Source: Promethearchaeota archaeon (GTDB taxonomy: Archaea; Asgardarchaeota; Lokiarchaeia; Sigyniarchaeales; SOKP01). From it: DNA of 53,361 nt. The translations under genes were made by a program, and so were the position numbers. The stretch is from the NCBI GenBank assembly GCA_030615235.1, contig JAUWZR010000002.1, positions 1 through 53,361 of the forward strand, in the 5' to 3' direction. How positions within the stretch are numbered: position 1 is the stretch's first letter; every line of letters starts with the position of its first letter. Positions 1 through 53,361 of the stretch are shown one piece after another. The notes below the pieces were generated by a model. It did not search any database and had not been told where the DNA came from. It saw nothing but the letters and a program-made list of their open reading frames with translations.

Positions 1-755
1 ATTTGGTTGTTTAAATCCAAACTCGTCCATAACAAGCAGTTGTGATCGTATTTAACTGCTAATGGAATTACTTCCTCCCACGTAGCTTTGTCTGCAGCAG
101 AAAGCATCAATACTTCGCTTTCAGTAGCAGCCGCAGTGACTTTAAATAACTCTACATCCTTTTCTTTATTTCCAGAACAACCAATAATGACCGGGACATC
201 AACTGCTTGCAATATATCTTCTAAATATTTTAGAGATTGAGAAACAGGTGCATCGCCCATTCCAGGATCGATTTCTAGAGAGTGGAAGGTTATACTTTCT
301 GCGCCAAATTTATTAACCGCTAATTTTGCCCATTCTGCGGGATCTCCTAAGACTTCTCCATACTCTTGCTTAATTGGTTTTGGTAACATCATTTTAGAGC
401 CCATATCGAAAACATCATAAGTAACTAAAGGAGGATTTGGGTTTCTTTTATCAAGACCCAGAAAGTTATAGAACGGAGGTACCTTTTCTCCGCCAATGAC
501 GGCTTTTTTACCGTTAGATCTAATGAATTCAACAGTTTCAATTTGTCCCGGAAATTCTAAATCTAGAGAAAATTTTGTTGGGGTCCATTCTGCCTTTCCG
601 ATACCAGGAAGAATCGCTTGTGCTGCAGATTGAATAATACCAGGTAACATTTGAAATTCTAAGTACTCAGCAAAAAGTTCTACGTCTTGTAATTCAATTT
701 CTTCCGTTTCCTTCATTAGTTTAGCTAATTTTTTACTAATTTCATCGAACGCCAT
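1..755 (-). CDS. cdhD: Acetyl-CoA decarbonylase/synthase (CODH/ACS) delta subunit, N-terminal about 251 codons; the 3' end runs off the window
   Basis: Hand translation of the minus strand from ATG at 755-753 gives MAFDEISKKLAKLMKETEEIELQDV...GGEKVPPFY...DVFDMGSK...EWAKLAVNKFGAESITFHSL...LQAVDVPVIIGCSGNKEKD...KYDHNCLLWTSLDLNNQ with no stops to position 1. These blocks match my recollection of CdhD/AcsD TIM-barrel proteins. The ORF is absent from the track because it is open at the window edge. Confidence 0.7.
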   Translation of the reverse strand, partial: MAFDEISKKLAKLMKETEEIELQDVELFAEYLEFQMLPGIIQSAAQAILPGIGKAEWTPTKFSLDLEFPGQIETVEFIRSNGKKAVIGGEKVPPFYNFLGLDKRNPNPPLVTYDVFDMGSKMMLPKPIKQEYGEVLGDPAEWAKLAVNKFGAESITFHSLEIDPGMGDAPVSQSLKYLEDILQAVDVPVIIGCSGNKEKDVELFKVTAAATESEVLMLSAADKATWEEVIPLAVKYDHNCLLWTSLDLNNQ

Positions 756-1193
756 TTTTCTTCACTTAATTTCTTTATATAAATTCTATAAATAGGCTAT
801 TGGTGAATTAAATTTAAAATTATGTGATGGGAACTGATCAAGGATCGTCTAAAATGTTGATTTTGTGAGATTTGGTAAAGAAAATTATTAATAAATTTTC
901 AAAATCAGCAATCATTTAAATATAACATACTTCGGAATTCGTCAAACGATAAGAAATTACATCTAGATAGTTTTTAATTTTAAAATAAGGAGATTTACTG
1001 AATTTCAATTTTTGAACGATATTTTTCGATAATTTGTAGGTTGAGCCTAATTACTACCTCATAAAAAAATAGCATAGATTTAAAAAAAGGTGCTTTTTTA
1101 ATTTTATCTGTATATTAAATACAAATAAAAATAATAATAAAAACAAAAAATACAAATAAAATTAATTATTCTAAAATAAAAGGGGAAAAAAGT

Positions 1194-2294
1194 TTGAGTA
1201 CAGATATAGAAAATGTGTTATCATCCATCCAAGATATTCTTTTTGTTATATCATTTGACTATGAAATTTTGTTTGCGAATGAACAGGCATCGATAAATTT
1301 TGAGACAGATTTGATTGGCAAGACATGTTATAAGGTACTTCTTAATAAAGATCAACCATGTGAAATTTGTGCTATAGCAGAATTTAAGGCAAAAGATGTT
1401 AGTAGTTTTCGATTTGAAAAAGAACTAATCTTACCTTCTTTGAAAAAAGAATGTCATTTTGACATTGGCAGTACGATGATTGAAGAATATAAGGGAGTTA
1501 AAGCAATAGTTGAAGTCTTACGAGACGTTACCAAGCGCAAGAAGCAAGAGAGAGAAATAGAATTATTATTATCAAGTTTAAAAGATATTCTTTTTGTTAT
1601 ATCATTTGACTATGAAATTTTGTTTGCAAATGATGAGGCATTAAAAAGTTTTGAGACAGTTTTGATTGGCAAGACATGTTATGAAGTTCTTCTTAAAAGA
1701 GATCAACCCTGTGAAATTTGTGCAATAGCAGAATTTAAGGCAAAGGGTGTTTGCAATTTTCGATTTGAAAAAGAACTAATCTTACCTTCTTTGAAAAAAG
1801 AATGTCATTTTGACATTGGCAGTACGATGCTTGAAGAATATAAGGGAGTTAAAGCTATAGTTGAAGTTTTACGAGATATTACTGAGCGCAAGATGCAAGA
1901 GCGAACAATTTTGCAACTATCGACTCCAATTATAAAAATATGGGATAATATTCTGGCAGTTCCACTTATTGGAATTCTTGATAGTAGACGCGCTAAATTA
2001 TTTACTGAAACTCTTTTAAATGCGATCGTAAAAACAGGATCTAAAATTGCAATAATCGACGTAACTGGAGTTAGCTTTATTGATACTCAAGTAGCAAATC
2101 ACCTAATAAAAACACTTAATGCTGTAAGGCTTCTTGGGGCTAAATCAATTGTTACTGGTATAAGACCAGAAATAGCACACACACTAGTTGACTTGGGCGT
2201 TTCTCTCGGAGATATAGTTACGAGTTCCCAACTTTCTGGAGGATTGAATTACGCATTTAAAATGCTTGGATATACTTTAAATAATAAAGGGTAA
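1194..2294 (+). CDS. rsbR: RsbR-like stressosome sensor: two tandem Cys-rich PAS-like domains plus a C-terminal STAS domain
   Basis: The C-terminus LSTPIIKIWDNILAVPLIGILDSRRAKL...IAIIDVTGVSFIDTQVANHLIK...GAKSIVTGIRPEIAHTLVDLG is a typical RsbR STAS domain with the DT phospho-site context. The N-terminus holds two about 117-aa repeats, each with GKTCY...DQPCEICA...KKECH. Start is TTG preceded by aaaggggaaaaaag. It is the first gene of a tightly packed operon. Confidence 0.85.
   Translation: MSTDIENVLSSIQDILFVISFDYEILFANEQASINFETDLIGKTCYKVLLNKDQPCEICAIAEFKAKDVSSFRFEKELILPSLKKECHFDIGSTMIEEYKGVKAIVEVLRDVTKRKKQEREIELLLSSLKDILFVISFDYEILFANDEALKSFETVLIGKTCYEVLLKRDQPCEICAIAEFKAKGVCNFRFEKELILPSLKKECHFDIGSTMLEEYKGVKAIVEVLRDITERKMQERTILQLSTPIIKIWDNILAVPLIGILDSRRAKLFTETLLNAIVKTGSKIAIIDVTGVSFIDTQVANHLIKTLNAVRLLGAKSIVTGIRPEIAHTLVDLGVSLGDIVTSSQLSGGLNYAFKMLGYTLNNKG
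1218..1915 (+). repeat. Intragenic tandem duplication of about 351 nt (2 copies) encoding the Cys-rich PAS-like module of RsbR
   Basis: Copy 1 spans about 1218-1568 and copy 2 about 1569-1915. Long identical runs are visible, for example gatattctttttgttatatcatttgactatgaaattttgtttgc and cgatttgaaaaagaactaatcttaccttctttgaaaaaagaatgtcattttgacattggcagtacgatg. The peptides are about 85 percent identical by eye. Confidence 0.9.
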
Positions 2295-2301
2295 ATATTA
2301 T

Positions 2302-2682
2302 ATGAGTCAGAAGATACCTATAATTAAGATAAAGGAAGATTTAATAGTATCCTTTCTTTCTGACATTGATGACATAGCAGCTTTAAAATTACAAAGTGGT
2401 TTACTTCAAAGAATTCATGAGGGTAAGATAACTGGAGTATTGATTGATCTAACAGTCCTTGATATGGTAGATTCTTTCTTAGGCAGATTGATATCAAATA
2501 TTGCTCGCTCATCGGCAATAATGGATGTAAAAACGGTTGTGGTTGGAATTCAGCCAGCAGTCGCCATCACACTCGTAGAGTTGGGGCTTAAATTAGAGGG
2601 TACTTCTCTTGCTTTGAATGTGGAAGATGGTATTGCGCTTCTAAATGAATTAAAAAAGTCGAAATATGATTTTGAGATATAA
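2302..2682 (+). CDS. rsbS: RsbS-like single-domain STAS protein (stressosome scaffold/antagonist)
   Basis: 126 aa. VLIDLTVLDMVDSFLGRLI contains the conserved DS phospho-serine context, and VVVGIQPAVAITLVELG is the typical STAS C-terminus. It starts 7 nt after rsbR and its stop abuts the next ATG. Confidence 0.85.
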   Translation: MSQKIPIIKIKEDLIVSFLSDIDDIAALKLQSGLLQRIHEGKITGVLIDLTVLDMVDSFLGRLISNIARSSAIMDVKTVVVGIQPAVAITLVELGLKLEGTSLALNVEDGIALLNELKKSKYDFEI

Positions 2683-3105
2683 ATGAGGAGACAAAAAATT
2701 CTTCAGAATATCCAGATTGAAAATAATATGGACCTTGTTAAGGCAAGACAAAGCATTAGAACCATTGCTTTAGACCTGAATTATGGCATCGTAGATCAGA
2801 CAAAATTGATTACTGCAGTAAGCGAATTAACGAGAAATGTCCTTTTATACGCCGGGAAAGGTGAGATCATCATAGAATTAATAGAGACCAGTACAAAAAA
2901 AGGTTTAAGGATTACTGTAACTGATAAAGGTCCAGGAATTCCAGATGTTGACCTTGCAATAACAGAAGGATTTTCCACGAGTAAAGGACTAGGTAAAGGT
3001 CTAAGCGGTACTAAAAAGTTAATGGACGATTTTTCTATTCAAACTGAGGTTGGAAAAGGAACAGAGGTTGTTATCATAAAATGGACGGACTCAGACAAAT
3101 TGTGA
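2683..3105 (+). CDS. rsbT: RsbT-like switch serine kinase (GHKL/HATPase_c, anti-sigma-factor kinase family)
   Basis: 140 aa. N-box-like AVSELTRNVLLYA, G1/G2 boxes ITVTDKGPGIPD and GFSTSKGLGKGLSGTKKLMD, and the expected position after rsbR-rsbS. Confidence 0.85.
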   Translation: MRRQKILQNIQIENNMDLVKARQSIRTIALDLNYGIVDQTKLITAVSELTRNVLLYAGKGEIIIELIETSTKKGLRITVTDKGPGIPDVDLAITEGFSTSKGLGKGLSGTKKLMDDFSIQTEVGKGTEVVIIKWTDSDKL

Positions 3106-4133
3106 TTCCTATAAACGAAATTCATCATGTAGGTATCGCTATAAGAAAAATTTCTAAATTAGCAGAAGAATTAGGATTTTCAGAAAAAGAACTTAGCGAA
3201 ACTTCGATTGTTGTATCTGAATTAGCCAACAACTTGATTGTACATGAAGCCATAGAAGGAAAAATTATATGCTCGTTGATTGAAGAAGGGACGAATAAAT
3301 ATATTCAAATAATTAGCGAGGATGAAGGTCCAGGAATTGCAAATGTCGAAACAGTAATGGAAGATGGATATTCAACAAATGAAACTCTTGGAATAGGTCT
3401 AGGTGCGATAAAAAGGCTTATGAGCGATTTCAGAATCACTTCAAATATTGAGAATGTTAAAACTGCAAGAAATAAAAACATAGTGAGCAAAATTGGGACA
3501 AAAATTATCACTAAAAAATATCTTTCTCAAAGAGAGGATACGGCAGATATATCTCAGAGTAAAATTAGATTTGGAATATTTAGTAGAAGCAAATATGGGG
3601 AAAAATATAATGGAGATAATTATTTTCTGCAACGTTTTGAAGATAAAACGATTGCAGCAGTAATTGATGGTTTGGGGCATGGTCAGCATGCATCAGAAGC
3701 TTCTACAGAAGCTCGGTTATACCTTGTCGAAAATTATAAAAAACCTCTTGATGTAATAATTAATGGCTTGCACGCGAGATTGAAGAACACCCGTGGTGTA
3801 GTTATTTCAATAGCTTTAATTGACAATAAAAAAGGTGAATTGGAATATGTTGGGATTGGAAATGTATTAACAAGGGTTTTTAATTCACCTACCCCTATAA
3901 ACCCCGTTAAATTCAGTGGATCTTTAGGATATATACTTAGAAATTTTAAAATATTTCATTACCCTTGGATTAAAGGTAATATCATAATAATGACAAGCGA
4001 TGGTATATCAGAAGGATACTATACAAATAAAGATCCAAATTTCCTTAAAAGACACCCAATATTAATTGCTAATACTATACTAAAGGAATATGGAAATATC
4101 CATGATGATGCAACCGTCTTAGTAGGAAAATAA
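3081..4133 (+). CDS. Fusion protein: N-terminal HATPase-like (RsbT/RsbW-like) domain plus C-terminal PP2C/SpoIIE-type phosphatase (RsbX/RsbU-like)
   Basis: N-terminus VVSELANNLIVHE...ISEDEGPGIAN...GYSTNETLGIGLGAIKRLM. C-terminus GDNYFLQRFEDKTIAAVIDGLGHGQHASEAS...IIIMTSDGISEG...HDDATVLVGK, which are SpoIIE/PP2C motifs. An alternative start is GTG at 3102, forming a GTGA overlap with the rsbT stop. Confidence 0.8.
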   Translation: MDGLRQIVIPINEIHHVGIAIRKISKLAEELGFSEKELSETSIVVSELANNLIVHEAIEGKIICSLIEEGTNKYIQIISEDEGPGIANVETVMEDGYSTNETLGIGLGAIKRLMSDFRITSNIENVKTARNKNIVSKIGTKIITKKYLSQREDTADISQSKIRFGIFSRSKYGEKYNGDNYFLQRFEDKTIAAVIDGLGHGQHASEASTEARLYLVENYKKPLDVIINGLHARLKNTRGVVISIALIDNKKGELEYVGIGNVLTRVFNSPTPINPVKFSGSLGYILRNFKIFHYPWIKGNIIIMTSDGISEGYYTNKDPNFLKRHPILIANTILKEYGNIHDDATVLVGK

Positions 4134-4135
4134 AA

Positions 4136-5020
4136 ATGTTGAATGAAGAGAACAAAGATAATATGGAAGATTTATACGAAATTAAGGCTCGTTTAAAACA
4201 AGAGATTGCTAAGCGTATCCAATTGGAGAATGAATTAAATATTGCGTTAGATGAATTGAACCTTTCAAATACTGAATATCTATTTGCGATAAGAAAACTA
4301 GAAGGATACAAAGACAGTCTTAATACAGCTTATAACAGAGCAGAATTTTACAAAGATTTGTGTAGTCACGACATTAATAACATTTTACAAGCCATTTTGT
4401 CTGGAATGCAATTATGTGAGATGAATCTTGATGATCCACATGAAATCAAATCTATTATAAAAATTATAACAGATCAAGTTATAAGAGGGGCAAATTTAAT
4501 TTCAAATATTCGCAAATTATCTCAAATTGAAGGAACTAAGATATCTCTTAAACGAACTAAAATTCGTAATATCTTAAAAAAATCGGTTGATTATATAAAA
4601 AAATCTTACACAGATAAAAAAATAAACATTAAAGTCGATTCAGTTAGCGAACAACTATATATTCAGGCAAACGAACTGATCAGTGATGTTTTTGAAAACA
4701 TTCTTATTAATGCAATAAAACATAATAAAAGTGCAATTCTAGAAATTGAAGTTATGATATCGAGAGAACAAAAATTAGGTGTAAATTATCTTAGATTTGA
4801 ATTTCAGGATAATGGTCTAGGAATAAGCGATCCTCGTAAAGAAAAAATCTTTCAAAGAGGGTACAGCAAAAATAAAACTGCTCAAGGAATGGGATTAGGA
4901 TTGTCTCTCGTGAAAAAAATTATTGAAAATTATAAGGGAGAAATATGGGTTGAAGATAGAGTTATTGGAGACTATTCAAAAGGAAGTAATTTCGTTCTTT
5001 TAATTCCAGAGGTGAACTAA
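4136..5020 (+). CDS. Soluble histidine kinase (coiled-coil plus DHp H-box plus HATPase_c), no sensor domain
   Basis: H-box FYKDLCSHDINNILQAI, N-box VFENILINAIKHN, G boxes FQDNGLGISD and GMGLGLSLVKKIIENYKGEIWVED. It starts 2 nt after the phosphatase stop. Confidence 0.85.
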   Translation: MLNEENKDNMEDLYEIKARLKQEIAKRIQLENELNIALDELNLSNTEYLFAIRKLEGYKDSLNTAYNRAEFYKDLCSHDINNILQAILSGMQLCEMNLDDPHEIKSIIKIITDQVIRGANLISNIRKLSQIEGTKISLKRTKIRNILKKSVDYIKKSYTDKKINIKVDSVSEQLYIQANELISDVFENILINAIKHNKSAILEIEVMISREQKLGVNYLRFEFQDNGLGISDPRKEKIFQRGYSKNKTAQGMGLGLSLVKKIIENYKGEIWVEDRVIGDYSKGSNFVLLIPEVN

Positions 5021-5040
5021 AACGGAGGTTAAAAAAGGAG

Positions 5041-5430
5041 ATTAAAACGGAAAAAATATTTATCGTTGATGATGAACCTATACTTCAAATTTTTTATAAA
5101 AAAATTTTAAATTTAAATGGCTTTGAAGTGGCGGGTATCGCAGAAAATGGGGAAGAAGCCATTAACATGTTCAAATCGTTTTCGAATAAACCAAAGATAA
5201 TTCTGATGGATCATCGGATGCCTGAGAAGACTGGAATTGAAGCCACAAAAGAAATTTTGCAAATTGATAAACGAGTAAAAATTATATTTTTAAGTGCAGA
5301 TGTCAGTATTAAAGAAGAAGCGTATGCAATTGGAGCTTTTAGCTTTTCGGAAAAACCATTTACGATTAAATATTTAATAAATGAAATTAACAAAGCTTTA
5401 GAATGCTATAAATTCTCCTCATCTAATTAA
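5041..5430 (+). CDS. Single-domain CheY-like response regulator (receiver); N-terminus extended beyond the tracked ORF
   Basis: The tracked ORF (GTG 5128) lacks the acidic pocket. The same frame is open from 4990 and reads IKTEKIFIVDDEPILQIFYKKILNLNGFEV, giving a complete REC domain (DD pocket, phospho-Asp in ILMDHRMP, Lys in SEKPF). No ATG, GTG or TTG lies in frame between 4990 and 5128. ATT at 5041 follows ggaggt/aaggag, so the 5' boundary is uncertain. Confidence 0.6.
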   Translation: MKTEKIFIVDDEPILQIFYKKILNLNGFEVAGIAENGEEAINMFKSFSNKPKIILMDHRMPEKTGIEATKEILQIDKRVKIIFLSADVSIKEEAYAIGAFSFSEKPFTIKYLINEINKALECYKFSSSN

Positions 5431-5469
5431 TTTTATTAAAGAGTAAGCTTTCTAATTTTTTTAAATTAG

Positions 5470-5535
5470 ATTGAAATTATCCTAAGAGAGTATGGAAAAG
5501 CCCACGATGACGCAACTATTTTAGTAGGAGAATAA
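5470..5535 (+). pseudogene. Fragment: last about 21 codons of a PP2C/SpoIIE phosphatase paralog
   Basis: It translates to IEIILREYGKAHDDATILVGE*, compared with ...NTILKEYGNIHDDATVLVGK* at the end of the intact gene (ends 4133). An in-frame stop lies immediately upstream at 5467-5469. Confidence 0.6.
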
Positions 5536-5543
5536 GGATAAGG

Positions 5544-5708
5544 ATTGGTAGTGCAATTATTAGAAAAGAGAAGGGTGTTGTCAAAGTAAGACAAGACATT
5601 AAGATAATGTCCGATAAAATAAGCTTCAATCATACCGATGCTATAAAAATAATTACAGTAGTTGGTGAGTTAACAATTAGCCTCTATGAACAACTCTATG
5701 GAGAAATT
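5544..5708 (+). pseudogene. Fragment: first about 55 codons of an RsbT/RsbW-like switch kinase, truncated
   Basis: Translation ...AIIRKEKGVVKVRQDIKIMSDKISFNHTDAIKIITVVGELTISLYEQLYGEI aligns with intact RsbT IQIENNMDLVKARQSIRTIALDLNYGIVDQTKLITAVSELTRNVLLYAGKGEI. The similarity stops exactly where the inverted cdhD-like sequence begins. Confidence 0.5.
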
Positions 5709-5805
5709 CAAAATATTCAGCAAATAAATCTACATCTTGAAGTTCAATTTCTTTTGTGTCTTTCATAAATTCAGCTAATTTTTTGCTTAATTCATCAAAG
5801 GAAAT
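5703..5805 (-). pseudogene. Fragment: first about 35 codons of a cdhD paralog, with the start codon lost (ATG to ATT)
   Basis: The minus strand reads ISFDELSKKLAEFMKDTKEIELQDVDLFAEYFEF, compared with MAFDEISKKLAKLMKETEEIELQDVELFAEYLEF at 755-651. Nucleotide similarity continues into the upstream non-coding stretch (about 5806-5850 versus 756-810). Confidence 0.7.
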
Positions 5806-6083
5806 TTTATATCACTTTAATTAATATAATTTTTATTGATGGTGAAAAAAACATTATAAAAAATACAAAATATGCTTGGTGAAAACCTTAATGTTTTATA
5901 AGACAAATATGTGGATTTTCGTCTTTTTAAATTTGTAGATGAAATATTAATATTATTAGTGTAGATCTATAAAGATCAAATTCAAGAAATGTAACTAGTA
6001 TAATTTATTTAAATTTTAATATTTAAGACGTTATGTATTTTAAAAATAGGAATATCATTGATTTAACTAAAAACTGATTAATA

Positions 6084-7055
6084 ATGAGACGAAAAACCAT
6101 TTTTATTGTAATAATAATCTGTGTAGTTGTTGTTAGTGTACCAGCAATTTTTTGGATAATAAATAATGAAAATGAAGGTCCTGGTGATAATAATCCTGCT
6201 GTTTCAGGATCTTATGTAGTAAACCATAATTATGCTCATCTGGAGGATTTAAAGAGCATACCAATTGAATGGATAGAAGAGGCTAAAAAAAGCCTTAATA
6301 TTGCTTATGGTCATACTTCTCATGGGAGTCAATTAACTTCAGGCATGGCTAATTTAGATGATTTTATGGGAGGGAATGATATTTATTTATACGGCTCAGG
6401 TGGTGCAACTAATGACACAATTCTTGAGTTTTATGATTTTCCTGGTGGATTTGGTGGTGCCTTAACAACAACTAGCGCAAATGACCTCGGTAACCCTAAT
6501 GATGATGCTTGGGCTGCTGCAACAGAAGAATATTTGGACCATCCGAATAATCCTGGAACCAATGTGATTATGTGGTCTTGGTGTAATATAGCTGGACATA
6601 ACATCACGAGATACCTATCACATATGGAGAATTTAATTTCTGCATACTCTGCTGGTGGTTCAAAAGGACGAAATTCAACGAATGAGGTAAATTTTGTGTT
6701 TATAACGGGTCATGTTGATGGACAAGGGATAAATGGGACTAACAATTTACAAAATGGACTTATTCGAGAACACTGTATGACATATAATAGAACTTTATAC
6801 GATTTTGCTGATATTGAAAGTTATGATCCAGACGATAATTACTTTTTAGATTTAAATGTAGCTGATGATTGTAGTTATGATGGGGGGAATTGGGCATTAG
6901 AATGGCAATCTACTCATGATGGCGTTAATACAGAACCGAATGGAGGAGAATGGTACGCATGTAGTTCTGCTCACTCTGAGCCTTTAAATGCAAACTTAAA
7001 AGCTTATGCTTCGTGGTATCTTTTTGCCAGGCTAGCTGGTTGGGATGGTAACTAA
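6084..7055 (+). CDS. Secreted or membrane-anchored protein of unknown function (N-terminal signal/anchor)
   Basis: N-terminal hydrophobic segment KTIFIVIIICVVVVSVPAIFWII. The mature part is rich in G/N/D/W with motifs YGHTSHGSQ, VIMWSWCN and FITGHVDG. I do not recognise the family. Confidence 0.5.
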   Translation: MRRKTIFIVIIICVVVVSVPAIFWIINNENEGPGDNNPAVSGSYVVNHNYAHLEDLKSIPIEWIEEAKKSLNIAYGHTSHGSQLTSGMANLDDFMGGNDIYLYGSGGATNDTILEFYDFPGGFGGALTTTSANDLGNPNDDAWAAATEEYLDHPNNPGTNVIMWSWCNIAGHNITRYLSHMENLISAYSAGGSKGRNSTNEVNFVFITGHVDGQGINGTNNLQNGLIREHCMTYNRTLYDFADIESYDPDDNYFLDLNVADDCSYDGGNWALEWQSTHDGVNTEPNGGEWYACSSAHSEPLNANLKAYASWYLFARLAGWDGN

Positions 7056-7134
7056 TTTTTCTTTTTACATTGAAAAAATTATCAAAACAAATTCTTTTTA
7101 TTTTTTAATAGAATAATTTAAAAACAGAATCTGG

Positions 7135-7650
7135 TTAAATTGTTCTCATTCTTCTCTTATAAAGAATAAGAACTAATCCTACTGTTAAGAATAATGAAAA
7201 AATTAATAGCTCTACTTGAAATCCTGGTATGAATGGAAGGTAATATCTCGTTAGCTTGTCTTTATTGGATTTTAAGAAGAATGAATCTGGCCCATTGTTA
7301 ATTAAAATTAATTCAATGTAATAAATTTTTGATTGTGATACTGTATAGTTGATATATGGATTGTCATCTATACTGTAATTTAAGGCTACCTGGAAAATAA
7401 TTGGGTTAAGAGTTTTATCATCGTTTACGTAAGAGTCAGTAGGGCGTGAACCGAATAGAAAAAGCGTAAAGTTCCCATCTCCAGTATGAGTTACATTAAT
7501 TTCAATATTCTCCCCCTCTTCTAAATCTATTAGAAAAAAAACGAAAATACCATCGTTTATGTTGTCAGGATACTCAAATCCAAAAATGCTTACTATTGGA
7601 ACGAGAACCATTAGAGCGAGAATAGGAACTGTAAGATATTTACGCTTCAT
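7135..7650 (-). CDS. Hypothetical surface protein with an N-terminal signal peptide and a C-terminal TM anchor
   Basis: N-terminus MKRKYLTVPILALMVLVPIVSIFG. C-terminus LLIFSLFLTVGLVLILYKRRMR. The beta-rich middle part is not assigned to a family. Confidence 0.45.
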   Translation of the reverse strand: MKRKYLTVPILALMVLVPIVSIFGFEYPDNINDGIFVFFLIDLEEGENIEINVTHTGDGNFTLFLFGSRPTDSYVNDDKTLNPIIFQVALNYSIDDNPYINYTVSQSKIYYIELILINNGPDSFFLKSNKDKLTRYYLPFIPGFQVELLIFSLFLTVGLVLILYKRRMRTI

Positions 7651-7878
7651 AGTTTAGCATACTAAGTAATTTTAATTTTGATATAATGTTGAACTTAACT
7701 TAAGCTTTATTGAAATTTTAGACTTAATCTTTTAATTGCTTACAAGAATTAAAATAGGAACTAATGTAATTATAGATGCATATTCTCTTTAATTTTGAAA
7801 TCGTAATTTTTTTCAATAAGGGGACAATTAATCTATAAAGACATATAATAAATAGAAAACATAGCAAGTGTTAACAAA

Positions 7879-8760
7879 ATGGGTAAGATTTTATTAGAAA
7901 ATTTGGATTTTGAGAAGCACCATGGCTTAGGTAACGATTATATAATAATTAATAATCTTAAATGGAATATTCCAGATGATAAAAAAGCAGATTTAGCAAT
8001 AAAATTATGTAAACACCATTTTTCAGTCGGAGCAGATGGAGTTTTATTTGTTTGTCATCCAAAATTGACTGAAGTGAGGATGAAAATGTTTAATCCCGAC
8101 GGCTCTCAAGCAGAAATGTGTGGAAATGGAGTAAGATGTTTTGCAAAATACATTTATGAAAATGATATATATGCGAAAGAAGAGATTGAAATTGAAACAC
8201 ATAAAGGTATCGTGGTCGCTAAACTTAAAGTTGTAAAAAATGAAGTTGAAACAGTAACTATTGATATGGGTCCTCCAGTTTTAGAATGTGAAAGCATTCC
8301 AGTAAATTTGGAGAGCCTTGTTAATCGTTGTGTAAACGAATCTATTGTGGTATTAGATAAGATTTTCAATTTCACGGCGGTATCAATGGGCAATCCTCAC
8401 GCGGTTATTTTTACAAGAAATGTCATAAACGATGAAAATTTAAAGAAATATGGAGTTGTAATTGAATCTAATAAAATTTTTCCTAAAAAAACTAATGTGG
8501 AATTTGTAAATGTGTTATCCAAAGAAGAAGCTGTTCTAAGAGTATTTGAAAGGGGTGTAGGAGTGACGAATTCCTGTGGAACGGGCTCTTGTGCTGCAGT
8601 GGTAGCGGGAACAATTTTAGGATTATTTAGTGAAAACATTCCAGTAACCGTACATAACGATGGAGGTGACTTGAAAATCACTTATAACGGTAAAACGGTA
8701 TTTATGGAAGGTCCCACTGTAAAAGTGTTTAAAGGAGTTATAGACAGAATTGAATTTTGA
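7879..8760 (+). CDS. dapF: Diaminopimelate epimerase
   Basis: Motifs HGLGNDYIII, EMCGNGVRCFAKY, SMGNPHAV and ERGVGVTNSCGTGSCA (two catalytic Cys contexts). Confidence 0.9.
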   Translation: MGKILLENLDFEKHHGLGNDYIIINNLKWNIPDDKKADLAIKLCKHHFSVGADGVLFVCHPKLTEVRMKMFNPDGSQAEMCGNGVRCFAKYIYENDIYAKEEIEIETHKGIVVAKLKVVKNEVETVTIDMGPPVLECESIPVNLESLVNRCVNESIVVLDKIFNFTAVSMGNPHAVIFTRNVINDENLKKYGVVIESNKIFPKKTNVEFVNVLSKEEAVLRVFERGVGVTNSCGTGSCAAVVAGTILGLFSENIPVTVHNDGGDLKITYNGKTVFMEGPTVKVFKGVIDRIEF

Positions 8761-8818
8761 TTTAATGTTGGTATAATATTATTATATTAATTGTAATGCT
8801 TAAGTTGAGGTAACGAAA

Positions 8819-10132
8819 GTGAACTATTCAGAATGGCTAAATGTGAAATCCTTAGAATATCGCGAAGATGTGCTTTATTTTGCAGGTAAAAATACACTCG
8901 AAATTTCTAAAGAATATGGTACACCTATTTATGTGATTAACGAAAATACAATACGAGAACGCTATAAAAGTTTAAAAATTCTACTTAATTCTGAATACGA
9001 GAATAACAGAATATATTATGCTGTTAAAGCAAACTCAAGTTTATCAATCTTAAAAATATTTCATTCAGAAGGGGCGTTCTTTGATTGTACATCTATGGGT
9101 GAAATATATACATGTTTTAAAGCGGATATATCTCCTGAAAGGATAATATATACTGGAAATATGTTCACTGATGAAGACTTTACATTCGCAGTTGAAAATA
9201 AAGTTCTAGTAAATCTTGACAGCGTAAGTCAATTAAAAAGATTAACGAAAATTCACGACCATCTTGGGAAGGAAAAAATAATAATTTCTTTTAGAATAAA
9301 CCCCGAGTTTGGTGCTGGACACCACATTCATACAATTACAGCAGGAAAAACGATTAAATTTGGTATCCTAGAGGAACAAGCGATCGAAGCGTTTAGCAAA
9401 GCAAAGGAAAATGGTTTTGAGAAGTTTGGAATTCATCAACATATTGGATCAGGAGTGTTGAACGCTCAAGATTTCAAAAAACCAGTAGAGAAATACATTA
9501 GCATCATCAAAAAAATTGCTAAGTCTCTCGAGATTAAATTTGAATTTATCGATTTTGGTGGCGGTATGGGTATTCCTTATCGTCCCTTAGAGGAACCTTT
9601 AGATTTTGATATTTACAAAGAAGTGGTAATAAAACCCTTTAAACAATTGATAAATTCTGAGGATCTTGGCGAACCTATTTTTAAAATTGAACCCGGGAGG
9701 TATTTAACTGCGGAGTCAAGCATTCTTTTAACGCAAATAAACACGATCAAAAACAATGGATATAAATTATTTGCGGGAGTTGATGCTGGGTTTAACACAT
9801 TGTTAAGACCTACTTTATACAATTCCTATCATCATATAATATCGTGTAATAAGAAAAGTAAAGAATCAACATTAATTTATGATATCACGGGGCCAATCTG
9901 CGAGTCTGGTGATATACTCGGCAAGAATAGAGAATTAAATAAGTTAGAAGAGAAGGATGTACTTGCAATTCTAGATGTGGGTGCATATGGCTTTACGATG
10001 AGCAGTAATTATAATTCTAGACCCAGATCCTCTGAAATTTTAATCAATAATGGAAAAATTTTTAAAATTAGAGAAGCTGAGAGTCTTGATGACTTACTAA
10101 AACTACAAATTATACCAGATCACTTAAAGTAA
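8819..10132 (+). CDS. lysA: Diaminopimelate decarboxylase (PLP-dependent, fold type III)
   Basis: YYAVKANS (PLP Lys), HQHIGSG, DFGGGMGIPY, EPGRYL, GPICESGD and DVGAYG. GTG start. It is adjacent to dapF. Confidence 0.9.
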   Translation: MNYSEWLNVKSLEYREDVLYFAGKNTLEISKEYGTPIYVINENTIRERYKSLKILLNSEYENNRIYYAVKANSSLSILKIFHSEGAFFDCTSMGEIYTCFKADISPERIIYTGNMFTDEDFTFAVENKVLVNLDSVSQLKRLTKIHDHLGKEKIIISFRINPEFGAGHHIHTITAGKTIKFGILEEQAIEAFSKAKENGFEKFGIHQHIGSGVLNAQDFKKPVEKYISIIKKIAKSLEIKFEFIDFGGGMGIPYRPLEEPLDFDIYKEVVIKPFKQLINSEDLGEPIFKIEPGRYLTAESSILLTQINTIKNNGYKLFAGVDAGFNTLLRPTLYNSYHHIISCNKKSKESTLIYDITGPICESGDILGKNRELNKLEEKDVLAILDVGAYGFTMSSNYNSRPRSSEILINNGKIFKIREAESLDDLLKLQIIPDHLK

Positions 10133-10334
10133 AAAAAAGTAGTTAATTTTCATGTAAAAGAATAAAAATTTTAATGCTTTTTTCTATTATGAGATAAAAT
10201 TATAAAAAAGGAAGCTTTAAGGACTGGATACCCTTTAGACCTTCTAAATGAAGAGTTGGCAATATGAAATCTGTATAATGTGGATTGATGATAAGACTGA
10301 TCTGCTCTGATCTTTTATAATTTTATCTCTATTT

Positions 10335-10670
10335 TTGAAGAAAACTATAAATCAGCAAATTTCTTCAATAAATTTAATGAAACAAATGCAAATATCTAGC
10401 AATTTAGTTAATAGGGGAATTTATTTTACATATTCAATAATATTGATTGGGATATCGTTAGTAATTGGCTGTTCTTTATTCTACATGATTAAAATTAACT
10501 CAACTCCGATTGATATCTTGCCTTATGTAATTCATAGCAGACCGTCTATTTTTGATTGGGTTTATGATTTGATGACTTTGGGGATAGTTCTTACAATCTT
10601 TGGATTTATCTCATTAACTTATATAATAATCTTTAAAAAAGATTATAAGAAAGACAACAAGTCTTTTTAA
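10335..10670 (+). CDS. Small hypothetical membrane protein (2 predicted TM helices)
   Basis: Hydrophobic segments IYFTYSIILIGISLVIGCSLFYMI and LMTLGIVLTIFGFISLTYIIIF. TTG start. I recognise no homology. Confidence 0.35.
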   Translation: MKKTINQQISSINLMKQMQISSNLVNRGIYFTYSIILIGISLVIGCSLFYMIKINSTPIDILPYVIHSRPSIFDWVYDLMTLGIVLTIFGFISLTYIIIFKKDYKKDNKSF

Positions 10671-10709
10671 TTTCTATAATTGTTCCTCAAGATTTTTCTT
10701 ATAGAAGAA

Positions 10710-11531
10710 TTATAGACCTAATATATCATTCGTGCTAAATATTTTATTTTCTTTAGCTTCAGCAATAAATTTGATAGCCTTAATAGCTCCTGTAGCAAAA
10801 CATGTTCTGCTATGAGCTTGATGCTTTAACTCAATTCTTTCCCCTGGTCCTGCAAATAAAACAGTATGATCGCCAACTATATCACCACCCCTAATTGAAT
10901 GAATCCCTATTTCGTTATTTGCTCCAACTAAGCGTTTATTGGGACCTTTATTGCGTCCAAACTTAGCTATTGTATTTAGATCAGAATCAAGGGCGTTACT
11001 TATAACTTCTCCAATTTTCAAGGCAGTACCACTAGGTGAATCTATTTTTCTATGATGGTGTGCTTCAATTATTTCAATATCCCATTCATTTAAATAGTTC
11101 GTTAAGATTTCAGCAATTTTAAACAGAACATTTACTCCAGTTGCCATATTTGGTGATATTATCGAAGGGGCATTATGCTTCTTTACGAGTTCTTCAAAAT
11201 CCTCCAAAAATTCTTTCGACATGGCAGTTGTTCCAATTACACATCTTATTCCATTTTCAACACAAATTTTACAGTTTTCTTCTGTTGCACTCGCGACTGT
11301 GAAATCTACAACCACATCTGGATTAGTGTCATTAATGATTTCTTGAAGGTGCTGCACATCTTTGATCTTTATATTGTCAGGGTTAGGAGTTGCTAACATG
11401 GATCCTAGATCTTCACCTATGTGCGCTAGATCACACGCTGCTACTACCTTAATTTCATCATCGGTCAACGCTAATGAGGAAATTAATCTTCCCGTTGATC
11501 CAGAAGGACCTAATATTAATAATCTTATCAT
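10710..11531 (-). CDS. dapB: 4-hydroxy-tetrahydrodipicolinate reductase
   Basis: N-terminal Rossmann motif ILGPSGSTGR and the signature IEIIEAHHHRKIDSPSGTALK. It lies downstream of dapA on the same strand. Confidence 0.9.
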   Translation of the reverse strand: MIRLLILGPSGSTGRLISSLALTDDEIKVVAACDLAHIGEDLGSMLATPNPDNIKIKDVQHLQEIINDTNPDVVVDFTVASATEENCKICVENGIRCVIGTTAMSKEFLEDFEELVKKHNAPSIISPNMATGVNVLFKIAEILTNYLNEWDIEIIEAHHHRKIDSPSGTALKIGEVISNALDSDLNTIAKFGRNKGPNKRLVGANNEIGIHSIRGGDIVGDHTVLFAGPGERIELKHQAHSRTCFATGAIKAIKFIAEAKENKIFSTNDILGL

Positions 11532-11557
11532 TTTAATAACTCGATTATACTCTACAT

Positions 11558-12457
11558 TTAGATTAAATTTAAATTTCTCAATACTGCCTTTATTTTTTCT
11601 TGATTTTCTTCCAAAGGTGGCGTTAAAGGTAATCTCATTCTTTTATTCATTATACCCATCAATTCAGCGGAAAGTTTAACTGGACCGGGATTGGTTTCCA
11701 CAAATAATATTTTGAAAAGATCAAAAAGCTCTAATTGTATTTCCCTCGCTCGGTCCCATTTTCCATTAAGCATAGTGTTTGTGAAATCCACTAACTTAGC
11801 AGGTATAATATTTGACGCTACGCTTACAACACCTTTACCACCTAGAGCCATTATATGGAATGTCATTCCATCATCACCACTAAGTACTATGAAATCATCT
11901 GGCGTTGTTTTTACAATCTTCGTAATTTGATCTATGTTTCCGCTCGCACATTTAATCCCGGCGATGTTATCTTTTGAATAAGCTAGTTTGGATACAGTTT
12001 CAGGTTCCAGATTACGTCCAGTTCGGCTGGGAACATTATAAAGAATTATTGGTAAGGAAATAGAATCTGCTACTGCGGAAAAATGATCGATCAATGAATG
12101 TTGAACAGGTTTATTATAATATGGTACAACTACTAAACATCCGTCTGCACCTGCATTTTCAGCATATTGACAAAGAGAAATTGCTTCTTTAGTTGAATTG
12201 CTCCCAGCACCCACCAAAATAAAGGGATCTTTTCCGCTCTTTTTACCCTCATCAATGGTAATATCCATCGCAATATGGTGTTCTTCGTGAGAGAGGGTTG
12301 CGGATTCTCCCGTAGTGCCCATAGTTAGTGGTTGACAGCCATTTTGTATTTGAAATCTGATGAATTCACGATATTTTTGCTCGTCGATAGTTAAATCTTC
12401 TTTAAAAGGAGTAATCATTGCCGTAATTACATTTTGTAACTTATCTAATTTTTTCAT
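11558..12457 (-). CDS. dapA: 4-hydroxy-tetrahydrodipicolinate synthase
   Basis: GTTGESATLS, VPYYNKP, ILYNVPSRTG and GIKCASGN (Schiff-base Lys context). Confidence 0.9.
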   Translation of the reverse strand: MKKLDKLQNVITAMITPFKEDLTIDEQKYREFIRFQIQNGCQPLTMGTTGESATLSHEEHHIAMDITIDEGKKSGKDPFILVGAGSNSTKEAISLCQYAENAGADGCLVVVPYYNKPVQHSLIDHFSAVADSISLPIILYNVPSRTGRNLEPETVSKLAYSKDNIAGIKCASGNIDQITKIVKTTPDDFIVLSGDDGMTFHIMALGGKGVVSVASNIIPAKLVDFTNTMLNGKWDRAREIQLELFDLFKILFVETNPGPVKLSAELMGIMNKRMRLPLTPPLEENQEKIKAVLRNLNLI

Positions 12458-12707
12458 ATCTTGTCACTTAATTCCCTATTTCTGTAGATGTTTTTTATTA
12501 GGAACATATAAACAAAAAATATTGATTAAAACATAATTAGTAAATTACATTTATAAGGATTATTGCTAAACTAGTCATAAATTACGCTCTGTATAGCAAT
12601 TCAGTCTACATATACTAATAGTTCAACCATAGCGAAAGCGCTGAAATTTAAGAATAAAATTAAATAAGAAGTTAGTTATGATTTTTTTATAAAATTCAAT
12701 TTTAACT

Positions 12708-13736
12708 ATGAAGATTGATTATTTAGATAAGTTCACGGGAACATTATTGGGAGTATGCATTGGAGACACTTTAGGGCATCCTTTTGAAGGGGTGCTTAGG
12801 GAGCGAATATACTCCCACTTTAGTGACTTTAAAGAATTTATAACGAGCAATAAAAAGTTATTTAATACTTATACTGATGACACTCAATTAACGTTGCATA
12901 CAGCAAAAGCGCTTATTCAAGGATCTGGTTTCAATGTAGACTATTTTATTAGAGAATATGTCGAATGGCTTGAAGATCCCCCCATTGGTCCCGGGTATGG
13001 ATGTATATCGTCGATTCAAAAACTAAAATACGGAATTTCGTGGAAAAAAGCAGCTTCAAACTCAGGAGGTAACGGTACAGCGATGAGAGTTTCACCCATT
13101 GGATTATTTTACAATAAAGATACAAAAAATCTAAAGAATTTTGCATTACAATCAAGTATTATTACTCATTCTCATCCAGCAGCTTCTGCAGGGGCGATAG
13201 TAGTTGCAAGAGCGATTGCTTTTTTAATAGATAAAACAATAGAAACAGAGTTCTCAGTAGATGAATTTTTTGATGTCATTATTTCTTCTATCTCTAATTC
13301 GAGAGAAGAAATATGGGATGAATTTATAGAGATTTTGAATAAAATAAGGAATAGTCTTAACATTGCGTTAACAGCTGGGTTAATCAAATTCTCTCAGGCG
13401 GGCGTAAAATCGCCTTATTTTATCGAGGATTATCTAGGTAAAGCGTTTGTTCACCCATATACTCTGAGCACAGTAGCCTGCGCAATCTTCATCTTTTTAA
13501 AAAATCTGAATTCATTTGAAGAGTGTATTTTCCAATTAGCGACTGCTGGCGGTGATAGTGATACTGTGGGGGCTATAGGGGGTAGTTTAGCAGGAGCTTA
13601 TTTCGGTAGAGGAAATATACCCAGTGATTTGATACAATTAGTAAGAGGTTATAAAGACATCCTTAAAATTAGCGAAGAGCTATGGTTAAAATTCAAAGAG
13701 AGAGATATAACAAAATCTACTCAAAACTATCTATAA
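12708..13736 (+). CDS. ADP-ribosylglycohydrolase family protein
   Basis: GTLLGVCIGDTLGHPFEG, YTDDTQLTL, GNGTAMR and TAGGDSDTVGAIGGSLAGAYFG are typical family motifs. Confidence 0.8.
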   Translation: MKIDYLDKFTGTLLGVCIGDTLGHPFEGVLRERIYSHFSDFKEFITSNKKLFNTYTDDTQLTLHTAKALIQGSGFNVDYFIREYVEWLEDPPIGPGYGCISSIQKLKYGISWKKAASNSGGNGTAMRVSPIGLFYNKDTKNLKNFALQSSIITHSHPAASAGAIVVARAIAFLIDKTIETEFSVDEFFDVIISSISNSREEIWDEFIEILNKIRNSLNIALTAGLIKFSQAGVKSPYFIEDYLGKAFVHPYTLSTVACAIFIFLKNLNSFEECIFQLATAGGDSDTVGAIGGSLAGAYFGRGNIPSDLIQLVRGYKDILKISEELWLKFKERDITKSTQNYL

Positions 13737-14286
13737 TGATGTCCATTCTATTAGCACATTCTTCGCAAAATTTTGGCGGTTTTTGATCGGTGTCTTCTAA
13801 ATCATTTGAGAATTTCATTACGCAGAAATTTGTGCAATGCTTCAATCCAAATGTATGACCTAGCTCGTGAATTGCCTCTTTAAGGATTCTCAACTCAAAA
13901 AGAGCTACATTTTCAGTTCTTCTATAAAATTCCTCTCTTAAGCGGGTAACTGAAATTAAAGCGCTCCCAAAGCTCTTGTTCTTAGGCAGGTCGGCAACAC
14001 CAAAAACAAAGTTTAAAAATTTAGAAAAAATATCAACATCCAAAACACCCAGGACACGATTATATCCATTAATAATAACGGCCTTAATTAATCTTCTTTT
14101 TACCTTTAAAGCGTCATATTGTCTTTTAAAAGAATCATAATCAGATTCTAATAAAGGAAGTGGGTCGGGAAGATTAACAATTTTGAATCCGTATTTTTTA
14201 AAGAACCACTTTAAATCTTTTTTTAATACAATTAATATCCCAGGATCAATATCTCCAATTCTCTGTAAGTAAATTATTTTCTTCAT
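13717..14286 (-). CDS. amzA: Archaemetzincin (zinc metallopeptidase)
   Basis: HELGHTFGLKHC followed by the Cys cluster CVMKF...FCEECANR. Size is about 190 aa. Its 3' end overlaps the convergent gene by 20 nt. Confidence 0.85.
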   Translation of the reverse strand: MKKIIYLQRIGDIDPGILIVLKKDLKWFFKKYGFKIVNLPDPLPLLESDYDSFKRQYDALKVKRRLIKAVIINGYNRVLGVLDVDIFSKFLNFVFGVADLPKNKSFGSALISVTRLREEFYRRTENVALFELRILKEAIHELGHTFGLKHCTNFCVMKFSNDLEDTDQKPPKFCEECANRMDIIIDSFE

Positions 14287-14487
14287 TTCAAAACTAAGTG
14301 TAAGAGGTTCCCTAAGGAATTTAAATACAAACTACTTTATTAGATTTAACAAAAACTACTAATAGATGGAACAAAGAAATAAAAAAATTAAAAATCGAAA
14401 AAATATTTGTATCTTTATTATTGATATTTTATGATCTTATTTATCATTACGAAAACATAAATTATCAATTTCCTCCACAGATTAAAT

Positions 14488-14561
14488 GGGAGGGTGGTCT
14501 AGCTTGGTATGATTCCTGGTTTGGGACCAGGTGGCCGGGGGTTCGAATCCCCCCTCTCCCA
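14488..14561 (+). tRNA. tRNA-Pro (anticodon UGG), CCA not encoded
   Basis: Folded by hand. Acceptor stem GGGAGGG/CTCTCCC (one G-U pair), anticodon stem CCTGG/CCAGG with loop TTTGGGA (anticodon TGG, G37), T arm GGGGG-TTCGAAT-CCCCC, discriminator A, then a T-rich tract. Confidence 0.9.
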
Positions 14562-14644
14562 TTTTTACGATTTCTCTTAATTGAATTAGTTAAGCGACAT
14601 TAACATTAAAAAAAATAGGTAAATGACTCATAAATTAAAGAAAG

Positions 14645-14932
14645 TTAAATTTGTGTATATTCTTCAACATCAACAGATTGATTACTATTGAAGTAAATAT
14701 CTGGAATTAATTCTTGAACTGTTGTAAGAAGAGATAACATTATTGCGGGATTATCTGAAGTAATTTTGTAGTATATATGATGCCCTATTCTCTTTTTTAC
14801 TTGAATCTGTTCTTTAAAGAACTGTATTAACTGCTGGACATCTTCTTTAAACGCTTTATTTTTTTCAATCCAGACAAAAATTTGCTTTTTTTTCGTTTTA
14901 TTATTCGATTTTATTTTTAATTTTAGTATCAT
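14645..14932 (-). CDS. Hypothetical protein (95 aa)
   Basis: ORF only, with a lysine-rich N-terminus. No recognisable motifs. Confidence 0.3.
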   Translation of the reverse strand: MILKLKIKSNNKTKKKQIFVWIEKNKAFKEDVQQLIQFFKEQIQVKKRIGHHIYYKITSDNPAIMLSLLTTVQELIPDIYFNSNQSVDVEEYTQI

Positions 14933-15072
14933 GGCAATCGATATGTTAATTTATTTCAATTTTTCTTTTATGAATTAACCATACATCTAACTCTAATTAT
15001 AAAAACGAGGATATTTTTAATTTCAATAAAAATACTTCAAATTTTAATAAGAAGGGCAAAAAAGAACGGAAT

Positions 15073-15408
15073 TTATTTGCCAAAAAATGGTTTTAATTGA
15101 TATTTTTCACATAAACCTTCGATAGCAATATCAAATCTCTCAGAAATGTTTAGGTATTGATTACCCCATCCACTTGACAGGGAGATTTCTTGAAAATCTG
15201 ATGTAGGCGCAAATAGAAGGATAAGGTCTTTAACTTTTGAAAAATCTCTGAGTTTTAATTTTTGGATATGAGCATCTATTTCAATAATCAATTCATCTTT
15301 ACTGTCAAATATTGACCAAGAAATGTTGGTTCTTGGTTCTAGAATTAATTTTTTAACTGTTTCCAGTATTTCAATTAGAACTGTTTCATTATTGTCGATG
15401 TTTTCCAA
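15073..15408 (-). CDS. Hypothetical protein (111 aa)
   Basis: ORF only, acidic and soluble. No recognisable motifs. Confidence 0.35.
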   Translation of the reverse strand: MENIDNNETVLIEILETVKKLILEPRTNISWSIFDSKDELIIEIDAHIQKLKLRDFSKVKDLILLFAPTSDFQEISLSSGWGNQYLNISERFDIAIEGLCEKYQLKPFFGK

Positions 15409-15465
15409 TCTATTTTCACTCAGGTATTTATCAAAACTGTCTCTGAACTTAACATCTCAAACTCT

Positions 15466-15720
15466 TCATCTAATCCTTTTTAATTCGATTTTGACAACAT
15501 TAGATCGATCCGGACATTCTAATTCAACTATATCTGGATTCTGTGACCAAGGAAATGTGCCACCAAATTGCAATGTTATAATAGAGGGAAAAATGTCGTG
15601 ATAAAAGAAGCCACACAATCCTCCAGAGTCGTGTCCACTCAATTCGATTATATCTCCTTTTTTATGTTTTGCGGTACATCGACCTTTAACATCTTTTATC
15701 GTGCCTACTATTTTATACAT
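15466..15720 (-). CDS. Small Cys/His protein, possibly TIGR04076-family
   Basis: 84 aa with GRCTAKHKKGD...GGLCGFFYHDIFP...GGTFPW...ELECPD. This resembles my recollection of the TIGR04076 family. It lies immediately downstream of the polyferredoxin. Confidence 0.4.
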   Translation of the reverse strand: MYKIVGTIKDVKGRCTAKHKKGDIIELSGHDSGGLCGFFYHDIFPSIITLQFGGTFPWSQNPDIVELECPDRSNVVKIELKRIR

Positions 15721-15756
15721 TTTTCTCTCGTTTTCACCTATGATTAAACACCTTAA

Positions 15757-16851
15757 TTAATTTTGGATTTTTTTTTTTAATTCTTTGAGAATGTTATCTA
15801 CTTTTTTATCCTTAATCCAATATCTTATTTTGGAGGATTGTAATAGAGATTGAATTTTACCATTAAGCTCTTTTAATTTTTGTTTATCCTCTTCAGATAG
15901 TTGAGGAATTTCTTCAATTTTTGACGCTCTAATCTTTTTTATATGTTCTTCTATAGAGGGGATATCTACTTGCTCCTTTCCTTCAATAAGAGCTTTCCTT
16001 AATACTTCTTTAATATTCTTAACCCAACCTTCTATCCAAGGATATGGCTCACTTTTTTTCGGATTTCTAATTTGAATTTTTTTCCTCTTAATGATAATTA
16101 AATCGTCAGGACAAGAGTTTTCGCACGCTCCACAATAAAAACATTCTTTTTCATTACACGCAATTTTACCATATTTTAGGACTTCTTCGGCGCTCTCAGG
16201 GATGTAAAAAGATTCTACGGGGCAGATATTAACACAAGTTTTGCAATTTTCTGGAGAACATTTATGCAACATATTCTTTTTTATTATAATTTCTCCTTCG
16301 ATTGGGGAATCAATAGAAAAGCAGTTGGTAGGGCATTCTTTTGCAATTTTATAGTATTCAACTATATTATTTCTTTCACGTACATCTAAGCATCGCTGAC
16401 AAGTCTCATTTTCTTGATCTTCAATGCAATTCTCAGAATCAATTTTATAAAATTTTTCGATAGAAGGAAATTCATCAAATGAAATATGTCCTCTTGGTTC
16501 GATATTATCGTGAAATGCGTCATTAGGACACACAATTACACAAAGCATGCAATAACAACATTTTTCATGATCAATTAGAAGTTTAGGATTACTTTTATCA
16601 ATTTTTTCTTGAGCGATATCTGAAATAGGTCCTAACTCTATCGCCTCGACTGGGCATACAAGCTTACATAAACTACAACCTATACATTTAGTAATGTCGT
16701 AAGTGAGTTTTTTTTTAACTTCTTTAAATTTCCAATTTAGAAATAATTGATTTGGATCAACTTCTAAACATTTTTCAATAATATCTTCATTATCTTGTGT
16801 TTTTTCTGATTTTAGACCTGAAGTAATATTTATCAGTCCTTCAATAAACAT
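15757..16851 (-). CDS. Polyferredoxin-like protein with multiple 4Fe-4S binding motifs
   Basis: Repeated CxxCxxCxxxCP motifs: CIGCSLCKLVCP, CCYCMLCVIVCP, CKTCVNICP and CFYCGACENSCP. The C-terminal tail is charged and helical. Confidence 0.8.
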   Translation of the reverse strand: MFIEGLINITSGLKSEKTQDNEDIIEKCLEVDPNQLFLNWKFKEVKKKLTYDITKCIGCSLCKLVCPVEAIELGPISDIAQEKIDKSNPKLLIDHEKCCYCMLCVIVCPNDAFHDNIEPRGHISFDEFPSIEKFYKIDSENCIEDQENETCQRCLDVRERNNIVEYYKIAKECPTNCFSIDSPIEGEIIIKKNMLHKCSPENCKTCVNICPVESFYIPESAEEVLKYGKIACNEKECFYCGACENSCPDDLIIIKRKKIQIRNPKKSEPYPWIEGWVKNIKEVLRKALIEGKEQVDIPSIEEHIKKIRASKIEEIPQLSEEDKQKLKELNGKIQSLLQSSKIRYWIKDKKVDNILKELKKKIQN

Positions 16852-17195
16852 TAAATATATTTAATTATCGTATTGTATAATTTCAAATAAGATTAATTGT
16901 TATAAGTTAGATATAAAATTTTTATAATCTTTTAGTTGTTTAAATAAAAATGATCAATTTAAAATTCGAAATCAGTTAGAAACAAAATAATTTATTCATA
17001 ATATGAAAATTCGATTTTATATATTAGGAGATATATTAAAATATGCGAAGAATTGAAAATCTGGACAAGCCTTTAATAGTAAGTATGTATATGATGAATA
17101 AAAAAGTATGAGCTTTAAAAAGTTATAATTTTCAAATCATTTAAATTTCAATTTATGTTATATTGTGATTAAATCATATAAAAATAAATTTTAAA

Positions 17196-17507
17196 TTGAT
17201 AAAAATGTCTGCTAATTTGGAGATTTTTGCTTTCTATTATAATACTCCTGAAGACGAATCAAAAATATTACTTAGGCAAAATTTAAGTGATTCCTATGAA
17301 GAATTAAAAAAAATTGCTGAGAAATTTAAATTAATAGATGAAATTCCTTCTATGGAAACTATGCAGAATATTATAAATTCAAATTCGTTTTATAAAATAA
17401 CTATAGACAACAATTTTTTTATATACATCCAAAAAAGCGTTATTACATTTAATATTAAAACAGATTCAAAATTTTTTAAAATCGAAGGTAAAGTCGTAAA
17501 GAATTAA
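17196..17507 (+). CDS. Hypothetical protein (103 aa); the only plus-strand ORF in the island
   Basis: ORF only, with no motifs. Confidence 0.3.
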   Translation: MIKMSANLEIFAFYYNTPEDESKILLRQNLSDSYEELKKIAEKFKLIDEIPSMETMQNIINSNSFYKITIDNNFFIYIQKSVITFNIKTDSKFFKIEGKVVKN

Positions 17508-17754
17508 ATTATTTCATTGAGAAGTTTATTAAAGCTTTCATTTTTTTATTAAAGTCCCTATATTTACTAATAGTTTAATTTTTGGCATATTATCTACTCA
17601 TACAATATTTTTCTATTTTTAACTCTATTATAACCAGTTAATTTTCAATCTAAAGAAAATGTTCACTATCATTGAAATCTATTCAATTCAACAAAATCAT
17701 ATTTGATAATTTTAACCTAATTATAAATTAAAAACTCAATAATAGATAAAGAAC

Positions 17755-20124
17755 TTATTTTAATCTTTTAAGATCATCATACAGATCAGTTCTTTTTGAA
17801 TTTTTGGGGATCTTTCTACTCAATAAGCATGAGTTTCTATTAGAATTTGTGATATTAACAAATTGTAGAAGTTTAGGATATAGATCTTCAGGATTAAACG
17901 AATAAGCCATATCTTTACTAAACCCTACACATAATAAATTATTGTTAATGTGGACACCATAATCTTCTAATCTATTCTTTAATAAAATACCATAAGCAGT
18001 GAGTTGTGGTAATGATCTATATATTTCATCCTCATCTTGTTTATAGTCAGCAATTATTAAGTATCCATTTATGAAAAGAATTATATCAATATGACCAATG
18101 TTAAATAAGTTTGAATTTTCAATAGGCTTCCAAACGGGGGATTCAATTGCTATAGTATTATTATCATTTGTTATTACATAAGCCAAAATAGGTGGATGGT
18201 CTGGTTTCTTGCCTATTCTATTTTTTTTATAATATTCAAAAACCTTTTGAACATATTTACACAAAAAAAAGGAAGAATCATATGCTTTTAATTCATCTTT
18301 AAAAAAATCTTTTATATATTCAAATTTTAAGTGCTCAGCATAAGAGCCATAAAATTTTAACATTGAGGCTCTGGGATTATCGTTAGACATGAATATATCA
18401 CGAGGAAAGTTTTCTCTCCAAAGATCATTAAGAAAGTTATAAAGCCCTAGTTTTAGTTGATCATTATTGATGATATTTAAGCGTTCTTCTTTCCATCTAA
18501 AAGGATATGTAATACTTTGATGTTTAAAATCCTTCCGCTTTAATTCTTGTATAGTATTAACCCAATCTATAAAGTATCTTTTATAATATTCTGTATGGTT
18601 TACTTTTATAAATTGACGAATTTTTTCAAATGTATTAGGGTCACTAAACGATGTTCTATTTCGAATTACACGTAATACCCCGCTGGTTCCAAGTATATTA
18701 TGAATAAATAATTTATTTCCAAATTCTTTTGGCTCCATATCTAAAGATTGATATAATTCAAGTAAAAATTGAGTCTCATTGTGATAAAATTCTTGTAATG
18801 ATTTTCTCATCATTTTAATAAAAGTTTCTCTACTATATATCTGCCCTTTATACCTTCCTATATAATCTGCTATATAATCATATAACCGATTGAAATTTTG
18901 ATCATTCACATGTCTAAAACTAAATTCAGACCCAAAACATTGTTCTAATTTCTTAGGAGTTGCTATATCTTCTAAACCACTTGTCTTTTTAAATGTGTAG
19001 TAAAGTAAAGAAAATGCAAAGTTCTGTGGAAAATAATAATCTATTTCGTTGTTTTTATTTATATCCAAAATTGGAAAATCGTTTACAATTGCACAATCAA
19101 AAATTGCCATTGCGTTTTCAATTGAATCACTTATATTAATTCTTAAATCAGGACTTAAAAAAGATTCTAATTTATTAACATATTGAGTTAAATAATTTTC
19201 TACTTTCTGTTGATATTTATCTTGTTCTAGAACAAAATATTCTAACATTATTTGATGTAAAACTTCAGTAAAATTAGTACACGGCATATTAAAGTTTTCA
19301 TTTTCAAGTAACAAATCAAGAAAGTCCGTCTTGTTCAATTTAAGATCTTTTTCATATTTCAAGAAAATAAAACACAAAACCGCTGCTAAAATTTTTGGCT
19401 TCTTTTTTTTCAAACTAATAAAAAAAGACTGAAATTTATTTTCTCCCTCAATTGAATCAATAATTTCCCAAAAGTCCTCGGAAATTTTTTCGGAATCACC
19501 CTCCGAAAAGTTAATGTCATTTAAATTTCTATTATTTAGATATTCAGCATATTTATGGATATATTTATTAGTTAATTCGAAATATTCATTCTCAGTTAAT
19601 TTGTCAGCATTTATTAACTCAAATATGAAATTATATTCGGGAATTCTTTTAAGATGGCTTGAAATTGTAGAACAAACGCTGTTTAAACTTGATAAGGATA
19701 AATTCAATATTTTGGCTAAATCTTTTCGGACCATATTTTCACCTAATCTAGCAAGGTTGAAATAAATCAAAGAAGCTGCTATATAAATGGGATTTTTTAC
19801 TTTTCTTGTCCCAAAACTCTTATAAAATTCATATAATGAGAGGAGGTTTAAAATATCCTCATATATCTTAATGCAATCTTCTTGAAAAGTCTTAGTTAGT
19901 TTGTATTTTAATTCAAAATTTAATTTATTTATGTGATCATCAAGATAAACAAAAATTTTATTCCAATACTTCCTAGTATCACTAACTTGGATTTTTTGCT
20001 TTAATTCATCTTTTTGAATTTCATTATTATCCCAAGATGATTCAGAACCGCATGAATTTATATCATCACGGCTAATTTTTGGTCGGTTCTTATCTGGACA
20101 ATTAAGGTTGCCTTTTTCTCTCAC
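17755..20124 (-). CDS. Large protein with helical (possibly TFIIB/cyclin-like) repeats and a C-terminal RecB/Cas4-type PD-(D/E)xK nuclease domain
   Basis: The C-terminus NIGHIDIILFINGYLIIADYKQDED...LPQLTAYGILL matches the RecB-family motifs GxhD, (D/E)YK and QxxxY. Three N-terminal segments resemble cyclin-box repeats, for example VKNPIYIAASLIYFNLARLGENMVRKDLAKILNLSLSSLNSV. GTG start. Confidence 0.55.
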   Translation of the reverse strand: MREKGNLNCPDKNRPKISRDDINSCGSESSWDNNEIQKDELKQKIQVSDTRKYWNKIFVYLDDHINKLNFELKYKLTKTFQEDCIKIYEDILNLLSLYEFYKSFGTRKVKNPIYIAASLIYFNLARLGENMVRKDLAKILNLSLSSLNSVCSTISSHLKRIPEYNFIFELINADKLTENEYFELTNKYIHKYAEYLNNRNLNDINFSEGDSEKISEDFWEIIDSIEGENKFQSFFISLKKKKPKILAAVLCFIFLKYEKDLKLNKTDFLDLLLENENFNMPCTNFTEVLHQIMLEYFVLEQDKYQQKVENYLTQYVNKLESFLSPDLRINISDSIENAMAIFDCAIVNDFPILDINKNNEIDYYFPQNFAFSLLYYTFKKTSGLEDIATPKKLEQCFGSEFSFRHVNDQNFNRLYDYIADYIGRYKGQIYSRETFIKMMRKSLQEFYHNETQFLLELYQSLDMEPKEFGNKLFIHNILGTSGVLRVIRNRTSFSDPNTFEKIRQFIKVNHTEYYKRYFIDWVNTIQELKRKDFKHQSITYPFRWKEERLNIINNDQLKLGLYNFLNDLWRENFPRDIFMSNDNPRASMLKFYGSYAEHLKFEYIKDFFKDELKAYDSSFFLCKYVQKVFEYYKKNRIGKKPDHPPILAYVITNDNNTIAIESPVWKPIENSNLFNIGHIDIILFINGYLIIADYKQDEDEIYRSLPQLTAYGILLKNRLEDYGVHINNNLLCVGFSKDMAYSFNPEDLYPKLLQFVNITNSNRNSCLLSRKIPKNSKRTDLYDDLKRLK

Positions 20125-20787
20125 AAGATACCCTGTCTATATTAGATATGGATAAACTAAAATATATTAAGAACAAATCCTATTTCTTTAAGGAAATTTT
20201 ATTCCTATTAATATTATTATCATGATCTTTTTAAATTAATAGAAAAAAGCTCTAAAATTTATATTACTATAATCAATAACGAATTAATTTAATCTAATCT
20301 AAATATTTTATCTCTAATAAATTTTACCTGCTCAATCTTTATAAATCTTTGCTGGATTCTTTTCTTTGATTTTGTCTTTATAAATGTCCTAGAAATTTTC
20401 TATAGGATTTTTCCTATATTAACATTCCGCAAAAACTATACCTAAAAATAACCGAAGAATACCTTATACTACTATAAACTATTTTTGAATAATGATTTAT
20501 ACTAGTATAAAGTTTTATAGCTTAGTTTAGATTTGCTATGTATTTTTATTCTTTTATTTCATTATTTAAACATTTTCTTCGAACATTATGTCAAATAATT
20601 ATTGGATTACCCATTTTAGATACTCTAGAATAGTTATTTTTTAAAATCGTTCCAATTTCCAATAATAATTTGTGGTCTTCATATTGTAATTGACTCCATT
20701 CCATTCTAACGTGCCATTCTTCAACATATCTTCTTTTAAATAATTTTTACAATTTTCACAGAATATAACAATTCTGTTCCATTTTTA

Positions 20788-23604
20788 TCAGGAATTTGAA
20801 GGAAAGATTAATTCCTTGAATTCCTTCGTGTCTTTAATATAATTTAATTTTGTATCCATATTTGCTGTTTCTTTATATTTCTCATTCAGTTCGATTGCTT
20901 TTTCTAATAATCTTAAAGCTTCTTTTTTATTATTTCTAAGGGATTCAATACAAGCTTTCTGATAATATATATTGTCATTATTTTTATCAAGTTTTAATAC
21001 TTGATTATAATATACCATGGCTTCATCGTATCTTTTTAATTCCTGCAACGCAACTCCTTTATTGACTAATGCTGAAATTTTATTTGGTTGAATTTCCAGT
21101 ACTTTTTCGAAATATTTGATCGATTCTTGATATCTCTCTAAGTCTATTAAAGCGCTACCTTTATTTACCATTGCATAAGTATTATACGGGTCAATCAACA
21201 TTGCTTTATCATAAAGATCTATTGCTTCCGCATATTTTTTTAACATAACTAAAACATTTCCTTTATTTACTAATGCATAAGTATTATTTGGATCAATTTC
21301 CAACGCTTTATCATAAAGATCTATTGCTTTTGCATATTTTTCTAATTTAGATAATGCTATTCCTTTATGAAATAATACAAAAGGTTCATTTGGATTAATC
21401 TCTAATGCTCTATCATAAAGAGCTATTGCTTTCTCATATCTCTCTAAATTTAAGAATATTTTACCTTTATTGACCAATACCATAGGATGATTAGGTATAA
21501 TCTCTAATGCTCTATCATAAAGAGCTATTGCTTCTTCATATCTTTTTAAATCAGACAATACATTTGCTTTATTAACTAGGGCTAAAAAATCATGCGGGTC
21601 AATTTCCAGAGCTTTTTCATTATAATCCATAGCCTCCTCGTATCTCCTTAATTCATACAATGCAATTCCTTTATTAGTTAATGCTCTTAGGTGATTTGGA
21701 ATAATCTCCAATGCTTTATCAAAATAAGTTATTGCCTTTTTGTATTTTTTTAAAGCATTTAATGCTGTCCCTTTATTGATTAATGCTTTGGGTTCATGAG
21801 AATTGATCTCCAATACCGTATCACAATTTTCTATTACTTCCCCATACCTCTTTAAGTTTATTAGGGAATTACTTTTATTAACTAGTGTTTCAATATCATA
21901 AGGATTAATATTCAATATTTTGTCATAATTTTCTATTTCCTGTTCGAATTTTCCTAAAGCTGATAACGCGATCCCTTTATTAAAAAACGCTTCAGTTTTA
22001 TATGGGTCAATTTTTAAAGTTTTATCATAATACTCAATTGCTTTTTGAATTTTTTTCAACTTATATAACGCAATACCTTTATTAACTAATATATCAGTAT
22101 TATTCTGGTCTAATCTTAATGCTTTATCCCAACATATTATTGCTTCTTTATAAAGTTCTAATTTTGATAATGCTACTCCTTTATTAATTAATATTTCAAT
22201 CTTATTTGGATTAATATTTAATACTTGATCAAAATATTCTATTGCTTTTTTATGACTCCCTACGTCAGATAAGACAATTCCAATGTTGAATAATGTATCT
22301 GTGTCATTCGGATTAATCTCTAAAGCTTTGTTAAAACATTCTATTGCCTCTTGATATCTTCCTAAATAAGCTAATGAATTTGCTTTATTGAATAAAATTT
22401 CAAAAATATGAGGGGTAATCTCTAATATTTCATCATAGTATTTCATTGCCTCTTCAAACTCTCCAAAATAAAAGGAAAGATTTGCATTAGAACTTAGAGA
22501 TTCTATCCTCTCTGTTACACTCACATGTATTTTTTTAATAGTTTCTTCTTCTAAATTTTGAATTATGGGTTCTAATTGAGGTTCTTCAAAGATTTTAAGA
22601 GAATTCCATTTAATATCCTCCCTACTCTCCCATTTTGGTTGAGTTGGATTCGAATAAAAAATTTTACGGAAAGCAATCCTAAATTCTTTATTAATTTTTA
22701 TAATAGAAAAATTATTTTGATAATATGAACCCTTATAGGATGCACCTCCAATATAGAGATAAGCTCGATTTTTAATTCGATCCGCCTCATCTATAAGTTC
22801 ATTATGAAAATGACCAGATAAAATAATATGGCTTCTTTTTGCCAATTCGCTATATGTAGCGATTCTTTTAGGATTACTTTTTTTTTCAAATTCATGCAGA
22901 TCATCTTTAGGATGATGCATTACAATAATACTGAGTTCTTTAGTATTATAATCTTTTTTTGTAATAATTTGATTAGATTTTATTAAGATTTGAAGTAAAG
23001 GTAACCCAATCCATAATTTACCTTTACATTGATCATTATAAGCGTACCATGCAGAATTAAACACTATAAATCTAATTCCAGAAATGATTTTTTTTCCAAC
23101 TAGATAATTCTTATAATTTCCAATAATCAAGGGTGTTATACCTAAATCTTTTTTGAAATTGATAAAAGGTCTAAAAAGTGGTTCAAATTGCTTAAGTTTT
23201 TCTAATTTTAAATAATCATCAGCCTGTTCATAAGAACTTGGTGGTATTGCGATAATTTTATCCCTATCAATATCATGATTACCGGAGGATATAATTATGT
23301 TTTCAGGTCTAATATTTGTGATTTTCATTAACTTTAATAACCACTCTTTTGCTAATTTATAATCTGCGATTTTTCCCGCCCAGGCTATATCCCCAGAAAT
23401 TACAATAATTTGGGGTTTCCAAAAATCATCGATTTTTTCTAAAGAATTTAATAATTTATTTAGTTCATTTTCTCTTTCTGCATACTTCGTTTGATTTTTT
23501 CTTAGAATTTCATTACGATTAAAATGCAAATCTGAGATGTGAAGTATATTTATACAAGATTCTTTATATCTACTGAATTTCTGTTTTATTATTTCTTCAT
23601 TCAT
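20788..23604 (-). CDS. Calcineurin-like metallophosphoesterase fused to about 16 TPR repeats
   Basis: MPE motifs ILHISDLHF, VISGDIAWAG, SSGNHD, VMHHP and LSGHFH are in the first about 330 aa. About 16 units of 34 aa follow (xLxNKGxALxxLxxYxEAIxxYDKALEIxPN). There is no P-loop. Confidence 0.8.
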   Translation of the reverse strand: MNEEIIKQKFSRYKESCINILHISDLHFNRNEILRKNQTKYAERENELNKLLNSLEKIDDFWKPQIIVISGDIAWAGKIADYKLAKEWLLKLMKITNIRPENIIISSGNHDIDRDKIIAIPPSSYEQADDYLKLEKLKQFEPLFRPFINFKKDLGITPLIIGNYKNYLVGKKIISGIRFIVFNSAWYAYNDQCKGKLWIGLPLLQILIKSNQIITKKDYNTKELSIIVMHHPKDDLHEFEKKSNPKRIATYSELAKRSHIILSGHFHNELIDEADRIKNRAYLYIGGASYKGSYYQNNFSIIKINKEFRIAFRKIFYSNPTQPKWESREDIKWNSLKIFEEPQLEPIIQNLEEETIKKIHVSVTERIESLSSNANLSFYFGEFEEAMKYYDEILEITPHIFEILFNKANSLAYLGRYQEAIECFNKALEINPNDTDTLFNIGIVLSDVGSHKKAIEYFDQVLNINPNKIEILINKGVALSKLELYKEAIICWDKALRLDQNNTDILVNKGIALYKLKKIQKAIEYYDKTLKIDPYKTEAFFNKGIALSALGKFEQEIENYDKILNINPYDIETLVNKSNSLINLKRYGEVIENCDTVLEINSHEPKALINKGTALNALKKYKKAITYFDKALEIIPNHLRALTNKGIALYELRRYEEAMDYNEKALEIDPHDFLALVNKANVLSDLKRYEEAIALYDRALEIIPNHPMVLVNKGKIFLNLERYEKAIALYDRALEINPNEPFVLFHKGIALSKLEKYAKAIDLYDKALEIDPNNTYALVNKGNVLVMLKKYAEAIDLYDKAMLIDPYNTYAMVNKGSALIDLERYQESIKYFEKVLEIQPNKISALVNKGVALQELKRYDEAMVYYNQVLKLDKNNDNIYYQKACIESLRNNKKEALRLLEKAIELNEKYKETANMDTKLNYIKDTKEFKELIFPSNS
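20800..22480 (-). repeat. 102-nt periodic coding repeats (TPR array), with some neighbouring units nearly identical
   Basis: Near-duplicate runs are visible, for example ctctaatgctctatcataaagagctattgc at about 21401 and about 21503. These correspond to RYE(E/K)AIALYDRALEI units. Confidence 0.8.
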
Positions 23605-24156
23605 AACAATGGTTTACTTCAATTATGTGTTATTAGTTTGATCAAATATAAGTATAAAAGATTAGCTTATATTTTCATTTTTAGTTATATAAATAAAGTC
23701 TTATTTTTGAGATATTTTTTTTGATTATTACATTTGTGTAATTTCTTGATAAAAAAATTAAGAGGGTAATTCATTTAGAAATGCATATAAATTTTTTACA
23801 TTTTGATCTACTTCACTAAAATTTGCATTCATATTTAATTAACCAATTACCATTCTTATAATCTGAAAAAGATTCAGTCAATTAAATTCTTTTATTAGTT
23901 GGGTATAGTAATGATTTATCGATTGCAGTGGTCAACATAATTATTAATTTTTCTCTCTCTCATAGTTTTGAAAATCCTCATTTCAAGGAAGAAGAGTTAA
24001 GCAAAATTTATTTACACATTCAAGGATTAAAAATCTAGAGTATTGTAAGAATCTTATTATTGGGATAAATATCATTCATTATTAGATATATTTAGATTTA
24101 AATGCTTTTAACACATTGCTTTTATATGGGAGTTTTATAGGGATTGAGTAATTAAA

Positions 24157-24417
24157 TTATTCTTTTGAAAAATCTTCTAAGGTCCTGCATTTATATGGAA
24201 ATTCTAACTTATTTTCGCAGTTATTACATTCTATTTGAATTTCACAAAACGAAGGATCATTAATGTGTCCAAAAAACTTTACAGAGCAGTCTTTTCCACA
24301 TTCTGAACATTGGAAATCAATATAATCGCTTGGAGAATCGGTAATAAAAAATCTTACTCTACCAGCTGGATTTTCATTTTCTAAATAATTTCTAAGAGCA
24401 TTATGTTCATTAGACAT
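24157..24417 (-). CDS. Small Cys-rich zinc-ribbon protein (86 aa)
   Basis: CSECGKDC...C...C and CNNCENK provide paired CxxC motifs. It lies 263 nt downstream of, and co-oriented with, the NLR-like gene. Confidence 0.45.
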   Translation of the reverse strand: MSNEHNALRNYLENENPAGRVRFFITDSPSDYIDFQCSECGKDCSVKFFGHINDPSFCEIQIECNNCENKLEFPYKCRTLEDFSKE

Positions 24418-24680
24418 ATTTTAAGACCTCCTTTAATTTTACATTATTTTATTATTATTATATAATTCATTAAAAAAAAATGAATCTAGTAATCAATAAA
24501 TAAGATACATTATTAATTGAATATTTAGATTATTTAAGAGATATTAGCTATAAACTTCAACACATAGATGCTAGAGTCAAGCAATCCGAAACAGAAATGT
24601 TATTTCATAATACAATAAATATTATTAATATCCATTATTCATAGACTACATTAATGTTCATCTTCTTATCAAGATCTGCT

Positions 24681-27600
24681 TCATTCAATTTTGTTTAATG
24701 AATCTGGGATTGAGCAATTTGGAGCTACCTTAATAATATAAAATTTTGGATTTAATAAAGTTAAATAATCATCTAATGAAATCTCAATCTCCTTATCTGT
24801 ATAGATTCTTAAATCAATGTCATTTTCTTTAATTTTTTTAAGATCTTCTGGTAAAATTCTTAATTCTGGAAGCTCAACCCATAAGTGTGTTAAATTGAAT
24901 AACTCATGGAGGAAATTTGGAAATTTGCAATTAGTTTTTACCTTAATTTTGAAAGTACAAATATCTTTTGGATTCCAAAAATCATTTGAAAACTCTATAA
25001 ATTTGTCAGTTATGACCAGTTGCTGGATTTGCTTGAAATGTATTAAATATCTTGGTATTTGGTCAATAAGCTCTGTATTTACCTCAAGATATAATAAGTT
25101 TCTACATTCTTGGACAAAATTAGGTATAAAATTATTATCATCAATTCTAATATGAGTTATTTTATCGAAATTACTCTCTAATAAATCAAAAAATCTACTT
25201 ATTCTTGAACCTGAAACTCTTAAATGAGCAATATTTTGAGTATTTGAAAATTGTATAGGTTTTCTATGCGAGATCGAAATTTCCATGCGATTATTTTTAT
25301 TATCTTCCCAAAAATTTTCTTGGAAATCTTGAGAACCCCCGAATGAAATATGTAGACACTTTATTTTTGGAAGGTTTTTAATTAATTCTGGAATTTTATC
25401 TAATGGAGGATTTATCCAACGTATATAAGATAAATTTTTAAGATTCTCCCAAGATTTTGGTAAGTCTTTTGCTGCTATATCAATTATTTGAAGATGTGTT
25501 ATATTTTCTAATTTATTAAGCGATTCACTTAATATGCATCTTTTATTTACTCTAAGTTCTAATCTATACTTAGTATCTTCACTTCCAAATTCCCCTGTTA
25601 ATCCGGTTAACGTAATCGATGTTATCAATAGTTGAGTAAATTGAGATAAATTACCAAAAAAGTTAGGTAGCTCTGTTAATTGAGGAAGATTAATTCGAAG
25701 ATGCGTTATATTTTTCATTGAAATTTCGTCTTTGGGTAATTTACAATCATTTCTTACTCTTGCTAAAAATATACCCTTATTCGAATTATTAAGAAAGTCT
25801 TCATTAGAAGTAGGTAGAGGATCTTCTGAAATAAGCATTTTTTTAATATAAGGTGATAAAAATACCCAAGCTTTTAAATTAGTAACAAATGGGAAATCTA
25901 TTCTTAGATGGGTTAAATTCTCGAAATTACCTATTATATCCGGTAAAATGCTTTGGCCTCTTGAAAATCCGAATAAATATATTCCTTTACCAGAGATTTT
26001 CCAATAGTTTATTTTTTTAAAGAATTCTTTTGTAAGATTTTCTTGATTGGTGATTAGAAGCTTATTTAATACGCCATTAATAGATACATTTTTTGGGAAT
26101 CTAGTAAGTACCTTAATCCATACTTTTTCAATATGAGAAGGAATAGTTAACTCATTTAATATAAATTGTGTAGGGAGGTTAACTAATATTCGAGAACTGT
26201 CTAATTGGTTTTGAGCCATATAATCTTTGATATCTTCTAGATTTTGAGATATATTAATTAAAATGTTCGGAAACATATCCCATTTAAATACAATATCCGG
26301 TAAAATATTTGATATTTGAGAATTGATGATTACCTCGTTTAACTTAGAGCAAGATTTTAGACTTTCAGGAAAATTAAATTTAAAGAAATTTTCTATATAA
26401 ATTGATTCAAGATTCTTTAATAAAGAAATTGATTCATGCAGATTAAGTACAAATTGATGACCTTTTCCTTGAATATCAATTATTTTTAAATTTTTGATTG
26501 TAGTACTTTTCCCAAATTTAATTAATTCTCCCTTAAGTTCTAAAGATTCTAATTCTTCTAAGGACCAAAATAAATCTTTAAATTCAAAATAGTTTTGCAT
26601 TTCAAATATATTCAATAAACTCTTTGGTATTTGTAATGTTAAAGAACTAATATACTCATTAGAAATTGTAACCCAATAAGTATATTCACCAGAATAATCC
26701 TTTAAATGATTTAAATAATCAATAATGACAGCATCCTTAATTTTTAAATGAATTTTTTCCAGTTTCGGCGTTAATTGCCCTCTAATTTCTATTTCATCAT
26801 CTACAATTAGTAAATTATCGTCAACATAATTGATGGATGGTAATGTTTGCTTTTTTGGGTAAAATGAAATATATGTATTTCTCATTAAATTGATAAATTT
26901 AAGATTCTTGAACTCATGCCACCATGAGTTAATTGATTTTATATTGTTATATTGAATATTTATTCTAAATAACCTGTCTAAATTTGTTAAAGTATCTGGA
27001 AGTTCTTTCAATTCATTATGGTCTAAATTTAGAACTTCTAAATTTTTTAATCTACCAATATCTTTAGGAAGTTTTGGTAATTCATTATCTTGAAGAGCTA
27101 ACTTCTTTAAACCTATTAATTTATAAACCCCTTTGGGGATATGTTTTGTTTTTATATGATCTAGGTATAATTCCGATACACGATCATTTATATCAATTAC
27201 ATAACCTTGACTTCTCTTTATTTCTTCAAAATCTGAAAGATTTCTTAGTCTGTGATTTCCTATTTCAACTTCAATTTCTCCTAATGAATTTGCATCGGAT
27301 TTACAAATTTCAAATTCTTGAAATCTTTGTTTCAATTTAGAACTATAGTGTTCAATAAAACCTTGGTATTCTTCTTGAAAGAAATATTTAAATTGTGTTT
27401 TTGTTTTATCCATTTTTATAATACCACTAGAATAGATTACATCCCAACTTCCTTTTTTGTTATATCGAAATTCACTAAGCTCATTATCAAGAATGGGAGT
27501 ATAAGGATCCGCAATTATACTTACTAAATCTTTGAAATCATTTTCTACAGTACCCACAATTCCCATCCTGTTCAAAATAGTATTTTCATTTTGGCGACTT

Positions 27601-29561
27601 TCGAAAAGATTATACCAATCATCTTTAGATGGATTAAATTTTTTTTCGATGATATCTACATTACTTTCGGAGATTATTTTGATGATAAAGGGTTTCATTA
27701 ATAATTTCTTAACGAGCTTATCCTTAATCTTCTCATAGTTTATCCCATAATTTTCATTGATCTTTTTTAATCGTGCTAAATCTTTAATATCTGAAAGAAT
27801 ATAACTAGTACCAGTAGGAATTTCAGTATCTTCGAAGTTATTGAATTTATCATTTTGAAAAATATACCGTTTAAATTTTCTATAATTTCTGATTATTTCT
27901 TTAGAATTTATCCAATCTACTAACCTTGATGTCAATAATATAATTAAGTGCTCATAGTTCTTGTCTAATTCAATCATATCACAGAGATTGTTTAGAAACT
28001 CTCCTCTCTCGTCTTCAGTTAATTCCTCAAAACCATCAAAGATTAGTAAGACATTTCTTTTTTGTCCCTCTTTGAATGCAATTAATCTAGTTATCTTGCA
28101 TAAATCTTTATTAAAACCTCCTAATATATTTTCAAACCGATCTTCATATGAGCGAAGATGAAAATAAAAAGTTGGGATTTTTCTCTGCTTGATATATTCA
28201 AATGCGAGATATGATGCATTCCATGTTTTTCCCAATCCCATGTATCCTAGTAATAAAAAAATTCTATTTTTTTCCTGAGGATTCTTAAGGTTTCTAAAAA
28301 AATTTTCAAAAAAATGCTCAAGATCTGGGTTTTTTTCAAAGAGATCTAAATTGAATCTAGTTTCGAACCTTGAAGCTAGATCTACTAATTCTAACTGTTG
28401 TAAACAATAATTAAGCAAAGTTTCATCTTCAAATTCAATTATTTCATTTTGATTTTTCGCTCTTAATCTCCATAAAGGCATTTTAAAATTTTCAATAGTA
28501 AAATCAATCTGACTCCTCCAATTTATAATTTTTGGGTTCATAATCTCTAATTTCGAAATCAGGCGTGAACTTATAACATCAAAAAATGAAGGATTTTTTT
28601 CATAATAACCCTTAAGTAAACTTAATGTTTGAAATAATTTATCGAAAATTTTTTCTTTTTGAATAGTATTATCTTCAAAAAAATTATCTATCTCTGCAAT
28701 AATTTGAGAAACAATTTCTCTCAGATCGGTAAGTCTGATTTTATTAATTAATTCTTCTCTATTTGAGTCTTTTAGCTTAATTTGAAGGAACTTGTCTAAA
28801 TAATCATATAAGCTATTAATAAAAAGTTTGATATTATCTAAATTCATAGTAATTATGAAAGTTAAAGCCCACTCTATGATATCTCGAATATTTTTATCAA
28901 ATTCTTCAAGAAATGCTTGTTCTAAATTTGTATTAAGAAAATCTTCTAAACCCTTCTCAATTGTCTTCGAATCCTCAAAAAACATTTTATAATCATCTTC
29001 AACTATATCACTCTGTAATTTATACCTTCTTAAAGCATTTTTAAATGCATTTTCAATTTTGTCATTAGAGCAAAAAACTTCATAAAAACCTTCTGAAAAG
29101 GTAATTGCGTCATTATCATAAACTTTCCTTTTTGTTCCTATCGAGCAAGGCAAATATTCAGAGACTCTCTTTGCAATCTTTAAAGATTCACAAGAATTAA
29201 AAATTATAATTTTAATGATTTGTTCAAAATCTTTGAGGACACCAATAGTTTCTTCAAAAAGAAACTGAGAGCCATAACTTTTCTCAAAATGAATATCATC
29301 TTCAAAATAAAATCCACTAGATTGTTCACCATGTCCAGCAAAATGGATCATTTGAGGTTGATATCGTGAGATACATTCAAAAAATTCATTTCTTTCGGTG
29401 GCAAAAGCAGATTCAAGATAAATAAATTCACGAAATGGTGACTTTTCAATTATTTTCTTAATTGTCTTGAATTCTTTATCAATACGAGTCTTAACTGTAC
29501 TTTCTTTGAAATTTGCGGAAAGAAATAAAATGGTAAATTTCTTCTTTTTTAATCCTAACAT
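24681..29561 (-). CDS. NLR-architecture STAND protein: N-terminal caspase/CHAT-like domain, NACHT P-loop NTPase, long LRR region (1626 aa)
   Basis: His-Cys dyad context MIHFAGHG ... IIIFNSCES (aa about 70-130). Walker A LLLGYMGLGKTW (nt about 28221-28262). NACHT-type Walker B LLIFDGFEEL (nt about 28023-28052). Canonical LRRs LKKLALQDNELPKLPKDIGRLKNLEVLNLDHNELKELPDTLTNLDRL (nt about 26930-27130). Irregular LRR-like units with N(I/L)THL(R/Q)I continue to the C-terminus. Confidence 0.75.
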   Translation of the reverse strand: MLGLKKKKFTILFLSANFKESTVKTRIDKEFKTIKKIIEKSPFREFIYLESAFATERNEFFECISRYQPQMIHFAGHGEQSSGFYFEDDIHFEKSYGSQFLFEETIGVLKDFEQIIKIIIFNSCESLKIAKRVSEYLPCSIGTKRKVYDNDAITFSEGFYEVFCSNDKIENAFKNALRRYKLQSDIVEDDYKMFFEDSKTIEKGLEDFLNTNLEQAFLEEFDKNIRDIIEWALTFIITMNLDNIKLFINSLYDYLDKFLQIKLKDSNREELINKIRLTDLREIVSQIIAEIDNFFEDNTIQKEKIFDKLFQTLSLLKGYYEKNPSFFDVISSRLISKLEIMNPKIINWRSQIDFTIENFKMPLWRLRAKNQNEIIEFEDETLLNYCLQQLELVDLASRFETRFNLDLFEKNPDLEHFFENFFRNLKNPQEKNRIFLLLGYMGLGKTWNASYLAFEYIKQRKIPTFYFHLRSYEDRFENILGGFNKDLCKITRLIAFKEGQKRNVLLIFDGFEELTEDERGEFLNNLCDMIELDKNYEHLIILLTSRLVDWINSKEIIRNYRKFKRYIFQNDKFNNFEDTEIPTGTSYILSDIKDLARLKKINENYGINYEKIKDKLVKKLLMKPFIIKIISESNVDIIEKKFNPSKDDWYNLFESRQNENTILNRMGIVGTVENDFKDLVSIIADPYTPILDNELSEFRYNKKGSWDVIYSSGIIKMDKTKTQFKYFFQEEYQGFIEHYSSKLKQRFQEFEICKSDANSLGEIEVEIGNHRLRNLSDFEEIKRSQGYVIDINDRVSELYLDHIKTKHIPKGVYKLIGLKKLALQDNELPKLPKDIGRLKNLEVLNLDHNELKELPDTLTNLDRLFRINIQYNNIKSINSWWHEFKNLKFINLMRNTYISFYPKKQTLPSINYVDDNLLIVDDEIEIRGQLTPKLEKIHLKIKDAVIIDYLNHLKDYSGEYTYWVTISNEYISSLTLQIPKSLLNIFEMQNYFEFKDLFWSLEELESLELKGELIKFGKSTTIKNLKIIDIQGKGHQFVLNLHESISLLKNLESIYIENFFKFNFPESLKSCSKLNEVIINSQISNILPDIVFKWDMFPNILINISQNLEDIKDYMAQNQLDSSRILVNLPTQFILNELTIPSHIEKVWIKVLTRFPKNVSINGVLNKLLITNQENLTKEFFKKINYWKISGKGIYLFGFSRGQSILPDIIGNFENLTHLRIDFPFVTNLKAWVFLSPYIKKMLISEDPLPTSNEDFLNNSNKGIFLARVRNDCKLPKDEISMKNITHLRINLPQLTELPNFFGNLSQFTQLLITSITLTGLTGEFGSEDTKYRLELRVNKRCILSESLNKLENITHLQIIDIAAKDLPKSWENLKNLSYIRWINPPLDKIPELIKNLPKIKCLHISFGGSQDFQENFWEDNKNNRMEISISHRKPIQFSNTQNIAHLRVSGSRISRFFDLLESNFDKITHIRIDDNNFIPNFVQECRNLLYLEVNTELIDQIPRYLIHFKQIQQLVITDKFIEFSNDFWNPKDICTFKIKVKTNCKFPNFLHELFNLTHLWVELPELRILPEDLKKIKENDIDLRIYTDKEIEISLDDYLTLLNPKFYIIKVAPNCSIPDSLNKIE

Positions 29562-30069
29562 TTTAATGATTCTTGTGTAATCAGTTGAATATAATCAAAA
29601 TTAATGAGATTTAAAAACTGTTTTCTGATGTCTTTTGATTTCGAACTTCATTTAATAAAAATAATATAAATTCTTGTTTTATTATAATAAATAATAATCA
29701 TCCTTATATATATTTAACAATTGGAGGCAACTCACAGTTAATTTTTCTTGTTATTCTTTTTAAGCAAAGTTATTCTTTTTTAATTCTTCTAATTTCAACT
29801 TTAATATGATTAAATAATGAAAAATTTGTTAATTTCTCTGATTCTAAGAATTTTTCAGTTATTTATTTGATTTTTAGAATATCACATCTATAAATCAAAA
29901 GAACCCTTACAGAGGAATTTATCATCTTTCCACTTGAGATGAAAAATAAATCTATATATTAAATGGAAAAATAAAAAAAAACCATTTACTGAAGCTATTG
30001 ATTAGTGCAATTATTATACTTGTGATTAACAAGAAATTAAAGATTAAGATGCTTTAATTAAGTAATTAT

Positions 30070-31008
30070 CTAAAGAATAATTCTTATTTTTTTTATGGTG
30101 TAAAAGTATAGTGCGATTGTGTTAATTCCTATGTCTAAACATACTAGATAATAATAATAATCCCATAATGATTCTATGTCTAATACTTCATTATAAGTCT
30201 GTTTTCCATTGCGATTAAAATCTAATATTTGTATTTTGTTTATATGTGATTTTATAATAATGCATTTTTCATGATGTGCAATAGCATTTCTTACATGAAT
30301 TAATGAGAATAATAAATCTCTTATTAATTGGGGCGGTGTTTTTTTATTATTATTTTTTAGTTGAAAAATGTCGTATATATTATTTCTATACCTACTACTT
30401 TTTTTATTTCCTTCGTATTTAGATAATTCCACTCCCAAGTATTCACACCTTCCAAGAAATATGCCATAATAATTTTTATATGTTTCCTTAAAGCGTAGAA
30501 CTTTTTTATAAGGATCTTCTACTGGGTTCTCAAGTAAGTATCTTAAATTTTCTTCTTTTGTTAAATATTTGTTTTCCTTAAATAAAGATATTGTTGAGTC
30601 TTTATTTATAACAGGATAATTAGTAGCAATTTTTGCAAAGAAAATAAGAGGAATTTCACTTTCATAAGGAAGTATTCTATTCTTAAGATATTTAAACCAT
30701 TTTTGGTTTAATTGATAGGTTTTATTATTACAACAATCTGCTTTATATAAGATTTTATAGAGTAATAATCTTGCTGTTAGACTAGCTATTAAATGATAAC
30801 CATTAAATTGATTATAATTTTTAGGGTGTATAAGAAGATCCCAAAAATAATATTTTGTAAGTTTTTCATCTATACTTTTATTAATTAATATACTTAATTC
30901 TTTTGTTAATTTTTTTATAAATTTAGATATATCTTTTTTATATTTTACAGGATCCAAAAATCTATTATAAAAATCAAATGGATTTATCGATTTCATTAAA
31001 TTACTCAT
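30070..31008 (-). CDS. Hypothetical protein with a C-terminal HEPN-type Rx4H motif (candidate RNase/Abi-like)
   Basis: LLFSLIHVRNAIAHHE contains RNAIAH, which fits the HEPN consensus R(N)xxxH. The rest of the protein is not recognised. Confidence 0.4.
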   Translation of the reverse strand: MSNLMKSINPFDFYNRFLDPVKYKKDISKFIKKLTKELSILINKSIDEKLTKYYFWDLLIHPKNYNQFNGYHLIASLTARLLLYKILYKADCCNNKTYQLNQKWFKYLKNRILPYESEIPLIFFAKIATNYPVINKDSTISLFKENKYLTKEENLRYLLENPVEDPYKKVLRFKETYKNYYGIFLGRCEYLGVELSKYEGNKKSSRYRNNIYDIFQLKNNNKKTPPQLIRDLLFSLIHVRNAIAHHEKCIIIKSHINKIQILDFNRNGKQTYNEVLDIESLWDYYYYLVCLDIGINTIALYFYTIKKIRIIL

Positions 31009-31106
31009 TGAATATTAAAAAGAAGTTCAATTTTAAAAAGATAGTGATTGTTCTTTTAATTTTTTTAATATATCTAATTAAATTTAATTAATCTTCAGAA
31101 TTTATG

Positions 31107-31730
31107 TTAATATAGTAAGTTTACACCCTGGGGATCGCATTTATGTAACATGTTTTTCCTAATAATGACTTCTCCCTCGATTGGAGTACTGATAGAAAAA
31201 CAATCAGCGGGGCATTCTTTTGAAATTTTATAATAATCTTGGATGTGATTCCTTTCTCTTACTGTTAAGCATAATTGGCAAATTTTATTTTCCTTATCTT
31301 CAGTACAATTATCAAAATCGATTTCATAGAATTTCTCTAAAGTTGGAAATTCATCCATAACAATTTGTCCTTCTGGCTCAATATTTTCATGGAACGCATC
31401 GGTGGGGCAAACAACGACACATAGCATACAATAACAACATTTATCGTGATCAATAAAAAGTTTAGGGTTTGAATCGTCCAATATATTTTGGGCAATTTCT
31501 GGGATTGGTCCAAGTTCTATGGCGTCGACCGGGCAGACAAGTTTACATAAACTACACCCAATACATTTTTTAATATCGTACGTTAGTTTCTTCTTAACAT
31601 CCTTATATTGCCAATTTAAAATTAAATGATCTTGACTAATCTCGAGGTCTTTCTCGATTTTATCTTCTTTAATTTCTTTTTCTGAGAAGGTTTTGGAAAT
31701 TCTAAGATTACCTCTTAAAAAATCTAAATT
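31107..31730 (-). pseudogene. Truncated, start-less paralog of the polyferredoxin gene (equivalent to residues 1 to about 206 of the 364-aa copy)
   Basis: The tracked ORF 31107-31481 matches residues about 85-205 of the 15757-16851 product. The same frame stays open upstream and reads NLDFLRGNLRISKTFSEK...LNWQYKDVKKKLTYDIKKCIGCSLCKLVCPVDAIELGPIPEIAQNILDDSNP. The position of the Met codon is GAT, and no canonical start occurs before TTG at 31481. Homology ends abruptly at ...NMLHKCDPQGVNLLY*. Confidence 0.7.
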
Positions 31731-32190
31731 CTAATTAGTTCTACGGTATCATATTTAATAATCTTAACTATTAAATAAAAAAAGAAGTCAGTAATAACTG
31801 AATTTCGATTAATAGTAATTCTATCAAGTCTATTTGTCCACTTTAGGTTCTGTTTGTCTTTGATAGAATAGAGCCTTGCTTTACATTTATTCCATTACCG
31901 ATTAATAGATTTTAAGATTCTACCTGAAATGATAATTGGCTTTAAATTTCTGTTTTCTACCGTAGTTATTAAATTAATCAATCCAAAATCGATTGATAAA
32001 TATCTCTTTGCATCCAACTTTGATTGTAAACAGCTGAGTTCAATAGAATTAAGGGATCACTTTTATTTGGTGTTAAATTCAAAATTAAAGCAAATTATTT
32101 TATACAACTTCTACCATTATTTTCTGGATATTATTATTTTTTTTAAATCATAAATTGTGGTATAAGAATTTCTGAAAAAGGTGAGGAAAA

Positions 32191-33720
32191 TTGTCAAATT
32201 CAGTTAAAAAATCGAGAATTTCAGAGAAAATGTTTAACTCTCTCTTTAAAAGTATCCCTTTTCCTTCGTATGTTTGGAAAATAGTTGAAAATAATTTAAT
32301 TTTGATTGAGTATAACACTTCAGCTGAAAAAATAACTAATGGTCAAATTATAAATGATTTAGGAAGAAAAGCATCAGATATTTATAAAGATCAATCCGAG
32401 TTTTATGAAGGACTTAGTCGATGCACCTCCTCTAAATGTAGAGTTTCTAAAGAAATTAAAACTGTTTGTATGACTACTGGAGAAGAAATTTATATCTCGG
32501 TTGAATATAGTCATATTCCTCCTGATTTAGTTTTAGTTCATACTGAAGATATTACGGAACGGAAGAATACAGAACAAAAATTGAAAGATTCCGAAGAAAA
32601 ATATAAAGATATGGCCGAACTTTTACCAGATATTATCTATGAGATTGATAAAAGTGGAAAGTTTACTTATGTTAATCCTGCGGGTTATGAAAAATTTGGT
32701 TATCAAAAAGATGAAGTTATAGGAAAAATGAGTATGATTCAAGCTGTTCTACCTGAACAAAGAGAAAAATTAATCAGAAACGCAAAAAGATTCTTTTCAG
32801 GGGAATTAATTGAGCCAGGTATTTATACCTTTCAAAAAAAAGATGGATCTACTTTTTTTGGGAGGTTACATTCACGACCTATCTATAAAGAAGGAAAGAT
32901 TGTAGGGATAAGGGGAGTACTTCATGATATTCATAAATTAATTGAAATTGAAGAAAGATTAAAAAAATTAAATTTGGAGTTAGAACAAAGAGCTGAGGAA
33001 AGGACAAATCAGTTGTGGAAAGCATCGGAAGATTATCGATTACTGGTAGACCACGCGCCTGTAGGAGTATTCTTAGCAGATCAGGAAGGAAACATTAAGT
33101 TAGTTAATCCTCAATTATTGAGAATCCTTGGTTCACCATCTGCTGAGGCCACAAAACAAATTAATCTTTTAACCTTCCCGTTATTAAAAAAGGCTGGTAT
33201 CTCGGCAGCAGTCGAACAGTGCCTTGAGAAGAAAGAATCAAATATCAGTGAATTCTTCTATACATCAAAATGGGGGAAAGATTTTTGTGGCAGATTATAT
33301 CTAAACCCTGCTCGCGATACTTCCAATCAAATAATTGGTATACAAGGTATTGTTGAAGATATTACCGAGTATAAAAAAATTGAGCAAAAAATCAGAGAAT
33401 CTGAAGAGCAATATCGAACTATGATAAATTCTTTAGCCGATCCTCTAGAAGTCGTAGACAGAGATTTAAAGATTCTTCTGATCAATCCCGCCTTTGAATC
33501 TTGGCTCGAAGATTTAGGTATTGAAAAGGATGTTGTAGGCCGAACTATTTTCGAAGCGTTTCCATTCTTATCAAGTGAAATTCGCAAGGAATATAAGCAA
33601 ATTTTCGATACTGGAGAAATTCAATTTACTGAAGGGAGCACATTTGTAGATGGTAAAGAAATCATTACTGAAACGCGTAGAATTCCAATTTTTAAGGAAG
33701 GTCATGTTAATCAGGTTTAG
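32191..33720 (+). CDS. Multi-PAS sensor segment; probably the N-terminal part of a frameshifted giant histidine kinase
   Basis: About four PAS units are separated by the typical linkers DITERKNTEQKLKDSEEKY and DITEYKKIEQKIRESEEQY. The ORF ends inside a PAS domain (IPIFKEGHVNQV*) with no output domain. Confidence 0.7.
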   Translation: MSNSVKKSRISEKMFNSLFKSIPFPSYVWKIVENNLILIEYNTSAEKITNGQIINDLGRKASDIYKDQSEFYEGLSRCTSSKCRVSKEIKTVCMTTGEEIYISVEYSHIPPDLVLVHTEDITERKNTEQKLKDSEEKYKDMAELLPDIIYEIDKSGKFTYVNPAGYEKFGYQKDEVIGKMSMIQAVLPEQREKLIRNAKRFFSGELIEPGIYTFQKKDGSTFFGRLHSRPIYKEGKIVGIRGVLHDIHKLIEIEERLKKLNLELEQRAEERTNQLWKASEDYRLLVDHAPVGVFLADQEGNIKLVNPQLLRILGSPSAEATKQINLLTFPLLKKAGISAAVEQCLEKKESNISEFFYTSKWGKDFCGRLYLNPARDTSNQIIGIQGIVEDITEYKKIEQKIRESEEQYRTMINSLADPLEVVDRDLKILLINPAFESWLEDLGIEKDVVGRTIFEAFPFLSSEIRKEYKQIFDTGEIQFTEGSTFVDGKEIITETRRIPIFKEGHVNQV

Positions 33721-33758
33721 TTATTACGAGAGATATTACTGAGCGAAAAGGTGCAGAA

Positions 33759-36700
33759 ATGAAAATAAAAGAGTCAGAAGAAAGATTGAGTGCTTTTATA
33801 AACTCAGCGCCTGATAGTATTTTTATTTGGGATTCGGAGCTCAATTTAGTTGATTGCAATAAAAATGGTTTCAATATGATATCTATGGGGCAAAATAGAG
33901 AAGATTTAATTGGTCAAAATATACTAGAAATTGCTCCAGATGTTAAGGAGAAAGGTAGATATGATAAATATATGGAAGTATTAAAAACTGGAAAACCATT
34001 TTATATAGATGGTGTTGTTCCACACCCTAAATTTGGAGATATTATAATATCTATAAGAACTTTCAAAGTAGGTGAAATGTTTGGAATGATTACTACAGAT
34101 ATCACCAAACGCAAAAAAGCAGAACAAGAATTAATTGAATCAGAAGAAAATTATCGGCTTCTCACAGAAAATATTAATGATCTAATCGTTGTTATAAATA
34201 CTAGATTTCAAATTGAATATGTTAATGAAGAAGTCGTTAAGAAAATAATAGGTAATACAAAAAAAGATATATTAGGAAAGAATATTTTGGATTTTGTGCA
34301 TCCCGATGATAAAGTAATGGCTCTTAATTCGCTACTGAAGGGTATTAAAGATAAAGAAGGAATAGAGGAAATGAGAGTAGCGAATCTAAAAGGTCAATAT
34401 ATTTGGTTTGAAGTAAAAGGAGGGGCCTTTATAAATAATAAAGGAGAATTAAAAGGAATATTAATTGCAAGAGATATTACAGAGCGTAAACAAGCAGAAC
34501 AAAAGCTTCGAGAGAGTGAAGAGCGGTACCGTACTTTGGTTGAGACTATGACTGATGGGTTAGCAGTTATAGATGAGAATAATTACTTTACCTATGTTAA
34601 TATAAGTTTTAGCAAGATGATTGGATATTCGTATGATGAGCTTCTTAATACACATCTCTTCAATTATCTTGATAAAAAAAATCAAAGTATAGTAGAAGAG
34701 CAGTTAATTGAGCGTAGAAAAGGAGAAGCACAACCTTATGAGCTTGTATGGACTAGGAAAGATAGACAAAAAGTTTATACGATTTTAGCCCCAAAACCGC
34801 TTATTGATGCAGAGGGAAATTATATTGGAAGCTTCGGTGTTATCACCAACATAACTGAACGTATAATAACTGGGAAAAAAATAAAAGAATCTGAAGCGAA
34901 ATATCGCAATTTATTTGAAAGTTCTCCCAATATGATTGTTTTATTAAACCTGAATGGAAAGATAATTGATGTGAATCCAGCAACACTTACAAAATATGGA
35001 TTTGAAAGAAAAGATTTTATAGATAAGGATTTTAAAGAGCTAAATAATTATCTACCGGGTAATTTACCGCTTTTAGCAAAGAAATTTAAAAAACTATTAA
35101 CTAAAGGTGTCTTGGAACCTATCGAACTTCCATTCCATACAAAAGACAGAAATATCATTTGGGTTAATCTGCAAGGATCGTTAGTAAAGATTGGTGGTGA
35201 AACATATATTCAAACAGTAATACAAGATATTAACGAGCGGAAAGAAGCAGAATTAAAAATAAAAGAATCAGAGGAGAAAGTAAAAACATTAAATGACACT
35301 TTTCTAGAATTCACAGATGATCCCTTTAAAAATATACAATTGCTTGTCGACGCAGCAGGTAAGCTGCTTATGAGTGATTGTGCCGCGTATAATAAAATAA
35401 TTGAGGTAAACGGTAATAAAATATTAAAAACAATCGCAATTTGGCAAGAACCACCAAATTACGAACGGGAGGATAATCCAATTGGGCATATTTGTACTGA
35501 TATAATCAACATGAATCGTGAGGATGTTACGATAATAAAGGATTTAGATATGACTAAATATGTGAAAACTGATCCAAATGTTCAAAAATATAGATTAAAA
35601 CAATATTGTGGTATTGCAGTAAAACTAAATAATGAGCCAGTTGCTTCCTTTTGTGTAATATATAAGGAAAACCGAGAAATAAGTGAAGTTGATAAAGATA
35701 TAATACGAATTTTGGCTCAATCTGCATCGATTGAAGAACAAAGGTTATATTCTTATCAAAAAATAAAAGATTCCGAAATTAAATTTAAATTGATTTTTGA
35801 ATCCATTCCAGATCTTTTTTTCTTAATACACAAAGATACAACCATTTTAGACTTTAGGGGAAGAGAAGAAGATCTCTATGTTCCGTCAGAGAAATTAATT
35901 AACCATAAATTAAGAGATTTGGTTCCAAAAGACATTGGTGATCTTCATTATATTGCTACTAAAAAAACATTATTAACAAAACAACCTCAGATAATAGAAT
36001 ATGGATTATCAATACGTGATGTTTATAGACATTTTGAGGCGCGTCATCTTTATTTTTCTGAAGATCAAGTAGCTGTGTTTGTACGAGAAATCACTGCTAG
36101 TAAAAAAGCAGAACAAGAATTAATTGAATCTGAAGAAAAATATAGACAATTGTTTGAGAATTCACCAGAAATAATTTTGTTAGCCAATCCAGACGGAGTA
36201 GTTTTAGAATATAATTCTGCTGCTGAAAAAGCATTTGGATTTAGAAAAGACGAAGTAATTGGACGATATTATTATGAATTTGGAGTCTTTGATTCAGATC
36301 AAATTTCCATAATAGAGAAGAGATATAAAGAAACATTGAGAGTAAAACAAAAAAAGTTTGAGGAGTTTAAAGTTAAACGGAAAGATGGGAGTTCATTTTG
36401 GATTTTATATCAGAGTACTATTGTTAAATTAGGAAATAAACCATATATTCTTACTTTAGCACAAGATATCTCCGAAATAAAGAAAGCAGAAAAATTAATT
36501 GAAGAAGAACTTATTAAACTAAAAAAATTAGATGATATCAAAAATGAATTGATTACAAGAGCTTCGCACGAATTTAAGACACCATTAACTTCTATCTTAG
36601 CTTCAGCAGAATTATTTTTAAACTTATTTAAAGGTGTTTATACTGAGGAAATGAAACAACTCATTGAAATCATCTATGAAGGAGGAAAGAGATTAGAAAA

Positions 36701-37226
36701 TTTGGTCAAAAAAACAATAGATATTTCGCTTATTGAGTCAGAAAGCATATCTTTTAGGAGGGAAAGAGAGGATATTGGGAAACTTATTAATAAATGCGTG
36801 AATGATTTGATATATTTAGCTGATAAAAGAGAACTGTCATTAGAACTTAATGTTCAAGAGAACATATTTATTCAAATTGATAAAAATAAAATTACAGAAG
36901 TAATAAAAAATATCCTATCCAACGCAATAAAAAACACTCCTCAAAAAGGAATTATTTCCATAAGCTTAAAGAGAATGAAGAAACATTTAGAGATCTCAAT
37001 AAAAGATACAGGTGTAGGATTTACTGAAATTGAATTACAAAGAATTTTTCAAAAATTTGGAAAAATTGAAAGATACGGCAAAGATTTCGATGTTGATATA
37101 GATGGTCCAGGACTTGGATTATATCTAGCAAAACAATTTATTGAAATGCATGGAGGAAATATTTGGGCAGAATCCAAAGGATTAAATAAGGGAGCAACTT
37201 TTACGATTGAATTACCAATTAATTAA
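33759..37226 (+). CDS. Multi-PAS/GAF histidine kinase (C-terminal part; the frame is open from 33711)
   Basis: Repeated PAS units with DIT(E/K)RK linkers, a GAF-like segment (aa about 520-660), the H-box LITRASHEFKTPLTSI, and HATPase_c motifs NAIKNTP, IKDTGVGF and GPGLGLYLAKQFIEMHGGNIW. Upstream of the ATG the frame reads SGLVITRDITERKGAE, the end of a PAS domain. Confidence 0.8.
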   Translation: MKIKESEERLSAFINSAPDSIFIWDSELNLVDCNKNGFNMISMGQNREDLIGQNILEIAPDVKEKGRYDKYMEVLKTGKPFYIDGVVPHPKFGDIIISIRTFKVGEMFGMITTDITKRKKAEQELIESEENYRLLTENINDLIVVINTRFQIEYVNEEVVKKIIGNTKKDILGKNILDFVHPDDKVMALNSLLKGIKDKEGIEEMRVANLKGQYIWFEVKGGAFINNKGELKGILIARDITERKQAEQKLRESEERYRTLVETMTDGLAVIDENNYFTYVNISFSKMIGYSYDELLNTHLFNYLDKKNQSIVEEQLIERRKGEAQPYELVWTRKDRQKVYTILAPKPLIDAEGNYIGSFGVITNITERIITGKKIKESEAKYRNLFESSPNMIVLLNLNGKIIDVNPATLTKYGFERKDFIDKDFKELNNYLPGNLPLLAKKFKKLLTKGVLEPIELPFHTKDRNIIWVNLQGSLVKIGGETYIQTVIQDINERKEAELKIKESEEKVKTLNDTFLEFTDDPFKNIQLLVDAAGKLLMSDCAAYNKIIEVNGNKILKTIAIWQEPPNYEREDNPIGHICTDIINMNREDVTIIKDLDMTKYVKTDPNVQKYRLKQYCGIAVKLNNEPVASFCVIYKENREISEVDKDIIRILAQSASIEEQRLYSYQKIKDSEIKFKLIFESIPDLFFLIHKDTTILDFRGREEDLYVPSEKLINHKLRDLVPKDIGDLHYIATKKTLLTKQPQIIEYGLSIRDVYRHFEARHLYFSEDQVAVFVREITASKKAEQELIESEEKYRQLFENSPEIILLANPDGVVLEYNSAAEKAFGFRKDEVIGRYYYEFGVFDSDQISIIEKRYKETLRVKQKKFEEFKVKRKDGSSFWILYQSTIVKLGNKPYILTLAQDISEIKKAEKLIEEELIKLKKLDDIKNELITRASHEFKTPLTSILASAELFLNLFKGVYTEEMKQLIEIIYEGGKRLENLVKKTIDISLIESESISFRREREDIGKLINKCVNDLIYLADKRELSLELNVQENIFIQIDKNKITEVIKNILSNAIKNTPQKGIISISLKRMKKHLEISIKDTGVGFTEIELQRIFQKFGKIERYGKDFDVDIDGPGLGLYLAKQFIEMHGGNIWAESKGLNKGATFTIELPIN

Positions 37227-37321
37227 ATAAGAGGTGGAAGCATTAATTATTGACGATATTCATAAATTTACAGATAATTATTAGTTAGAAAAATAACTTT
37301 AATTTCAAAAGTAATTTCTTA

Positions 37322-39520
37322 TCACTCTTCCGGGATTATAACAATAAAATTACTACCTTTAGTATAATCTCCAAAAACCTTATCTTCCACCCAAATTTGT
37401 CCATTATAACCCGTTATAATCTTTTTTACAAGAGATAACCCTAAACCCATACCTTTAGATTGCTTTTCTTTTTTATATCCTTTTTGAAAGATCAATTTCT
37501 TCCTATCATCGGAGATTCCTATTCCATTATCTAAGAATTCTAGTTTAAGGAATTTAATTCCATCTTTTTGTAATTTAGAAATTTTAATTAAAATTTCAAT
37601 TATCGGATTATCATTGTATGTTGTAGCATTAATTAGGATATTTTCAAATACATCAAGCAGAAGTTCATTTGCGTTAATATTGTATGTTTTGAAAGGAGAA
37701 TCGATTTGAAAGTTTATTTTCCTTTCTTGGATTCCTTTTTGGGTAAATTTAATTGCTTCTTGCAGAAATGAGAAAACCTCTATTGGTTGAAAAGGTATTT
37801 GAGTATATTCAATTTGAGATAATCTTCTTACATTTAAGACTAATCTATTTCCTCTATTAACTTGACTATTGACTAGATTCCATATCTCATATAACTCGTT
37901 TAATTTTTTAGGATCATTAATATAAATAAAACTAAGTTCTCCCGCAGATTTTATCGTTTGAAGGATATTACTAATATCATGAGTTAATAGATCTTTATAG
38001 AAATTAACTTGATCATAAGCTTTATGGTATAATTCCTTAGATTCTTTTAATTTTTTTGTTCTTAATTCAATTCTTTGTTCCAATTCTTTATTCAAATTTA
38101 TTAAATTTTGTTCTGAATCTTTTAATTTTTTTTCTATTTCTCTGCGTTTGAGAGCATTTCCAATAATTTCGGAAGATAAATGAAGTAAAAAAAAATCCTC
38201 TTCGTCCGATTCTCCAGTTTCTCTAACATTATCGAAGCCTATAAAGCCAGAAAGTATATTTCCGATAAATAAGGGTAAAACTAAAAGTGATTTGATATTT
38301 TGTTGCTGTAACAAGTCCTTTTCCATGGCTGCCTCTTCTGGCATCATCGAAACATCCGGAATGTGAATTACTTCTTCATTATTAAGCTTAATCATCCACC
38401 AAGGAAACATATCTTGGGATAATCCTTGAAGATTTTCCTTTTCTGCTATAACTCCTTTAGCACACCATTCATGTGTATTATCCATTGTTTTTGCAATGTT
38501 ATTAAATATAAAAAGATAACTTCTGCTCGCATTACTCAATTTTCCCATAAATTCAAGTGAATTATTAATCGCCTCATCATAATTTAAAGGATTAATAAAA
38601 AGTGATGATATCTTGGAAATAACCCTTTCCAATTCTAATTTTCGGTTAATTTTATTTTCTGCTTCTTTTCGTTTTGTGACATCTCTAATAAGGCCATAAA
38701 AGCCAATTTCTATTCCCTCAGTATTTTGTTTTTTAGATAAGGAACTTTCTACATATATTTTTTCTCTATTCTTCTTAATTAATTCAAATTCGAAGGCTTT
38801 TCCATCAATTTCATCAATATCAATAAATTCTTCTAATTTTTTATTTTCCAATTTCATAAAGCTTCTATAATGTTTTCCCACTAATTCTTCAGGAGAATAT
38901 CCTAAAATATCGCACAATGAGTCATTAAAAAAGACTAAATTTCCTTCTAAATCAACCTCAAAATATCCTTCTTTTATACTTTCTAGAATATCTCTATATT
39001 TTTTCTCACTTTCTTTAAGAACTCTTCCTCCTTTTTGTAATATTTCAACTACATCTTTTTTTTGTGATAATACCCAAAGACGTATTTCTGGTATCTTTAC
39101 CATTAAATTATCAAGTTGTGACTTAGTATTGAGTAATTCTTTTTGTAATTTCTTCTTATCATGAATAATTGTTGATATATTTACTATAATATCCAATTTT
39201 CCTATTTTATAAGGAAATCCAAAACCCTCTACAGGAATATGAGCGTTTTTCTTAGTTTTAAAATAATATTCAGTGTGCTCAGATTTATTTAAAATGAGCT
39301 TCAAGAATTTTGGCAATATAAAATCTTTATTTTCATAATTCAGTATGTCTTTTATTTGTAATTTTAAAATATCTTCCTTACTCTTATATCCTAAAACCTT
39401 AATAAGATTTTCATTCATATTAGTAATATTCCCTCTTTTATCATGAATAAGAATTAAATCAGGGGAATATTCAAATATTGAATCTATTAAATTCTCAGAT
39501 CTGGTGTTGTTGATACTCAT
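37322..39520 (-). CDS. PAS-PAS-GAF histidine kinase
   Basis: PAS segments, the linker RDVTKRKEAENK, and a GAF-like region. H-box FYKDLLTHDISNILQTI. HATPase_c motifs VFENILINA, FLDNGIGISD and GMGLGLSLVKKIITGYNGQIWVEDKVFGDYTKGSNF. It is paralogous to 4136-5020. Confidence 0.85.
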   Translation of the reverse strand: MSINNTRSENLIDSIFEYSPDLILIHDKRGNITNMNENLIKVLGYKSKEDILKLQIKDILNYENKDFILPKFLKLILNKSEHTEYYFKTKKNAHIPVEGFGFPYKIGKLDIIVNISTIIHDKKKLQKELLNTKSQLDNLMVKIPEIRLWVLSQKKDVVEILQKGGRVLKESEKKYRDILESIKEGYFEVDLEGNLVFFNDSLCDILGYSPEELVGKHYRSFMKLENKKLEEFIDIDEIDGKAFEFELIKKNREKIYVESSLSKKQNTEGIEIGFYGLIRDVTKRKEAENKINRKLELERVISKISSLFINPLNYDEAINNSLEFMGKLSNASRSYLFIFNNIAKTMDNTHEWCAKGVIAEKENLQGLSQDMFPWWMIKLNNEEVIHIPDVSMMPEEAAMEKDLLQQQNIKSLLVLPLFIGNILSGFIGFDNVRETGESDEEDFFLLHLSSEIIGNALKRREIEKKLKDSEQNLINLNKELEQRIELRTKKLKESKELYHKAYDQVNFYKDLLTHDISNILQTIKSAGELSFIYINDPKKLNELYEIWNLVNSQVNRGNRLVLNVRRLSQIEYTQIPFQPIEVFSFLQEAIKFTQKGIQERKINFQIDSPFKTYNINANELLLDVFENILINATTYNDNPIIEILIKISKLQKDGIKFLKLEFLDNGIGISDDRKKLIFQKGYKKEKQSKGMGLGLSLVKKIITGYNGQIWVEDKVFGDYTKGSNFIVIIPEE

Positions 39521-39696
39521 GGATTACTTATTTTTTTTTATTTTATTATTCTAAAAAAATAATCATAAATTTAATAAAATTAGAAATATAAAAACATATT
39601 TTTATATGTTGACTGCATGAGTAATAAAATTCAATAATTTAAATTTTAAAAATTAATAAAATCAAAATTTGTTTGATTCTATAGGAGATTGTATTT

Positions 39697-40437
39697 CTAT
39701 TTTACATCTAATTTAAGATAACCATAATAAGTACTGATAATGCCTATTAACACTAATACCCATGATAAAAAATAAAAAATTGTAAAACCAAAATCCCCCA
39801 AGAAAATGTAAATACGATCTATTAAGAAGCATAATAATACTGAAATATAAGATATAGACATTATTGATAAAGATAAAAAAGATTTTCTAAAGCCGGGATG
39901 ATCGGTAGATTTATAAGCTTTTATAGCGCTCAACAAAAATGGTAAATAGACCATAGTCATTAAGACAAATACAAAAAAGAAAGTAAGTAGGTCGAATAAC
40001 AGATTTCCTTTCTGATAAATAAATAATGCAAAAATTAGATTAAATATTGTAAATCCAAAAGTAATATATTTATTAATTTGTTTGTTTTCTTTTTCAAAGA
40101 TTTTTCGTTTAAATGAAAAGGAAAAAAAAATCGCAACTATTATGAAAACATATGGGATTCTGAAATCCGCTATCCTTAATAAAATCCAAGATTGTGGTGT
40201 ATTAGGATCAGGAACATTATTATCCATGATATAGCCAATATTCGAAAAGGCGTTTAAAACTTTAGATACCCAAGAAAAAAAAATAGCAGCACCATAACTT
40301 AGAAGAATTAAAAATAATAATAAAGAGAGTTTATTTCGTACTTTAATATGGTTGTTCAGACTTAAACCTACTAAGGGTATAAAGATTAGTATTATAATAC
40401 CTTCATATATCGTACCAACAAAATAATAGTCAACCAT
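39697..40437 (-). CDS. Hypothetical polytopic membrane protein (about 7 TM helices)
   Basis: Seven hydrophobic stretches of about 20 aa are separated by short charged loops. I recognise no family. Confidence 0.5.
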   Translation of the reverse strand: MVDYYFVGTIYEGIIILIFIPLVGLSLNNHIKVRNKLSLLLFLILLSYGAAIFFSWVSKVLNAFSNIGYIMDNNVPDPNTPQSWILLRIADFRIPYVFIIVAIFFSFSFKRKIFEKENKQINKYITFGFTIFNLIFALFIYQKGNLLFDLLTFFFVFVLMTMVYLPFLLSAIKAYKSTDHPGFRKSFLSLSIMSISYISVLLCFLIDRIYIFLGDFGFTIFYFLSWVLVLIGIISTYYGYLKLDVK

Positions 40438-40584
40438 ACATAAACAAAACAGAACTTCTTCTATTTATTATTTTCCAAAAATCAATTTAAATATTACACA
40501 GTTAAGGAATCCACTGGTAATATTGATATTTAAAATATTCCTCCAAGATATGTTCAAAAACTAAGAAAGAAAAAACTGTCAATC

Positions 40585-41085
40585 TTAAGAAAAATACGAT
40601 TGGCTCTCTCTATCGAAACCACTTACATACTCTATTGGCATCCCATCTGGTCTTCGTTCAGGGGGTACAAAGACAATTTTCAAATTGGGTATAAATACAC
40701 CGATTCCATTTCTTGCGAGAATCAATGCTGGATGCTTCTTGTCTTTGAAGATTTCTTCAGTAATATTGAGAGCAATCGTTCTGCACTGATGCTCGTCAAT
40801 AACTCCTAACGAATGAATGTATTCATGTAATAAAATGTGATAAGTATAAGCCCAAATTATTTCATACGGTTGAGATTCTAATATGATTTTTAACGGAGAT
40901 GTGTTCATGACAATTTCTGTACCGGGATGAAAATGCATTCCACCTATGAAACCGCCCCGAAACATGCCCATTTCGGCCAACCCTAAGCTTAAACCAGCCC
41001 GGTGACGACCAATTATCTTTTTCACGTCTTTTTTAACATTTTCGAAAATTTCGGGCATGTGTTGTTTTAAATCTTGTAGGTTCAT
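40585..41085 (-). CDS. Putative HExxH zinc-metallopeptidase-like protein (166 aa)
   Basis: Single motif ILLHEYIHSLG. It is the last gene of the co-oriented string that contains Cdc48. Confidence 0.35.
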   Translation of the reverse strand: MNLQDLKQHMPEIFENVKKDVKKIIGRHRAGLSLGLAEMGMFRGGFIGGMHFHPGTEIVMNTSPLKIILESQPYEIIWAYTYHILLHEYIHSLGVIDEHQCRTIALNITEEIFKDKKHPALILARNGIGVFIPNLKIVFVPPERRPDGMPIEYVSGFDRESQSYFS

Positions 41086-41151
41086 TGAGCACCTAGTAAT
41101 AATACTATTTTTTAGAATTGAATAAAAACATATAACGTAGTGAATGCGGCT

Positions 41152-41964
41152 TTAAAAATCAAAAAACCAATCCTCATCGCCTTCTTGAAGAAAATTCATT
41201 AATCGCGATAAATCATGTAATAGAGGTTTAATTTTAAAAAATCTCTCATTTCTCTCATCCCGATCCATATTTGAGAAAAACATATCATCCATTAACTCAT
41301 TAATTCTAATCCTTTTAAAATATCTTCCTGGATTAAAAAACATTGTAAAAAAGATTTCTTTACTAAGATTGAGATTTTTAACTATATTCCTCTCTTCTAC
41401 ACCACTTTCCTTCAAGATTTTTTCTAATTTTTTTTTATATTGATTATTCATTATATCTTTTAATTCTAATATAAGACATTCCTTTTGATTTAATAAGTTC
41501 CCTCGGTTCTTTTCTATTTTTATCATTTTTCTCTCAATATTTCTAATTTCATCACCAAGAAATCTGATTTTTTGGTCAGGAGATTTTATTTCTGAATAAT
41601 TTACTGAACAATTCAAATCTTTAAACTCAAATGAGTTATTTTTATTAGTTATATTAGTTGCAGTATATTTTATGGCATAATAATCAGGAGTAATATCAAT
41701 TTTCACAGAAAGACTACTTTTAATACGAAATTTACCGCCTCTTTTTTCTTCAGGATCTATATCTTCAATAATATTATTATCAATCAATAAATTTAATTGA
41801 CTATGTATTGCTTGTCGAGATATTCCTAAGGATTTAGCTAAATCTGGAGCGGAATGTGGAACCTTAGCTAACTTAGATAATATCAATCTCCTAGTGGGAT
41901 TTCCTAAAAGCTCTAATAATGAATCCAAACCAATAAATCGTGTTTTTCTGATATATTCTCCCAT
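41152..41964 (-). CDS. ArsR-family winged-helix transcription regulator with a C-terminal coiled-coil extension
   Basis: LLELLGNPTRRLILSKLAKVPHSAPDLAKSLGISRQAIHSQLNLLIDNNII is a classic ArsR/SmtB wHTH. Confidence 0.65.
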   Translation of the reverse strand: MGEYIRKTRFIGLDSLLELLGNPTRRLILSKLAKVPHSAPDLAKSLGISRQAIHSQLNLLIDNNIIEDIDPEEKRGGKFRIKSSLSVKIDITPDYYAIKYTATNITNKNNSFEFKDLNCSVNYSEIKSPDQKIRFLGDEIRNIERKMIKIEKNRGNLLNQKECLILELKDIMNNQYKKKLEKILKESGVEERNIVKNLNLSKEIFFTMFFNPGRYFKRIRINELMDDMFFSNMDRDERNERFFKIKPLLHDLSRLMNFLQEGDEDWFFDF

Positions 41965-41990
41965 TGATTTTACAACCTCACATTCTTTAT

Positions 41991-44306
41991 TTACCTATAC
42001 ATATCTTCAGATTCTTTTGAATATTGATCGTGAACTTTTTTAGCTCTATCGGCACCTCTTATGATTTTATCAATTGCCTCGTCAAAATCTGATTGTTTTA
42101 TTTCAATTTTGCTTACGAGTTTGGATTGAGCGCTCTTAATTTTTTCTTCTACATCTTGAATAGCTGCCTTATCATCTTTTTCCGATTGTAACTGCTCCAG
42201 ATGATCCATGAGCTCTTGTAACTCTACTTTCTTCTTATTAAAGGTAGGGATTGCCTTTCGAATTGTTAATAAAGTAGCTTCTTCAGCAATTGCTTGGATA
42301 TCGGCCCCTGTATAATCTTCTAAAGCTTCAGCAAGCTTATCAAAATTCACATCCTCTGCCAAAGGTTTATTCTTGAGATGTATCTTGAATATTTCCTTTC
42401 GTGTTTCGAAATCAGGTATAAAAATCTCGATGTGCCTACCAAACCTACCAGATCGAAGTAAAGCAGGGTCTAACATATCCGGTCTGTTAGTAGCTGCAAG
42501 TAAAATTACACCTTTTAAATCCTCTAAACCGTCCATTTCGGTTAATAATTGAGAAATCACTTGATCAGTTACCTCGGAGCTTGCAGATCTACCCCTCATT
42601 CCTGCGATCGCGTCAATTTCATCAAAGAATATGATACAAGGAGCCGCAGCTCTTGCTTTCCTAAAGGTTTCTCTTACAGCTTTTTCGCTCTCTCCAACCC
42701 ATTTGGAGAGAAATTCTGGTCCCTTCACTGAGATAAAGTTAATTTCACTTTCATGGGCTAGCGCTCTAGCTAATAGAGTTTTACCACTTCCAGGGGGTCC
42801 ATATAGTAAAATTCCACTTGGAGGTTTTGAAGATAAATGATTATACAATTCAGGATACTTTAAAGGCCACTCGATAATTTCTCTTAATTGTAATTTAGCA
42901 TCTTCCAACCCACCTACATCTTCCCATGTTTCCGTAGGTTGAGAAATTACTACTTCCCTTAATGCTGAAGGTTCAATATTATTTAACGCAGAAGTAAAAT
43001 TTTCCATTTTAATTCTTAAAGCATTTAAAATTTCAAAGGGAATCGGTTTATCTAAATCGATCTTTGGAAGCATTTCTCTAATGGCTAACATCGCTGCTTC
43101 TTTAGCCAATGCTTCAACATCAGCACCAACAAAACCGTGAGTTTTCTCTGCTAATGTTCTTAAATCAACATCCTCAAATAAAGGCATACCCCGAGTATGA
43201 ATTTGCAAGATTTCGAGACGTCCATCTGTATCTGGGACCCCTATTTCGATTTCTTTGTCAAATCTACCAGGTCTTCTCAATGCGATATCTATATCATTAA
43301 CTCGATTCGTAGCTCCTATAACGATAATTTCTCCTCTCCCTTCTAATCCATCGAGTAAAGATAATAACTGAGCTACGACCCTTCTTTCTACTTCTCCAGT
43401 CACTTCACCTCTTTTTGGAGCAATTGAATCTAATTCGTCAATAAAGATGATTGAAGGCATGTTTTTTTTAGCGTCATCGAAAATATCTCTTAAATTTTGT
43501 TCGCTTTGTCCGTAAAATTTACTCATAATTTCAGGACCGCTAATAGTTATAAAGTGGGCATCTGTTTCAAATGCAACTGCTCTAGCTAATAGAGTTTTCC
43601 CCGTTCCAGGAGGACCATGTAATAAAACACCTTTAGGGGGATCAATTCCTATTGTTTTGAATAATTCTGGATGTCTTATTGGCAATTCGATCATTTCACG
43701 AATTCTCTGAATTTCATCTGCTAATCCTCCTATATCTTCGTAACTTACCCTTGATTTTTCTCTTTCTATAATTTCTTTATGGGTTTTTTCACTTAATTTA
43801 ATCTCCGTACCAGAATGAATTCTTACTGCAGCAGTTTTTGGTAAAAAATCAATAACTACAAAGTCATATTTCTTATTGTACGAATAAAAGCTTAATATAT
43901 CGTCCTTAGTAAGCACTCTATTCTCTAAAAGGGAGTTTAGTCGCCTCGGGCTAATTACAACCGATTCTGTTAATCCTGCGAATATCACCTTTTCCGCTAA
44001 AGCAACTTTAATTTTGCGAATCTCAACAGAATCATCCACTGTAGTATCGATATTTCTTCGTAGAAATGGATCTAGCCGAATTATGCCAGTCCCAGTATCT
44101 TCAGGTTTACTTGGAAATAATAATGCAGCAGTTTTTAATTTTGAAATAGGGTTAGATATCTCTATTGCATCACCATTTTTTAGTTTCAACTTTTTTACGA
44201 ATTCAACGTCAATCCTAATTCTGCCTAGTCCAGAATCGTCTTTGAAAGCGTCTTTCACTCTAAGCCTATTATCTTTTCCTTCTACACCACTTGAAATTTC
44301 ACTCAC
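41991..44306 (-). CDS. cdc48: Cdc48/VCP-type AAA+ ATPase (N domain plus D1 plus D2)
   Basis: Two AAA modules: [29 protein letters not shown] and [29 protein letters not shown]. Both have second-region-of-homology motifs (ATNR...D.AL.RPGRFD). The N-terminus is double-psi-barrel-like ([19 protein letters not shown]). GTG start. Confidence 0.9.
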
Positions 44307-44319
44307 TATGTAATCACAC

Positions 44320-44976
44320 TCAAATTTTCTTCCTTAGCATTATAATCGTTATTATTCCGTTATTAACTTCTAAAATGTGATCGTCCATTGTTGACTCAAA
44401 AGGTAATATTATCTCTCTTTCAATATTAATAAAATTGATTTCGATTGATACTCTAAGAGTTCTCCCATCCTCACTTAAACTTAGTAAAATATGCCCTTTT
44501 TCAATTCCTGGTGCTTCGATAATAATTTCAGCAGAATCTTCATGAAAATTTATCTCAAAATAAGTATCTTTTGTTAAGGAATTAATTTTTTCATAATTAG
44601 GTTGTAAGGAAAGCTTACTAGCATCAATAATTTGCCTATCTCTTGAAGGATTTAACCGTCTAATTTGTGGATGCTTAGATAAGTTAAATGTCTTAAAATA
44701 TTCCTGAAGCTTTTTTTTATCAAAATTACCTTCAACCTTTATTTCTGGTTTATCCATTCCAGATTCGAAATGGTATGTTACTTTAAAACCTTTAAATTTA
44801 TTATCATTAGGATTCATTTTTGGATCAAAATTCGGTTCTGGTAGAAATAAGAAGTCCACATTAAAAGCTCCTTGGTCCAAATTAAGATATTCCTTGATAC
44901 GCTCTAAAAAATCATTATAATCATCATCATACTCATCTGACACGAATATCACCTTTTTAGTTTTGTCAATAATCAA
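44320..44976 (-). CDS. Hypothetical protein with a C-terminal Hsp20/alpha-crystallin (CS-like) domain
   Basis: The C-terminus [31 protein letters not shown]...REIILPFES...[17 protein letters not shown] follows the ACD pattern (PG...L.V...LP...NG.L.I). It ends 13 nt before the cdc48 start. Confidence 0.45.
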
Positions 44977-45163
44977 TTGACAATTGACAATAGTAATATG
45001 TAAAAAAAGCTATAAAAACTTATTGATTTTTAAAAATAAGCAGTGTACACTTGAAATTTGAATTTCAATCATTTTATTTATTCAATAATAATTTAAAAAT
45101 TAGAAATAAGATTTTGAAATAAACAAATAATAACATGGATTTAGTTTAAGATTGACAAACAAA

Positions 45164-45757
45164 TTAGTCGAAAATTGATACAATTTGTGAATTGTATATT
45201 TTTTTCAACATAAGTTGGATAAGCTCTTCAAAAGATTCTACAACGCCATATCCGTGAAGTGCTACAGTCTTTTTCGTTTTGAAGTTCTTAAATTTGAAAG
45301 AATTGATATTTTCTAAGAATAATGTAGGACTAAATTTATCCGGTAAGTCTTGTTTGTTAAATGCGATAACTTTAGGAAGAATAATAATTAAATCTTCAAA
45401 ATAATTGCATAATTCGTTCCACGAGGTCAAATTTCGGTAAAACACTTCCTGTTGCGAATCCGCTACGAATATAATCCCATCGATGCCTTGCAGAGTTGCT
45501 GGTCTTGTTATTATATAGAAATCTTGTCCAGTCGTGGAATAAATATGAATCTTAAGTCGCCATTGCTTATTTTCAAAAGTAATTGTACCATAGTCAAAGA
45601 ATAGAGTTCTTCTTATGCTACTTTCAATACTTAATACACTATCCTCTTTTCCAAAGTGTTTGAATAGAGATTTAAGAGTTGTCGTTTTCCCAGATAATGC
45701 GGGTCCAAAATAGCAAATTTTTAATTGAATAGTTTGGTTCAAATGATCTATTATCAT
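45164..45757 (-). CDS. MglA-like small Ras-superfamily GTPase
   Basis: G1 YFGPALSGKTT, G3 STTGQD and G4 FNKQDLP. The pattern IDGIIFVADSQ is typical of MglA/Arf-like proteins. Confidence 0.75.
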   Translation of the reverse strand: MIIDHLNQTIQLKICYFGPALSGKTTTLKSLFKHFGKEDSVLSIESSIRRTLFFDYGTITFENKQWRLKIHIYSTTGQDFYIITRPATLQGIDGIIFVADSQQEVFYRNLTSWNELCNYFEDLIIILPKVIAFNKQDLPDKFSPTLFLENINSFKFKNFKTKKTVALHGYGVVESFEELIQLMLKKIYNSQIVSIFD

Positions 45758-45840
45758 TTTTTATCTCATTATAATGGTTTTTGTCTTCTATTTTGATTAG
45801 AAGTATATTAATTTCGATTATTTTTCAAAAATTTTGAATT

Positions 45841-46572
45841 CTATAAATTAAGAGATTCGATTAAATTCTCGATATTTGGAACAAGATCTCTCATATTTTT
45901 TACAAAAAACGGAAATTGAGGTTTATGTTCGCCTGTTATACAGGCTTGGATGACATTTGTCCCCACTTCTAGTGCTTTATCAAGAAATCGGGGTTGATCC
46001 TCAATAATAATTGCTTTTTTGGGATCCACACCTGAGTGGTTGAAAATTGCTTTATAATAGTCTGGTCCAGACTTCCATGTATTAATCAAATCTAGTCCAT
46101 AAAACTCTACAAAATATTGGCTTACTCCCAATCCTTCTAAATACATCTTCATTTCAATAGAAACAGCCCCAGCTGCCGTATAAAGGATAAAACCTCTTCC
46201 AAAAAGTTCTTTAATACTATTAATTACTCCTGGTATAGCGGATCGGACTTTTGGTATTACAAATTGCCTTGCTGAATTAAATACTTCTTCATAGTTTAAA
46301 TTTCTGGGTGGAATCTTCCCAGCTTCTTTGAACATCCCGAGTACCATATTTTTCTTAAAATGGGTATAAAAAGCCAGGTAGTCATCAAATTTCTCCTTTC
46401 CATCTCTCCAGAAAAAAGAAGTGATAAGTTTGTGGTTTGCTTCTCCCCAAATTTCTGGATCTCCACCAAATCTTCCTGAGTAATATTCCCCAACAAACAA
46501 TTTCCATTGTTTTCCACGGATTTTATTATCATTTAAAACCCCTCCATCGTCAAAAAAAATACTAATAGTCAT
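45841..46572 (-). CDS. HAD-superfamily hydrolase
   Basis: Motif I FFDDGGVLNDN (the FDxGGVL variant) and motif IV IIIEDQPRFLDKALEVG. Confidence 0.6.
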   Translation of the reverse strand: MTISIFFDDGGVLNDNKIRGKQWKLFVGEYYSGRFGGDPEIWGEANHKLITSFFWRDGKEKFDDYLAFYTHFKKNMVLGMFKEAGKIPPRNLNYEEVFNSARQFVIPKVRSAIPGVINSIKELFGRGFILYTAAGAVSIEMKMYLEGLGVSQYFVEFYGLDLINTWKSGPDYYKAIFNHSGVDPKKAIIIEDQPRFLDKALEVGTNVIQACITGEHKPQFPFFVKNMRDLVPNIENLIESLNL

Positions 46573-46592
46573 TATAACAAATCGTAAATAGT

Positions 46593-47645
46593 TTATTTAG
46601 TATTTTTCACATCTTTAATGACTTCATATGTTCTATGTAAAAGCTCATAGGCAACTTGAGGAGGATTCCATCCTTTAAGGCCACAATCAGGTCCTACGAA
46701 TTTAACTCGATCACCATAGTGTTCGAGAGCAAATAACAGATTTTTTTTGATGAATTCTTTTGAATCAATCAAGGACATAGTTCCTTCAAATGTTTTGAGT
46801 TCATCAAGTGGAGTTCCCGCATCCAATTTCTCAGCCATAATACTATTAATATTCGTTCTCGTGATACCAACACGTATGAACTTATCAAATTTTTCTAAGT
46901 CATTTTTTGGAATAATATTAGTATGATCAGAAGCATATTCACACGTGAGCACATCGACATTTTCTGATTGAATAGGAATTGAGTATTTTTTTAAAGTATG
47001 AAGGTGGATTTGGACAAGAGCGTCTATCCCTTCTACCGTTTTATCAAATGATTTAATCAGGGCATCTTCTTCAATATTAAACATGTCAACATATCCAAAT
47101 GAAGGTTCATCAATCGAGATTATGGAATTTTGAAGATATTTAGTGTTCTTTATTGATTTTTTCAATATTCTGTTTAAAGACCGTGCAAAATTGAATACAA
47201 TATCGGGATATAAAGTAAAACCATGTTTTTTTATGTATAATTCTATGGGTCCAGTAATACATACTTTTATTTTAAGAGCATTTCCAGTTCTTTCATAATA
47301 ATCTTTCGCAAAAGATTCTAATATAAAGAGCTCTGGAATAATACCTTTTTCAGAATCAATCAAAGATGGCTCTACTTCATAATCTTCAATAGGTTTCAAA
47401 AATTGGGTATACATGTCCATATGTTGGGGATAATTTATTATCTCTACTCCGGCGTTTAGTTTTAACTGAAACGATTGGAGAAATGGATGGATGAAAAAAT
47501 TATAAATTCCTCTATTCTCAAAAATATCTGCGTTATTAATAATTCCCTTGTATCCTACCCAATAAAATTGGTTGAATTTGTCAAGATCAACATAATCAGG
47601 TAATGGAAAACTACCAACATCATCAAATTTTGGAAATTCTATCAT
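46593..47645 (-). CDS. MetE-like (cobalamin-independent methionine synthase family, catalytic domain) methyltransferase
   Basis: ISIDEPSFGY and VGPDCGLKGW resemble the IDEPAL and PDCGLK motifs of Meth_synt_2 proteins. Size is about 350 aa, as in archaeal short MetE homologs. Confidence 0.55.
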   Translation of the reverse strand: MIEFPKFDDVGSFPLPDYVDLDKFNQFYWVGYKGIINNADIFENRGIYNFFIHPFLQSFQLKLNAGVEIINYPQHMDMYTQFLKPIEDYEVEPSLIDSEKGIIPELFILESFAKDYYERTGNALKIKVCITGPIELYIKKHGFTLYPDIVFNFARSLNRILKKSIKNTKYLQNSIISIDEPSFGYVDMFNIEEDALIKSFDKTVEGIDALVQIHLHTLKKYSIPIQSENVDVLTCEYASDHTNIIPKNDLEKFDKFIRVGITRTNINSIMAEKLDAGTPLDELKTFEGTMSLIDSKEFIKKNLLFALEHYGDRVKFVGPDCGLKGWNPPQVAYELLHRTYEVIKDVKNTK

Positions 47646-47712
47646 TAAAAATCAAGCAAAAACAAACACTAATATCGTTAATCATAAATAATCTGTTATA
47701 ACAGATATATTT

Positions 47713-48771
47713 ATGGAACATGAGTTAATTAGTAAACAAATAAAAAGAAAGAAAAAACAACAAATTGCCGAATTAGCGTTAGCTGCGAAAACTGCTAAGG
47801 AGAGAGGTGGTAAGCCATTTATATTTCACTTTCTTACAACTTTAAAATGTAATTGCGATTGTGAAACTTGTCTTTGGAAAAATAATACGAAAAAAGATGA
47901 ACTATCACTTGAAGAAATTAAAAAAATATATTTAGAAGCAGTGGAAGAGGGATTTCTAGTTACTATTCTTTGGGGAGGAGAACCTCTCATTAGAAAAGAT
48001 ATTACTGAAATTATTAAATTTGTTAAAAGGGAGTTAAAGTTTACAATTGTTGGAATAGTTACGAATGGCTGGTTCCTTCCAGATAAAATCAAAGAATTTG
48101 GAAATGACATAGATTTTATTCTTATATCTCTGGACTCCCCTAGGCCAGAAGAACATGATCAGATTAGAGCGTTGCCTGGATTGTATGATAAAATAATGAA
48201 TTCTGTTACTATTGTTAAAGAAAGCTATCCATTGATTTCACTTCAATTTAGTTTTTCAATTAGTAAATATAATATAAATCGCGTTGAGGAAATGATAATT
48301 TTATCAGATAAAATTGGAATTCCCGTAGCTTTTAATGTAATAAATACTGTCCGCCATTATTCACATGGTGATGTAGATGAGAAAGGCATGCATTCTGCTA
48401 ATGAAAAAGATGTTAGTAAAGCATTTGAAAGAATTTTAGAAGCTAAGAAGAACGGTGCGAAAGTGCTAAATTCAGAAATGTATTTAAACCATTTTATTGG
48501 TGGTAAAAAGCAATACATATGCCACGCAAAAAAAGTTTTCATGTTTGTAAACTATAATGGAGACATTGAAAATTGTCTTCAGATTGATAAACCTATAGCT
48601 AATTTACGACAAACAACTGTTAGTGAAGTACTGCAACTTCCTCAATTTATTAAATTTATTAAAGAGAGCGAGAAATGTTATAGCTGTAATTCTCCCACAA
48701 TGATCGACACAAGTTATTTATGGGATGATATAAGATTGTTAACAAAATCAGGAGGTATATCATTTGGTTAG
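47713..48771 (+). CDS. Radical SAM protein with a C-terminal Cys-containing (SPASM-like) region
   Basis: CxxxCxxC cluster LKCNCDCETCLW, the GGEPL motif (WGGEPLIRKD), and C-terminal Cys residues (CHAKK...ENCL...CYSCNSP). Confidence 0.7.
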   Translation: MEHELISKQIKRKKKQQIAELALAAKTAKERGGKPFIFHFLTTLKCNCDCETCLWKNNTKKDELSLEEIKKIYLEAVEEGFLVTILWGGEPLIRKDITEIIKFVKRELKFTIVGIVTNGWFLPDKIKEFGNDIDFILISLDSPRPEEHDQIRALPGLYDKIMNSVTIVKESYPLISLQFSFSISKYNINRVEEMIILSDKIGIPVAFNVINTVRHYSHGDVDEKGMHSANEKDVSKAFERILEAKKNGAKVLNSEMYLNHFIGGKKQYICHAKKVFMFVNYNGDIENCLQIDKPIANLRQTTVSEVLQLPQFIKFIKESEKCYSCNSPTMIDTSYLWDDIRLLTKSGGISFG

Positions 48772-48787
48772 ATTTTTTTTATCTTAT

Positions 48788-50668
48788 CTAATAGTATTTC
48801 TCTATCAAAAAATCTATCTCCTCCTCCACTAAATCAAATAGTATAAAAAATAATATGTCTATTATCCTTCTGGGGGGGGTTTCATTTCGTATTTGAGAAT
48901 AAGTATTGGGGGATATTTCCCTTAATTTATCTAATTTTGTTTCATCTACGGAAACAATATTGTGAATTATAGTTGAAGTGAAATATCGAATTAAATCAAT
49001 TATTATTAATTGATATTTAGATCGAAATAGTGTAATATTAGGGATTGGTATTTCTTCTTCTAATTTAGTCTTGCTTCTCTTTATCATAATATTTTTTGCC
49101 TTAAATAAAAATTTCACAATTTTTGAATTAAGATAAGCAAGAAAAAATAAGTAATCTATGTCGTTCTTCCCTTCCCTTAACCATAAGAAATAAGTATCAG
49201 AGGTGGCATAATATGGATCTTTAGTATATCCAAACACATTTGATTTGGATATATAACTAAAAAATATTTTAGGTTCCTTATCATAGTAAGGTTCGAGATT
49301 AATTAATTTTCTTTTATGTCCAGTATCATACTGAGTAATAAAACTCCCTCTTCGTGGAAAATATATGTTTTTAATATTTTCTTTGGCATTCCTAAGTATA
49401 TTTTCAAGTTCTCCTTTGGATTGGTTTAAATATGCTGTTAGATTAGGATATTTCTTCTGTATAAGTTCATTACGTATTGTTAAGTTTTGATTTTTAAATT
49501 CATTTTTATCAAGATAGATTAAATACCCGGAAAAATCATTTTTGTCATAATTGAAAGGTTGTATGACTTTACTTTTATATATTTTTTTTAATTTTTGTTT
49601 CTCTCCATCGTGTAGTTTTATGAAATCATCGTAGATCTTGATAAATATGTCCGAATCTACAATTTTGAGGTTATTATTCTCTTTTAATATAAAAACATCA
49701 TCTTTAATCAGAATTAATCCATTTCTAATGACAAAAAAATCAATTAAATTTGATATAACCCCCTTAAACCTGCAGTGTTTCTCAATCTTTTCAACAACAT
49801 TTTTTACATCAAGAGGATACTTTAAAATCCAGCCGCTATTTTTAGATAGGTCTTTATTTGTCATTGCTGATTGGTATTTTAACAAATGTGGGGAATTTTC
49901 TTTATTTAATATATCTGTAAAGATCTTTTCGGGTGGTTTTTCATTAAATTGGTTATTACAAGGTTTAACTTGAATTATATCAATTTTCTTATCGATTTTT
50001 TTTTGTTTTTCTTCCTTATTCTTTTTTTGAAGTACAAAAATACAATTATGTTGACCTTTAGCATCTTTAAAAACTTTAATTCTTGATAAATCAATATAAT
50101 GTATCATGAAGCAATCGTTTGTAACGTGAGGTTTAAGATACTTTATCCCTGTCTTTTTTGATTTAGTTAACCAGTAATTAGTTGTGATAAAAGATAATAA
50201 CCCACCCGGTTTTAATTTTTCTATTCCTAAATGAATGAAAAAATAAAATAAATCCATATTTCCAACGAAATATTTTTTACAAATCGAATAGTTCTTTACA
50301 AGCTCTTGAAAAATTTGAGCGTTATAGTTTTGTCCTAAATAAGGTGGATTTCCTATAATGATATCAAATTTTTCGTTAACGCTTGATCCTAAGAAATTCT
50401 CAAATTTAAACTCTACATTCGGATAAATTTTTATAAGAGGAGTTTTTAAATTTTGATCTAATTCATAGGCAGTAATATCAGTAAATCCTTCACCTATTAG
50501 ATAATTAAGAAAGATTCCTTTACCTGCACTAGGTTCGAGAATTTTAATCTTATCAATGGTAAACTCATTATGTGTGGAAAAATAATGTTGTTTAATGTTT
50601 TTAACCATAAACTCCGCTATATAATCAGGGGTAAAAATTTGGCTTAATCGATTTTTATTCAAAACCAT
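48788..50668 (-). CDS. Gamma-class N6-adenine DNA methyltransferase (Eco57I/TaqI-like) with a C-terminal target-recognition region
   Basis: FTPDYIAEFMV (motif X), ILEPSAGKGIF (motif I) and IIIGNPPYLG (motif IV, NPPY). I recognised no nuclease domain or partner gene. Confidence 0.75.
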   Translation of the reverse strand: MVLNKNRLSQIFTPDYIAEFMVKNIKQHYFSTHNEFTIDKIKILEPSAGKGIFLNYLIGEGFTDITAYELDQNLKTPLIKIYPNVEFKFENFLGSSVNEKFDIIIGNPPYLGQNYNAQIFQELVKNYSICKKYFVGNMDLFYFFIHLGIEKLKPGGLLSFITTNYWLTKSKKTGIKYLKPHVTNDCFMIHYIDLSRIKVFKDAKGQHNCIFVLQKKNKEEKQKKIDKKIDIIQVKPCNNQFNEKPPEKIFTDILNKENSPHLLKYQSAMTNKDLSKNSGWILKYPLDVKNVVEKIEKHCRFKGVISNLIDFFVIRNGLILIKDDVFILKENNNLKIVDSDIFIKIYDDFIKLHDGEKQKLKKIYKSKVIQPFNYDKNDFSGYLIYLDKNEFKNQNLTIRNELIQKKYPNLTAYLNQSKGELENILRNAKENIKNIYFPRRGSFITQYDTGHKRKLINLEPYYDKEPKIFFSYISKSNVFGYTKDPYYATSDTYFLWLREGKNDIDYLFFLAYLNSKIVKFLFKAKNIMIKRSKTKLEEEIPIPNITLFRSKYQLIIIDLIRYFTSTIIHNIVSVDETKLDKLREISPNTYSQIRNETPPRRIIDILFFILFDLVEEEIDFLIEKYY

Positions 50669-50767
50669 TATTTTCTAGATTGTTGAAAGAAGCTAAATAT
50701 TTGTAGTTTTCAATTAGATTTAATTATCGTTATAGAAAAAATGATGAAAAAGAAAATTGTTTTAATG

Positions 50768-52288
50768 CTAGTGTTGATGTTCGTGGCCGTGAGATTTAAT
50801 ATTTACGGGTCGCATTTTGCCAATTGCCCAACCAGCCACCTCATTAAGAGAGGGATGAATTACCATCGATTTATAAACTGGCATAAAAGAACCTGCCTCA
50901 GGACAAGCTCTGCCTAACTTATTAGCTCCCGTTCTTGCGGGAAAATCGGGAGAATCACATGTATAGCCAGCATTCATTAAATATACAAAGGGTTGAACAA
51001 GTATCGCAGCATGAGGTCCAACCGCATGTGCACCTAATAATTTATAGGATTTATCGATGACTAGTTTAACAAAACCATCATCTACATCGTTGTTTTCATA
51101 GCCCATCGCAAACCCTTTCGCTACTGCTGAGTAATTATTTACAGCAACGAATATTTCGTGACCCTTTTCTATAGCTTCTTTTTGGGTCATACCCACATGT
51201 CCTATTTGAGGTGATGTAAAAATAGCCCAAGGTATTACTGAATAATCAGCTTCCTTTTTTTCGCTTTCAGGACCAAAAATGTTGTTAGCACAAAGATCTG
51301 CTTCATAGTTGGCTTTGTGTCTAAATTGATAAAGACCGTTAGCGTCTCCAAAACACCAAATATTCGGTTTTGTAGTTTCTAAGTATTTGTTAGTTTTAAT
51401 CCACCCTTTTTCATTAGTTTCAACTCCAGTCTTCTCGACCGCTAATAAATCAGCATTAGAACGACGTCCCGCAGCAATTAAAATTTCTTCGGCTTGTAAT
51501 TCAATTTCTTTTCCACTATCTACATTTTGAACTGTAACTGTTTTGAATTTCTTTTTTGAACCTACTTTAATCGCCTTGTGGTTTACTAACACAGTCATAT
51601 TTTTCTTAAAATTACGCTCCAAGAATTCGCTTATTTCTGGTTCCTCCGTCATAACTAAGCGTGGTAACATCTCTACAATAGTTACTTTCGTGCCAAACGC
51701 AGAAAAAATATGAGCAAATTCCGCGGCTATCACTCCCCCCCCAATTATAATTAGACTTTCCCACGGCTTATTAGGAAATTTATCACCGAAGAAATTTTCG
51801 TTTGTTATGTATTCTATTTCGTCTAATCCTTGTATAGGAGGAATAAAAGAACGAGCGCCAGAGGCTAACACAAATTTATCTCCTGTAAAATGACCGATAA
51901 TTTCTTCAGACCCTACAGATTTAACTTGCATTTCATAATCTCCAATAAATTCACCTACTCCTTTATAAAGTTTCAAGTTTGGAACGTGCGATAGTCCCTC
52001 TTCCATTTGTTTGCTTTCATCTATTTGACTCCACATTCTTTTAGCAATTAAATCCCAATCAATACCTTCAACACTAAATTTTATCCCTACCTTAGTGGCA
52101 TGCTCTGCTTCTCTTATTAAATCTGCGGGGTGAACCAATACTTTTGAGGGAATACAACCACGAGTTAAGCATGTAGCTCCAAGTTTCGTGTCTTCAACTA
52201 GAGCGCACTTTAATCCCATTTGAAGTCCATAGTTAAGGACGTTTAGCCCCGCTCCAGATCCAACAACTACTAAATCATATTTCTCCAT
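50768..52288 (-). CDS. Pyridine nucleotide-disulfide oxidoreductase, dihydrolipoyl dehydrogenase family
   Basis: YDLVVVGSGAGL (FAD), GATCLTRGCIPSK (redox-active CxxxxC), IIGGGVIAAEFA (NAD) and HPSLNE (C-terminal His-Glu). His-rich tail KSHGHEHQH. Confidence 0.75.
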   Translation of the reverse strand: MEKYDLVVVGSGAGLNVLNYGLQMGLKCALVEDTKLGATCLTRGCIPSKVLVHPADLIREAEHATKVGIKFSVEGIDWDLIAKRMWSQIDESKQMEEGLSHVPNLKLYKGVGEFIGDYEMQVKSVGSEEIIGHFTGDKFVLASGARSFIPPIQGLDEIEYITNENFFGDKFPNKPWESLIIIGGGVIAAEFAHIFSAFGTKVTIVEMLPRLVMTEEPEISEFLERNFKKNMTVLVNHKAIKVGSKKKFKTVTVQNVDSGKEIELQAEEILIAAGRRSNADLLAVEKTGVETNEKGWIKTNKYLETTKPNIWCFGDANGLYQFRHKANYEADLCANNIFGPESEKKEADYSVIPWAIFTSPQIGHVGMTQKEAIEKGHEIFVAVNNYSAVAKGFAMGYENNDVDDGFVKLVIDKSYKLLGAHAVGPHAAILVQPFVYLMNAGYTCDSPDFPARTGANKLGRACPEAGSFMPVYKSMVIHPSLNEVAGWAIGKMRPVNIKSHGHEHQH

Positions 52289-52382
52289 AAATTCAATTCT
52301 ACATCTATCATTTTTAAAGTTTCTATTAATGATTTAAAAAAATTTTAAATAGATCTTCTCTGATACACTAGATTTAAATTTC

Positions 52383-53361
52383 TTATGCTTCAGGTATTAA
52401 AAAAATAAAATTACTTCCTTTTTCAAAATCTCCTTTAAATCTATCTTCAACCCATATCTTTCCATTATAACTATTTATTATTTTCTTCACGAGCGATAGT
52501 CCTAAACCCATTCCTTCTGCTTTCTTCTTTATGTCTTTTCCTCTTACAAAAATTGTACTTTTTCTTTCGTCCCTAATCCCACGACCATTGTCCTTAAATT
52601 CAAATTTTATTGATTTTTCGTTGTTCTTATAAAATTTTGAAGTTTTTATATGAATCTCAACATTAGAGTTGTTATTATGTCTTATAGAATTAATTAGGAG
52701 ATTTTCAAATACATCCAGTAAGAGATCATTGGCAGTAACATATAATTCAATCTCTCCGAAATCAGTATCAATTTGAATGTATTTACTTTGGAAACTTCGC
52801 TTAATGTATTTAATAGCTTCCTCTAAAAGATCATTAATGTTAATCTTTTTGAGAGACGCTTCAGAATCGTCAATCTTTGACAGTTTGTCGACATTAGAAA
52901 CTAATTTAACTCCTCTCGCTATTTGGTCATTGATGATCTCATGTAACTCCTTGACTTTATTTAAATTTTCAGAAGAATTGACATAAAGTGAGCTTAATTC
53001 TTGTGCAGATTTGATCACTTGAAAAATATTATTGACATCGTGAGCTACTAAATAGCTATAAAGACTAGCTCTTTCGTAAGCTTCACGATATTTTTCTTCT
53101 GATACTTTCAAATTCTCTTCAGCAATTTTCCTATCAGTTATGTCAATATGATATGCGGTAAAATATCTTGGCAATCCTTGTTCATCAAAAATAGTGTTGA
53201 TTGTTAAGATAACATTGATAAAATTTCCATTTTTTCTTTTGTTTATTATTTCACCACGCCAAAAACCAATTTTAGGGTCTAAAATTACCTCCCACATTTT
53301 TACAAAAAAATCTAAACTCATTTTACCAGAATTTAAGACCCTAGGATTTTCCCCAATAGCG
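52383..53361 (-). CDS. PAS histidine kinase; the 5' end runs off the window
   Basis: The frame stays open upstream of Met 53321 (AIGENPRVLNSGK-MSLDFFVKMWEVI..., the middle of a PAS domain). H-box SYLVAHDVNNIFQVI. HATPase_c motifs VFENLLINSIRHN, FKDNGRGIRD and GMGLGLSLVKKIINSYNGKIWVEDRFKGDFEKGSNF. Confidence 0.85.
   Translation of the reverse strand, partial: AIGENPRVLNSGKMSLDFFVKMWEVILDPKIGFWRGEIINKRKNGNFINVILTINTIFDEQGLPRYFTAYHIDITDRKIAEENLKVSEEKYREAYERASLYSYLVAHDVNNIFQVIKSAQELSSLYVNSSENLNKVKELHEIINDQIARGVKLVSNVDKLSKIDDSEASLKKININDLLEEAIKYIKRSFQSKYIQIDTDFGEIELYVTANDLLLDVFENLLINSIRHNNNSNVEIHIKTSKFYKNNEKSIKFEFKDNGRGIRDERKSTIFVRGKDIKKKAEGMGLGLSLVKKIINSYNGKIWVEDRFKGDFEKGSNFIFLIPEA

Follow-up and report, generated by a model that had tools for sequence, protein, structure and literature searches.

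How a partner-switching module of the stressosome type might work in an archaeon, and what it would act on, is the question raised by a cluster of six genes in a 53,361-nt stretch of DNA from a Promethearchaeota archaeon (hereafter the window). The original prediction had read these genes as RsbR, RsbS, the RsbT switch kinase, a HATPase-like-PP2C fusion (X), a sensor-less coiled-coil histidine kinase (HK) and a lone receiver, tightly packed in this order. Six co-directional ORFs on the plus strand were indeed found at positions 1194-5430, each where it had been predicted, and all Pfam matches of the six proteins lie above the Pfam cut-offs. The archaeal origin of the DNA was also borne out, since the best named matches of the CDC48 gene in the window are Asgard only (81-88% identity), and genes for actin, TFIIB, Roadblock, Longin-Arf and RagA are found in the loci of the relatives; the organism is an Asgard archaeon of the Promethearchaeota type. 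The features of the locus are as follows.

756..1193, no strand: AT-rich divergent intergenic region of 438 nt between cdhD (minus strand, start at 755) and rsbR
1194..2294, plus strand: rsbR, 366 aa (Pfam PAS_4, E=5.5e-11; STAS, E=1.1e-13)
1231..1901, plus strand: tandem duplication that doubles the PAS sensor domain within rsbR (351 nt, 1.9 copies, 91% match; Tandem Repeats Finder)
2302..2682, plus strand: rsbS, single-domain STAS antagonist, 126 aa (Pfam STAS, E=1.8e-9)
2683..3105, plus strand: rsbT, GHKL serine/threonine switch kinase, 140 aa (Pfam HATPase_c, E=7.6e-15)
3081..4133, plus strand: X, 350 aa (Pfam HATPase_c_2, E=1e-8; SpoIIE/PP2C, E=1.4e-6)
4136..5020, plus strand: HK, HisKA-type, soluble, 294 aa, with His78 (Pfam HisKA, 27.4 bits against a cut-off of 26.9; HATPase_c, E=8.4e-20)
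5024..5040, plus strand: Shine-Dalgarno-like purine-rich motifs GGAGG ... AGGAG, seen in the sequence, with GGAG ending 6 nt before codon 5047
5047..5430, plus strand: stand-alone CheY-like receiver, 127 codons (Pfam Response_reg, E=2.2e-14)
5456..5462, plus strand: candidate archaeal oligo-T terminator, a T7 run 26 nt past the receiver stop, from sequence only

Most of the predicted spacing was recovered: rsbR and rsbS are 7 nt apart, the stop codon of rsbS abuts the start of rsbT (TAA-ATG), and X and HK are separated by 2 nt. Between HK and the receiver lie 26 nt. The GTGA overlap at 3102 proposed as the start of X did not stand, because the N-terminus MDGLKQIVIPI read from ATG 3081 is conserved in relatives, and with this start the T-X overlap is 25 nt. 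The intergenic region 756..1193 is the presumed promoter region of the cluster, a sigma-70 promoter scan being inapplicable to archaea, and the T7 run may be the terminator that closes it.

The first three proteins match the RsbR, RsbS and RsbT types specifically. In RsbR a pair of tandem Cys-rich PAS domains is followed by a linker helix and then by the C-terminal STAS domain, whose best PDB matches are RsbR of V. vulnificus (7O0I_B, E=4.4e-31) and of Listeria (7B0U, 1.7e-30); it scores about 1e-30 against RsbR chains and only 1e-15 to 1e-18 against RsbS chains. RsbS, in turn, finds Listeria RsbS 6QCM_A (E=2e-26) and B. subtilis RsbS 6JHK_A (2.7e-26), and reaches only about 1e-6 with RsbR chains. 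RsbT, with the motifs SELTRN (N-box), DKGPG (G1) and GLGKGLSG (G2), is 56% identical (E=4e-43) to the genuine RsbT of Kurthia zopfii, which comes from a canonical R-S-T-RsbU-RsbV-RsbW-SigB-RsbX operon, and shows no similarity to RsbW of that same operon (E=3.7); its relatives at 60-65% are named 'serine/threonine-protein kinase RsbT' by JGI. By these matches the three are not merely STAS or anti-sigma proteins of a generic kind. The phospho-acceptor contexts expected in RsbR (DT) and RsbS (DS) are real as well: Thr298 (fiDTqva) and Thr330 (iaHTlv) of RsbR are aligned with both Thr sites of Listeria RsbR, and Ser58 of RsbS (mvDSflg) falls on the RsbS serine, a position occupied by Ala in chain 9O4R_a.

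In the sensor head of RsbR, a Cys triad (C45-x10-C56-x2-C59) of the first PAS domain is repeated at C162/C173/C176, and it is invariant in five relatives. Two PAS domains are also present in RsbR of the relative L090 (366 aa by ORF call, 362 aa as annotated), while one-PAS forms of 248-256 aa occur in L085, L087, L095, L102 and L103.

The fourth protein is the expected fusion, in which an N-terminal GHKL kinase paralogous to RsbT (residues 1-147, 36.5% identical to T) is followed by a PP2C half (residues 160-350) that is of RsbX type by sequence and fold. Its only PDB PP2C sequence matches are MtX 3ZT9 (5.1e-17) and RsbX 3W40 (1.9e-14), and the AF2 model (pLDDT 84.5) superimposes on MtX with a TM of 0.93 and an rmsd of 1.8 A in Foldseek, the GHKL half matching SpoIIAB 1TIL; residues 151-158, the linker, are disordered in the model. 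Both the ATP-binding residues (E47, N51, D81xGxG, G104xGxG) and the metal-binding Asp179, 196, 307, 342 and 343 of the PP2C half are invariant in 55 homologues.

The histidine kinase proved to be sensor-less, as anticipated: in the AF2 model (pLDDT 85) residues 2-96 form one continuous helix running into the DHp domain, and the best Foldseek matches are HK853 and YycG. In 18 homologues H78 and the N and G boxes do not vary. RsbU_N was absent from this kinase at E<=1 in the profile search, so how RsbT would reach it is a step that we infer. Its helix bears at residues 40-45 an ELxxSN motif, part of ELNLSNTEYL..KLE, a degenerate form of the ELxETNxGLxAL that marks bacterial post-X kinases (found in 29 of 43 of them, and in none of 30 other kinases of the same loci); Asgard post-X kinases keep only ELxxSNxE...LE. 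In its core HK resembles two kinases of the window outside the module (48-49%) as closely as it does the module kinase of HM4_B22 (53%), and for this reason it may be a locally recruited paralogue.

The lone receiver is complete only when read from position 5047, where the initiation codon in the window is ACG. The first canonical start, GTG 5128, was rejected, as the resulting ORF lacks beta1 and the DD pocket; read from upstream, the REC domain is complete and finds NCBIfam CheY_Halo (1.3e-17), with D8, D9, D55, S83 and K103 intact. The same GGAG motif precedes an ATG in L087-L092, this start being ATG in L090-92 and L087-89 and ACG in the window, L103, L102 and L085/86. In two of the ACG relatives, L102 and L085/86, the receiver is frameshifted or truncated despite intact R, S, T, X and HK. 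The dN/dS of the receiver is 0.36 (against L103), and pairwise values across the module are high (0.2-0.84), a rough estimate given the small dS. The ACG start and the decay in two close relatives make the output to the CheY-like receiver the weakest link of our reading, and with the receiver so weakly anchored in this lineage HK may also signal to other receivers.

Conservation of the gene order was checked in relatives. The order is repeated in Asgard contigs at 91% nucleotide and at about 62% protein identity, where RsbR has a different sensor head, and the same six genes follow each other in L090-92 (91.5% nt), L103 (91.1% nt), L087-89 and L001-5, the last a Promethearchaeota MAG with 53-67% aa identity to the window module. 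A histidine kinase gene also comes after X in the further Asgard-context contigs L096-L101. Among bacteria, the exact order R-S-T-X-HK-RR occurs in four loci of three phyla (L008, L021, L023, L037). In a tally at ORF level, a kinase gene comes next after X in 41 of the 53 fused-X loci, from many phyla; among the sampled loci no gene accompanies R-S-T more constantly than X. Moreover, in Oxalobacteraceae, Bdellovibrionota and the Asgard-context L098 and L100 the kinase after X carries an RsbT-like GHKL domain fused at its N-terminus. An order shared by independent Asgard contigs and many bacterial genomes goes far beyond what chance would produce. The cluster is confirmed as real and kept in relatives, yet many bacteria share its layout, and the literature already mentions copies in archaea.

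Taken together, we regard the locus as probably a horizontally acquired, sigma-free stressosome-type module rsbR-rsbS-rsbT-rsbX, in one cluster with a minimal two-component pair. By homology, R and S would together build a STAS core to which the switch kinase T is bound, and the Cys-rich PAS heads of R would read a signal, probably redox, O2 or metal in view of the invariant C-x10-C-x2-C triad; on the other side, recent work in B. subtilis reportedly casts doubt on RsbR proteins as the actual stress sensors (PMC11821858). Upon the signal, T would phosphorylate Ser58 of S and Thr298/Thr330 of R, residues that are conserved, and be released. Free T may then act on the sensor-less HK via the long N-terminal helix continuous with the DHp domain, as suggested by the conserved adjacency and by the relatives with an RsbT-like domain fused to such a kinase, altering His78 autophosphorylation and phosphotransfer to Asp55 of a receiver that would work by protein-protein contact. 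X, whose catalytic residues are present, would reset the system with its RsbX-type PP2C half, and its N-terminal RsbT paralogue, with invariant ATP-binding motifs, may serve as a second kinase and/or docking domain.

It is also conceivable, if unlikely, that R, S, T and X function as a partner-switching module whose output is not the adjacent HK and receiver, the target of released T lying elsewhere in the genome; the pair would then be an input controlling X or T, or an unrelated two-component system sharing the operon. RsbU_N, missing from HK, is the only established RsbT-docking domain, an RsbT-kinase interaction was not found in Vibrio (PMC9237108), and the ACG start and loss of the receiver, the paralogues of the HK core within the window and the additional kinases and receivers directly past the cluster in L087, L090 and L103 speak for this reading. 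A kinase nonetheless follows X in 41 of 53 fused-X loci, RsbT-like domains are fused to such kinases in many genomes, the intergenic gaps are only 2 and 26 nt, and HK, having a helix and no sensor of its own, needs a protein partner for its input.

Less probable still, in our opinion, is that X is the primary effector, a bifunctional Ser/Thr kinase-phosphatase activated by T as RsbU is by RsbT, with substrates beyond R and S, HK being one phospho-substrate of X, with the Ser/Thr conserved in its ELxx[ST]N helix as acceptor. The invariance of both catalytic centres, the constancy of X beside R-S-T and the Ser or Thr kept ahead of Asn from bacteria to Asgard speak for this; against it, the PP2C half is of RsbX/MtX and not of RsbU type, and neither an RsbU-like helical linker nor RsbU_N precedes it, residues 151-158 being disordered in the model. 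RsbX serves in B. subtilis as a feedback phosphatase acting on R-P and S-P. We give the slimmest chance to small RsbV/RsbW-like 1:1 complexes in place of a megadalton particle, for which 'stressosome' would be a misnomer. Sequence does not tell whether a particle forms, and a long branch (stem 0.71) separates the Asgard clade of the R+S+T tree from characterised stressosomes, but the STAS domains of R and S align over their full length to the Vibrio, Listeria and Bacillus core proteins, and TIGR00377, the family of single-domain anti-sigma antagonists, reaches only 23-25 bits (cut-off 53), far below the stressosome matches.

In B. subtilis and Listeria monocytogenes the stressosome (RsbRA-RsbS-RsbT, with RsbX) feeds RsbU-RsbV-RsbW-SigB. 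The cluster shares with them the RsbR-, RsbS- and RsbT-type proteins with aligned Thr/Thr/Ser phospho-sites, and the likeness of its PP2C half to RsbX 3W40, but it has no RsbU, RsbV, RsbW or sigma genes, a His-Asp pair as outputs, and a phosphatase gene straight after rsbT that encodes an extra kinase domain. The premise of the original prediction, that RsbRST modules are bacterial in the classical case and mostly feed sigma-B, no longer agrees with the literature: only Bacillales have the operon linked to sigB, and sigma-free rsbRSTX modules with varied outputs, including two-component systems, are widespread, 'even in some archaeal species' (PMC9237108, PMC10014275).

The minimal locus of V. 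vulnificus and V. brasiliensis (PMC9237108, PMC4976288, PMC10014275) has the same R-S-T-X order, likewise without a sigma factor or RsbU/V/W and with two-component genes (VvD1/VvD2) directly downstream on the same strand, and the best solved match of the window RsbR STAS is RsbR of V. vulnificus (7O0I_B). The Vibrio host is bacterial, whereas ours is an Asgard archaeon; the sensor head is a haem globin in Vibrio and two Cys-rich PAS domains in the window; Vibrio RsbX is described as a single-domain PP2C, in contrast to the GHKL-PP2C fusion; and VvD1 and VvD2, thought to control c-di-GMP, are larger than the 294-aa kinase and 127-aa receiver-only protein. An interaction of RsbT with VvD1 could not be demonstrated (PMC9237108). 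The Moorella thermoacetica module MtR-MtS-MtT-MtX with the diguanylate cyclase MtG (Quin et al., 2012, as cited in PMC4976288 and PMC12143880) is, as far as these citing papers describe it, also sigma-free with X directly after T, and MtX 3ZT9 is the closest structure to the PP2C half of the window X; its output, according to the same accounts, is a GGDEF enzyme with RsbU_N for RsbT, a domain that the window output protein does not have.

RsbT acts through helical linkers, on kinases too (PMC12143880). RsbU_N-histidine kinases follow rsbRST(X) in Proteobacteria (PMC9237108, PMC12143880), and we found them after stressosome genes in Methanosarcina L069 and the gammaproteobacterium L037 (RsbU_N 7e-15 and 6.5e-10). 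Like the window, these loci have a stressosome module and then a cytoplasmic histidine kinase, a precedent for RsbT control of dimeric effectors via helical linkers; they differ in that their kinases begin with RsbU_N, X is PP2C-only (L069) or in its own clade (L037), and the R+S+T tree clade is another. Rv1364c of Mycobacterium tuberculosis (PAS-PP2C-RsbW-like kinase-STAS; 3KE6) joins, like X, a PP2C and a GHKL anti-sigma-type kinase in one polypeptide (E about 3e-8 for the X model against 3KE6 chains in Foldseek), but with the PP2C before the kinase, its own STAS and PAS, a sigma-F link and a place outside any R-S-T cluster. The uncharacterised bacterial fused-X modules R-S-T-(GHKL-PP2C)-HK(-RR) of Terriglobia L008, Bryobacterales L021, Desulfotomaculum L023, Nitrospinota L025 and others, for whose X the NCBI annotation reads 'ATP-binding SpoIIE family protein phosphatase', share with the window the domain architecture, gene order, fused X and short helix-HK, at 30-53% identity for R, S, T and X and about 20-28% for HK, and are set apart by the strict ELxETNxGLxAL of their kinases, where those of Asgard have only ELxxSNxE...LE.

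The profile search suggested with the original prediction was run on the ORFs of the window, and all six products of the cluster (1194-5430, forward strand) passed the curated Pfam cut-offs. The genes and their Pfam domains are:

1194-2294, forward strand: R (RsbR-type), two PAS_4/PAS_9 units, then STAS
2302-2682, forward strand: S (RsbS-type), STAS, 126 aa, 7 nt downstream of R
2683-3105, forward strand: T (RsbT-type), HATPase_c protein of 140 aa
3081-4133, forward strand: X (GHKL-PP2C fusion), HATPase_c_2, then SpoIIE/PP2C
4136-5020, forward strand: HK (histidine kinase), HisKA, then HATPase_c
from 5047, forward strand: receiver (RR), complete domain, placed by sequence and domain extent

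The close packing anticipated for these genes was seen in the ORFs, with 7 nt between R and S, S and T abutting as TAA-ATG and 2 nt between X and HK, followed by 26 nt between HK and RR. Between T and X, where a GTGA overlap had been considered possible, we found a 25-nt overlap instead; ATG 3081 is the most likely start of X, because the N-terminus MDGLKQIVIPI read from it is kept in seven relatives. Co-transcription of rsbRSTX with HK-RR is putative and is supported by the tight spacing and by a run of seven T after the last gene. An Rfam scan gave no RNA element within or near the cluster, and Pfam detected no RsbV-type antagonist, RsbW anti-sigma kinase or sigma-70-family gene among the six products and the neighbouring ORFs in 1-9000.

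Three gene fragments were observed directly 3′ of the cluster:

5479-5532, forward strand: C-terminal end (18 codons) of a second PP2C, 72% to that of X
5577-5675, forward strand: RsbT-like N-terminus of about 33 codons, 39%
5704-5805, reverse strand: start of a cdhD copy (34 codons), 74% at the amino acid level and 77.5% at the nucleotide level vs 653-771

From their sequences, they look like the scar of a recombination with a second module or with a duplicated cdhD flank. Elsewhere, a restriction-modification methylase gene of the Eco57I/TaqI_C type lies at 48788-50668 on the reverse strand, and in two relatives (loci L001, 4389-6263, and L085, 1910-3787) similar genes lie near the module, at a distance of a few kb.

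The identification of the first three products as RsbR, RsbS and the RsbT switch kinase was borne out by subtype-specific matches. The STAS domain of R (residues 234-363) gave as top PDB matches the RsbR chains 7O0I_B of V. vulnificus (4.4e-31) and 7B0U_A of Listeria (1.7e-30), and also 6QCM, and it matched RsbS chains at 1e-15 to 7e-18, ten or more orders of magnitude weaker than RsbR. The top matches of S were RsbS 6QCM_A (2e-26) and 6JHK_A (2.7e-26), with RsbR chains at about 1e-6 to 4e-6. In the PDB-chain alignments, T298 of R (fiDTqva) aligns to vvDTmva, T330 of R (iaHTlv) to iaQTiv and S58 of S (mvDSflg) to miDSfia, the last column being Ala in chain 9O4R_a. The DT and DS contexts are conserved as predicted, since T298, T330 and S58 align with the corresponding residues of the Listeria and Bacillus proteins; we take these columns to be the known phospho-sites, T171, T205 and S59 of B. 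subtilis.

A PDB sequence search with T returned no RsbT match, the only match being SpoIIAB (1.7e-7). Because the PDB held no sequence-matching RsbT, we used as control for the identity of T an operon of Kurthia zopfii that reads, by Pfam, R-S-T-RsbU(RsbU_N+PP2C)-RsbV-RsbW-SigB-RsbX. T is 56% identical to the RsbT of this operon (E=4e-43) and shows no relation to its RsbW (E=3.7). In NCBIfam no RsbR, RsbS or RsbT equivalog was reached, and the top matches fell far short of their cut-offs (YtvA_fam, 77 bits vs 250; spIIAB, 58 vs 135).

For X, the expected HATPase-like-PP2C fusion was recovered both in Pfam and in an AF2 single-chain model (pLDDT 84.5) with two domains and a disordered linker at residues 151-158. 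The sole PDB PP2C sequence matches of its PP2C half were MtX, the RsbX-type phosphatase of Moorella thermoacetica (3ZT9, 5.1e-17), and B. subtilis RsbX (3W40, 1.9e-14). As given by Foldseek, the model superposes on MtX (TM 0.93, rmsd 1.8 Å) and on RsbX (TM 0.81), and its N-terminal half on SpoIIAB. The PDB ranking of R and S, the control for T and the PP2C matches of X therefore make the first four genes an rsbR-rsbS-rsbT-rsbX module in the strict sense, in which X bears an extra GHKL domain.

The RsbX-type fold of the model argues for a reset role of X, which departs from classic RsbX by the added N-terminal GHKL domain. This half is a paralogue of T, with 36.5% identity within the window. 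In a GHKL tree of 173 rows and 128 columns the X-fused domains group together (3 label changes vs 47 expected under shuffling), and the relation among T, X_N, split T2 and kinase-fused copies was left without resolution. Both halves look catalytically competent, because the ATP-binding motifs (E47, N51, D81-x-G-x-G, G104-x-G) and the PP2C metal ligands (D179, D196 in DGLGHG, D307, D342-D343) are invariant in 55 fused homologues. The family comprises 2,592 database clusters at E<=1e-10, carries the NCBI name 'ATP-binding SpoIIE family protein phosphatase' and includes Hodarchaeota and Promethearchaeia MAGs.

HK had been described as a sensor-less coiled-coil kinase, in agreement with its lack of sensor and transmembrane domains and with one long N-terminal helix in the AF2 single-chain model (pLDDT 85), where residues 2-96 run unbroken into the His78-bearing DHp helix. 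The core that follows is standard and HK853-like (top Foldseek matches HK853 and YycG), and H78, N188/N192, D225xGxG and G251xGxG are invariant in 18 homologues. RsbU_N (PF08673) was not found by Pfam in HK residues 1-95 at E<=1, and the modelled helix is continuous and not a helical bundle; the same or a sister search recovered RsbU_N in the positive controls, namely the kinases of Methanosarcina (7e-15) and of a gammaproteobacterium (6.5e-10) and Kurthia RsbU (1.3e-22). This domain starts the kinase after rsbX in Methanosarcina sp. KYL-1 (L069, 8273-8620) and in the gammaproteobacterium (L037, 8440-8800). Such an RsbU_N-kinase after rsbX is a second, different coupling of the stressosome to a histidine kinase, in archaea too.

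The motif L..EL.ETN.GL.AL..ELE was present in 29 of the 43 non-Asgard kinases located directly after X and in none of 30 other kinases from the same loci (Fisher p=5e-10); a second repeat, EL..TN.EL...TLELE, often follows it. The loci with the helix motif belong to bacteria and one haloarchaeon and include L008, L021, L023, L025, L031, L045, L046, L058, L067, L073, L075 and L080, with T-HK fusions in L024-L079. The strict bacterial motif was matched by no Asgard kinase examined and is not claimed for them; the Asgard kinases keep a weaker ELxxSNxE...LE, which reads E40-L-N-L-S44-N45 in the window and ELNISNEEVM..MTELE in L098. Furthermore, an RsbT-like GHKL domain is fused N-terminally to the helix-kinase in Oxalobacteraceae, in Bdellovibrionota and in the Asgard-context contigs L098 and L100. 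From these sequences, the N-terminal helix of HK is a probable contact site for an RsbT-like domain.

Two paralogues of the HK core within the window (37331-38056 and 52386-53081, 48-49% identity) are nearly as close to it as the module kinase of Promethearchaeota archaeon HM4_B22 (53%), and the HK family is therefore expanded in these genomes. Cytoplasmic PAS-histidine kinases are abundant in the window (37322-39520 and 52383-53321 on the reverse strand, 32191-37226 on the forward strand), and the two paralogous cores belong to kinases of this kind.

The lone receiver proposed as the sixth gene proved to be a complete domain with its full set of active residues when read from 5047. From the first canonical start (GTG 5128) the ORF lacks beta1 and the acidic pocket, and from 5047 it includes D8, D9, D55, S83 and K103. 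Positions 5047-5049 read ACG, 6 nt after GGAG, and the relatives L090-92 and L087-89 read GGAG(A)TTAAA-ATG-GAAAAA. A sequencing error was ruled out by the recurrence of ACG at this place in three other relative assemblies, L103 (3930-3945), L102 (~7948) and L085/86 (L085 ~10301). The receiver of L103 is intact, with 127 codons, and its gene caller, like the ORF list used here, gives only a 100-aa product; the other two are cut by a frameshift, at about residue 67 in L102 and at about residue 45 in L085/86. The recurrent ACG is thus a state that these assemblies have in common, and in some of them the gene has then decayed. We also ruled out that HK and RR are joined by programmed frameshifting, because HK ends (stop at 5018) ahead of the A-run and the reading frames are incompatible with it.

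ACG either functions as a near-cognate start, with GGAG well spaced before it, or marks an early step of gene loss. Between the two intact ACG receivers (window and L103) dN/dS is 0.36, and for T, X and HK it is 0.60-0.83; these Nei-Gojobori values among close relatives are high and noisy at small dS, and support only that constraint on the receiver is at least as strong as on the neighbouring genes. Given this value and the presence of all catalytic residues, we think that the receiver continues to be produced, though less of it, with initiation at ACG or at a near-cognate codon nearby. In the lineage of the window it is the pathway's least secure part. In the pairwise comparisons of the window with L090 and L103, T, X and HK gave 0.6-0.84 at dS 0.06-0.22, which could reflect either fast evolution of signalling proteins or the bias of a simple method in an AT-rich genome.

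In three relatives (L090, 5268-7612; L103, 4425-6785; L087, 5984-6862) the receiver is followed by one or two additional short kinases, and the same stretches hold a duplicate of about 840 nt, made of the 3′ part of the module kinase and a decayed receiver start, at about 90% to window 4328-5173. This part of the locus has been duplicated repeatedly and may have undergone gene conversion.

Among the Asgard relatives R varies in its sensor head, which is RsbRD_N in deeper lineages, one Cys-rich PAS in L085, L087, L095, L102 and L103, and a pair of PAS in the window and in L090. The doubling is due to a tandem duplication of 351 nt (window 1231-1901, 1.9 copies, 91% match), common to L090 and absent from the five loci with one PAS. 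C-x10-C-x2-C is invariant in every PAS copy examined, unlike a fourth Cys-His pair; given this triad, our guess is that the input of R is probably redox, oxygen or metal.

The archaeal host named in the original prediction is an Asgard archaeon, as documented by CDC48 matches and by neighbouring genes in relatives. The named top matches of a CDC48-type ATPase (41991-44306, reverse strand) are only Asgard, at 81-88% identity, from Promethearchaeota/Lokiarchaeota and Hermodarchaeota, with Hodarchaeota, Thorarchaeota and Odinarchaeota lower; the module loci of relatives adjoin actin, TFIIB, Roadblock, LSM, L37e, Longin-Arf and RagA genes. About 50 database clusters match T at 80-93% identity, and a second group does so at 60-65%. 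The gene order, on whose conservation the prediction depended, is kept in L001-5, L087-92, L103 and four bacterial loci. The same six genes in the same order are found in L090-92 (91.5% nucleotide identity over 4.6 kb), L103 (91.1%) and L087-89, and also in HM4_B22 and three sister assemblies (amino acid identity: R-STAS 62, S 67, T 62, X 60-64, HK 53 and RR 66%). The Asgard-context contigs L096-L101 have R-S-T-X and then a kinase, and in L085/86 and L102 the receiver is decayed or missing from the six-gene order.

Outside Asgard, an RsbT-profile scan with one genome per species identified 80 loci in many bacterial phyla, Methanosarcina and one haloarchaeon. By ORF-level annotation, a fused GHKL-PP2C gene follows T in 55 loci, and in 41 of 53 fused-X loci (ORF-level tally) a kinase gene comes directly after X. 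The GHKL and PP2C parts are separate genes in Chloroflexota, and Methanosarcina, Kurthia and others have PP2C alone. The exact R-S-T-X-HK-RR order occurs in Terriglobia (L008), Bryobacterales (L021), Desulfotomaculum (L023) and a gammaproteobacterium (L037). In an unrooted ML tree of concatenated R-STAS, S and T (68 loci, 368 columns), the six Asgard rows, flagged for compositional bias, group in a single clade (SH-aLRT 100) with a long stem. Apart from them, Methanosarcina nests with Rhodospirillales and Gammaproteobacteria (96-100) and the haloarchaeon lies inside an Acidobacteriota-rich clade (100). These three separate positions indicate at least three unrelated lineages of the module in archaea, for which several acquisitions from bacteria would be the simplest reading of the unrooted tree.

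Sequence, structure prediction and synteny establish which families the proteins belong to, that catalytic and phospho-acceptor residues are intact, that the adjacency of the kinase is conserved and that RsbU_N is absent. By analogy with characterised bacterial systems, whose core of R and S is a megadalton pseudo-icosahedral assembly, R and S would form a STAS core holding T; a signal at the R sensor heads would lead T to phosphorylate S58, T298 and T330 and then to leave the core, which the PP2C half of X would reset. The adjacency of the genes, the sensor-less HK and the fusions suggest that the released T, or the T-like half of X, may act on the N-terminal helix of HK and thereby set the level of His78 to Asp55 phosphotransfer. 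Such an action would fit the published model in which RsbT rigidifies the helical linkers of dimeric effectors, kinases included (PMC12143880). A receiver-only protein must exert its output by protein-protein contact, the prevailing output mode of archaeal two-component systems (PMC5847659).

A wider reading, which taken as a whole we consider rather unlikely, is that the helix of HK, with ELxx[ST]N at its core, may serve RsbT-type switch kinases as a portable receiver that does not need RsbU_N. This helix and the two-enzyme X would then mark out an uncharacterised 'two-kinase' class of stressosomes coupled directly to His-Asp signalling; in Asgard, such a class would connect a Cys-based (Fe-S, Zn or redox) PAS sensor with a protein-protein output and need no sigma factor. 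If true, the wiring step that is missing for most non-Bacillus stressosomes would be supplied.

According to published work, only Bacillales have the eight-gene sigB operon, and the rsbRSTX module of four genes occurs widely in bacteria 'and even some archaeal species', with downstream modules that include two-component systems such as V. vulnificus VvD1/VvD2, for which an RsbT-VvD1 interaction was not demonstrable (PMC9237108, PMC10014275). The module of the window belongs to this published sigma-free kind, because rsbRSTX with two-component outputs, archaea included, has already been described. In the searchable literature, whose scope may miss key reviews, no paper combined 'stressosome' with Asgard terms, and neither the GHKL-PP2C form of X nor the helix signature of the post-X kinases was found described; priority is not claimed for any of these.

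Most stressosome loci lack a link to sigma-B, and to the question of how their signal passes on this locus adds an Asgard, sigma-free example. The relatives narrow the question to three elements: a sensor-less long-helix kinase, an RsbT paralogue fused to RsbX or elsewhere to the kinase, and a Cys-rich PAS head. In Asgard lineages (of Promethearchaeota type and, by annotation, Hodarchaeales) a bacterial partner-switching module persists together with a receiver-only response regulator, the predominant type in archaeal two-component systems. Current concepts are unchanged, the architecture being common to many bacteria and archaeal occurrences having already been noted.

Compared with known systems, the cluster is without the RsbV, RsbW and sigma-70-family genes of the SigB cascade, and HK is without the N-terminal RsbU_N of the RsbU_N-coupled outputs (RsbU, MtG, RsbU_N-HK). 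With the Vibrio-type RSTX and two-component module it shares a histidine kinase and a receiver immediately downstream on the same strand and, as in two-component systems of the HisKA class, HK has the H, N, G1 and G2 boxes and the receiver the DD, D, S and K residues.

Follow-up and report, generated by a model that had tools for sequence, protein, structure and literature searches.

An integrated island carrying immune-type genes appears to rebuild the polyferredoxin gene that it interrupts in a Promethearchaeota archaeon

The window analyzed here, i.e., the whole stretch of 53,361 nucleotides from contig JAUWZR010000002.1, belongs to a Promethearchaeota (Lokiarchaeia-type Asgard) chromosome in which an island of ~14.9 kb (hereafter 15 kb) is integrated at about positions 16236-31124. 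An earlier sequence-only reading had placed the island at 16852-31106; these limits were slightly off, the right one because the first 620 nt of a polyferredoxin gene have to be counted as island DNA. The five minus-strand ORFs it had described are all present and intact. The locus reads as follows:

15757..16235, minus strand: native 3′ part of the polyferredoxin gene (FwdF-like, 4Fe-4S), host DNA outside the island
16236..16245, minus strand: right junction with the attR-like core TGCAAAACTT on the minus strand, where identity to relatives switches from ~72% to >90%
16246..16851, minus strand: island-borne 5′ part of the polyferredoxin gene (~620 nt counting the core)
16852..17754, no strand: spacer of 19% GC with a 103-aa ORF and the promoter region that the island supplies to the chimeric polyferredoxin gene
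17755..20124, minus strand: hallmark gene, 789 aa (the earlier "RecB fusion"), from the ORF, an AF2 model, Foldseek, and conserved catalytic residues
20125..20787, minus strand: conserved noncoding region, also present in sister elements, that precedes the hallmark gene
20788..23604, minus strand: cargo, calcineurin-like metallophosphoesterase with ~12 TPR repeats, 938 aa, from Pfam, PADLOC, and motifs
24157..24417, minus strand: cargo, zinc-ribbon protein with two CxxC pairs, 86 aa, seen in the sequence
24681..29561, minus strand: cargo, CHAT (caspase-like)-NACHT-type STAND NTPase-LRR protein, 1626 aa, from Pfam, PADLOC, and PDB 8tl0
30070..31008, minus strand: cargo, putative HEPN protein, alpha-helical with an RNAIAH motif, 312 aa, from the motif only
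31009..31116, minus strand: left end of the island, the same in L086, L087, and L088
31117..31124, minus strand: left junction with the attL-like core GTAAACTT, where similarity to the native gene stops
31125..31670, minus strand: displaced native 5′ piece of the polyferredoxin gene (about nt 52-611 of that gene), now a pseudogene lacking its start

In base composition the island is foreign, with a GC content of 25.3% versus 31.5% in the core flanks, and within it the spacers between genes (19-22%) are poorer in GC than the five genes (26-29%). The AT-rich spacers of ~260-660 nt noticed previously measure 508, 263, 552, and 663 nt, with a further 903 nt before the polyferredoxin gene, compared to a median intergenic distance of ~66 nt elsewhere in the window.

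The island had also been described as bracketed by direct repeats of a housekeeping gene, and alignment confirmed a partial duplicate of the polyferredoxin gene (300 nt gap-free at 73% identity, 551 nt by BLASTN; 71% identical at the protein level, E 6e-65). The displaced fragment, in which ORF 31107-31481 falls, is 95.3% identical to L002 over 513 nt and 92.4% identical to L006 over 551 nt, has L002, L006, and L003 as nearest neighbours at 95-96%, and shares 87-95% protein identity with the closest relatives, versus 77% for the full-length copy. Inside the full-length gene, a sliding-window comparison revealed a sharp change of identity at about position 16232, from ~72% to 90-95%. The native 3′ part (475 nt) is 83-96% identical in 100-nt windows to the closest relatives L002-L006, with L002, L005, and L004 as nearest neighbours at 91-93%, and the island-borne 5′ part is about 72% identical to the closest relatives (66-84% in windows), with the 5′ parts at the element-bearing loci L090, L089, L027, L071, and L011 as nearest neighbours. 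Both parts join in frame into an intact 364-aa polyferredoxin ORF. On these alignments, the full-length gene is a chimera of a foreign 5′ 620 nt and a native 3′ 475 nt. Furthermore, the ~70 nt preceding its start codon are common to L011 and L082 and unlike the native promoter of the closest relatives, L002-L007. In these six genomes, the homologue of w40585 lies 75-80 nt from the polyferredoxin gene with nothing between, i.e., the site is empty.

Insertion took place at a short core, TGYAAA(A)CTT, which lies within codons for a 4Fe-4S cysteine motif; at the right junction, the core falls in the codons of a Cys-x-x-Cys. The core is shared but imperfect at the two window junctions (TGCAAAACTT versus (T)GTAAACTT) and reads TGTAAACTT at the left junction of L086-L088. 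The partial duplicate thus explains the island, the displaced native 5′ piece at the far end being the "direct repeat" of the sequence-only reading, and the chimeric gene, the displaced piece, and the empty site in the closest relatives together point to an integrated element that restores its target gene. As judged from these comparisons, the island is inserted inside the conserved polyferredoxin gene and supplies its own promoter and approximately the first 620 nt, restoring the target ORF. The repeats are therefore the signature of a site-specific integration that replaces the 5′ part of the target gene, a conclusion absent from the earlier reading.

Sister elements were found in at least 10 other contigs, complete ones spanning 7.7-11 kb, and both junctions can be recognized in the window, L011, and L090. 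The 5′ polyferredoxin parts at element-bearing loci have one another as nearest neighbours, and the 3′ parts group with the relatives of each host: the window with L002 (93%), L082 with L040, L017, and L014 (95-96%), and L011 with L056 (82%). This pattern of similarity shows one element family with a common target across different host lineages.

The left side of the integration is less regular. The left end of the island holds a 16-nt perfect palindrome, TAATTAAATTTAATTA (31075-31090; 6 such palindromes occur in the window), and the left ends of the window and L011 elements have no visible similarity. The codon of the left junction also differs, lying at about residue 205 in the window, about 195 in L011, and 139 in L090; this reflects either decay of the junctions or a mechanism with less precision than classical site-specific recombination. 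No excised circular form or attP junction was seen. A varying left junction and the lack of a recognizable integrase would fit ordinary homologous recombination or a local duplication and rearrangement, for example uptake of a chromosomal segment from another Lokiarchaeon, involving neither a mobile element nor site-specific machinery, as would the general variability of the w40585-polyferredoxin interval (gaps of 0.6-8.5 kb in 30 of 63 species-level loci). However, polyferredoxin copies that are 73% identical, with no long identical stretch at the junction, are a poor substrate for such recombination, and a replacement would not leave a native 5′ fragment behind. Moreover, one gene, one region of it (nt about 611-635), and one hallmark recur in several unrelated hosts, each with a host-specific 3′ part, and we consider this origin very unlikely.

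The gene next to the target is the only constant gene of these elements. The hallmark protein begins with TFIIB-like cyclin-fold repeats, continues with a helical middle region, and ends in a RecB-type PD-(D/E)xK nuclease (AF2 model, pLDDT 73), with Foldseek matches to TFIIB/Brf2 (E 3e-3 in PDB, 1.6e-4 in BFVD) and to RecB/Cas4/MGME1 nucleases. The PD-(D/E)xK profile match is weak (PF12705, E 0.0035), and the nuclease residues E661, D680, D693-x-K695, and Q707xxxY711 are kept across the family. In 11 of 11 sister contigs that reach downstream (L011, L071, L082-L085, L089, L090, L093, L094, and the L027 remnant; L091 and L092 stop before any polyferredoxin gene), the hallmark gene is found upstream of polyferredoxin on the same strand, at a distance of 72 nt to ~4 kb. 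Decayed remnants occupy the same place in L027 and L063, and the hallmark is the only gene common to the complete elements of the window, L011, and L090. Its upstream region includes a strongly conserved proximal segment of ~110 nt and three near-palindromes, TATA[G/C]TA[G/A]TATAA (20259-20271, 20464-20476, and 20497-20509), whose offsets (about -388, -355, and -150) are the same in L071 and L082.

Neither a tyrosine nor a serine integrase was found, and searches of Pfam, PADLOC, NCBIfam, PHROGs, and IMG/VR returned no integrase, transposase, or viral hallmark gene. The hallmark is an undescribed TFIIB-like nuclease that stands as the sole constant gene in place of a normal integrase. Its nuclease domain bears out the "RecB-nuclease fusion" proposed earlier, but, being an invariant backbone gene that always adjoins the target, it is more likely to be maintenance or mobility machinery than a defence gene. 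Second insertions that lack the hallmark gene occur at the same core in L011 and L071, so that recombinase activity might be supplied in trans or by the host. Archaeal viruses and ICEs commonly carry TFIIB homologues and Cas4-like nucleases (PMC6563490), which, together with the BFVD matches and the integrated, AT-rich, and foreign nature of the island, would suit a degraded provirus or integrated plasmid. Yet neither the island nor the complete sister elements carry capsid, packaging, replication, or conjugation genes, PHROGs matches in the island are limited to TPR and phosphoesterase, and no hallmark relative was found among 2.9 million IMG/VR contigs, making such an origin extremely improbable.

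The remaining four genes are cargo. The largest encodes a protein of NLR-like architecture, with CHAT motifs HFAGHG (73) and FNSCES (121), a Walker A motif GLGKT at residue 442, and a NACHT-type Walker B motif IFDGFEE at residue 507. Its CHAT domain matches PDB 8tl0 (E 1.7e-12), in an alignment that matches the HFxGHG motif and covers the Cys motif, and the protein also matches PADLOC SAVED_CHAT (E 8e-6), NPHP3_N (26.7 bits, over its cut-off), nSTAND and NACHT profiles, and Pfam LRR_14 (E 1.9e-19). The zinc-ribbon protein shares 94-97% identity with its counterparts in L082 and L086, always encoded directly downstream of the STAND gene, and is absent beside more distant STAND homologues. The phosphoesterase-TPR protein matches Metallophos (E 3.6e-12), TPR_1 (E 9e-124; 12 repeats), and TPR-S (E 1.8e-12) in Pfam, candidate system PDC-S60 in PADLOC (E 8e-24 over the N-terminal 294 profile positions), and the NCBIfam anti-phage phosphoesterase DS9_1 (E 1.2e-16, under its cut-off); its five phosphoesterase motifs (DxH, GD, GNHD, HH, and GHxH) are all intact. 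The 312-aa protein has no profile match in Pfam, PADLOC, or NCBIfam, and its AF2 model (pLDDT 42) is unusable. Its assignment as a candidate HEPN protein comes from the invariant RNAIAH motif (Rx4H), kept even in a 30%-identical homologue. A 103-aa plus-strand ORF (17196-17507), without match in Pfam, PADLOC, or PHROGs, lies in the spacer next to polyferredoxin, a position that holds varying cargo in sister elements. With dN/dS values of 0.15-0.36, all five genes are under purifying selection.

The conflict-type character seen by the sequence-only reading holds, since CHAT, NACHT-type NTPase, Metallophos, PD-(D/E)xK, LRR, and TPR domains were recovered and HEPN by motif, and PADLOC likewise returned only candidate PDC-S60 and domain-level matches, with no complete named system. 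The empty site in the six closest genomes and the occurrence of the hallmark gene or a remnant in only 4 of 80 species-level loci indicate that the genes are accessory rather than core. Thus, the co-oriented defence-like island stands as accessory and foreign DNA, but its five genes do not make up one obligate system. A single multicomponent system in which sensor, effectors, and nuclease cooperate would agree with the shared orientation of all five genes and with recurring gene orders, HEPN-STAND-zinc ribbon in L086, L087, and L088 and STAND-zinc ribbon-phosphoesterase/TPR-hallmark in L082. These contigs are, however, close relatives (82-96% protein identity), for which shared ancestry may suffice, and the genes come apart at greater divergence: L071 has the STAND gene (85%) and the hallmark with other genes replacing the zinc-ribbon and phosphoesterase/TPR genes, L011 and L090 retain the hallmark with wholly different cargo, and none of the other four genes lies near STAND homologues of 35-63% identity. 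As each gene also has its own long AT-rich upstream spacer, a single system is quite improbable. Between the window and L082, dS is 0.07-0.25 for cargo and 0.79 for the hallmark, and the region upstream of the hallmark is 95% identical versus 76% for the hallmark gene. The far closer relationship of cargo and upstream region indicates that the cargo is modular.

LRR, TPR, and STAND-type signalling proteins abound in Asgard genomes. This background, the missing match to a named defence system, and the PAS histidine kinases that fill the adjoining variable segment (31.7-40.5 kb) would be compatible with a mobile island whose cargo serves element addiction or stabilization, kin discrimination, or regulated cell death or signalling in a cell-biologically complex archaeon. 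In contrast, protease, phosphoesterase, or RNase motifs paired with STAND, LRR, or TPR recur in defence islands, and sister elements carry TIR, DUF4062, HEPN_Swt1/PDC-M34B, and a PD-T4-6-like kinase fused to HD, which likewise recur in such islands. The L090 cargo also includes an EamA-like membrane protein and a beta-helix protein that are not obviously defensive. Distant STAND homologues sit among TIR-LRR, ParE, PLD-helicase, SLFN_AlbA_2, and DUF4365 genes, the one of Promethearchaeum syntrophicum adjoining a TIR-LRR gene, a ParE toxin, and a PLD-helicase restriction-like gene. We therefore regard a non-antiviral cargo as unlikely.

In the mechanism that we favour, defence would be the role of the cargo, whose four genes (CHAT-NACHT-LRR, zinc-ribbon, phosphoesterase-TPR, and HEPN-motif) would be transcribed independently and work as immune genes of the sensor-effector type, singly or in loose pairs. 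Binding of a ligand to the LRR would lead to NTPase-dependent oligomerization of the STAND protein and activation of its caspase-like protease, the TPR array would act as sensor for the phosphoesterase effector, and the HEPN protein may be an RNase. The hallmark protein would be the best candidate to recognize and cut the target or the element ends, or otherwise to maintain the element. Taken together, these results make it likely that the locus is a horizontally acquired, integrated genomic island that combines the backbone gene of its family with exchangeable cargo of a putative immune type.

The direct repeat of a housekeeping gene that had been noticed at the two ends of the island held up on comparison: the polyferredoxin gene (15757-16851) and a fragment at 31107-31481 share 71% protein identity. 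Comparison with relatives showed that these two copies differ in origin. In the closest genomes (L002-L007), whose flanking genes are mostly 80-96% identical at the protein level and in a few cases lower, the polyferredoxin gene is separated from the homologue of gene 40585-41085 (w40585) by 75-80 nt with nothing between them, whereas the same interval in the window spans 23.7 kb and includes the 14.9-kb island. It is the fragment that represents the native copy: its DNA is 95.3% identical to L002 (gene nt 99-611), and its match with L006 reaches gene nt 52 (window 31121-31670). The full-length gene joins two origins: relatives of the L002-L007 group match its 3′ part (15757 to ~16231) at 83-96% identity but its 5′ part (16232-16851) at only 66-84%. 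Two short cores mark the junctions:

16236-16245, right junction core, TGCAAAACTT, at the switch in identity (breakpoint ~16232-16245)
31117-31124, left junction core, (T)GTAAACTT, at the end of the native fragment

The cores match imperfectly (TGCAAAACTT versus (T)GTAAACTT), the left junction reads TGTAAACTT in sister contigs, and the integration core encodes part of a Cys-x-x-Cys iron-sulfur motif. Taken together, the native fragment, the chimeric gene, and the empty sites indicate that ~14.9 kb of foreign DNA entered the polyferredoxin gene at the core. The island DNA supplied a new promoter and the first ~620 nt of coding sequence, and the native 5′ part was displaced. A site occupied here and empty in close relatives, a partly duplicated target, a restored chimeric gene, and a core at both junctions are the features of an integrative element. 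Synthetic junctions built from these joints predict an attP site reading ...CTCCAGAAAATTGCAAAACTT/ACTATATTAACATAAATTC... and an attB site reading ...GATCCCCAGGGTTGTAAA(G)CTT/GTGTTAATATCTGCCCC... (the slash marks the joint); no contig carrying a circular junction was seen. In L005, a genome with no element, an island-type patch lies directly 5′ of the core at ~10520-10620 (window 16232-16331), 84% identical to the window versus 69-72% in sister genomes; it may be the scar of an earlier integration and excision, or a product of gene conversion.

A second segment absent from the closest relatives, at 31671-40584, adjoins the displaced polyferredoxin fragment and has taken the place of its promoter and first 50-98 nt. 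Similar kinase genes were found in the same interval of L017 and L014. The segment contains:

32191-33720, plus strand, multi-PAS protein
33759-37226, plus strand, multi-PAS protein, a sensor histidine kinase by sequence reading
37322-39520, minus strand, PAS histidine kinase
39697-40437, unassigned ORF of 246 aa

The distribution of the element was then traced through its target and through its RecB-fusion gene (17755-20124), whose 789-aa product we call the hallmark protein. A scan of GTDB species genomes with the polyferredoxin protein yielded 80 loci, mostly titled Promethearchaeota or Promethearchaeia (Lokiarchaeia-type Asgard archaea); a minority bear other Asgard titles or just "uncultured archaeon", and one is labelled as a bacterium. 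The hallmark gene or a remnant of it was present at 4 of these 80 species-level loci, and the site was tight and empty at 33 of the 63 loci having both flanking genes. In the first database searched, the hallmark had few homologues (10 clusters), and a metagenome scan with a 10-sequence hallmark alignment recovered 6 close loci only. In all 11 sister contigs with downstream DNA (L011, L071, L082, L083, L084, L085, L089, L090, L093, L094, and a remnant in L027), polyferredoxin follows the hallmark gene on the same strand after 72 nt to ~4 kb, an adjacency kept down to 38% protein identity (L083); L091 and L092 stop short of any polyferredoxin gene. L027 and L063 retain short C-terminal remnants of the hallmark gene at the corresponding spot. 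In L011 and L090 both junctions could be recognised, and the displaced 5′ fragment lies beside the w40585 homologue. The polyferredoxin 5′ halves of element-bearing loci are mutual nearest neighbours (77-91%). The 3′ halves resemble those of element-free genomes related to the respective host; that of L082, for example, shares 95-96% identity with L040, L017, and L014. These affinities show that elements inserted into this gene repeatedly, in different host lineages. The complete elements measure 14.9 kb in the window, ~7.7 kb in L011, and ~11 kb in L090, and the hallmark is the sole gene common to them.

Searches of the island ORFs with Pfam, NCBIfam, PADLOC, and PHROGs found no tyrosine or serine recombinase, DDE transposase, or Cas1, and no recombinase was recognised in L011 or L090, where large ORFs were profiled and small ORFs read by eye. 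Replication, conjugation, and virion genes were likewise not found in these three elements. The island belongs to an integrase-less family of target-restoring elements. A provirus was rejected, as both the IMG/VR scan, which gave no hallmark relative, and PHROGs were negative. The 312-aa protein encoded at the left end was also considered, as a divergent tyrosine recombinase, and rejected: it lacks the R..HxxR..Y signature, matches no profile, and has RNxxxH as its conserved motif.

Other arrangements were seen around the same target. The larger inserts between the w40585 homologue and polyferredoxin in L019, L061, L032, L022, and L074 represent a different phenomenon, with no gene duplication and with contents that look metabolic or surface-related from the starts of the ORF translations. 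Downstream of polyferredoxin, L011 carries a second insertion (11093-14885) with a displaced 3′ gene fragment, and second insertions also occur in L071 (11033-13897) and L038 (11640-11783). In L011 the duplicate begins at the integration core as well (gene nt ~620-635) and shares 95% identity with the main copy; in L071 it covers the last ~75 codons only, at 67% identity. The cargo consists of an S8 peptidase and a 137-aa ORF in L011 and of an 802-aa protein with many winged-helix domains (by eye) in L071, and these insertions have no hallmark gene, so that different kinds of element may share the core. Finally, at the left end of the same island in L087 (SDBS01070860.1, 1-355), a stop-containing pseudogene homologous to window gene w14645 (76% nt), which usually lies downstream of polyferredoxin, is joined directly to a short polyferredoxin fragment (residues 169-208). 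The joint may reflect a rearrangement or a chimeric assembly, or else a tandem or circular form.

The hallmark protein was next analysed at the sequence and fold levels. Its C-terminal region gave a weak PD-(D/E)xK profile match and carries conserved RecB-type motifs (E661, D680, D693-x-K695, Q707xxxY711), with all six residues invariant or nearly so in 24 diverse members. These motifs agree with the PD-(D/E)xK nuclease named in the sequence-only reading. The gene is better regarded as the backbone gene of the element than as defence cargo. In an AlphaFold2 model built from 10 sequences (pLDDT 73), the N-terminal third resembles the cyclin repeats of TFIIB, Brf2, and archaeal TFB (Foldseek probability 1.0; E 3e-3 in PDB and 1.6e-4 in BFVD), and the C-terminus resembles the RecB, Cas4 (4r5q), and MGME1 (5zyv) nucleases, the Foldseek matches to the last two being weak. 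The low TM scores reflect a multi-domain protein, so that we treat both assignments as leads at the fold level, short of proof. No sequence profile matched the TFIIB-like region, and a sequence search of PDB with the hallmark profile gave no useful match.

The hallmark differs from its nearest structural counterparts in several ways. It shares two cyclin-fold repeats with TFB/TFIIB, but most members have lost the zinc ribbon; residues 1-46 are disordered, without a CxxC...CxxC pair, and the protein was therefore not filed as a TFB. The most divergent family member, P0010, does have an N-terminal CxxC...CxxC ribbon like that of TFB. With Cas4, RecB, and MGME1 it shares the E, D, (D/E)xK, and QxxxY motifs, but the four-cysteine Fe-S cluster of Cas4 is absent, only C622 and C732 being conserved. 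PADLOC gave a Cas4 match at E 0.003, and the window showed neither cas genes nor repeat arrays. Unlike Cas4 and TFB, the hallmark also has a conserved middle region of ~300 aa without an assigned fold. No description of a TFIIB-RecB nuclease fusion was found in the literature searched. A profile search of 1.84 billion representative proteins from a 15-billion-protein library returned 336 relatives, 72 of them under E 1e-30. These include proteins of 1000-1400 aa with other N-termini (among P0014-P0162) and stand-alone nuclease-domain proteins of ~240 aa with a weak PDDEXK_1 match. In L071, a 719-aa protein encoded directly after dapB, as read (18293-20452, minus strand), is ~28% identical to the middle region of P0100, a distant family member, and an 86-aa remnant at the same place in L027 (17552-17812, minus strand) appears by eye to be of the same gene; the post-dapB position may be another variable spot with a hallmark-related protein.

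Being the sole constant gene, placed at the element end and with intact nuclease residues, the hallmark most likely serves, we infer, in integration, homing, or maintenance. In the mechanism we propose, a TFIIB-derived DNA-recognition module fused to a RecB-type PD-(D/E)xK nuclease would pick out the polyferredoxin core, promoter-like sites at the element ends, or both, perhaps aided by TBP. The enzyme would then bring about the site-specific integration, or the homing, of islands with defence cargo in Asgard archaea. It would thereby stand in for the tyrosine or serine recombinases, DDE transposases, or Cas1 that, to our knowledge, are used by all integrating elements described so far. That the hallmark is a new type of mobility enzyme is a tentative proposal, which we consider rather doubtful. 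Against a role in integration, homing, or maintenance stand the imperfect cores, the dissimilar left ends, a left junction at residue 205 here, ~195 in L011, and 139 in L090, and the second insertions of L011 and L071 without a hallmark gene. The enzyme could therefore act in trans or be one of the host's. Should the hallmark act in integration or homing, other genes might be the targets of subfamilies among its ~336 relatives.

A conserved stretch of non-coding DNA precedes the hallmark gene and contains three near-palindromes, TATA[G/C]TA[G/A]TATAA, found at the same offsets in L071 and L082:

20259-20271, first copy
20464-20476, second copy
20497-20509, third copy

The proximal ~110 nt before 20124 are conserved as well, with a TTTAAAAAGATCATGATAATAATATTAATAGGAAT segment that is almost invariant in six elements. 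This region may be an operator, a promoter, an origin, or a recombination site. Searches of the spacers for tandem and dispersed repeats revealed no iterons or terminal inverted repeats beyond AT-rich expectation, the exception being this TATA[G/C]TAGTATAA motif. Palindromes of 16 nt at 16850, 20496, and 31075 were considered as marks of recombination sites; they stay candidates only, because the window holds 6 such palindromes and the island is its most AT-rich part.

The composition of the island sets it apart from its surroundings. In a window of low GC content (29%), the island has 25.3% GC versus 31.5% for the conserved flanks. The five minus-strand genes recognised earlier between 16852 and 31106 are intact ORFs, and the AT-rich spacers between them measure 263, 508, 552, and 663 nt (19-22% GC), in contrast to the tight spacing outside the island (median inter-ORF gap ~66 nt). 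An additional spacer of 903 nt separates the hallmark and polyferredoxin genes. The island spacers contain no Rfam family and no ORF of note; the sole Rfam match was a tRNA-Pro. This tRNA-Pro(TGG) gene (14487-14562) lies between w14645 and the archaemetzincin gene, 1.2 kb off the island, and is not the integration site here. Looking up exact sequences gave nothing for the polyferredoxin and phosphoesterase-TPR proteins, and for archaemetzincin just a contig of 1.9 kb. All five island genes are under purifying selection, with dN/dS of 0.15-0.36 against homologues in other contigs.

The largest cargo gene encodes a 1626-aa protein with the layout of an NLR-like STAND protein, an N-terminal effector and a C-terminal repeat sensor. 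Its N-terminus is a CHAT caspase-like domain (E 1.7e-12 to PDB 8tl0), in which HFAGHG aligns with HFIGHG of the CHAT protease and FNSC lies opposite LNAC in the aligned block; PADLOC matched the protein to SAVED_CHAT at E 8e-6. With the patterns GxxGxGKT/S for Walker A and hhhhDG[FL][DE]E for Walker B, a STAND NTPase was recognised by GLGKT at residue 442 and a NACHT-type IFDGFEE at 507. NPHP3_N scored 26.7 bits against a cut-off of 24.8, nSTAND matches were weaker, and the NACHT model itself gave E 0.0094, under its cut-off. The C-terminal sensor is a long LRR region (LRR_14, E 1.9e-19; LRR_8, E 2.9e-10). A search of 5.8 billion clusters with the N-terminal 760 residues turned up only ~5 homologues.

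Prokaryotic antiviral STAND proteins usually sense through TPR or beta-propeller repeats. The island protein shares with Avs/bNACHT proteins the order of effector, STAND NTPase, and repeat sensor, the NACHT-type Walker B (DGFEE), and a caspase-like effector, here CHAT, but differs from them in its LRR sensor, as in animal NLRs, and in having no characterised close homologue. Its CHAT domain is homologous to that of SAVED-CHAT (type III CRISPR-associated; 8tl0), with the catalytic His motif aligned, but the SAVED domain is absent; CHAT would be activated through NACHT oligomerisation rather than by a cyclic oligonucleotide as in SAVED-CHAT. Bacterial STAND proteins with N-terminal caspase-like proteases are already known (PMC13581612); the Asgard protein, which adds LRRs to this combination, extends that kind by a new member. 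In Promethearchaeum syntrophicum (L095, CP042905.2, 2300626-2323877), a 38%-identical LRR-STAND homologue without CHAT lies in a cluster with SNase, PLD-helicase-DUF3427, TIR-LRR, and ParE-like toxin genes and a 1972-aa ORF, a candidate defence island in a cultivable organism.

The recognisable domains of the other cargo proteins are also of conflict type. The 938-aa protein combines a calcineurin-like metallophosphoesterase (Metallophos, E 3.6e-12, over the cut-off) that retains all five metal-binding motifs (SDLHF, SGDIAW, GNHD, MHHP, GHFH) with ~12 TPR repeats. PADLOC matched it to the candidate PDC-S60 at E 8e-24 over profile positions 1-294 of 1027, that is, over the phosphoesterase domain and not the full length, the rest of the protein being TPR. 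It also resembles the NCBIfam anti-phage phosphoesterase DS9_1, under the model cut-off, and a sequence search of PDB with the phosphoesterase domain gave no useful match. The 86-aa protein has two CxxC pairs. In the 312-aa protein, R240-N-A-I-A-H245 is invariant even in a 30%-identity homologue and fits the HEPN pattern Rx4-6H; no Pfam model matched up to E 10 except Csm6_6H (E 0.026, one member), and the AF2 model (pLDDT 42) was too poor for use.

Cargo differs between sister elements. L011 carries a Ser/Thr kinase-HD fusion whose kinase matches PD-T4-6-like and mad6-like profiles, and both L089 and L090 encode a DUF4062 protein. In L091 the cargo includes a TIR protein (TIR_2) and a HEPN_Swt1 protein matching PDC-M34B, and in L094 a protein with a weak HEPN_Apea match and a TPR protein. 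STAND homologues also occur in L071, L082, and L090. Against L082, the cargo block shows dS of 0.07-0.25 compared with 0.79 for the hallmark gene, a contrast which indicates that cargo has been exchanged between backbones. A recombination breakpoint was seen at the start of the hallmark gene (L082 9334-12397 versus window 17755-20790), the upstream region being 95% identical (nt) and the cargo 82-94% (aa), versus 76% (nt) and 68% (aa) for the hallmark. In the L082 polyferredoxin gene, the island-borne 5′ part is similar (85%) to what is native in the window's clade. No other island gene lies near the distant STAND homologues (35-63%), one of which is in the complete genome of P. syntrophicum; their neighbours are TIR-LRR, ParE toxin, PLD-helicase, SLFN_AlbA_2, and DUF4365 genes. 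The five genes are therefore not one obligate system. The island is a backbone gene with independently moving conflict-type cargo.

These results support in part the earlier view of the island as a conflict or defence island. Its foreign origin and composition, its variability, and its conflict-type content were borne out, and defence itself stays a putative function. The genes vary in presence between related genomes, as the sequence-only reading had asked to see, and the closest relatives have an empty site. The protease-like, NTPase-switch, and phosphoesterase assignments are backed by motifs and by profile or PDB matches, and the HEPN assignment by its invariant Rx4H motif without a HEPN-family profile match. 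PADLOC gave one candidate (PDC-S60) and domain-level matches (SAVED_CHAT, Cas4) and no complete known system, in agreement with the observation that none of the five genes resembled a named one. Judged by their domains, the cargo genes are putative defence genes. Defence islands and cargo hotspots on mobile elements have been described (Makarova et al. 2011, as cited in PMC13581612). The present island resembles them in its variable, horizontally moving genes for protease, nuclease, phosphoesterase, and NTPase-switch domains and repeat sensors, with cargo differing between sisters, but no component matches a validated system and the host is an Asgard archaeon.

Among known mobile elements, the island comes closest to integrative islands whose target is a protein-coding gene that they restore. 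SXT/R391 elements insert at the 5′ end of prfC and provide a new promoter and 5′ coding sequence. Our element is like such 5′-end islands and ICEs in its occupied and empty sites, short core at both junctions, restored ORF, displaced direct-repeat fragment, and variable cargo, but it has no known integrase class, and its sole conserved gene is TFIIB-like/PD-(D/E)xK. Archaeal iMGEs in protein-coding genes are documented, those of Thaumarchaeota using 3′-distal gene parts (PMC6563490), whereas the present element replaces the 5′ part of its target. Described Asgard elements use tyrosine integrases (PMC11529989), and no description of integration into polyferredoxin in Lokiarchaeia was found in the literature searched.

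The vehicle is an island family that plugs into, and then repairs, one conserved gene, and the hallmark gene with the polyferredoxin junction offers a simple metagenome marker for such islands and their cargo. If the hallmark does move the element, it would represent a new DNA-integration mechanism, programmable in the sense of a defined target. With its caspase-like protease, NACHT module, and LRRs, one Asgard protein encoded by a mobile element follows the domain logic of animal NLRs and is relevant to the origin of eukaryotic innate-immunity architectures.

Follow-up and report, generated by a model that had tools for sequence, protein, structure and literature searches.

What does a protein do that carries repeats resembling the core of a basal transcription factor in front of a nuclease? 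The question is raised by a gene on contig JAUWZR010000002.1 of an Asgard archaeon (Promethearchaeota archaeon, assembly GCA_030615235.1), within a window of 53,361 nucleotides, which is the whole stretch of DNA that was analysed. Few proteins of transcription in archaea and eukaryotes are as well conserved as TFB and TFIIB. The N-terminal zinc ribbon of TFB (CxxC...CxxC) docks on RNA polymerase, the B-reader and B-linker lie between the ribbon and the core, and the contacts with TBP and BRE are conserved in true TFBs. A sequence-only reading of the locus had proposed that TFIIB/cyclin-like repeats are joined here to a RecB/Cas4-type nuclease, in an architecture for which it knew of no described family. 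No account of cyclin-box repeats combined with a RecB/Cas4-type nuclease was found in the literature.

The gene lies on the minus strand and its reading frame (17755-20124, 789 aa) is uninterrupted. It begins with a GTG codon, and this start is supported by the N-terminus MREKGNLNCPDKNR, which matches the N-termini of the orthologs in the alignment. The full-length orthologs are 38-80% identical to the 789-aa protein. The gene, the parts of its product and the downstream neighbour are as follows.

17755..20124, minus strand: complete ORF, 789 aa plus stop, with TFB-like triple cyclin-box repeats, a connector and a RecB/Cas4-type nuclease (ORF listing)
19984..20124, minus strand: N-terminal tail (residues 1-47), for which disorder is predicted (residues 1-48 have pLDDT values under 50)
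19600..19983, minus strand: repeat R1, residues 48-175, TFB/TFIIB-type cyclin-box repeat (hhalign; coordinates confirmed by translation)
19228..19599, minus strand: repeat R2 (residues 176-299), the second of the cyclin-box repeats, acidic here and bearing an additional helix at 228-239
18841..19227, minus strand: repeat R3, residues 300-428, third and more divergent cyclin-box repeat (coordinates confirmed by translation)
18541..18840, minus strand: domain D4, residues 429-528, six-helix connector, high-confidence helices in a second model
17758..18540, minus strand: nuclease module, residues 529-789, predicted RecB/Cas4-clade PD-(D/E)xK fold (model and Foldseek)
17992..18144, minus strand: catalytic core, residues 661-711, motifs I-IV (sequence confirmed by translation)
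15757..16851, minus strand: downstream Fer4 neighbour, a 364-aa poly-ferredoxin with multiple 4Fe-4S motifs and a C-terminal coiled-coil tail (Pfam Fer4 families)

The AF2 model of the full-length protein has a mean pLDDT of 73. Its helices span residue 47 to about 650, as expected from the earlier description of the region upstream of the nuclease as helical. The models support the view that the protein joins three TFB/TFIIB-type helical repeats to an intact RecB/Cas4-type nuclease. The sequence alone had suggested three or more segments similar to TFIIB, and these correspond to real repeats: hhalign shows that residues 48-428 consist of three mutually homologous repeats of about 125 aa (R1 against R2, P=3.3e-17; R1 against R3, P=3.7e-10; R2 against R3, P=3.4e-8).

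The relation of these repeats to TFB escapes sequence searches. Neither single-sequence nor profile searches detect a TFIIB match in Pfam, NCBIfam or the PDB sequences, and PF00382 (TFIIB) matches neither the 789-aa protein (E≤10) nor its nine nearest homologs (E≤1), nor any of ten homologs that are further away (E≤0.1). Structure and profile-profile comparisons were therefore used, because sequence searches are too insensitive here. With hhalign, R1 matches cyclin repeat 2 of TFB with P=5.4e-6 (86% probability, 81 columns). The score, 34.9, compares with 9.7±1.9 (maximum 16.1) for shuffled decoys; none of the 150 shuffles reaches it, and it stands about 13 standard deviations above the shuffled and more than two-fold above the reversed decoys. 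R3 scores 19.5 against the same TFB repeat, which exceeds all decoys, and the P values of R2 and R3 against TFB are about 3e-3 to 5e-3, so that only the score of R1 is convincing. R1 and R2 together are co-linear with the two TFB repeats, helix by helix, over nine helices (136 columns). When full-length TFB is used, the significant matches (P≤0.0046) are confined to its core residues 123-293.

The structural comparisons point in the same direction. When the full-length model is compared with the PDB by Foldseek, Brf2, P. woesei TFB and TFIIB rank first, with a probability of about 1.0, followed by cyclins K, C and T; in a viral library, TFIIB/TFB homologs of giant viruses and of a rudivirus come on top (E down to 1.6e-4). 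The cyclin/TFIIB fold proposed by the sequence-only reading thus agrees with both the Foldseek ranking and the match of R1 to TFB. The E-values of the full-length matches are 1e-4 to 1e-2. The modest TM-scores (0.31-0.43) and the high rmsd obtained with TFIIB cores indicate that the repeats are packed unlike the canonical TFB core.

The TFB/TFIIB/Brf core (PF00382; 1AIS, 1D3U, 1VOL, 4ROC) and the 789-aa protein have in common tandem five-helix cyclin-box repeats. The former has two repeats, whereas the latter has three and a connector, remains under every Pfam threshold and ends with a nuclease, which is annotated in none of the TFIIB-family proteins among the matches listed. The other parts of TFB are missing. 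There is no CxxC motif upstream of R1 (residues 1-47), hence no zinc ribbon, and neither B-reader nor B-linker is found, since residues 1-48 are predicted to be disordered and the TFB matches cover the core only. The protein is therefore not a transcription factor, because all these parts on which the function of TFB in initiation depends are absent. Among about 37 homologs which bear repeat 1, only two or three have a zinc ribbon upstream of it (including P0010 and P0014). Such TFB-type ribbons being rare in the family, the possibility that the protein is a full TFB paralog plus a nuclease was rejected. In the reading that we prefer, the repeats arose by tandem duplication of a domain resembling the TFB core. 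None of the 50 best Foldseek matches in the PDB corresponds to D4, whose similarity to R1 and R2 is weak (hhalign P of about 2e-3); this domain is possibly a degenerate, partial fourth repeat.

The sub-model of the nuclease module has a pLDDT of 93.2 and a pTM of 0.90. All of its top 50 Foldseek matches in the PDB are nucleases of the RecB/Cas4 clade, as the sequence-only reading had anticipated; they include 9kqh (E=2.2e-4), Cas4 (4ic1/4r5q), MGME1, EXO5, RecE, AdnAB, RecB and AddAB. The motifs GHIDIIL, ADYK and QLTAY, on which that reading was based, are indeed present (residues 677-683, 692-695 and 707-711), but the size of about 110 aa that it gave to the nuclease is too small. The stand-alone homologs, of 226-292 aa, consist of the nuclease module alone, and they define its boundary at residues 529-789 (about 260 aa).

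The putative active site comprises motif I (E661), motif II (G677-H-I-D680), motif III (D693-Y-K695) and motif IV (Q707-xxx-Y711), and residues E661, D680, D693, K695, Q707 and Y711 are carried by a predicted strand, strand, strand, helix arrangement. Conservation of the catalytic residues, which had been named as a decisive point, amounts to 98-100% in about 140 homologs (E 138/138, D 139/141, D/E 142/142, K 141/141, Q 140/140, Y 139/140). The N-terminal part of the module, a β-hairpin and a helical part, carries a conserved PRxS motif and H643. With the Pfam model PDDEXK_1 (PF12705), the 789-aa protein scores 17.7 bits, below the gathering score of 22 bits; this score is reached by the stand-alone homologs P0064 (22.3) and P0068 (22.1), and nine of ten orthologs match at E<1. 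Residues 529-789 are predicted to form a PD-(D/E)xK nuclease of the RecB/Cas4 clade, whose modelled active site is intact.

The module shares with Cas4 (SSO0001, 4IC1; Pcal_0546, 4R5Q) the RecB-like fold and the ordered E, GxxD, D/ExK and QxxxY motifs, with a Foldseek probability of 0.94-0.99 and a TM-score of about 0.4. Unlike Cas4, the 789-aa protein has a large N-terminal extension and lacks the four-cysteine Fe-S cluster: the module has neither an N-terminal cysteine nor a C-terminal CxxC...C, and its only conserved cysteine is C732 (135 of 140 homologs). The score with the Cas4 model TIGR00372 is 12.6 bits for a cut-off of 65, and the match to the PADLOC Cas4 model is weak (E=0.003). No interspaced direct repeats of a CRISPR array occur within the 53-kb window, and neither the scanned window neighbours nor the homolog loci include a cas gene. 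A CRISPR-associated Cas4 was rejected, as the array, the cas genes and the Fe-S cysteines are all absent.

The nuclease domains of MGME1, EXO5, RecE and RecB/AddAB/AdnAB belong to the same clade and have a similar size and motif order, and those of MGME1, RecE and RecB also lack an Fe-S cluster. There is no detectable homology at the sequence level between the module and this group, from which it differs by its own N-terminal β-hairpin and helical sub-domain, by the conserved PRxS, H643 and C732, and by the absence of a helicase fusion. The best single structural match is the DinG of Finegoldia magna (9KQH, 16% identity), in which a RecB-like nuclease is likewise a fused effector module; its partner domain, however, is an SF2 helicase and not a cyclin-box array.

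An exhaustive HMM search showed that the family comprises at least 336 clusters at 50% identity, which overturned the impression of a tiny family of 10 proteins given by a word-indexed search. Wherever the source of a member is named, it is an Asgard archaeon. The nuclease is preceded by a variable number of repeats, from 0 to 3, and by a helical connector. The family members are truncated at about positions 47, 182, 305, 445 and 545, which coincide with the repeat boundaries, and many are stand-alone nucleases; this indicates that the nuclease is the core of the family and that the repeats are accessory. The nuclease is strongly conserved across the family, whereas the repeats keep mainly hydrophobic core positions and their HTH-like helices are weakly conserved. 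The 789-aa protein is thus a member of a large, uncharacterised, modular nuclease family. The median pI across the family is basic for all modules (8.4-9.5), which is consistent with nucleic acid binding. In the 789-aa protein, R2 and R3 are acidic (pI 4.7-4.8; 4.8 for R2), and this makes it less likely that the three repeats all simply bind DNA. No paralogs or split versions are found near the gene, in the window or in the homolog loci. A pattern search of IMG/VR contigs revealed no viral relatives, and the window is chromosomal (Dap genes, LysA, Cdc48, tRNA-Pro); a viral or mobile origin was rejected on these grounds.

The neighbourhoods of the family are diverse. The orthologs of the window are syntenic, vertically inherited and chromosomal, beside housekeeping genes (lysine biosynthesis, Cdc48). 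The poly-ferredoxin gene lies directly downstream at every orthologous locus (L001, L003, L004), even where identity has fallen to 38%, and it is missing from the more distant paralog loci L007-L009. As the orthologous group alone retains this neighbour, the Fer4 protein was rejected as an obligatory partner, and its position may reflect either a partnership or mere synteny. The spacer between the two genes is 903 bp long and contains an antisense ORF. A promoter and terminator scan returned 30 sites for 33 expected, with models of the bacterial type applied to an archaeal host.

Other neighbours recall conflict systems. The window also codes for a metallophosphoesterase-TPR protein which matches the PADLOC candidate PDC-S60 (E=8e-24) and for a STAND/LRR protein of 1626 aa. 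Among the paralogs, HEPN-AbiV and PIN proteins are neighbours at L007, and a HerA/FtsK-like ATPase at both L008 and L014 (57% identity between the two). At L014 there are also a KAP NTPase and an RHS toxin, and AbiJ_NTD4 and DUF4145 proteins are neighbours at L017. Eco57I-like restriction-modification genes occur near stand-alone nucleases, and a small zinc-ribbon protein is encoded directly upstream in one subfamily. Loci L016 and L018 have ordinary metabolic neighbours. In PADLOC-DB v2, no system model matches the 789-aa protein beyond the weak Cas4 match, and no defined system includes it.

We propose, with a probability of about 0.6 for the explanation as a whole, that the TFB-like repeats recognise a substrate or partner for, or gate, a predicted nuclease of DNA ends or single-stranded DNA, and that conflict or defence is the likeliest role. 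Each repeat would present an HTH-like pair formed by helices 4 and 5, as in TFB, and the array would recognise a nucleic acid structure or a protein partner and thereby position or gate the nuclease. MGME1, EXO5, RecE, RecB, AddAB and AdnAB all act on DNA ends or single-stranded DNA. By analogy with these and with Cas4, the chemistry would be the two-metal mechanism of PD-(D/E)xK enzymes, and the nuclease would probably degrade DNA from ends, flaps or single-stranded regions. The most likely setting would be genome conflict or defence against foreign DNA, the next being the processing of DNA ends. The defence role is suggested by guilt by association and the neighbourhood picture is mixed; the proposal is tempered by the metabolic neighbours at L016 and L018, the vertical inheritance of the orthologs, and the lack of a PADLOC system and of relatives on viral contigs.

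The protein could also be a housekeeping nuclease of DNA repair or recombination, acting in end resection or flap processing like MGME1, EXO5, Dna2 or RecB-type enzymes, in which case the repeats would be a DNA-binding scaffold and the poly-ferredoxin might be a redox or Fe-S partner. Its nearest structural relatives are indeed repair and end-processing exonucleases, the orthologs are single-copy at a locus whose synteny with lysine biosynthesis genes and Cdc48 persists down to 38% identity, the Fer4 neighbour is kept throughout this group, and some paralogs have HerA-type ATPases as neighbours, reminiscent of HerA-NurA, the resection machinery of archaea. However, a core repair factor would not typically belong to a family that counts at least 336 clusters at 50% identity and varies in both architecture and repeats, every member of named source comes from one archaeal lineage, the paralogs lack the Fer4 neighbour, and Abi, HEPN, PIN, KAP, RHS or restriction-modification genes are present in several neighbourhoods, so that we consider this reading rather unlikely. 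A third explanation, that an unrelated all-α, HTH-containing repeat has converged on a cyclin-box-like topology with no link to TFB, would account for the lack of a PF00382 match in any member searched with the HMM, for the modest level of the full-length Foldseek matches (E-values 1e-4 to 1e-2, TM-scores 0.3-0.4), and for the fact that R1 alone has a convincing hhalign score. Convergence is nevertheless improbable: TFIIB-family proteins come first in two independent structure libraries with a probability of about 1.0, the score of R1 is far above that of its decoys, the alignment is co-linear through the nine helices of the two-repeat TFB core, and R2 and R3 are tied to R1 with P values of 1e-10 or better.

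The sequence-only reading had also suggested that the nuclease could target, or be regulated by, the TBP/RNAP/promoter machinery, or act as a decoy for viral transcription. The repeats would then bind TBP and/or TATA/BRE DNA, and the protein would cut TBP-bound promoters or compete with the TFB of the host or of a virus. Two structure libraries and the sequence profiles place the repeats closer to TFB/TFIIB/Brf than to cyclins, and zinc ribbons do occur, at the N-terminus of a few homologs (P0010, P0014) and in the protein encoded upstream in one subfamily. According to a report on Asgard viruses, these have TFB homologs of their own (bioRxiv 10.1101/2021.07.29.453957), which makes a TFB-centred conflict conceivable. 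On the other hand, this predicted role is somewhat disfavoured by the absence of the zinc ribbon and of the B-reader and linker from the 789-aa protein and most homologs, by the acidity of R2 and R3 and by the HTH-like helices, which are not conserved across the family, whereas true TFBs conserve their contacts with TBP and BRE. Moreover, there are three repeats and not two, the resemblance to TFB cores is modest in terms of TM-score, and many family members lack one, two or all repeats. On balance, it is improbable that the protein acts on the transcription machinery, whether as a nuclease or as a decoy.

The reading that we prefer, TFB-like repeats that recognise a target for, or gate, a DNA nuclease, implies that the core of TFB has been triplicated, stripped of the parts that recruit the polymerase and joined to a nuclease, hence that the fold has been recruited for a role other than initiation in Asgard archaea. 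To our knowledge, the cyclin-box fold is known outside eukaryotes mainly from initiation factors. The proteins form a new modular nuclease family, in which recognition repeats stand ahead of an effector nuclease, and which may be a defence or DNA-processing system. Should the repeat array be able to read the machinery of basal transcription by contact with TBP or with promoter DNA bent by TBP, which is a long shot, the nuclease would be delivered to promoter complexes, and the family would be an immune or regulatory system directed, for example, at invading DNA or at virus-encoded TFBs. Asgard archaea are the closest known prokaryotic relatives of eukaryotes, and it is in this lineage that cyclins, Rb, Brf and Rrn7 diversified later from the cyclin-box fold. 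The family could be the trace of a radiation at the Asgard stage, in which the TFIIB/cyclin fold took on roles outside transcription; if so, this radiation would bear on how the cyclin, Rb, Brf and Rrn7 families of eukaryotes originated.

The target gene, 17755–20124 on the minus strand, is open over 789 codons without interruption from a GTG start. This start is credible because the N-terminus (MREKGNLNCPDKNR...) matches those of the orthologs in the alignment. The window has a G+C content of about 25–36%, and its genes include lysine-biosynthesis genes, Cdc48, PAS histidine kinases, an archaemetzincin and a tRNA-Pro. The nearest homologs of the target come from Promethearchaeota (Asgard) MAGs; together with this gene content, they indicate that the window is part of an Asgard archaeal chromosome.

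Two further features of the window were recorded. The ADP-ribosylglycohydrolase gene (12708–13736, plus strand) and the archaemetzincin M54 gene (13717–14286, minus strand) are convergent and overlap by 20 bp; the pair is also adjacent in L001 and L003, two loci with orthologs of the target, there without overlap between the called genes. A 626-aa protein (48788–50668, minus strand), encoded at a distance of about 30 kb from the target, matches PADLOC type II/type IIG methyltransferase models (E=1e-29).

Pfam gives a single, sub-threshold match for the target (PDDEXK_1, 17.7 bits for a cut-off of 22, residues 676–721), NCBIfam only a faint match to Cas4, and a PDB sequence search none. A word-indexed homolog search returned only ten proteins; an exhaustive profile search gave 336 clusters at 50% identity (E≤1e-3), 187 of them with E≤1e-10. 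Wherever the source names the organism, the family is confined to Asgard archaea. Mapping the matches onto the profile shows that the family is modular: full-length members start at position ~47, shorter ones at ~182, ~305 or ~445. Many proteins of 226–292 aa consist of positions ~545–805 alone, and in some members this module follows unrelated N-termini, which have no Pfam matches. Divided at these truncation points, the window protein has five modules:

Residues 48–175: R1, cyclin-box repeat
Residues 176–299: R2, cyclin-box repeat
Residues 300–428: R3, cyclin-box repeat
Residues 429–528: D4, helical connector
Residues 529–789: NUC, nuclease module

In the AF2 model of the full-length protein (pLDDT 73), helices run from residue 47 to about 600. 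The top PDB matches to this model are Brf2, the TFB of Pyrococcus woesei and TFIIB, with probability ~1.0 and E-values from 3e-3; cyclins K, C and T come next. In an independent viral library, giant-virus TFIIB/Brf1 homologs rank on top (E=1.6e-4), and a rudivirus TFB is also matched. The E-values and TM-scores (0.31–0.43), obtained with the whole protein as query, are modest, and the likeness to TFB was therefore tested with profiles. Each module alignment held 37–62 homologs, and the TFB alignment was seeded with P. woesei TFB, checked to be 100% identical to 1D3U_B and 1AIS_B.

Homology among the three repeats is evident from hhalign (R1-R2, P=3.3e-17; R1-R3, 3.7e-10; R2-R3, 3.4e-8) and is as strong as that between TFB repeats 1 and 2 (2.3e-17). 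R1 matches the second TFB cyclin repeat over 81 columns with P=5.4e-6 (86% probability); the nuclease module, run as a control, gave P=0.05–0.85. The score of this match is 34.9, versus 9.7±1.9 for 150 column-shuffled decoys (maximum 16.1); reversed decoys did not exceed 15.4. The weaker pairs (R1 with TFB repeat 1, R2 and R3 with TFB repeat 2) score 19.5–21.7, also above all decoys. The alignment of R1+R2 with TFB is co-linear, covering H2–H5 of repeat 1 and H1'–H3' of repeat 2, and pairs, for example, YIAASLIYFNLARLG with SVMAACVYAACRLLK and KPKILAAVLCFIFL with SPAGLVAAALYIAS. We conclude that residues 48–428 form three TFB/TFIIB-type cyclin-box repeats that arose by tandem duplication; structure matches, hhalign and decoy calibration all bear out the TFIIB-like segments proposed in the sequence-only reading. 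D4 has six helices and resembles R1 and R2 weakly (P about 2e-3); the top 50 Foldseek hits contain no PDB match to it.

A second AF2 model, of residues 429–789, was built from 37 sequences and has a pLDDT of 93.2 and a pTM of 0.90. All its significant PDB matches in Foldseek are PD-(D/E)xK exonucleases of the RecB/Cas4 clade: the nuclease domain fused to Finegoldia magna DinG (E=2.2e-4), the Cas4 proteins SSO0001 and Pcal_0546, MGME1, EXO5, RecE, and the nuclease domains of AdnAB, RecB and AddAB. RecB-family phage exonucleases were also matched in the viral structure library. The motif strings quoted beforehand are present (GHIDIIL 677–683, ADYK 692–695, QLTAY 707–711), and the RecB-family motifs occur in order, E661 (I), G-H-I-D680 (II), D693-Y-K695 (III) and Q707-xxx-Y711 (IV), on a predicted strand, strand, strand, helix core. 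The nuclease assignment holds, since the motif residues are near-invariant in about 140 homologs (E 138/138, D 139/141, D or E 142/142, K 141/141, Q 140/140, Y 139/140). Given this conservation, we consider it very probable that the enzyme is active. Peculiar to the family are an N-terminal beta-hairpin (FxHQxITYPFRW), a PRxS motif (S587, 119/120) and H643 (129/132).

The target is neither a transcription factor B nor a strict Cas4. The ribbon, the B-reader/B-linker and a PF00382 match are all missing: residues 1–47 are disordered in the AF2 model and have no CxxC pair, a ribbon precedes R1 in only 2–3 of ~37 homologs, hhalign against full-length TFB aligned nothing significant to the B-reader or B-linker, and PF00382 matched none of the window protein, its nine closest and ten more distant homologs. 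Bona fide TFBs are present in Asgard archaea, a Hodarchaeal one being among the TFB search matches. Family-wide, the repeats keep mainly hydrophobic core positions and the nuclease is strongly conserved; the median pI is basic for all modules, and R2 and R3 of the target are acidic (pI 4.7–4.8). Cas4 has four Fe-S ligand cysteines, whereas the target family conserves one, C732; the target scores 12.6 against the Cas4 model TIGR00372 (cut-off 65), and neither a CRISPR array nor cas genes were found in the window.

The most divergent ortholog (P0010, L004 2085–5213; 38% identity, 1042 aa) has an additional N-terminal extension of ~270 aa starting with a CPEC...CPTC zinc ribbon, which brings its overall layout closer to TFB.

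The neighbours of the target in the window are:

15757–16851, same (minus) strand: poly-ferredoxin gene, downstream
20788–23604, minus strand: metallophosphoesterase-TPR protein, 938 aa, immediately upstream across a 660-bp intergenic region
24681–29561, minus strand: STAND/NACHT-like NTPase with LRR repeats, 1626 aa, upstream

In the orthologous group (38–80% identity), a same-strand gene for a ~355-aa poly-ferredoxin is always next downstream, a link lost in more distant paralogs. The spacer between the two genes is 903 bp in the window (16852–17754) versus 72–164 bp in orthologous loci. It carries an antisense 103-aa ORF (17196–17507, plus strand) without family match, and may represent a small insertion. 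Inverted repeats of 25 nt, 80% complementary, bracket this ORF (17097–17121 and 17526–17550). In the 938-aa protein, a calcineurin-like metallophosphoesterase domain at the N-terminus precedes about 16 TPR repeats; the match to PDC-S60, a candidate defence family of PADLOC, lies in the N-terminal part (E=8e-24). The 1626-aa protein resembles NLR-like conflict or signalling proteins and has a weak N-terminal SAVED_CHAT-type match; its L001 ortholog is 84% identical and preceded by a DUF4062 protein.

Around paralogs, HEPN-AbiV and PIN proteins occur at L007, and AbiJ_NTD4 and DUF4145 proteins at L017. At L008 and L014, a membrane HerA/FtsK-like ATPase adjoins the family member, the two ATPases being 57% identical; the surroundings of the L014 gene also hold a KAP NTPase and a 1925-aa RHS/YD-repeat protein, an RHS toxin. 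Stand-alone nuclease genes are separated by a few genes from Eco57I-like RM or methyltransferase genes. L016 and L018 have only metabolic or GTPase neighbours. Recurrent neighbours are:

L008 5162–6898 and L014 12587–14311, plus strand: HerA/FtsK-like (DUF87) ATPase, PADLOC matches mad8 and HerA
L011 6461–7810, L012 3776–4417 and L013 311–952, minus strand: divergently transcribed neighbour common to stand-alone nucleases
L007 5369–5683, L017 5360–5674 and L014 7248–7685, plus strand: small zinc-ribbon protein

The ATPases have hydrophobic segments at the N-terminus and a zinc ribbon at the C-terminus, and the family members beside them have two different architectures. The divergently transcribed neighbours share about 40% identity over 194 aa. 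The zinc-ribbon protein (about 104–145 aa, CxxC...CPxCG, at least 49% identity between loci) is encoded directly upstream of family members of one subfamily, on the same strand; its segment ...GNIFVCPECG is reminiscent of the ribbon of TFB. No equivalent gene occurs in the window.

In this family, a constant, intact RecB/Cas4-type nuclease is thus preceded by zero to three cyclin-box repeats derived from TFB, and we put the probability of the repeat-nuclease architecture at about 0.9. By analogy with the families matched in Foldseek, the nuclease would attack DNA at ends, flaps or single-stranded stretches and degrade it from there. Its positioning or gating would fall to the repeat array, whose HTH-like H4–H5 pairs and variable surfaces would serve to recognise either a protein or a structure in DNA. 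We consider this general mechanism, nuclease and repeats together, somewhat more probable than its alternatives combined.

As to the biological role, the neighbourhoods of family members give a conflict-island signal that is suggestive rather than decisive; PADLOC has no defined system that includes the target, and a pattern scan of the viral contigs of IMG/VR found no relatives. A part in genome conflict or defence is our tentative preference, held at somewhat under even odds. Housekeeping end-processing is rather unlikely, and a TBP- or promoter-directed function is improbable.

Full-text literature searches found no description of a fusion of TFB/cyclin boxes with a RecB/Cas4 nuclease, and Pfam, NCBIfam and PADLOC hold no model for the N-terminal part of the target. 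The novelty lies in the architecture and the family, both folds being known already. What makes the finding noteworthy is that in Asgard archaea the TFIIB fold has been recruited for a role outside initiation.

Follow-up and report, generated by a model that had tools for sequence, protein, structure and literature searches.

The window (the whole stretch of DNA that was analysed, 53,361 nucleotides) contains a complete gene for a 1626-residue protein that belongs to the NLR-like defence proteins known from prokaryotes and had not been named before. The polypeptide joins, in order, (i) a CHAT-family cysteine protease domain, (ii) a NACHT-type STAND NTPase, and (iii) C-terminal leucine-rich repeats (LRRs), and probably serves its Asgard archaeal host as a cytosolic, single-polypeptide NLR-like sensor. 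This reading draws on sequence comparisons and predicted structures, while the role suggested for the protein, abortive infection or cell death, is assigned by analogy. NLR-like STAND sensors fused to effectors are an established class of prokaryotic immunity proteins, of which bacteria are known to have versions with a protease. The gene described here adds a well-defined Asgard family that has roughly a dozen members and escapes current defence-finder models. The gene also offers a compact model for how NACHT oligomerisation may switch on a caspase-fold protease without adaptors and provides an entry point to virus sensing in archaea, a little-known area. The features of the gene and its product are collected in Table 1.

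Table 1. Positions in the window of the CHAT-NACHT-LRR gene and of the domains, motifs, and residues of its product
Feature	Residues	Nucleotides	Strand	Basis
CHAT-NACHT-LRR gene, complete	1626 aa	24681..29561	(-)	ORF list and translation
CHAT (caspase-hemoglobinase fold) cysteine-protease domain	~9-195	28977..29537	(-)	Profile, AF2, Foldseek
Codon of predicted catalytic His (second His of HFAGHG)	His77	29331..29333	(-)	8tl0 alignment
Codon of predicted catalytic Cys (FNSC)	Cys124	29190..29192	(-)	8tl0 alignment
Helical linker/pre-NACHT region	196-412	28326..28976	(-)	Family alignment, AF2 helices
NACHT-clade STAND NTPase core and first helical domain	~413-641	27639..28325	(-)	Pfam, hhalign, AF2
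Walker A GYMGLGKT (Lys445)	439-446	28224..28247	(-)	Invariant across family
Walker B LLIFDGFEE	505-513	28023..28049	(-)	NACHT-type D[GAS]hDE form
Most conserved segment (fold pLDDT <50)	642-780	27222..27638	(-)	Identity, dN/dS, AF2
Canonical LRR block	781-920	26802..27221	(-)	Pfam LRR models
Conserved region without profile match	921-1230	25872..26801	(-)	Pfam, unit count
Divergent cassette in sensor	1201-1340	25542..25961	(-)	Comparison with sister-MAG orthologue L005
Irregular LRR-like repeats with N(I/L)THL marker	1231-1626	24684..25871	(-)	LRR_14, unit count

Domain architecture of the 1626-residue protein

The open reading frame is intact, with an ATG start and a single terminal stop in its translation. 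Such intactness over 1626 residues is notable in DNA of ~26% GC. The protein is predicted to be soluble, and membrane anchoring was ruled out: no transmembrane segment is predicted, and Kyte-Doolittle means over 19 residues peak at 1.16. The first-pass annotation had proposed the three modules and their order from the letters of the sequence, and each of its domain calls holds when tested, with every motif it quoted lying where it had been placed in the translation. Its suspicion of an Asgard source is also supported, by a syntenic, 84%-identical orthologue in a sister Promethearchaeota metagenome-assembled genome (MAG) and a homologue in Promethearchaeum syntrophicum MK-D1.

The N-terminal domain is a CHAT-family cysteine protease by fold and conserved residues, with an intact His77/Cys124 dyad from which proteolytic activity is predicted. 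A three-sequence family profile matches the SAVED-CHAT protease (PDB 8TL0) with an E-value of 5.6e-15, and the PADLOC SAVED_CHAT model matches the protease domain at 8e-6. The AlphaFold (AF2) model of the domain is confident (pLDDT 87.4, pTM 0.87), and Foldseek returns 8tl0 as its best match (E=1e-13, TM 0.75-0.78), followed by legumain, separase, caspases-1/3/6/7/9/11, and MALT1. The initial call of a caspase-type fold is thus supported by profile and predicted structure alike. CHAT-domain relatives fill 11,366 representative clusters; 47 of the 56 closest representative relatives of the N-terminal domain are assigned to Pfam CHAT, and nearly all of 59 CHAT-domain homologues carry PF12770.

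The dyad lies in the motifs MIHFAGHG (residues 71-78) and IIIFNSCES (residues 118-126). Both had been recognized at first pass as a metacaspase/CHAT-style context with a spacing of about 48 residues; the motifs stand, and the distance from His77 to Cys124 is 47. His77 aligns with the histidine of HFIGHG in 8tl0, and Cys124 with the cysteine of LNAC, two residues that are also 47 positions apart. The proven SAVED-CHAT dyad, H375/C422, is likewise separated by 47 residues (bioRxiv 10.1101/2023.06.23.546230). In a 41-sequence alignment, His73, Gly76, His77, Asn122, and Cys124 are invariant, while Gly78 is kept in at least 90% of the sequences and in the sister-MAG orthologue.

It is very unlikely that the CHAT domain lacks catalytic activity and serves only as a scaffold or adaptor that recruits another effector, in the manner of animal CARD and death-fold domains. 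Such a role would fit the single-sequence Pfam CHAT score of 17 bits, which falls under the 24-bit cut-off, the shortness of the domain (a match of ~190 residues, covering positions 109-266 of the 289-position model), and a dN/dS of 0.60 against the sister-MAG orthologue, the highest in the protein. Against it stand the five invariant residues, a dyad that matches the proven one residue for residue, and the HF.GHG and FN.C motifs, which are intact in every member of the family (~12 sequences, 35-50% identical). A scaffold would also need something to recruit, and no conserved partner gene is available.

Between the protease and the NTPase, residues 196-412 give only insignificant Pfam matches. 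AF2 places helices in this region ahead of the first NTPase strand, and the region is kept in the MK-D1 homologue, which has no CHAT domain.

The NTPase is assigned to the NACHT-type STANDs on the basis of (i) its Walker motifs and (ii) profile-profile similarity to bacterial NACHT modules, in agreement with the first-pass call, whereas the scores of the curated Pfam models are mixed. The GLGKT of the Walker A motif occupies residues 442-446, and an ILLTSR motif occupies residues 541-546. The NACHT Walker B signature is defined as D[GAS]hDE (bioRxiv 10.1101/2022.07.19.500537); it reads DGFEE here and DGFDE in all other family members. Pfam NPHP3_N, a NACHT-type model, scores 26.7 bits versus a 24.8-bit cut-off, matching mainly over the Walker B region, and two other family members also pass. 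The single-sequence score of Pfam NACHT (PF05729) is 16.2 bits, under its 26.7-bit cut-off, and nSTAND3 and nSTAND5 are likewise sub-cut-off. An hhalign comparison of the family NTPase profile with a bacterial NACHT profile gives 97.9% (E=5.4e-13) over 205 columns, from ahead of Walker A to a helical "KPFI/RPVM" motif. The bacterial sequences had been picked by the Walker B pattern common to both groups, and the Pfam-scanned examples among them carry NACHT, NNH5, and NA-iREase1. Alignment of the same family profile with one single NACHT protein is weak (17%).

PDB sequence searches returned no match for either the family NTPase profile, with solved animal NLRs absent up to E=10, or the bacterial NACHT profile, and therefore neither profile can rank NLR relatives. 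The AF2 model of residues 364-783, built from a six-sequence alignment, is confident only in the P-loop core (pLDDT ~80), which has a P-loop alpha/beta topology. Its Foldseek matches are generic ORC/Cdc6/RFC AAA+ proteins (TM 0.2-0.3) and include no NLRs, so the model does not separate NACHT from other STAND/AAA+ classes. Residues 580-780 are 91% identical to the sister-MAG orthologue with a dN/dS of 0.11, and the segment at residues 642-780, which is strongly conserved in the family alignment but has an AF2 pLDDT below 50, presumably forms the winged-helix/helical part of this STAND.

The C-terminal half had been described as more than 800 residues of LRRs, a description that holds in part: residues 781-920 are solid and residues 1231-1626 weaker, while the ~310 residues between them carry no LRR signal. 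In the first block, LRR_8 (E=2.1e-14) and LRR_14 (E=7.9e-13) place canonical LRRs at residues ~790-900, LRR_4 and LRR_1 match as well, and three strict LxxLxLxxNxL units are present. Residues 921-1230 have no Pfam match at E<=1 except noise and zero relaxed LRR units; they are conserved in every full-length family member and, by eye, look tentatively LRR-like. In residues 1231-1626, LRR_14 reaches E=2.8e-9 with 36.6 bits, under the 40-bit cut-off, and four relaxed LxxLxLx4LxxLP units are found versus 0.2 expected (maximum of two in 500 shuffles). The marker [NK][IL][TA]H[LI] occurs six times from residue 1215 to residue 1556.

The size of the protein and its many LRR-type repeats, together with the NCBI name of the MK-D1 homologue, which is merely "leucine-rich repeat domain-containing protein", could suggest a ROCO-like or housekeeping LRR protein that resembles NLRs by chance. 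The tests refute this. No Roc/Ras-type GTPase or COR match is found in Pfam or NCBIfam, the order effector-NTPase-LRR is the opposite of LRR-Roc-COR, the protein carries the NACHT signature motifs, and the gene is rare, with synteny confined to two close genomes. The N-terminus is a protease fold, the NTPase is a STAND, and the gene is not ROCO-like, which leaves the first-pass architecture in place.

Distribution, exchange, and genomic context

The ~12 sequences found for the family all come from Promethearchaeota genomes or sediment metagenomes: among the GTDB species genomes scanned it occurs in only two, and a handful of sediment-metagenome contigs supply further members. The sister-MAG orthologue has the same length, aligns without gaps, and lies in a syntenic context. 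Since the MK-D1 homologue lacks the protease domain, the family can exist without CHAT. In one member the gene is divided between two ORFs.

Compared with the sister MAG, the gene has a dS of ~0.25, about six-fold lower than the 1.5-2.0 of the flanking syntenic genes, and a dN/dS of 0.30 versus 0.07-0.2 in those flanks. The low dS relative to the flanks indicates that the gene was probably exchanged between lineages recently. Within the sensor, residues 1201-1340 are 54-74% identical to the orthologue, versus mostly 82-96% elsewhere, and have a dN of 0.26 and a dS of 0.70, versus a dS of ~0.2 outside this cassette. This pattern suggests that the segment is mosaic or recombined. Taken as a whole, the sensor is not hypervariable: its dN/dS of 0.27-0.31 is below that of the CHAT domain. 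IMG/VR contigs yielded no relative, PHROG searches with the ORFs of the gene's island returned nothing meaningful, and no integrase or sharp mobile-element ends were found around the gene. The sole bounding repeat, a diverged and incomplete duplicate of a ferredoxin gene, is present in both genomes.

The CHAT-NACHT-LRR gene stands alone within a variable island of the genome. Comparison of 11 family loci revealed no conserved neighbour, and the gene is therefore regarded as a single-gene system. The adjacent ORFs (86 and 312 residues) have no Pfam, PADLOC, PHROG, or PDB match, and no gasdermin or other substrate gene was found beside the protease gene. Several loci carry genes of defence type: (i) in the window, a Metallophos-TPR gene, which matches the PADLOC candidate PDC-S60 (8e-24), lies two genes downstream on the same strand; (ii) in the sister MAG (L005), a DUF4062 (TIR-like) gene is directly upstream of the orthologue; (iii) in MK-D1, the neighbours include a RE_NgoFVII/PLD/helicase gene, a TIR-LRR protein, and ParE; and (iv) in a further locus (L004), they include Schlafen/AlbA_2 and DUF4365 genes. 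These neighbours are candidates, and the defence-island context is suggestive. In PADLOC-DB v2, SAVED_CHAT is the sole match to the protein, with no NLR, Avs, or NACHT model at E<=1.

A separate observation concerns the adjacent block of the window, which is rich in PAS/histidine-kinase signalling genes. The block is missing from the sister genome and is therefore not linked to the CHAT-NACHT-LRR gene.

CHAT proteins also act outside immunity, as exemplified by HetF in cyanobacterial heterocyst differentiation, and the same architecture could constitute a regulated protease switch for development, stress-induced death, or the sensing of a syntrophic partner. The very wide spread of CHAT domains, many of which occur in non-defence architectures, would accommodate such a role, as would the abundance of kinase genes next door, the failure of any known defence HMM to match the whole protein, and the lack of overall diversifying selection on the sensor. 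A non-immune switch is nonetheless unlikely, as the family is rare and patchy, the gene seems to have undergone exchange more recently than its flanks, one copy is split, defence-type neighbours recur in four independent loci, and the kinase block does not accompany the gene in the sister genome.

Proposed activation and the eukaryotic-origin question

The favoured NLR-like sensor would operate by steps modelled on bacterial NACHT/Avs proteins and SAVED-CHAT. At rest, the repeats would keep the NTPase closed. Binding of a foreign molecule from a virus or mobile element, or of a perturbed host molecule, to the repeats would free the NACHT module, which may then bind NTP and oligomerise. Oligomerisation would gather the CHAT domains and order their active sites, and the assembled protease could cut cellular or invader proteins, so that the infected cell would stop growing or die. 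There is precedent for such activation. Phage defence is known from bacterial NACHT proteins that carry an N-terminal effector and C-terminal LRRs (bioRxiv 10.1101/2022.07.19.500537), and the SAVED-CHAT filament orders its CHAT domains and aligns the dyad (bioRxiv 10.1101/2023.06.23.546230). Apaf-1-like STANDs that carry N-terminal caspase-like proteases have also been described in bacteria.

The first-pass annotation had further linked the gene to the origin of eukaryotic NLR/caspase cell-death signalling. This link is not favoured, since the relatives are of bacterial type and the exchange is recent. It is highly improbable that the protein is an archaeal forerunner, passed down vertically, of the eukaryotic NLR-plus-caspase axis, although its host belongs to the archaea closest to eukaryotes, it contains the same three module types as animal inflammasomes, and some Asgard NACHT proteins have been reported to cluster with those of eukaryotes (PMC11291487). 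For the CHAT domain, the named close relatives come from cyanobacteria; for the NACHT module, the nearest relatives detected come from cyanobacteria, actinobacteria, and acidobacteria. Solved animal NLRs are missing from the matches of the family profile up to E=10, and the family, found only in Promethearchaeota and sediment metagenomes, behaves as a recently exchanged accessory gene. Moreover, animal caspases are recruited through death-fold adaptors instead of being fused, and the CHAT branch differs from the C14 caspases.

A bolder proposal is that the family represents a mobile, one-polypeptide Promethearchaeota inflammasome in which the NACHT module directly switches the fused protease and is a divergent sister of eukaryotic NLRs. 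The chance of this being correct appears slim. If the NACHT module were truly sister to eukaryotic NLRs, the gene would be the first archaeal-host candidate for the origin of the logic that runs from an NLR to a caspase-fold protease.

Comparison with known systems

Single-protein systems of NACHT type have been reported in Asgardarchaeota by Leao et al. 2024 (PMC11291487), and the present gene is of the same kind. That survey used existing defence-finder models and mentions CHAT/caspase effectors 0 times. Among bacterial systems, the bNACHT proteins (Kibby et al., bioRxiv 10.1101/2022.07.19.500537), such as the LRR-bearing bNACHT16, have the same single-gene layout of effector, NACHT, and repeats. 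The D[GAS]hDE Walker B and a defence-island-type context are common to both. The Asgard protein differs in its CHAT effector, its archaeal host, and its very divergent NACHT, an NTPase that no PADLOC model matches.

SAVED-CHAT (PDB 8TL0), a component of type III-B CRISPR and CBASS-like systems, is the closest solved relative of the N-terminal domain and has the same dyad spacing; oligomerisation orders its CHAT active site. The switch in SAVED-CHAT is the cA3-binding SAVED domain and its protease is C-terminal, whereas the Asgard switch is a NACHT module with LRRs and its protease is N-terminal. SAVED-CHAT is also encoded in the same operon as its substrate, PCaspase, in contrast to the Asgard gene, which has no encoded partner.

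Bacterial caspase-like protease-STAND proteins share with the Asgard protein the direct fusion of the protease to a STAND and a repeat sensor, that is, the logic of an apoptosome or inflammasome within one protein. They are mostly of the AP-ATPase/Apaf-1 type with WD40 or TPR sensors and occur in multicellular bacteria, while here the protease is joined to a NACHT and LRRs in an archaeon. The animal NLR inflammasomes (NLRC4/NAIP, NLRP3, and caspase-1) likewise pair a NACHT-LRR sensor and switch with a caspase-fold output, and activation in both cases presumably proceeds by oligomerisation-induced proximity. The animal systems engage a separate C14 caspase through CARD/PYD adaptors, whereas in the Asgard protein a CHAT-branch protease is fused to the NTPase itself.

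Domain architecture of the window protein

The window protein is encoded by an intact open reading frame in a region of ~26% G+C, and every motif quoted in the first-pass annotation is present in it. Because no hydrophobic segment is long enough to span a membrane, the protein is read as soluble.

Features of the window protein (aa positions) and of the surrounding DNA (nucleotide positions in the window)
Feature	Position	Strand	Description
Window protein (NLR) gene	24681-29561	minus	one uninterrupted ORF, 1626 codons, ATG start
MIHFAGHG	aa 71-78
IIIFNSCES	aa 118-126
GLGKT	aa 442-446
LLIFDGFEE	aa 505-513
ILLTSR	aa 541-546
Canonical LRRs	aa 781-920		LRR_8 E=2e-14
tRNA-Pro (TGG)	14487-14562	plus	single tRNA gene of the window; ~2 kb outside the island boundary
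364-aa ferredoxin-like gene	15757-16851
Direct repeat, 300 nt	16502-16801 and 31381-31680		73% identity; brackets the ~14.5-kb island
789-aa protein	17755-20124	minus	weak PD-(D/E)XK, Cas4-like, and exonuclease signals at aa ~652-733 (C-terminal)
Metallophos-TPR protein, 938 aa	20788-23604	minus	calcineurin-like phosphoesterase and ~12 TPRs; PADLOC candidate PDC-S60 (8e-24)
86-aa Cys-rich ORF	24157-24417	minus	immediately downstream of the NLR gene; CxxC pairs; weak ZZ-finger-like match (0.009)
312-aa ORF	30070-31008	minus	directly upstream of the NLR gene; RNAIAHH
124-aa Fer4 ORF	31107-31481		partial copy of the 364-aa ferredoxin-like gene, 71% identical to its aa 84-202
PAS/GAF histidine-kinase-type genes (509, 1155, and 732 aa)	32191-39520		block of ~9 kb

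The N-terminal domain had been described as CHAT/caspase-like, a designation borne out by both profile and fold. The protein sequence alone scores 17 bits against Pfam CHAT, under the 24-bit cut-off, and the PADLOC SAVED_CHAT model matches the domain at 8e-6. A profile built from the three closest N-terminal domains (A1) matches the solved 8TL0 ("CHAT domain-containing protein") with E=5.6e-15 across 171 residues, placing HFaGHG over HFIGHG and iifNsC over VVLNAC. Among 1.84 billion cluster representatives, searched exhaustively, 11,366 relatives were found at E<=1e-3, with Pfam CHAT in 47 of the best 56; a word-indexed search gave 59 proteins, nearly all with PF12770, and the named ones are cyanobacterial. 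The AlphaFold model (41 sequences) is confident (pLDDT 87.4, pTM 0.87) and speaks against the non-protease fold that the first pass had named as grounds for refutation: its top PDB structural matches come from the SAVED-CHAT filament (E=1e-13, TM 0.75-0.78), and legumain, separase, many caspases, and MALT1 rank next.

The catalytic dyad of SAVED-CHAT consists of H375 and C422, and activity is lost in the H375A/C422A double mutant (10.1101/2023.06.23.546230). The 8TL0 His and Cys aligned to A1 are 47 residues apart, as are H375 and C422, and His77 and Cys124 of the window protein have the same spacing. The 41-sequence alignment shows no variation at His73, Gly76, His77, Asn122, or Cys124, and all family members retrieved keep intact HF.GHG and FN.C motifs. 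Profile and model identify the N-terminal domain as a CHAT protease, with predicted proteolytic activity. With its catalytic residues intact, a CHAT domain that is inactive and serves as an adaptor-like module appears very improbable.

The central module, with its NTP-binding residues intact, likewise retains its first-pass assignment as a NACHT-type NTPase. Pfam NPHP3_N matches it just over the cut-off (26.7 vs 24.8), and nSTAND3, nSTAND5, NACHT, and AAA all fall under theirs. Kibby et al. take D[GAS]hDE in Walker B as the defining signature of the NACHT clade; the window protein has a motif of this type, D509-G-F-E-E513, all relatives have DGFDE, and the hhhTSR strand that comes next in classical NACHTs is also present in the family. 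Out-of-family relatives turned up in cyanobacteria, Streptomyces, and Acidobacteria among the matches listed by a genome-wide pattern scan with tblastn confirmation. By Pfam, these are NACHT proteins with the NACHT-specific accessory domains NNH5 and NA-iREase1, and their sensors are WD40, pentapeptide, or FGE-sulfatase. Over 205 columns, starting upstream of Walker A and ending at the helical "KPFI/RPVM" motif, the family NTPase alignment (A4) matches these bacterial NACHT modules (A6) with 97.9% probability (E=5.4e-13). The comparison is somewhat inflated because the A6 sequences had been collected by the Walker B pattern common to both sets. Despite this bias, the alignment reaches far past the nine-residue pattern. 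Sequence-profile searches with A4 and A6 matched no PDB chains, and the AlphaFold model of aa 364-783 is confident in the P-loop core only, with generic ORC/Cdc6/RFC AAA+ proteins as its Foldseek matches. The module is filed in the NACHT clade on sequence grounds, with a putative winged-helix part.

The C-terminal half had been credited with more than 800 aa of LRRs, of which ~540 aa carry LRR evidence and ~310 aa do not, hence an over-reading. Besides the canonical block, aa 1231-1626 match LRR_14 at E=2.8e-9, under the curated cut-off, and contain four relaxed LxxLxLx4LxxLP units (shuffle mean 0.2, maximum 2); the N(I/L)THL markers noted earlier fall in the same places. Residues 921-1230 contain no relaxed LRR unit and are conserved across the family though matching no profile. 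Residues 1201-1340 (25542-25961) are 54-74% identical to the orthologue on L005, a contig of the sister MAG, well under the rest of the gene; with dN 0.26 and dS 0.70, this stretch looks like a recombined repeat cassette rather than the product of point-wise positive selection.

Family, neighboring genes, and island

Among the matches listed, the closest genome is the MAG Promethearchaeota archaeon 33X4, whose orthologue has 1626 aa, 84% identity, zero gaps, and a syntenic context. Together with a homologue in Promethearchaeum syntrophicum MK-D1, it supports the Asgard source that had been surmised, since Promethearchaeota are placed in the kingdom Promethearchaeati. The MK-D1 homologue has 1083 aa and starts after the CHAT domain, in place of which the locus (CP042905.2, ~2.31 Mb) encodes a short hydrophobic N-terminus. 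Further full-architecture members among the matches listed (P0003, P0006, P0009, and P0019) and members from at least seven metagenome loci (LAZR01, SDBS/SDBU/SDBV, and Ga0114925 contigs) share 35-50% identity with the window protein; the collection scans were pattern-based, and family counts are lower bounds. None of the matches listed lies on a viral contig. In two proteins, P0008 and P0073, a CHAT domain closely related to that of the family is fused to a textbook Pfam NACHT, and the C-terminus differs, so the protease-NACHT fusion is not unique to this family. On the metagenome contig L004 (10001-14451), the gene is split into two ORFs, one of 662 aa for CHAT-NACHT and one of 761 aa for the repeats, with ~180 nt between them; the split may reflect a pseudogene, an error in sequencing, or a true two-gene variant.

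No neighboring gene is conserved across the family at eleven loci, and the NLR gene is therefore a single-gene system. Its neighbors are of the defense-island type and are candidate systems. The 789-aa gene, for whose product no PDB relative was found, is kept together with the NLR gene in the window and L005, while the Metallophos-TPR gene is absent from the sister MAG. Metallophos domains also occur in 2 of the 56 closest CHAT relatives. The 312-aa ORF has no profile or PDB match and is absent in L005, where a 442-aa DUF4062 (TIR-like) gene takes its position directly upstream of the NLR gene; a DUF4062-related gene also adjoins P0009. The RNAIAHH motif of the 312-aa ORF has the Rx4H form of HEPN-type motifs, as in Abi-like RNases. 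The MK-D1 locus holds a restriction-like PLD-helicase, a TIR-LRR protein, and ParE, and L004 carries Schlafen/AlbA_2 and DUF4365 genes. The MK-D1 TIR-LRR protein lies 0.9 kb downstream of the family homologue and has LRRs similar to the family's. No homologue of the 86-aa ORF was found in other family loci. In such surroundings, a protease switch with a regulatory, non-immune role seems unlikely.

The NLR gene behaves as an accessory gene. Relative to L005, its dS is 0.26 (dN/dS=0.30) and that of the 789-aa island gene is a similar 0.31, in contrast to 1.5-2.0 (dN/dS=0.07-0.21) for six syntenic genes outside the island. This difference is most simply read as exchange or recombination of the island genes between two Promethearchaeota lineages long after these had diverged. 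The ferredoxin-gene copy pair brackets the island in L005 too, and no integrase was seen at the island. The block of three large PAS/GAF kinase genes has no counterpart in L005, a contig that is syntenic in other respects. A ROCO-like housekeeping protein is rejected. Vertical descent of the eukaryotic NLR/caspase axis from such a gene is very improbable, and its relevance to eukaryogenesis is unsupported by anything found.

Proposed mechanism and known systems

By analogy with bNACHT/Avs and SAVED-CHAT, the window protein is fairly likely to act as an immune sensor. Binding of a ligand to the repeats would release the NACHT module, NTP-dependent oligomerization would cluster and activate the CHAT domains, and proteolysis of target proteins would then stop the growth of the infected cell. 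In SAVED-CHAT, it is the formation of filaments that brings the CHAT domains into order and the dyad into alignment (10.1101/2023.06.23.546230).

A published count of NLR-type systems in Asgard genomes leaves CHAT and caspase effectors unmentioned (PMC11291487), and no paper combining "Asgard" and "CHAT domain" was found in the literature searched. The window protein is a good experimental candidate and not a conceptual surprise. It is likened in its working to bacterial NLR-related proteins, from which it differs by its protease effector. SAVED-CHAT is the closest solved relative of its CHAT-family protease, and its logic parallels that of bacterial Apaf-1-like proteins with N-terminal caspase-like proteases (PMC13581612) and of the caspase-STAND systems of Kaur et al.
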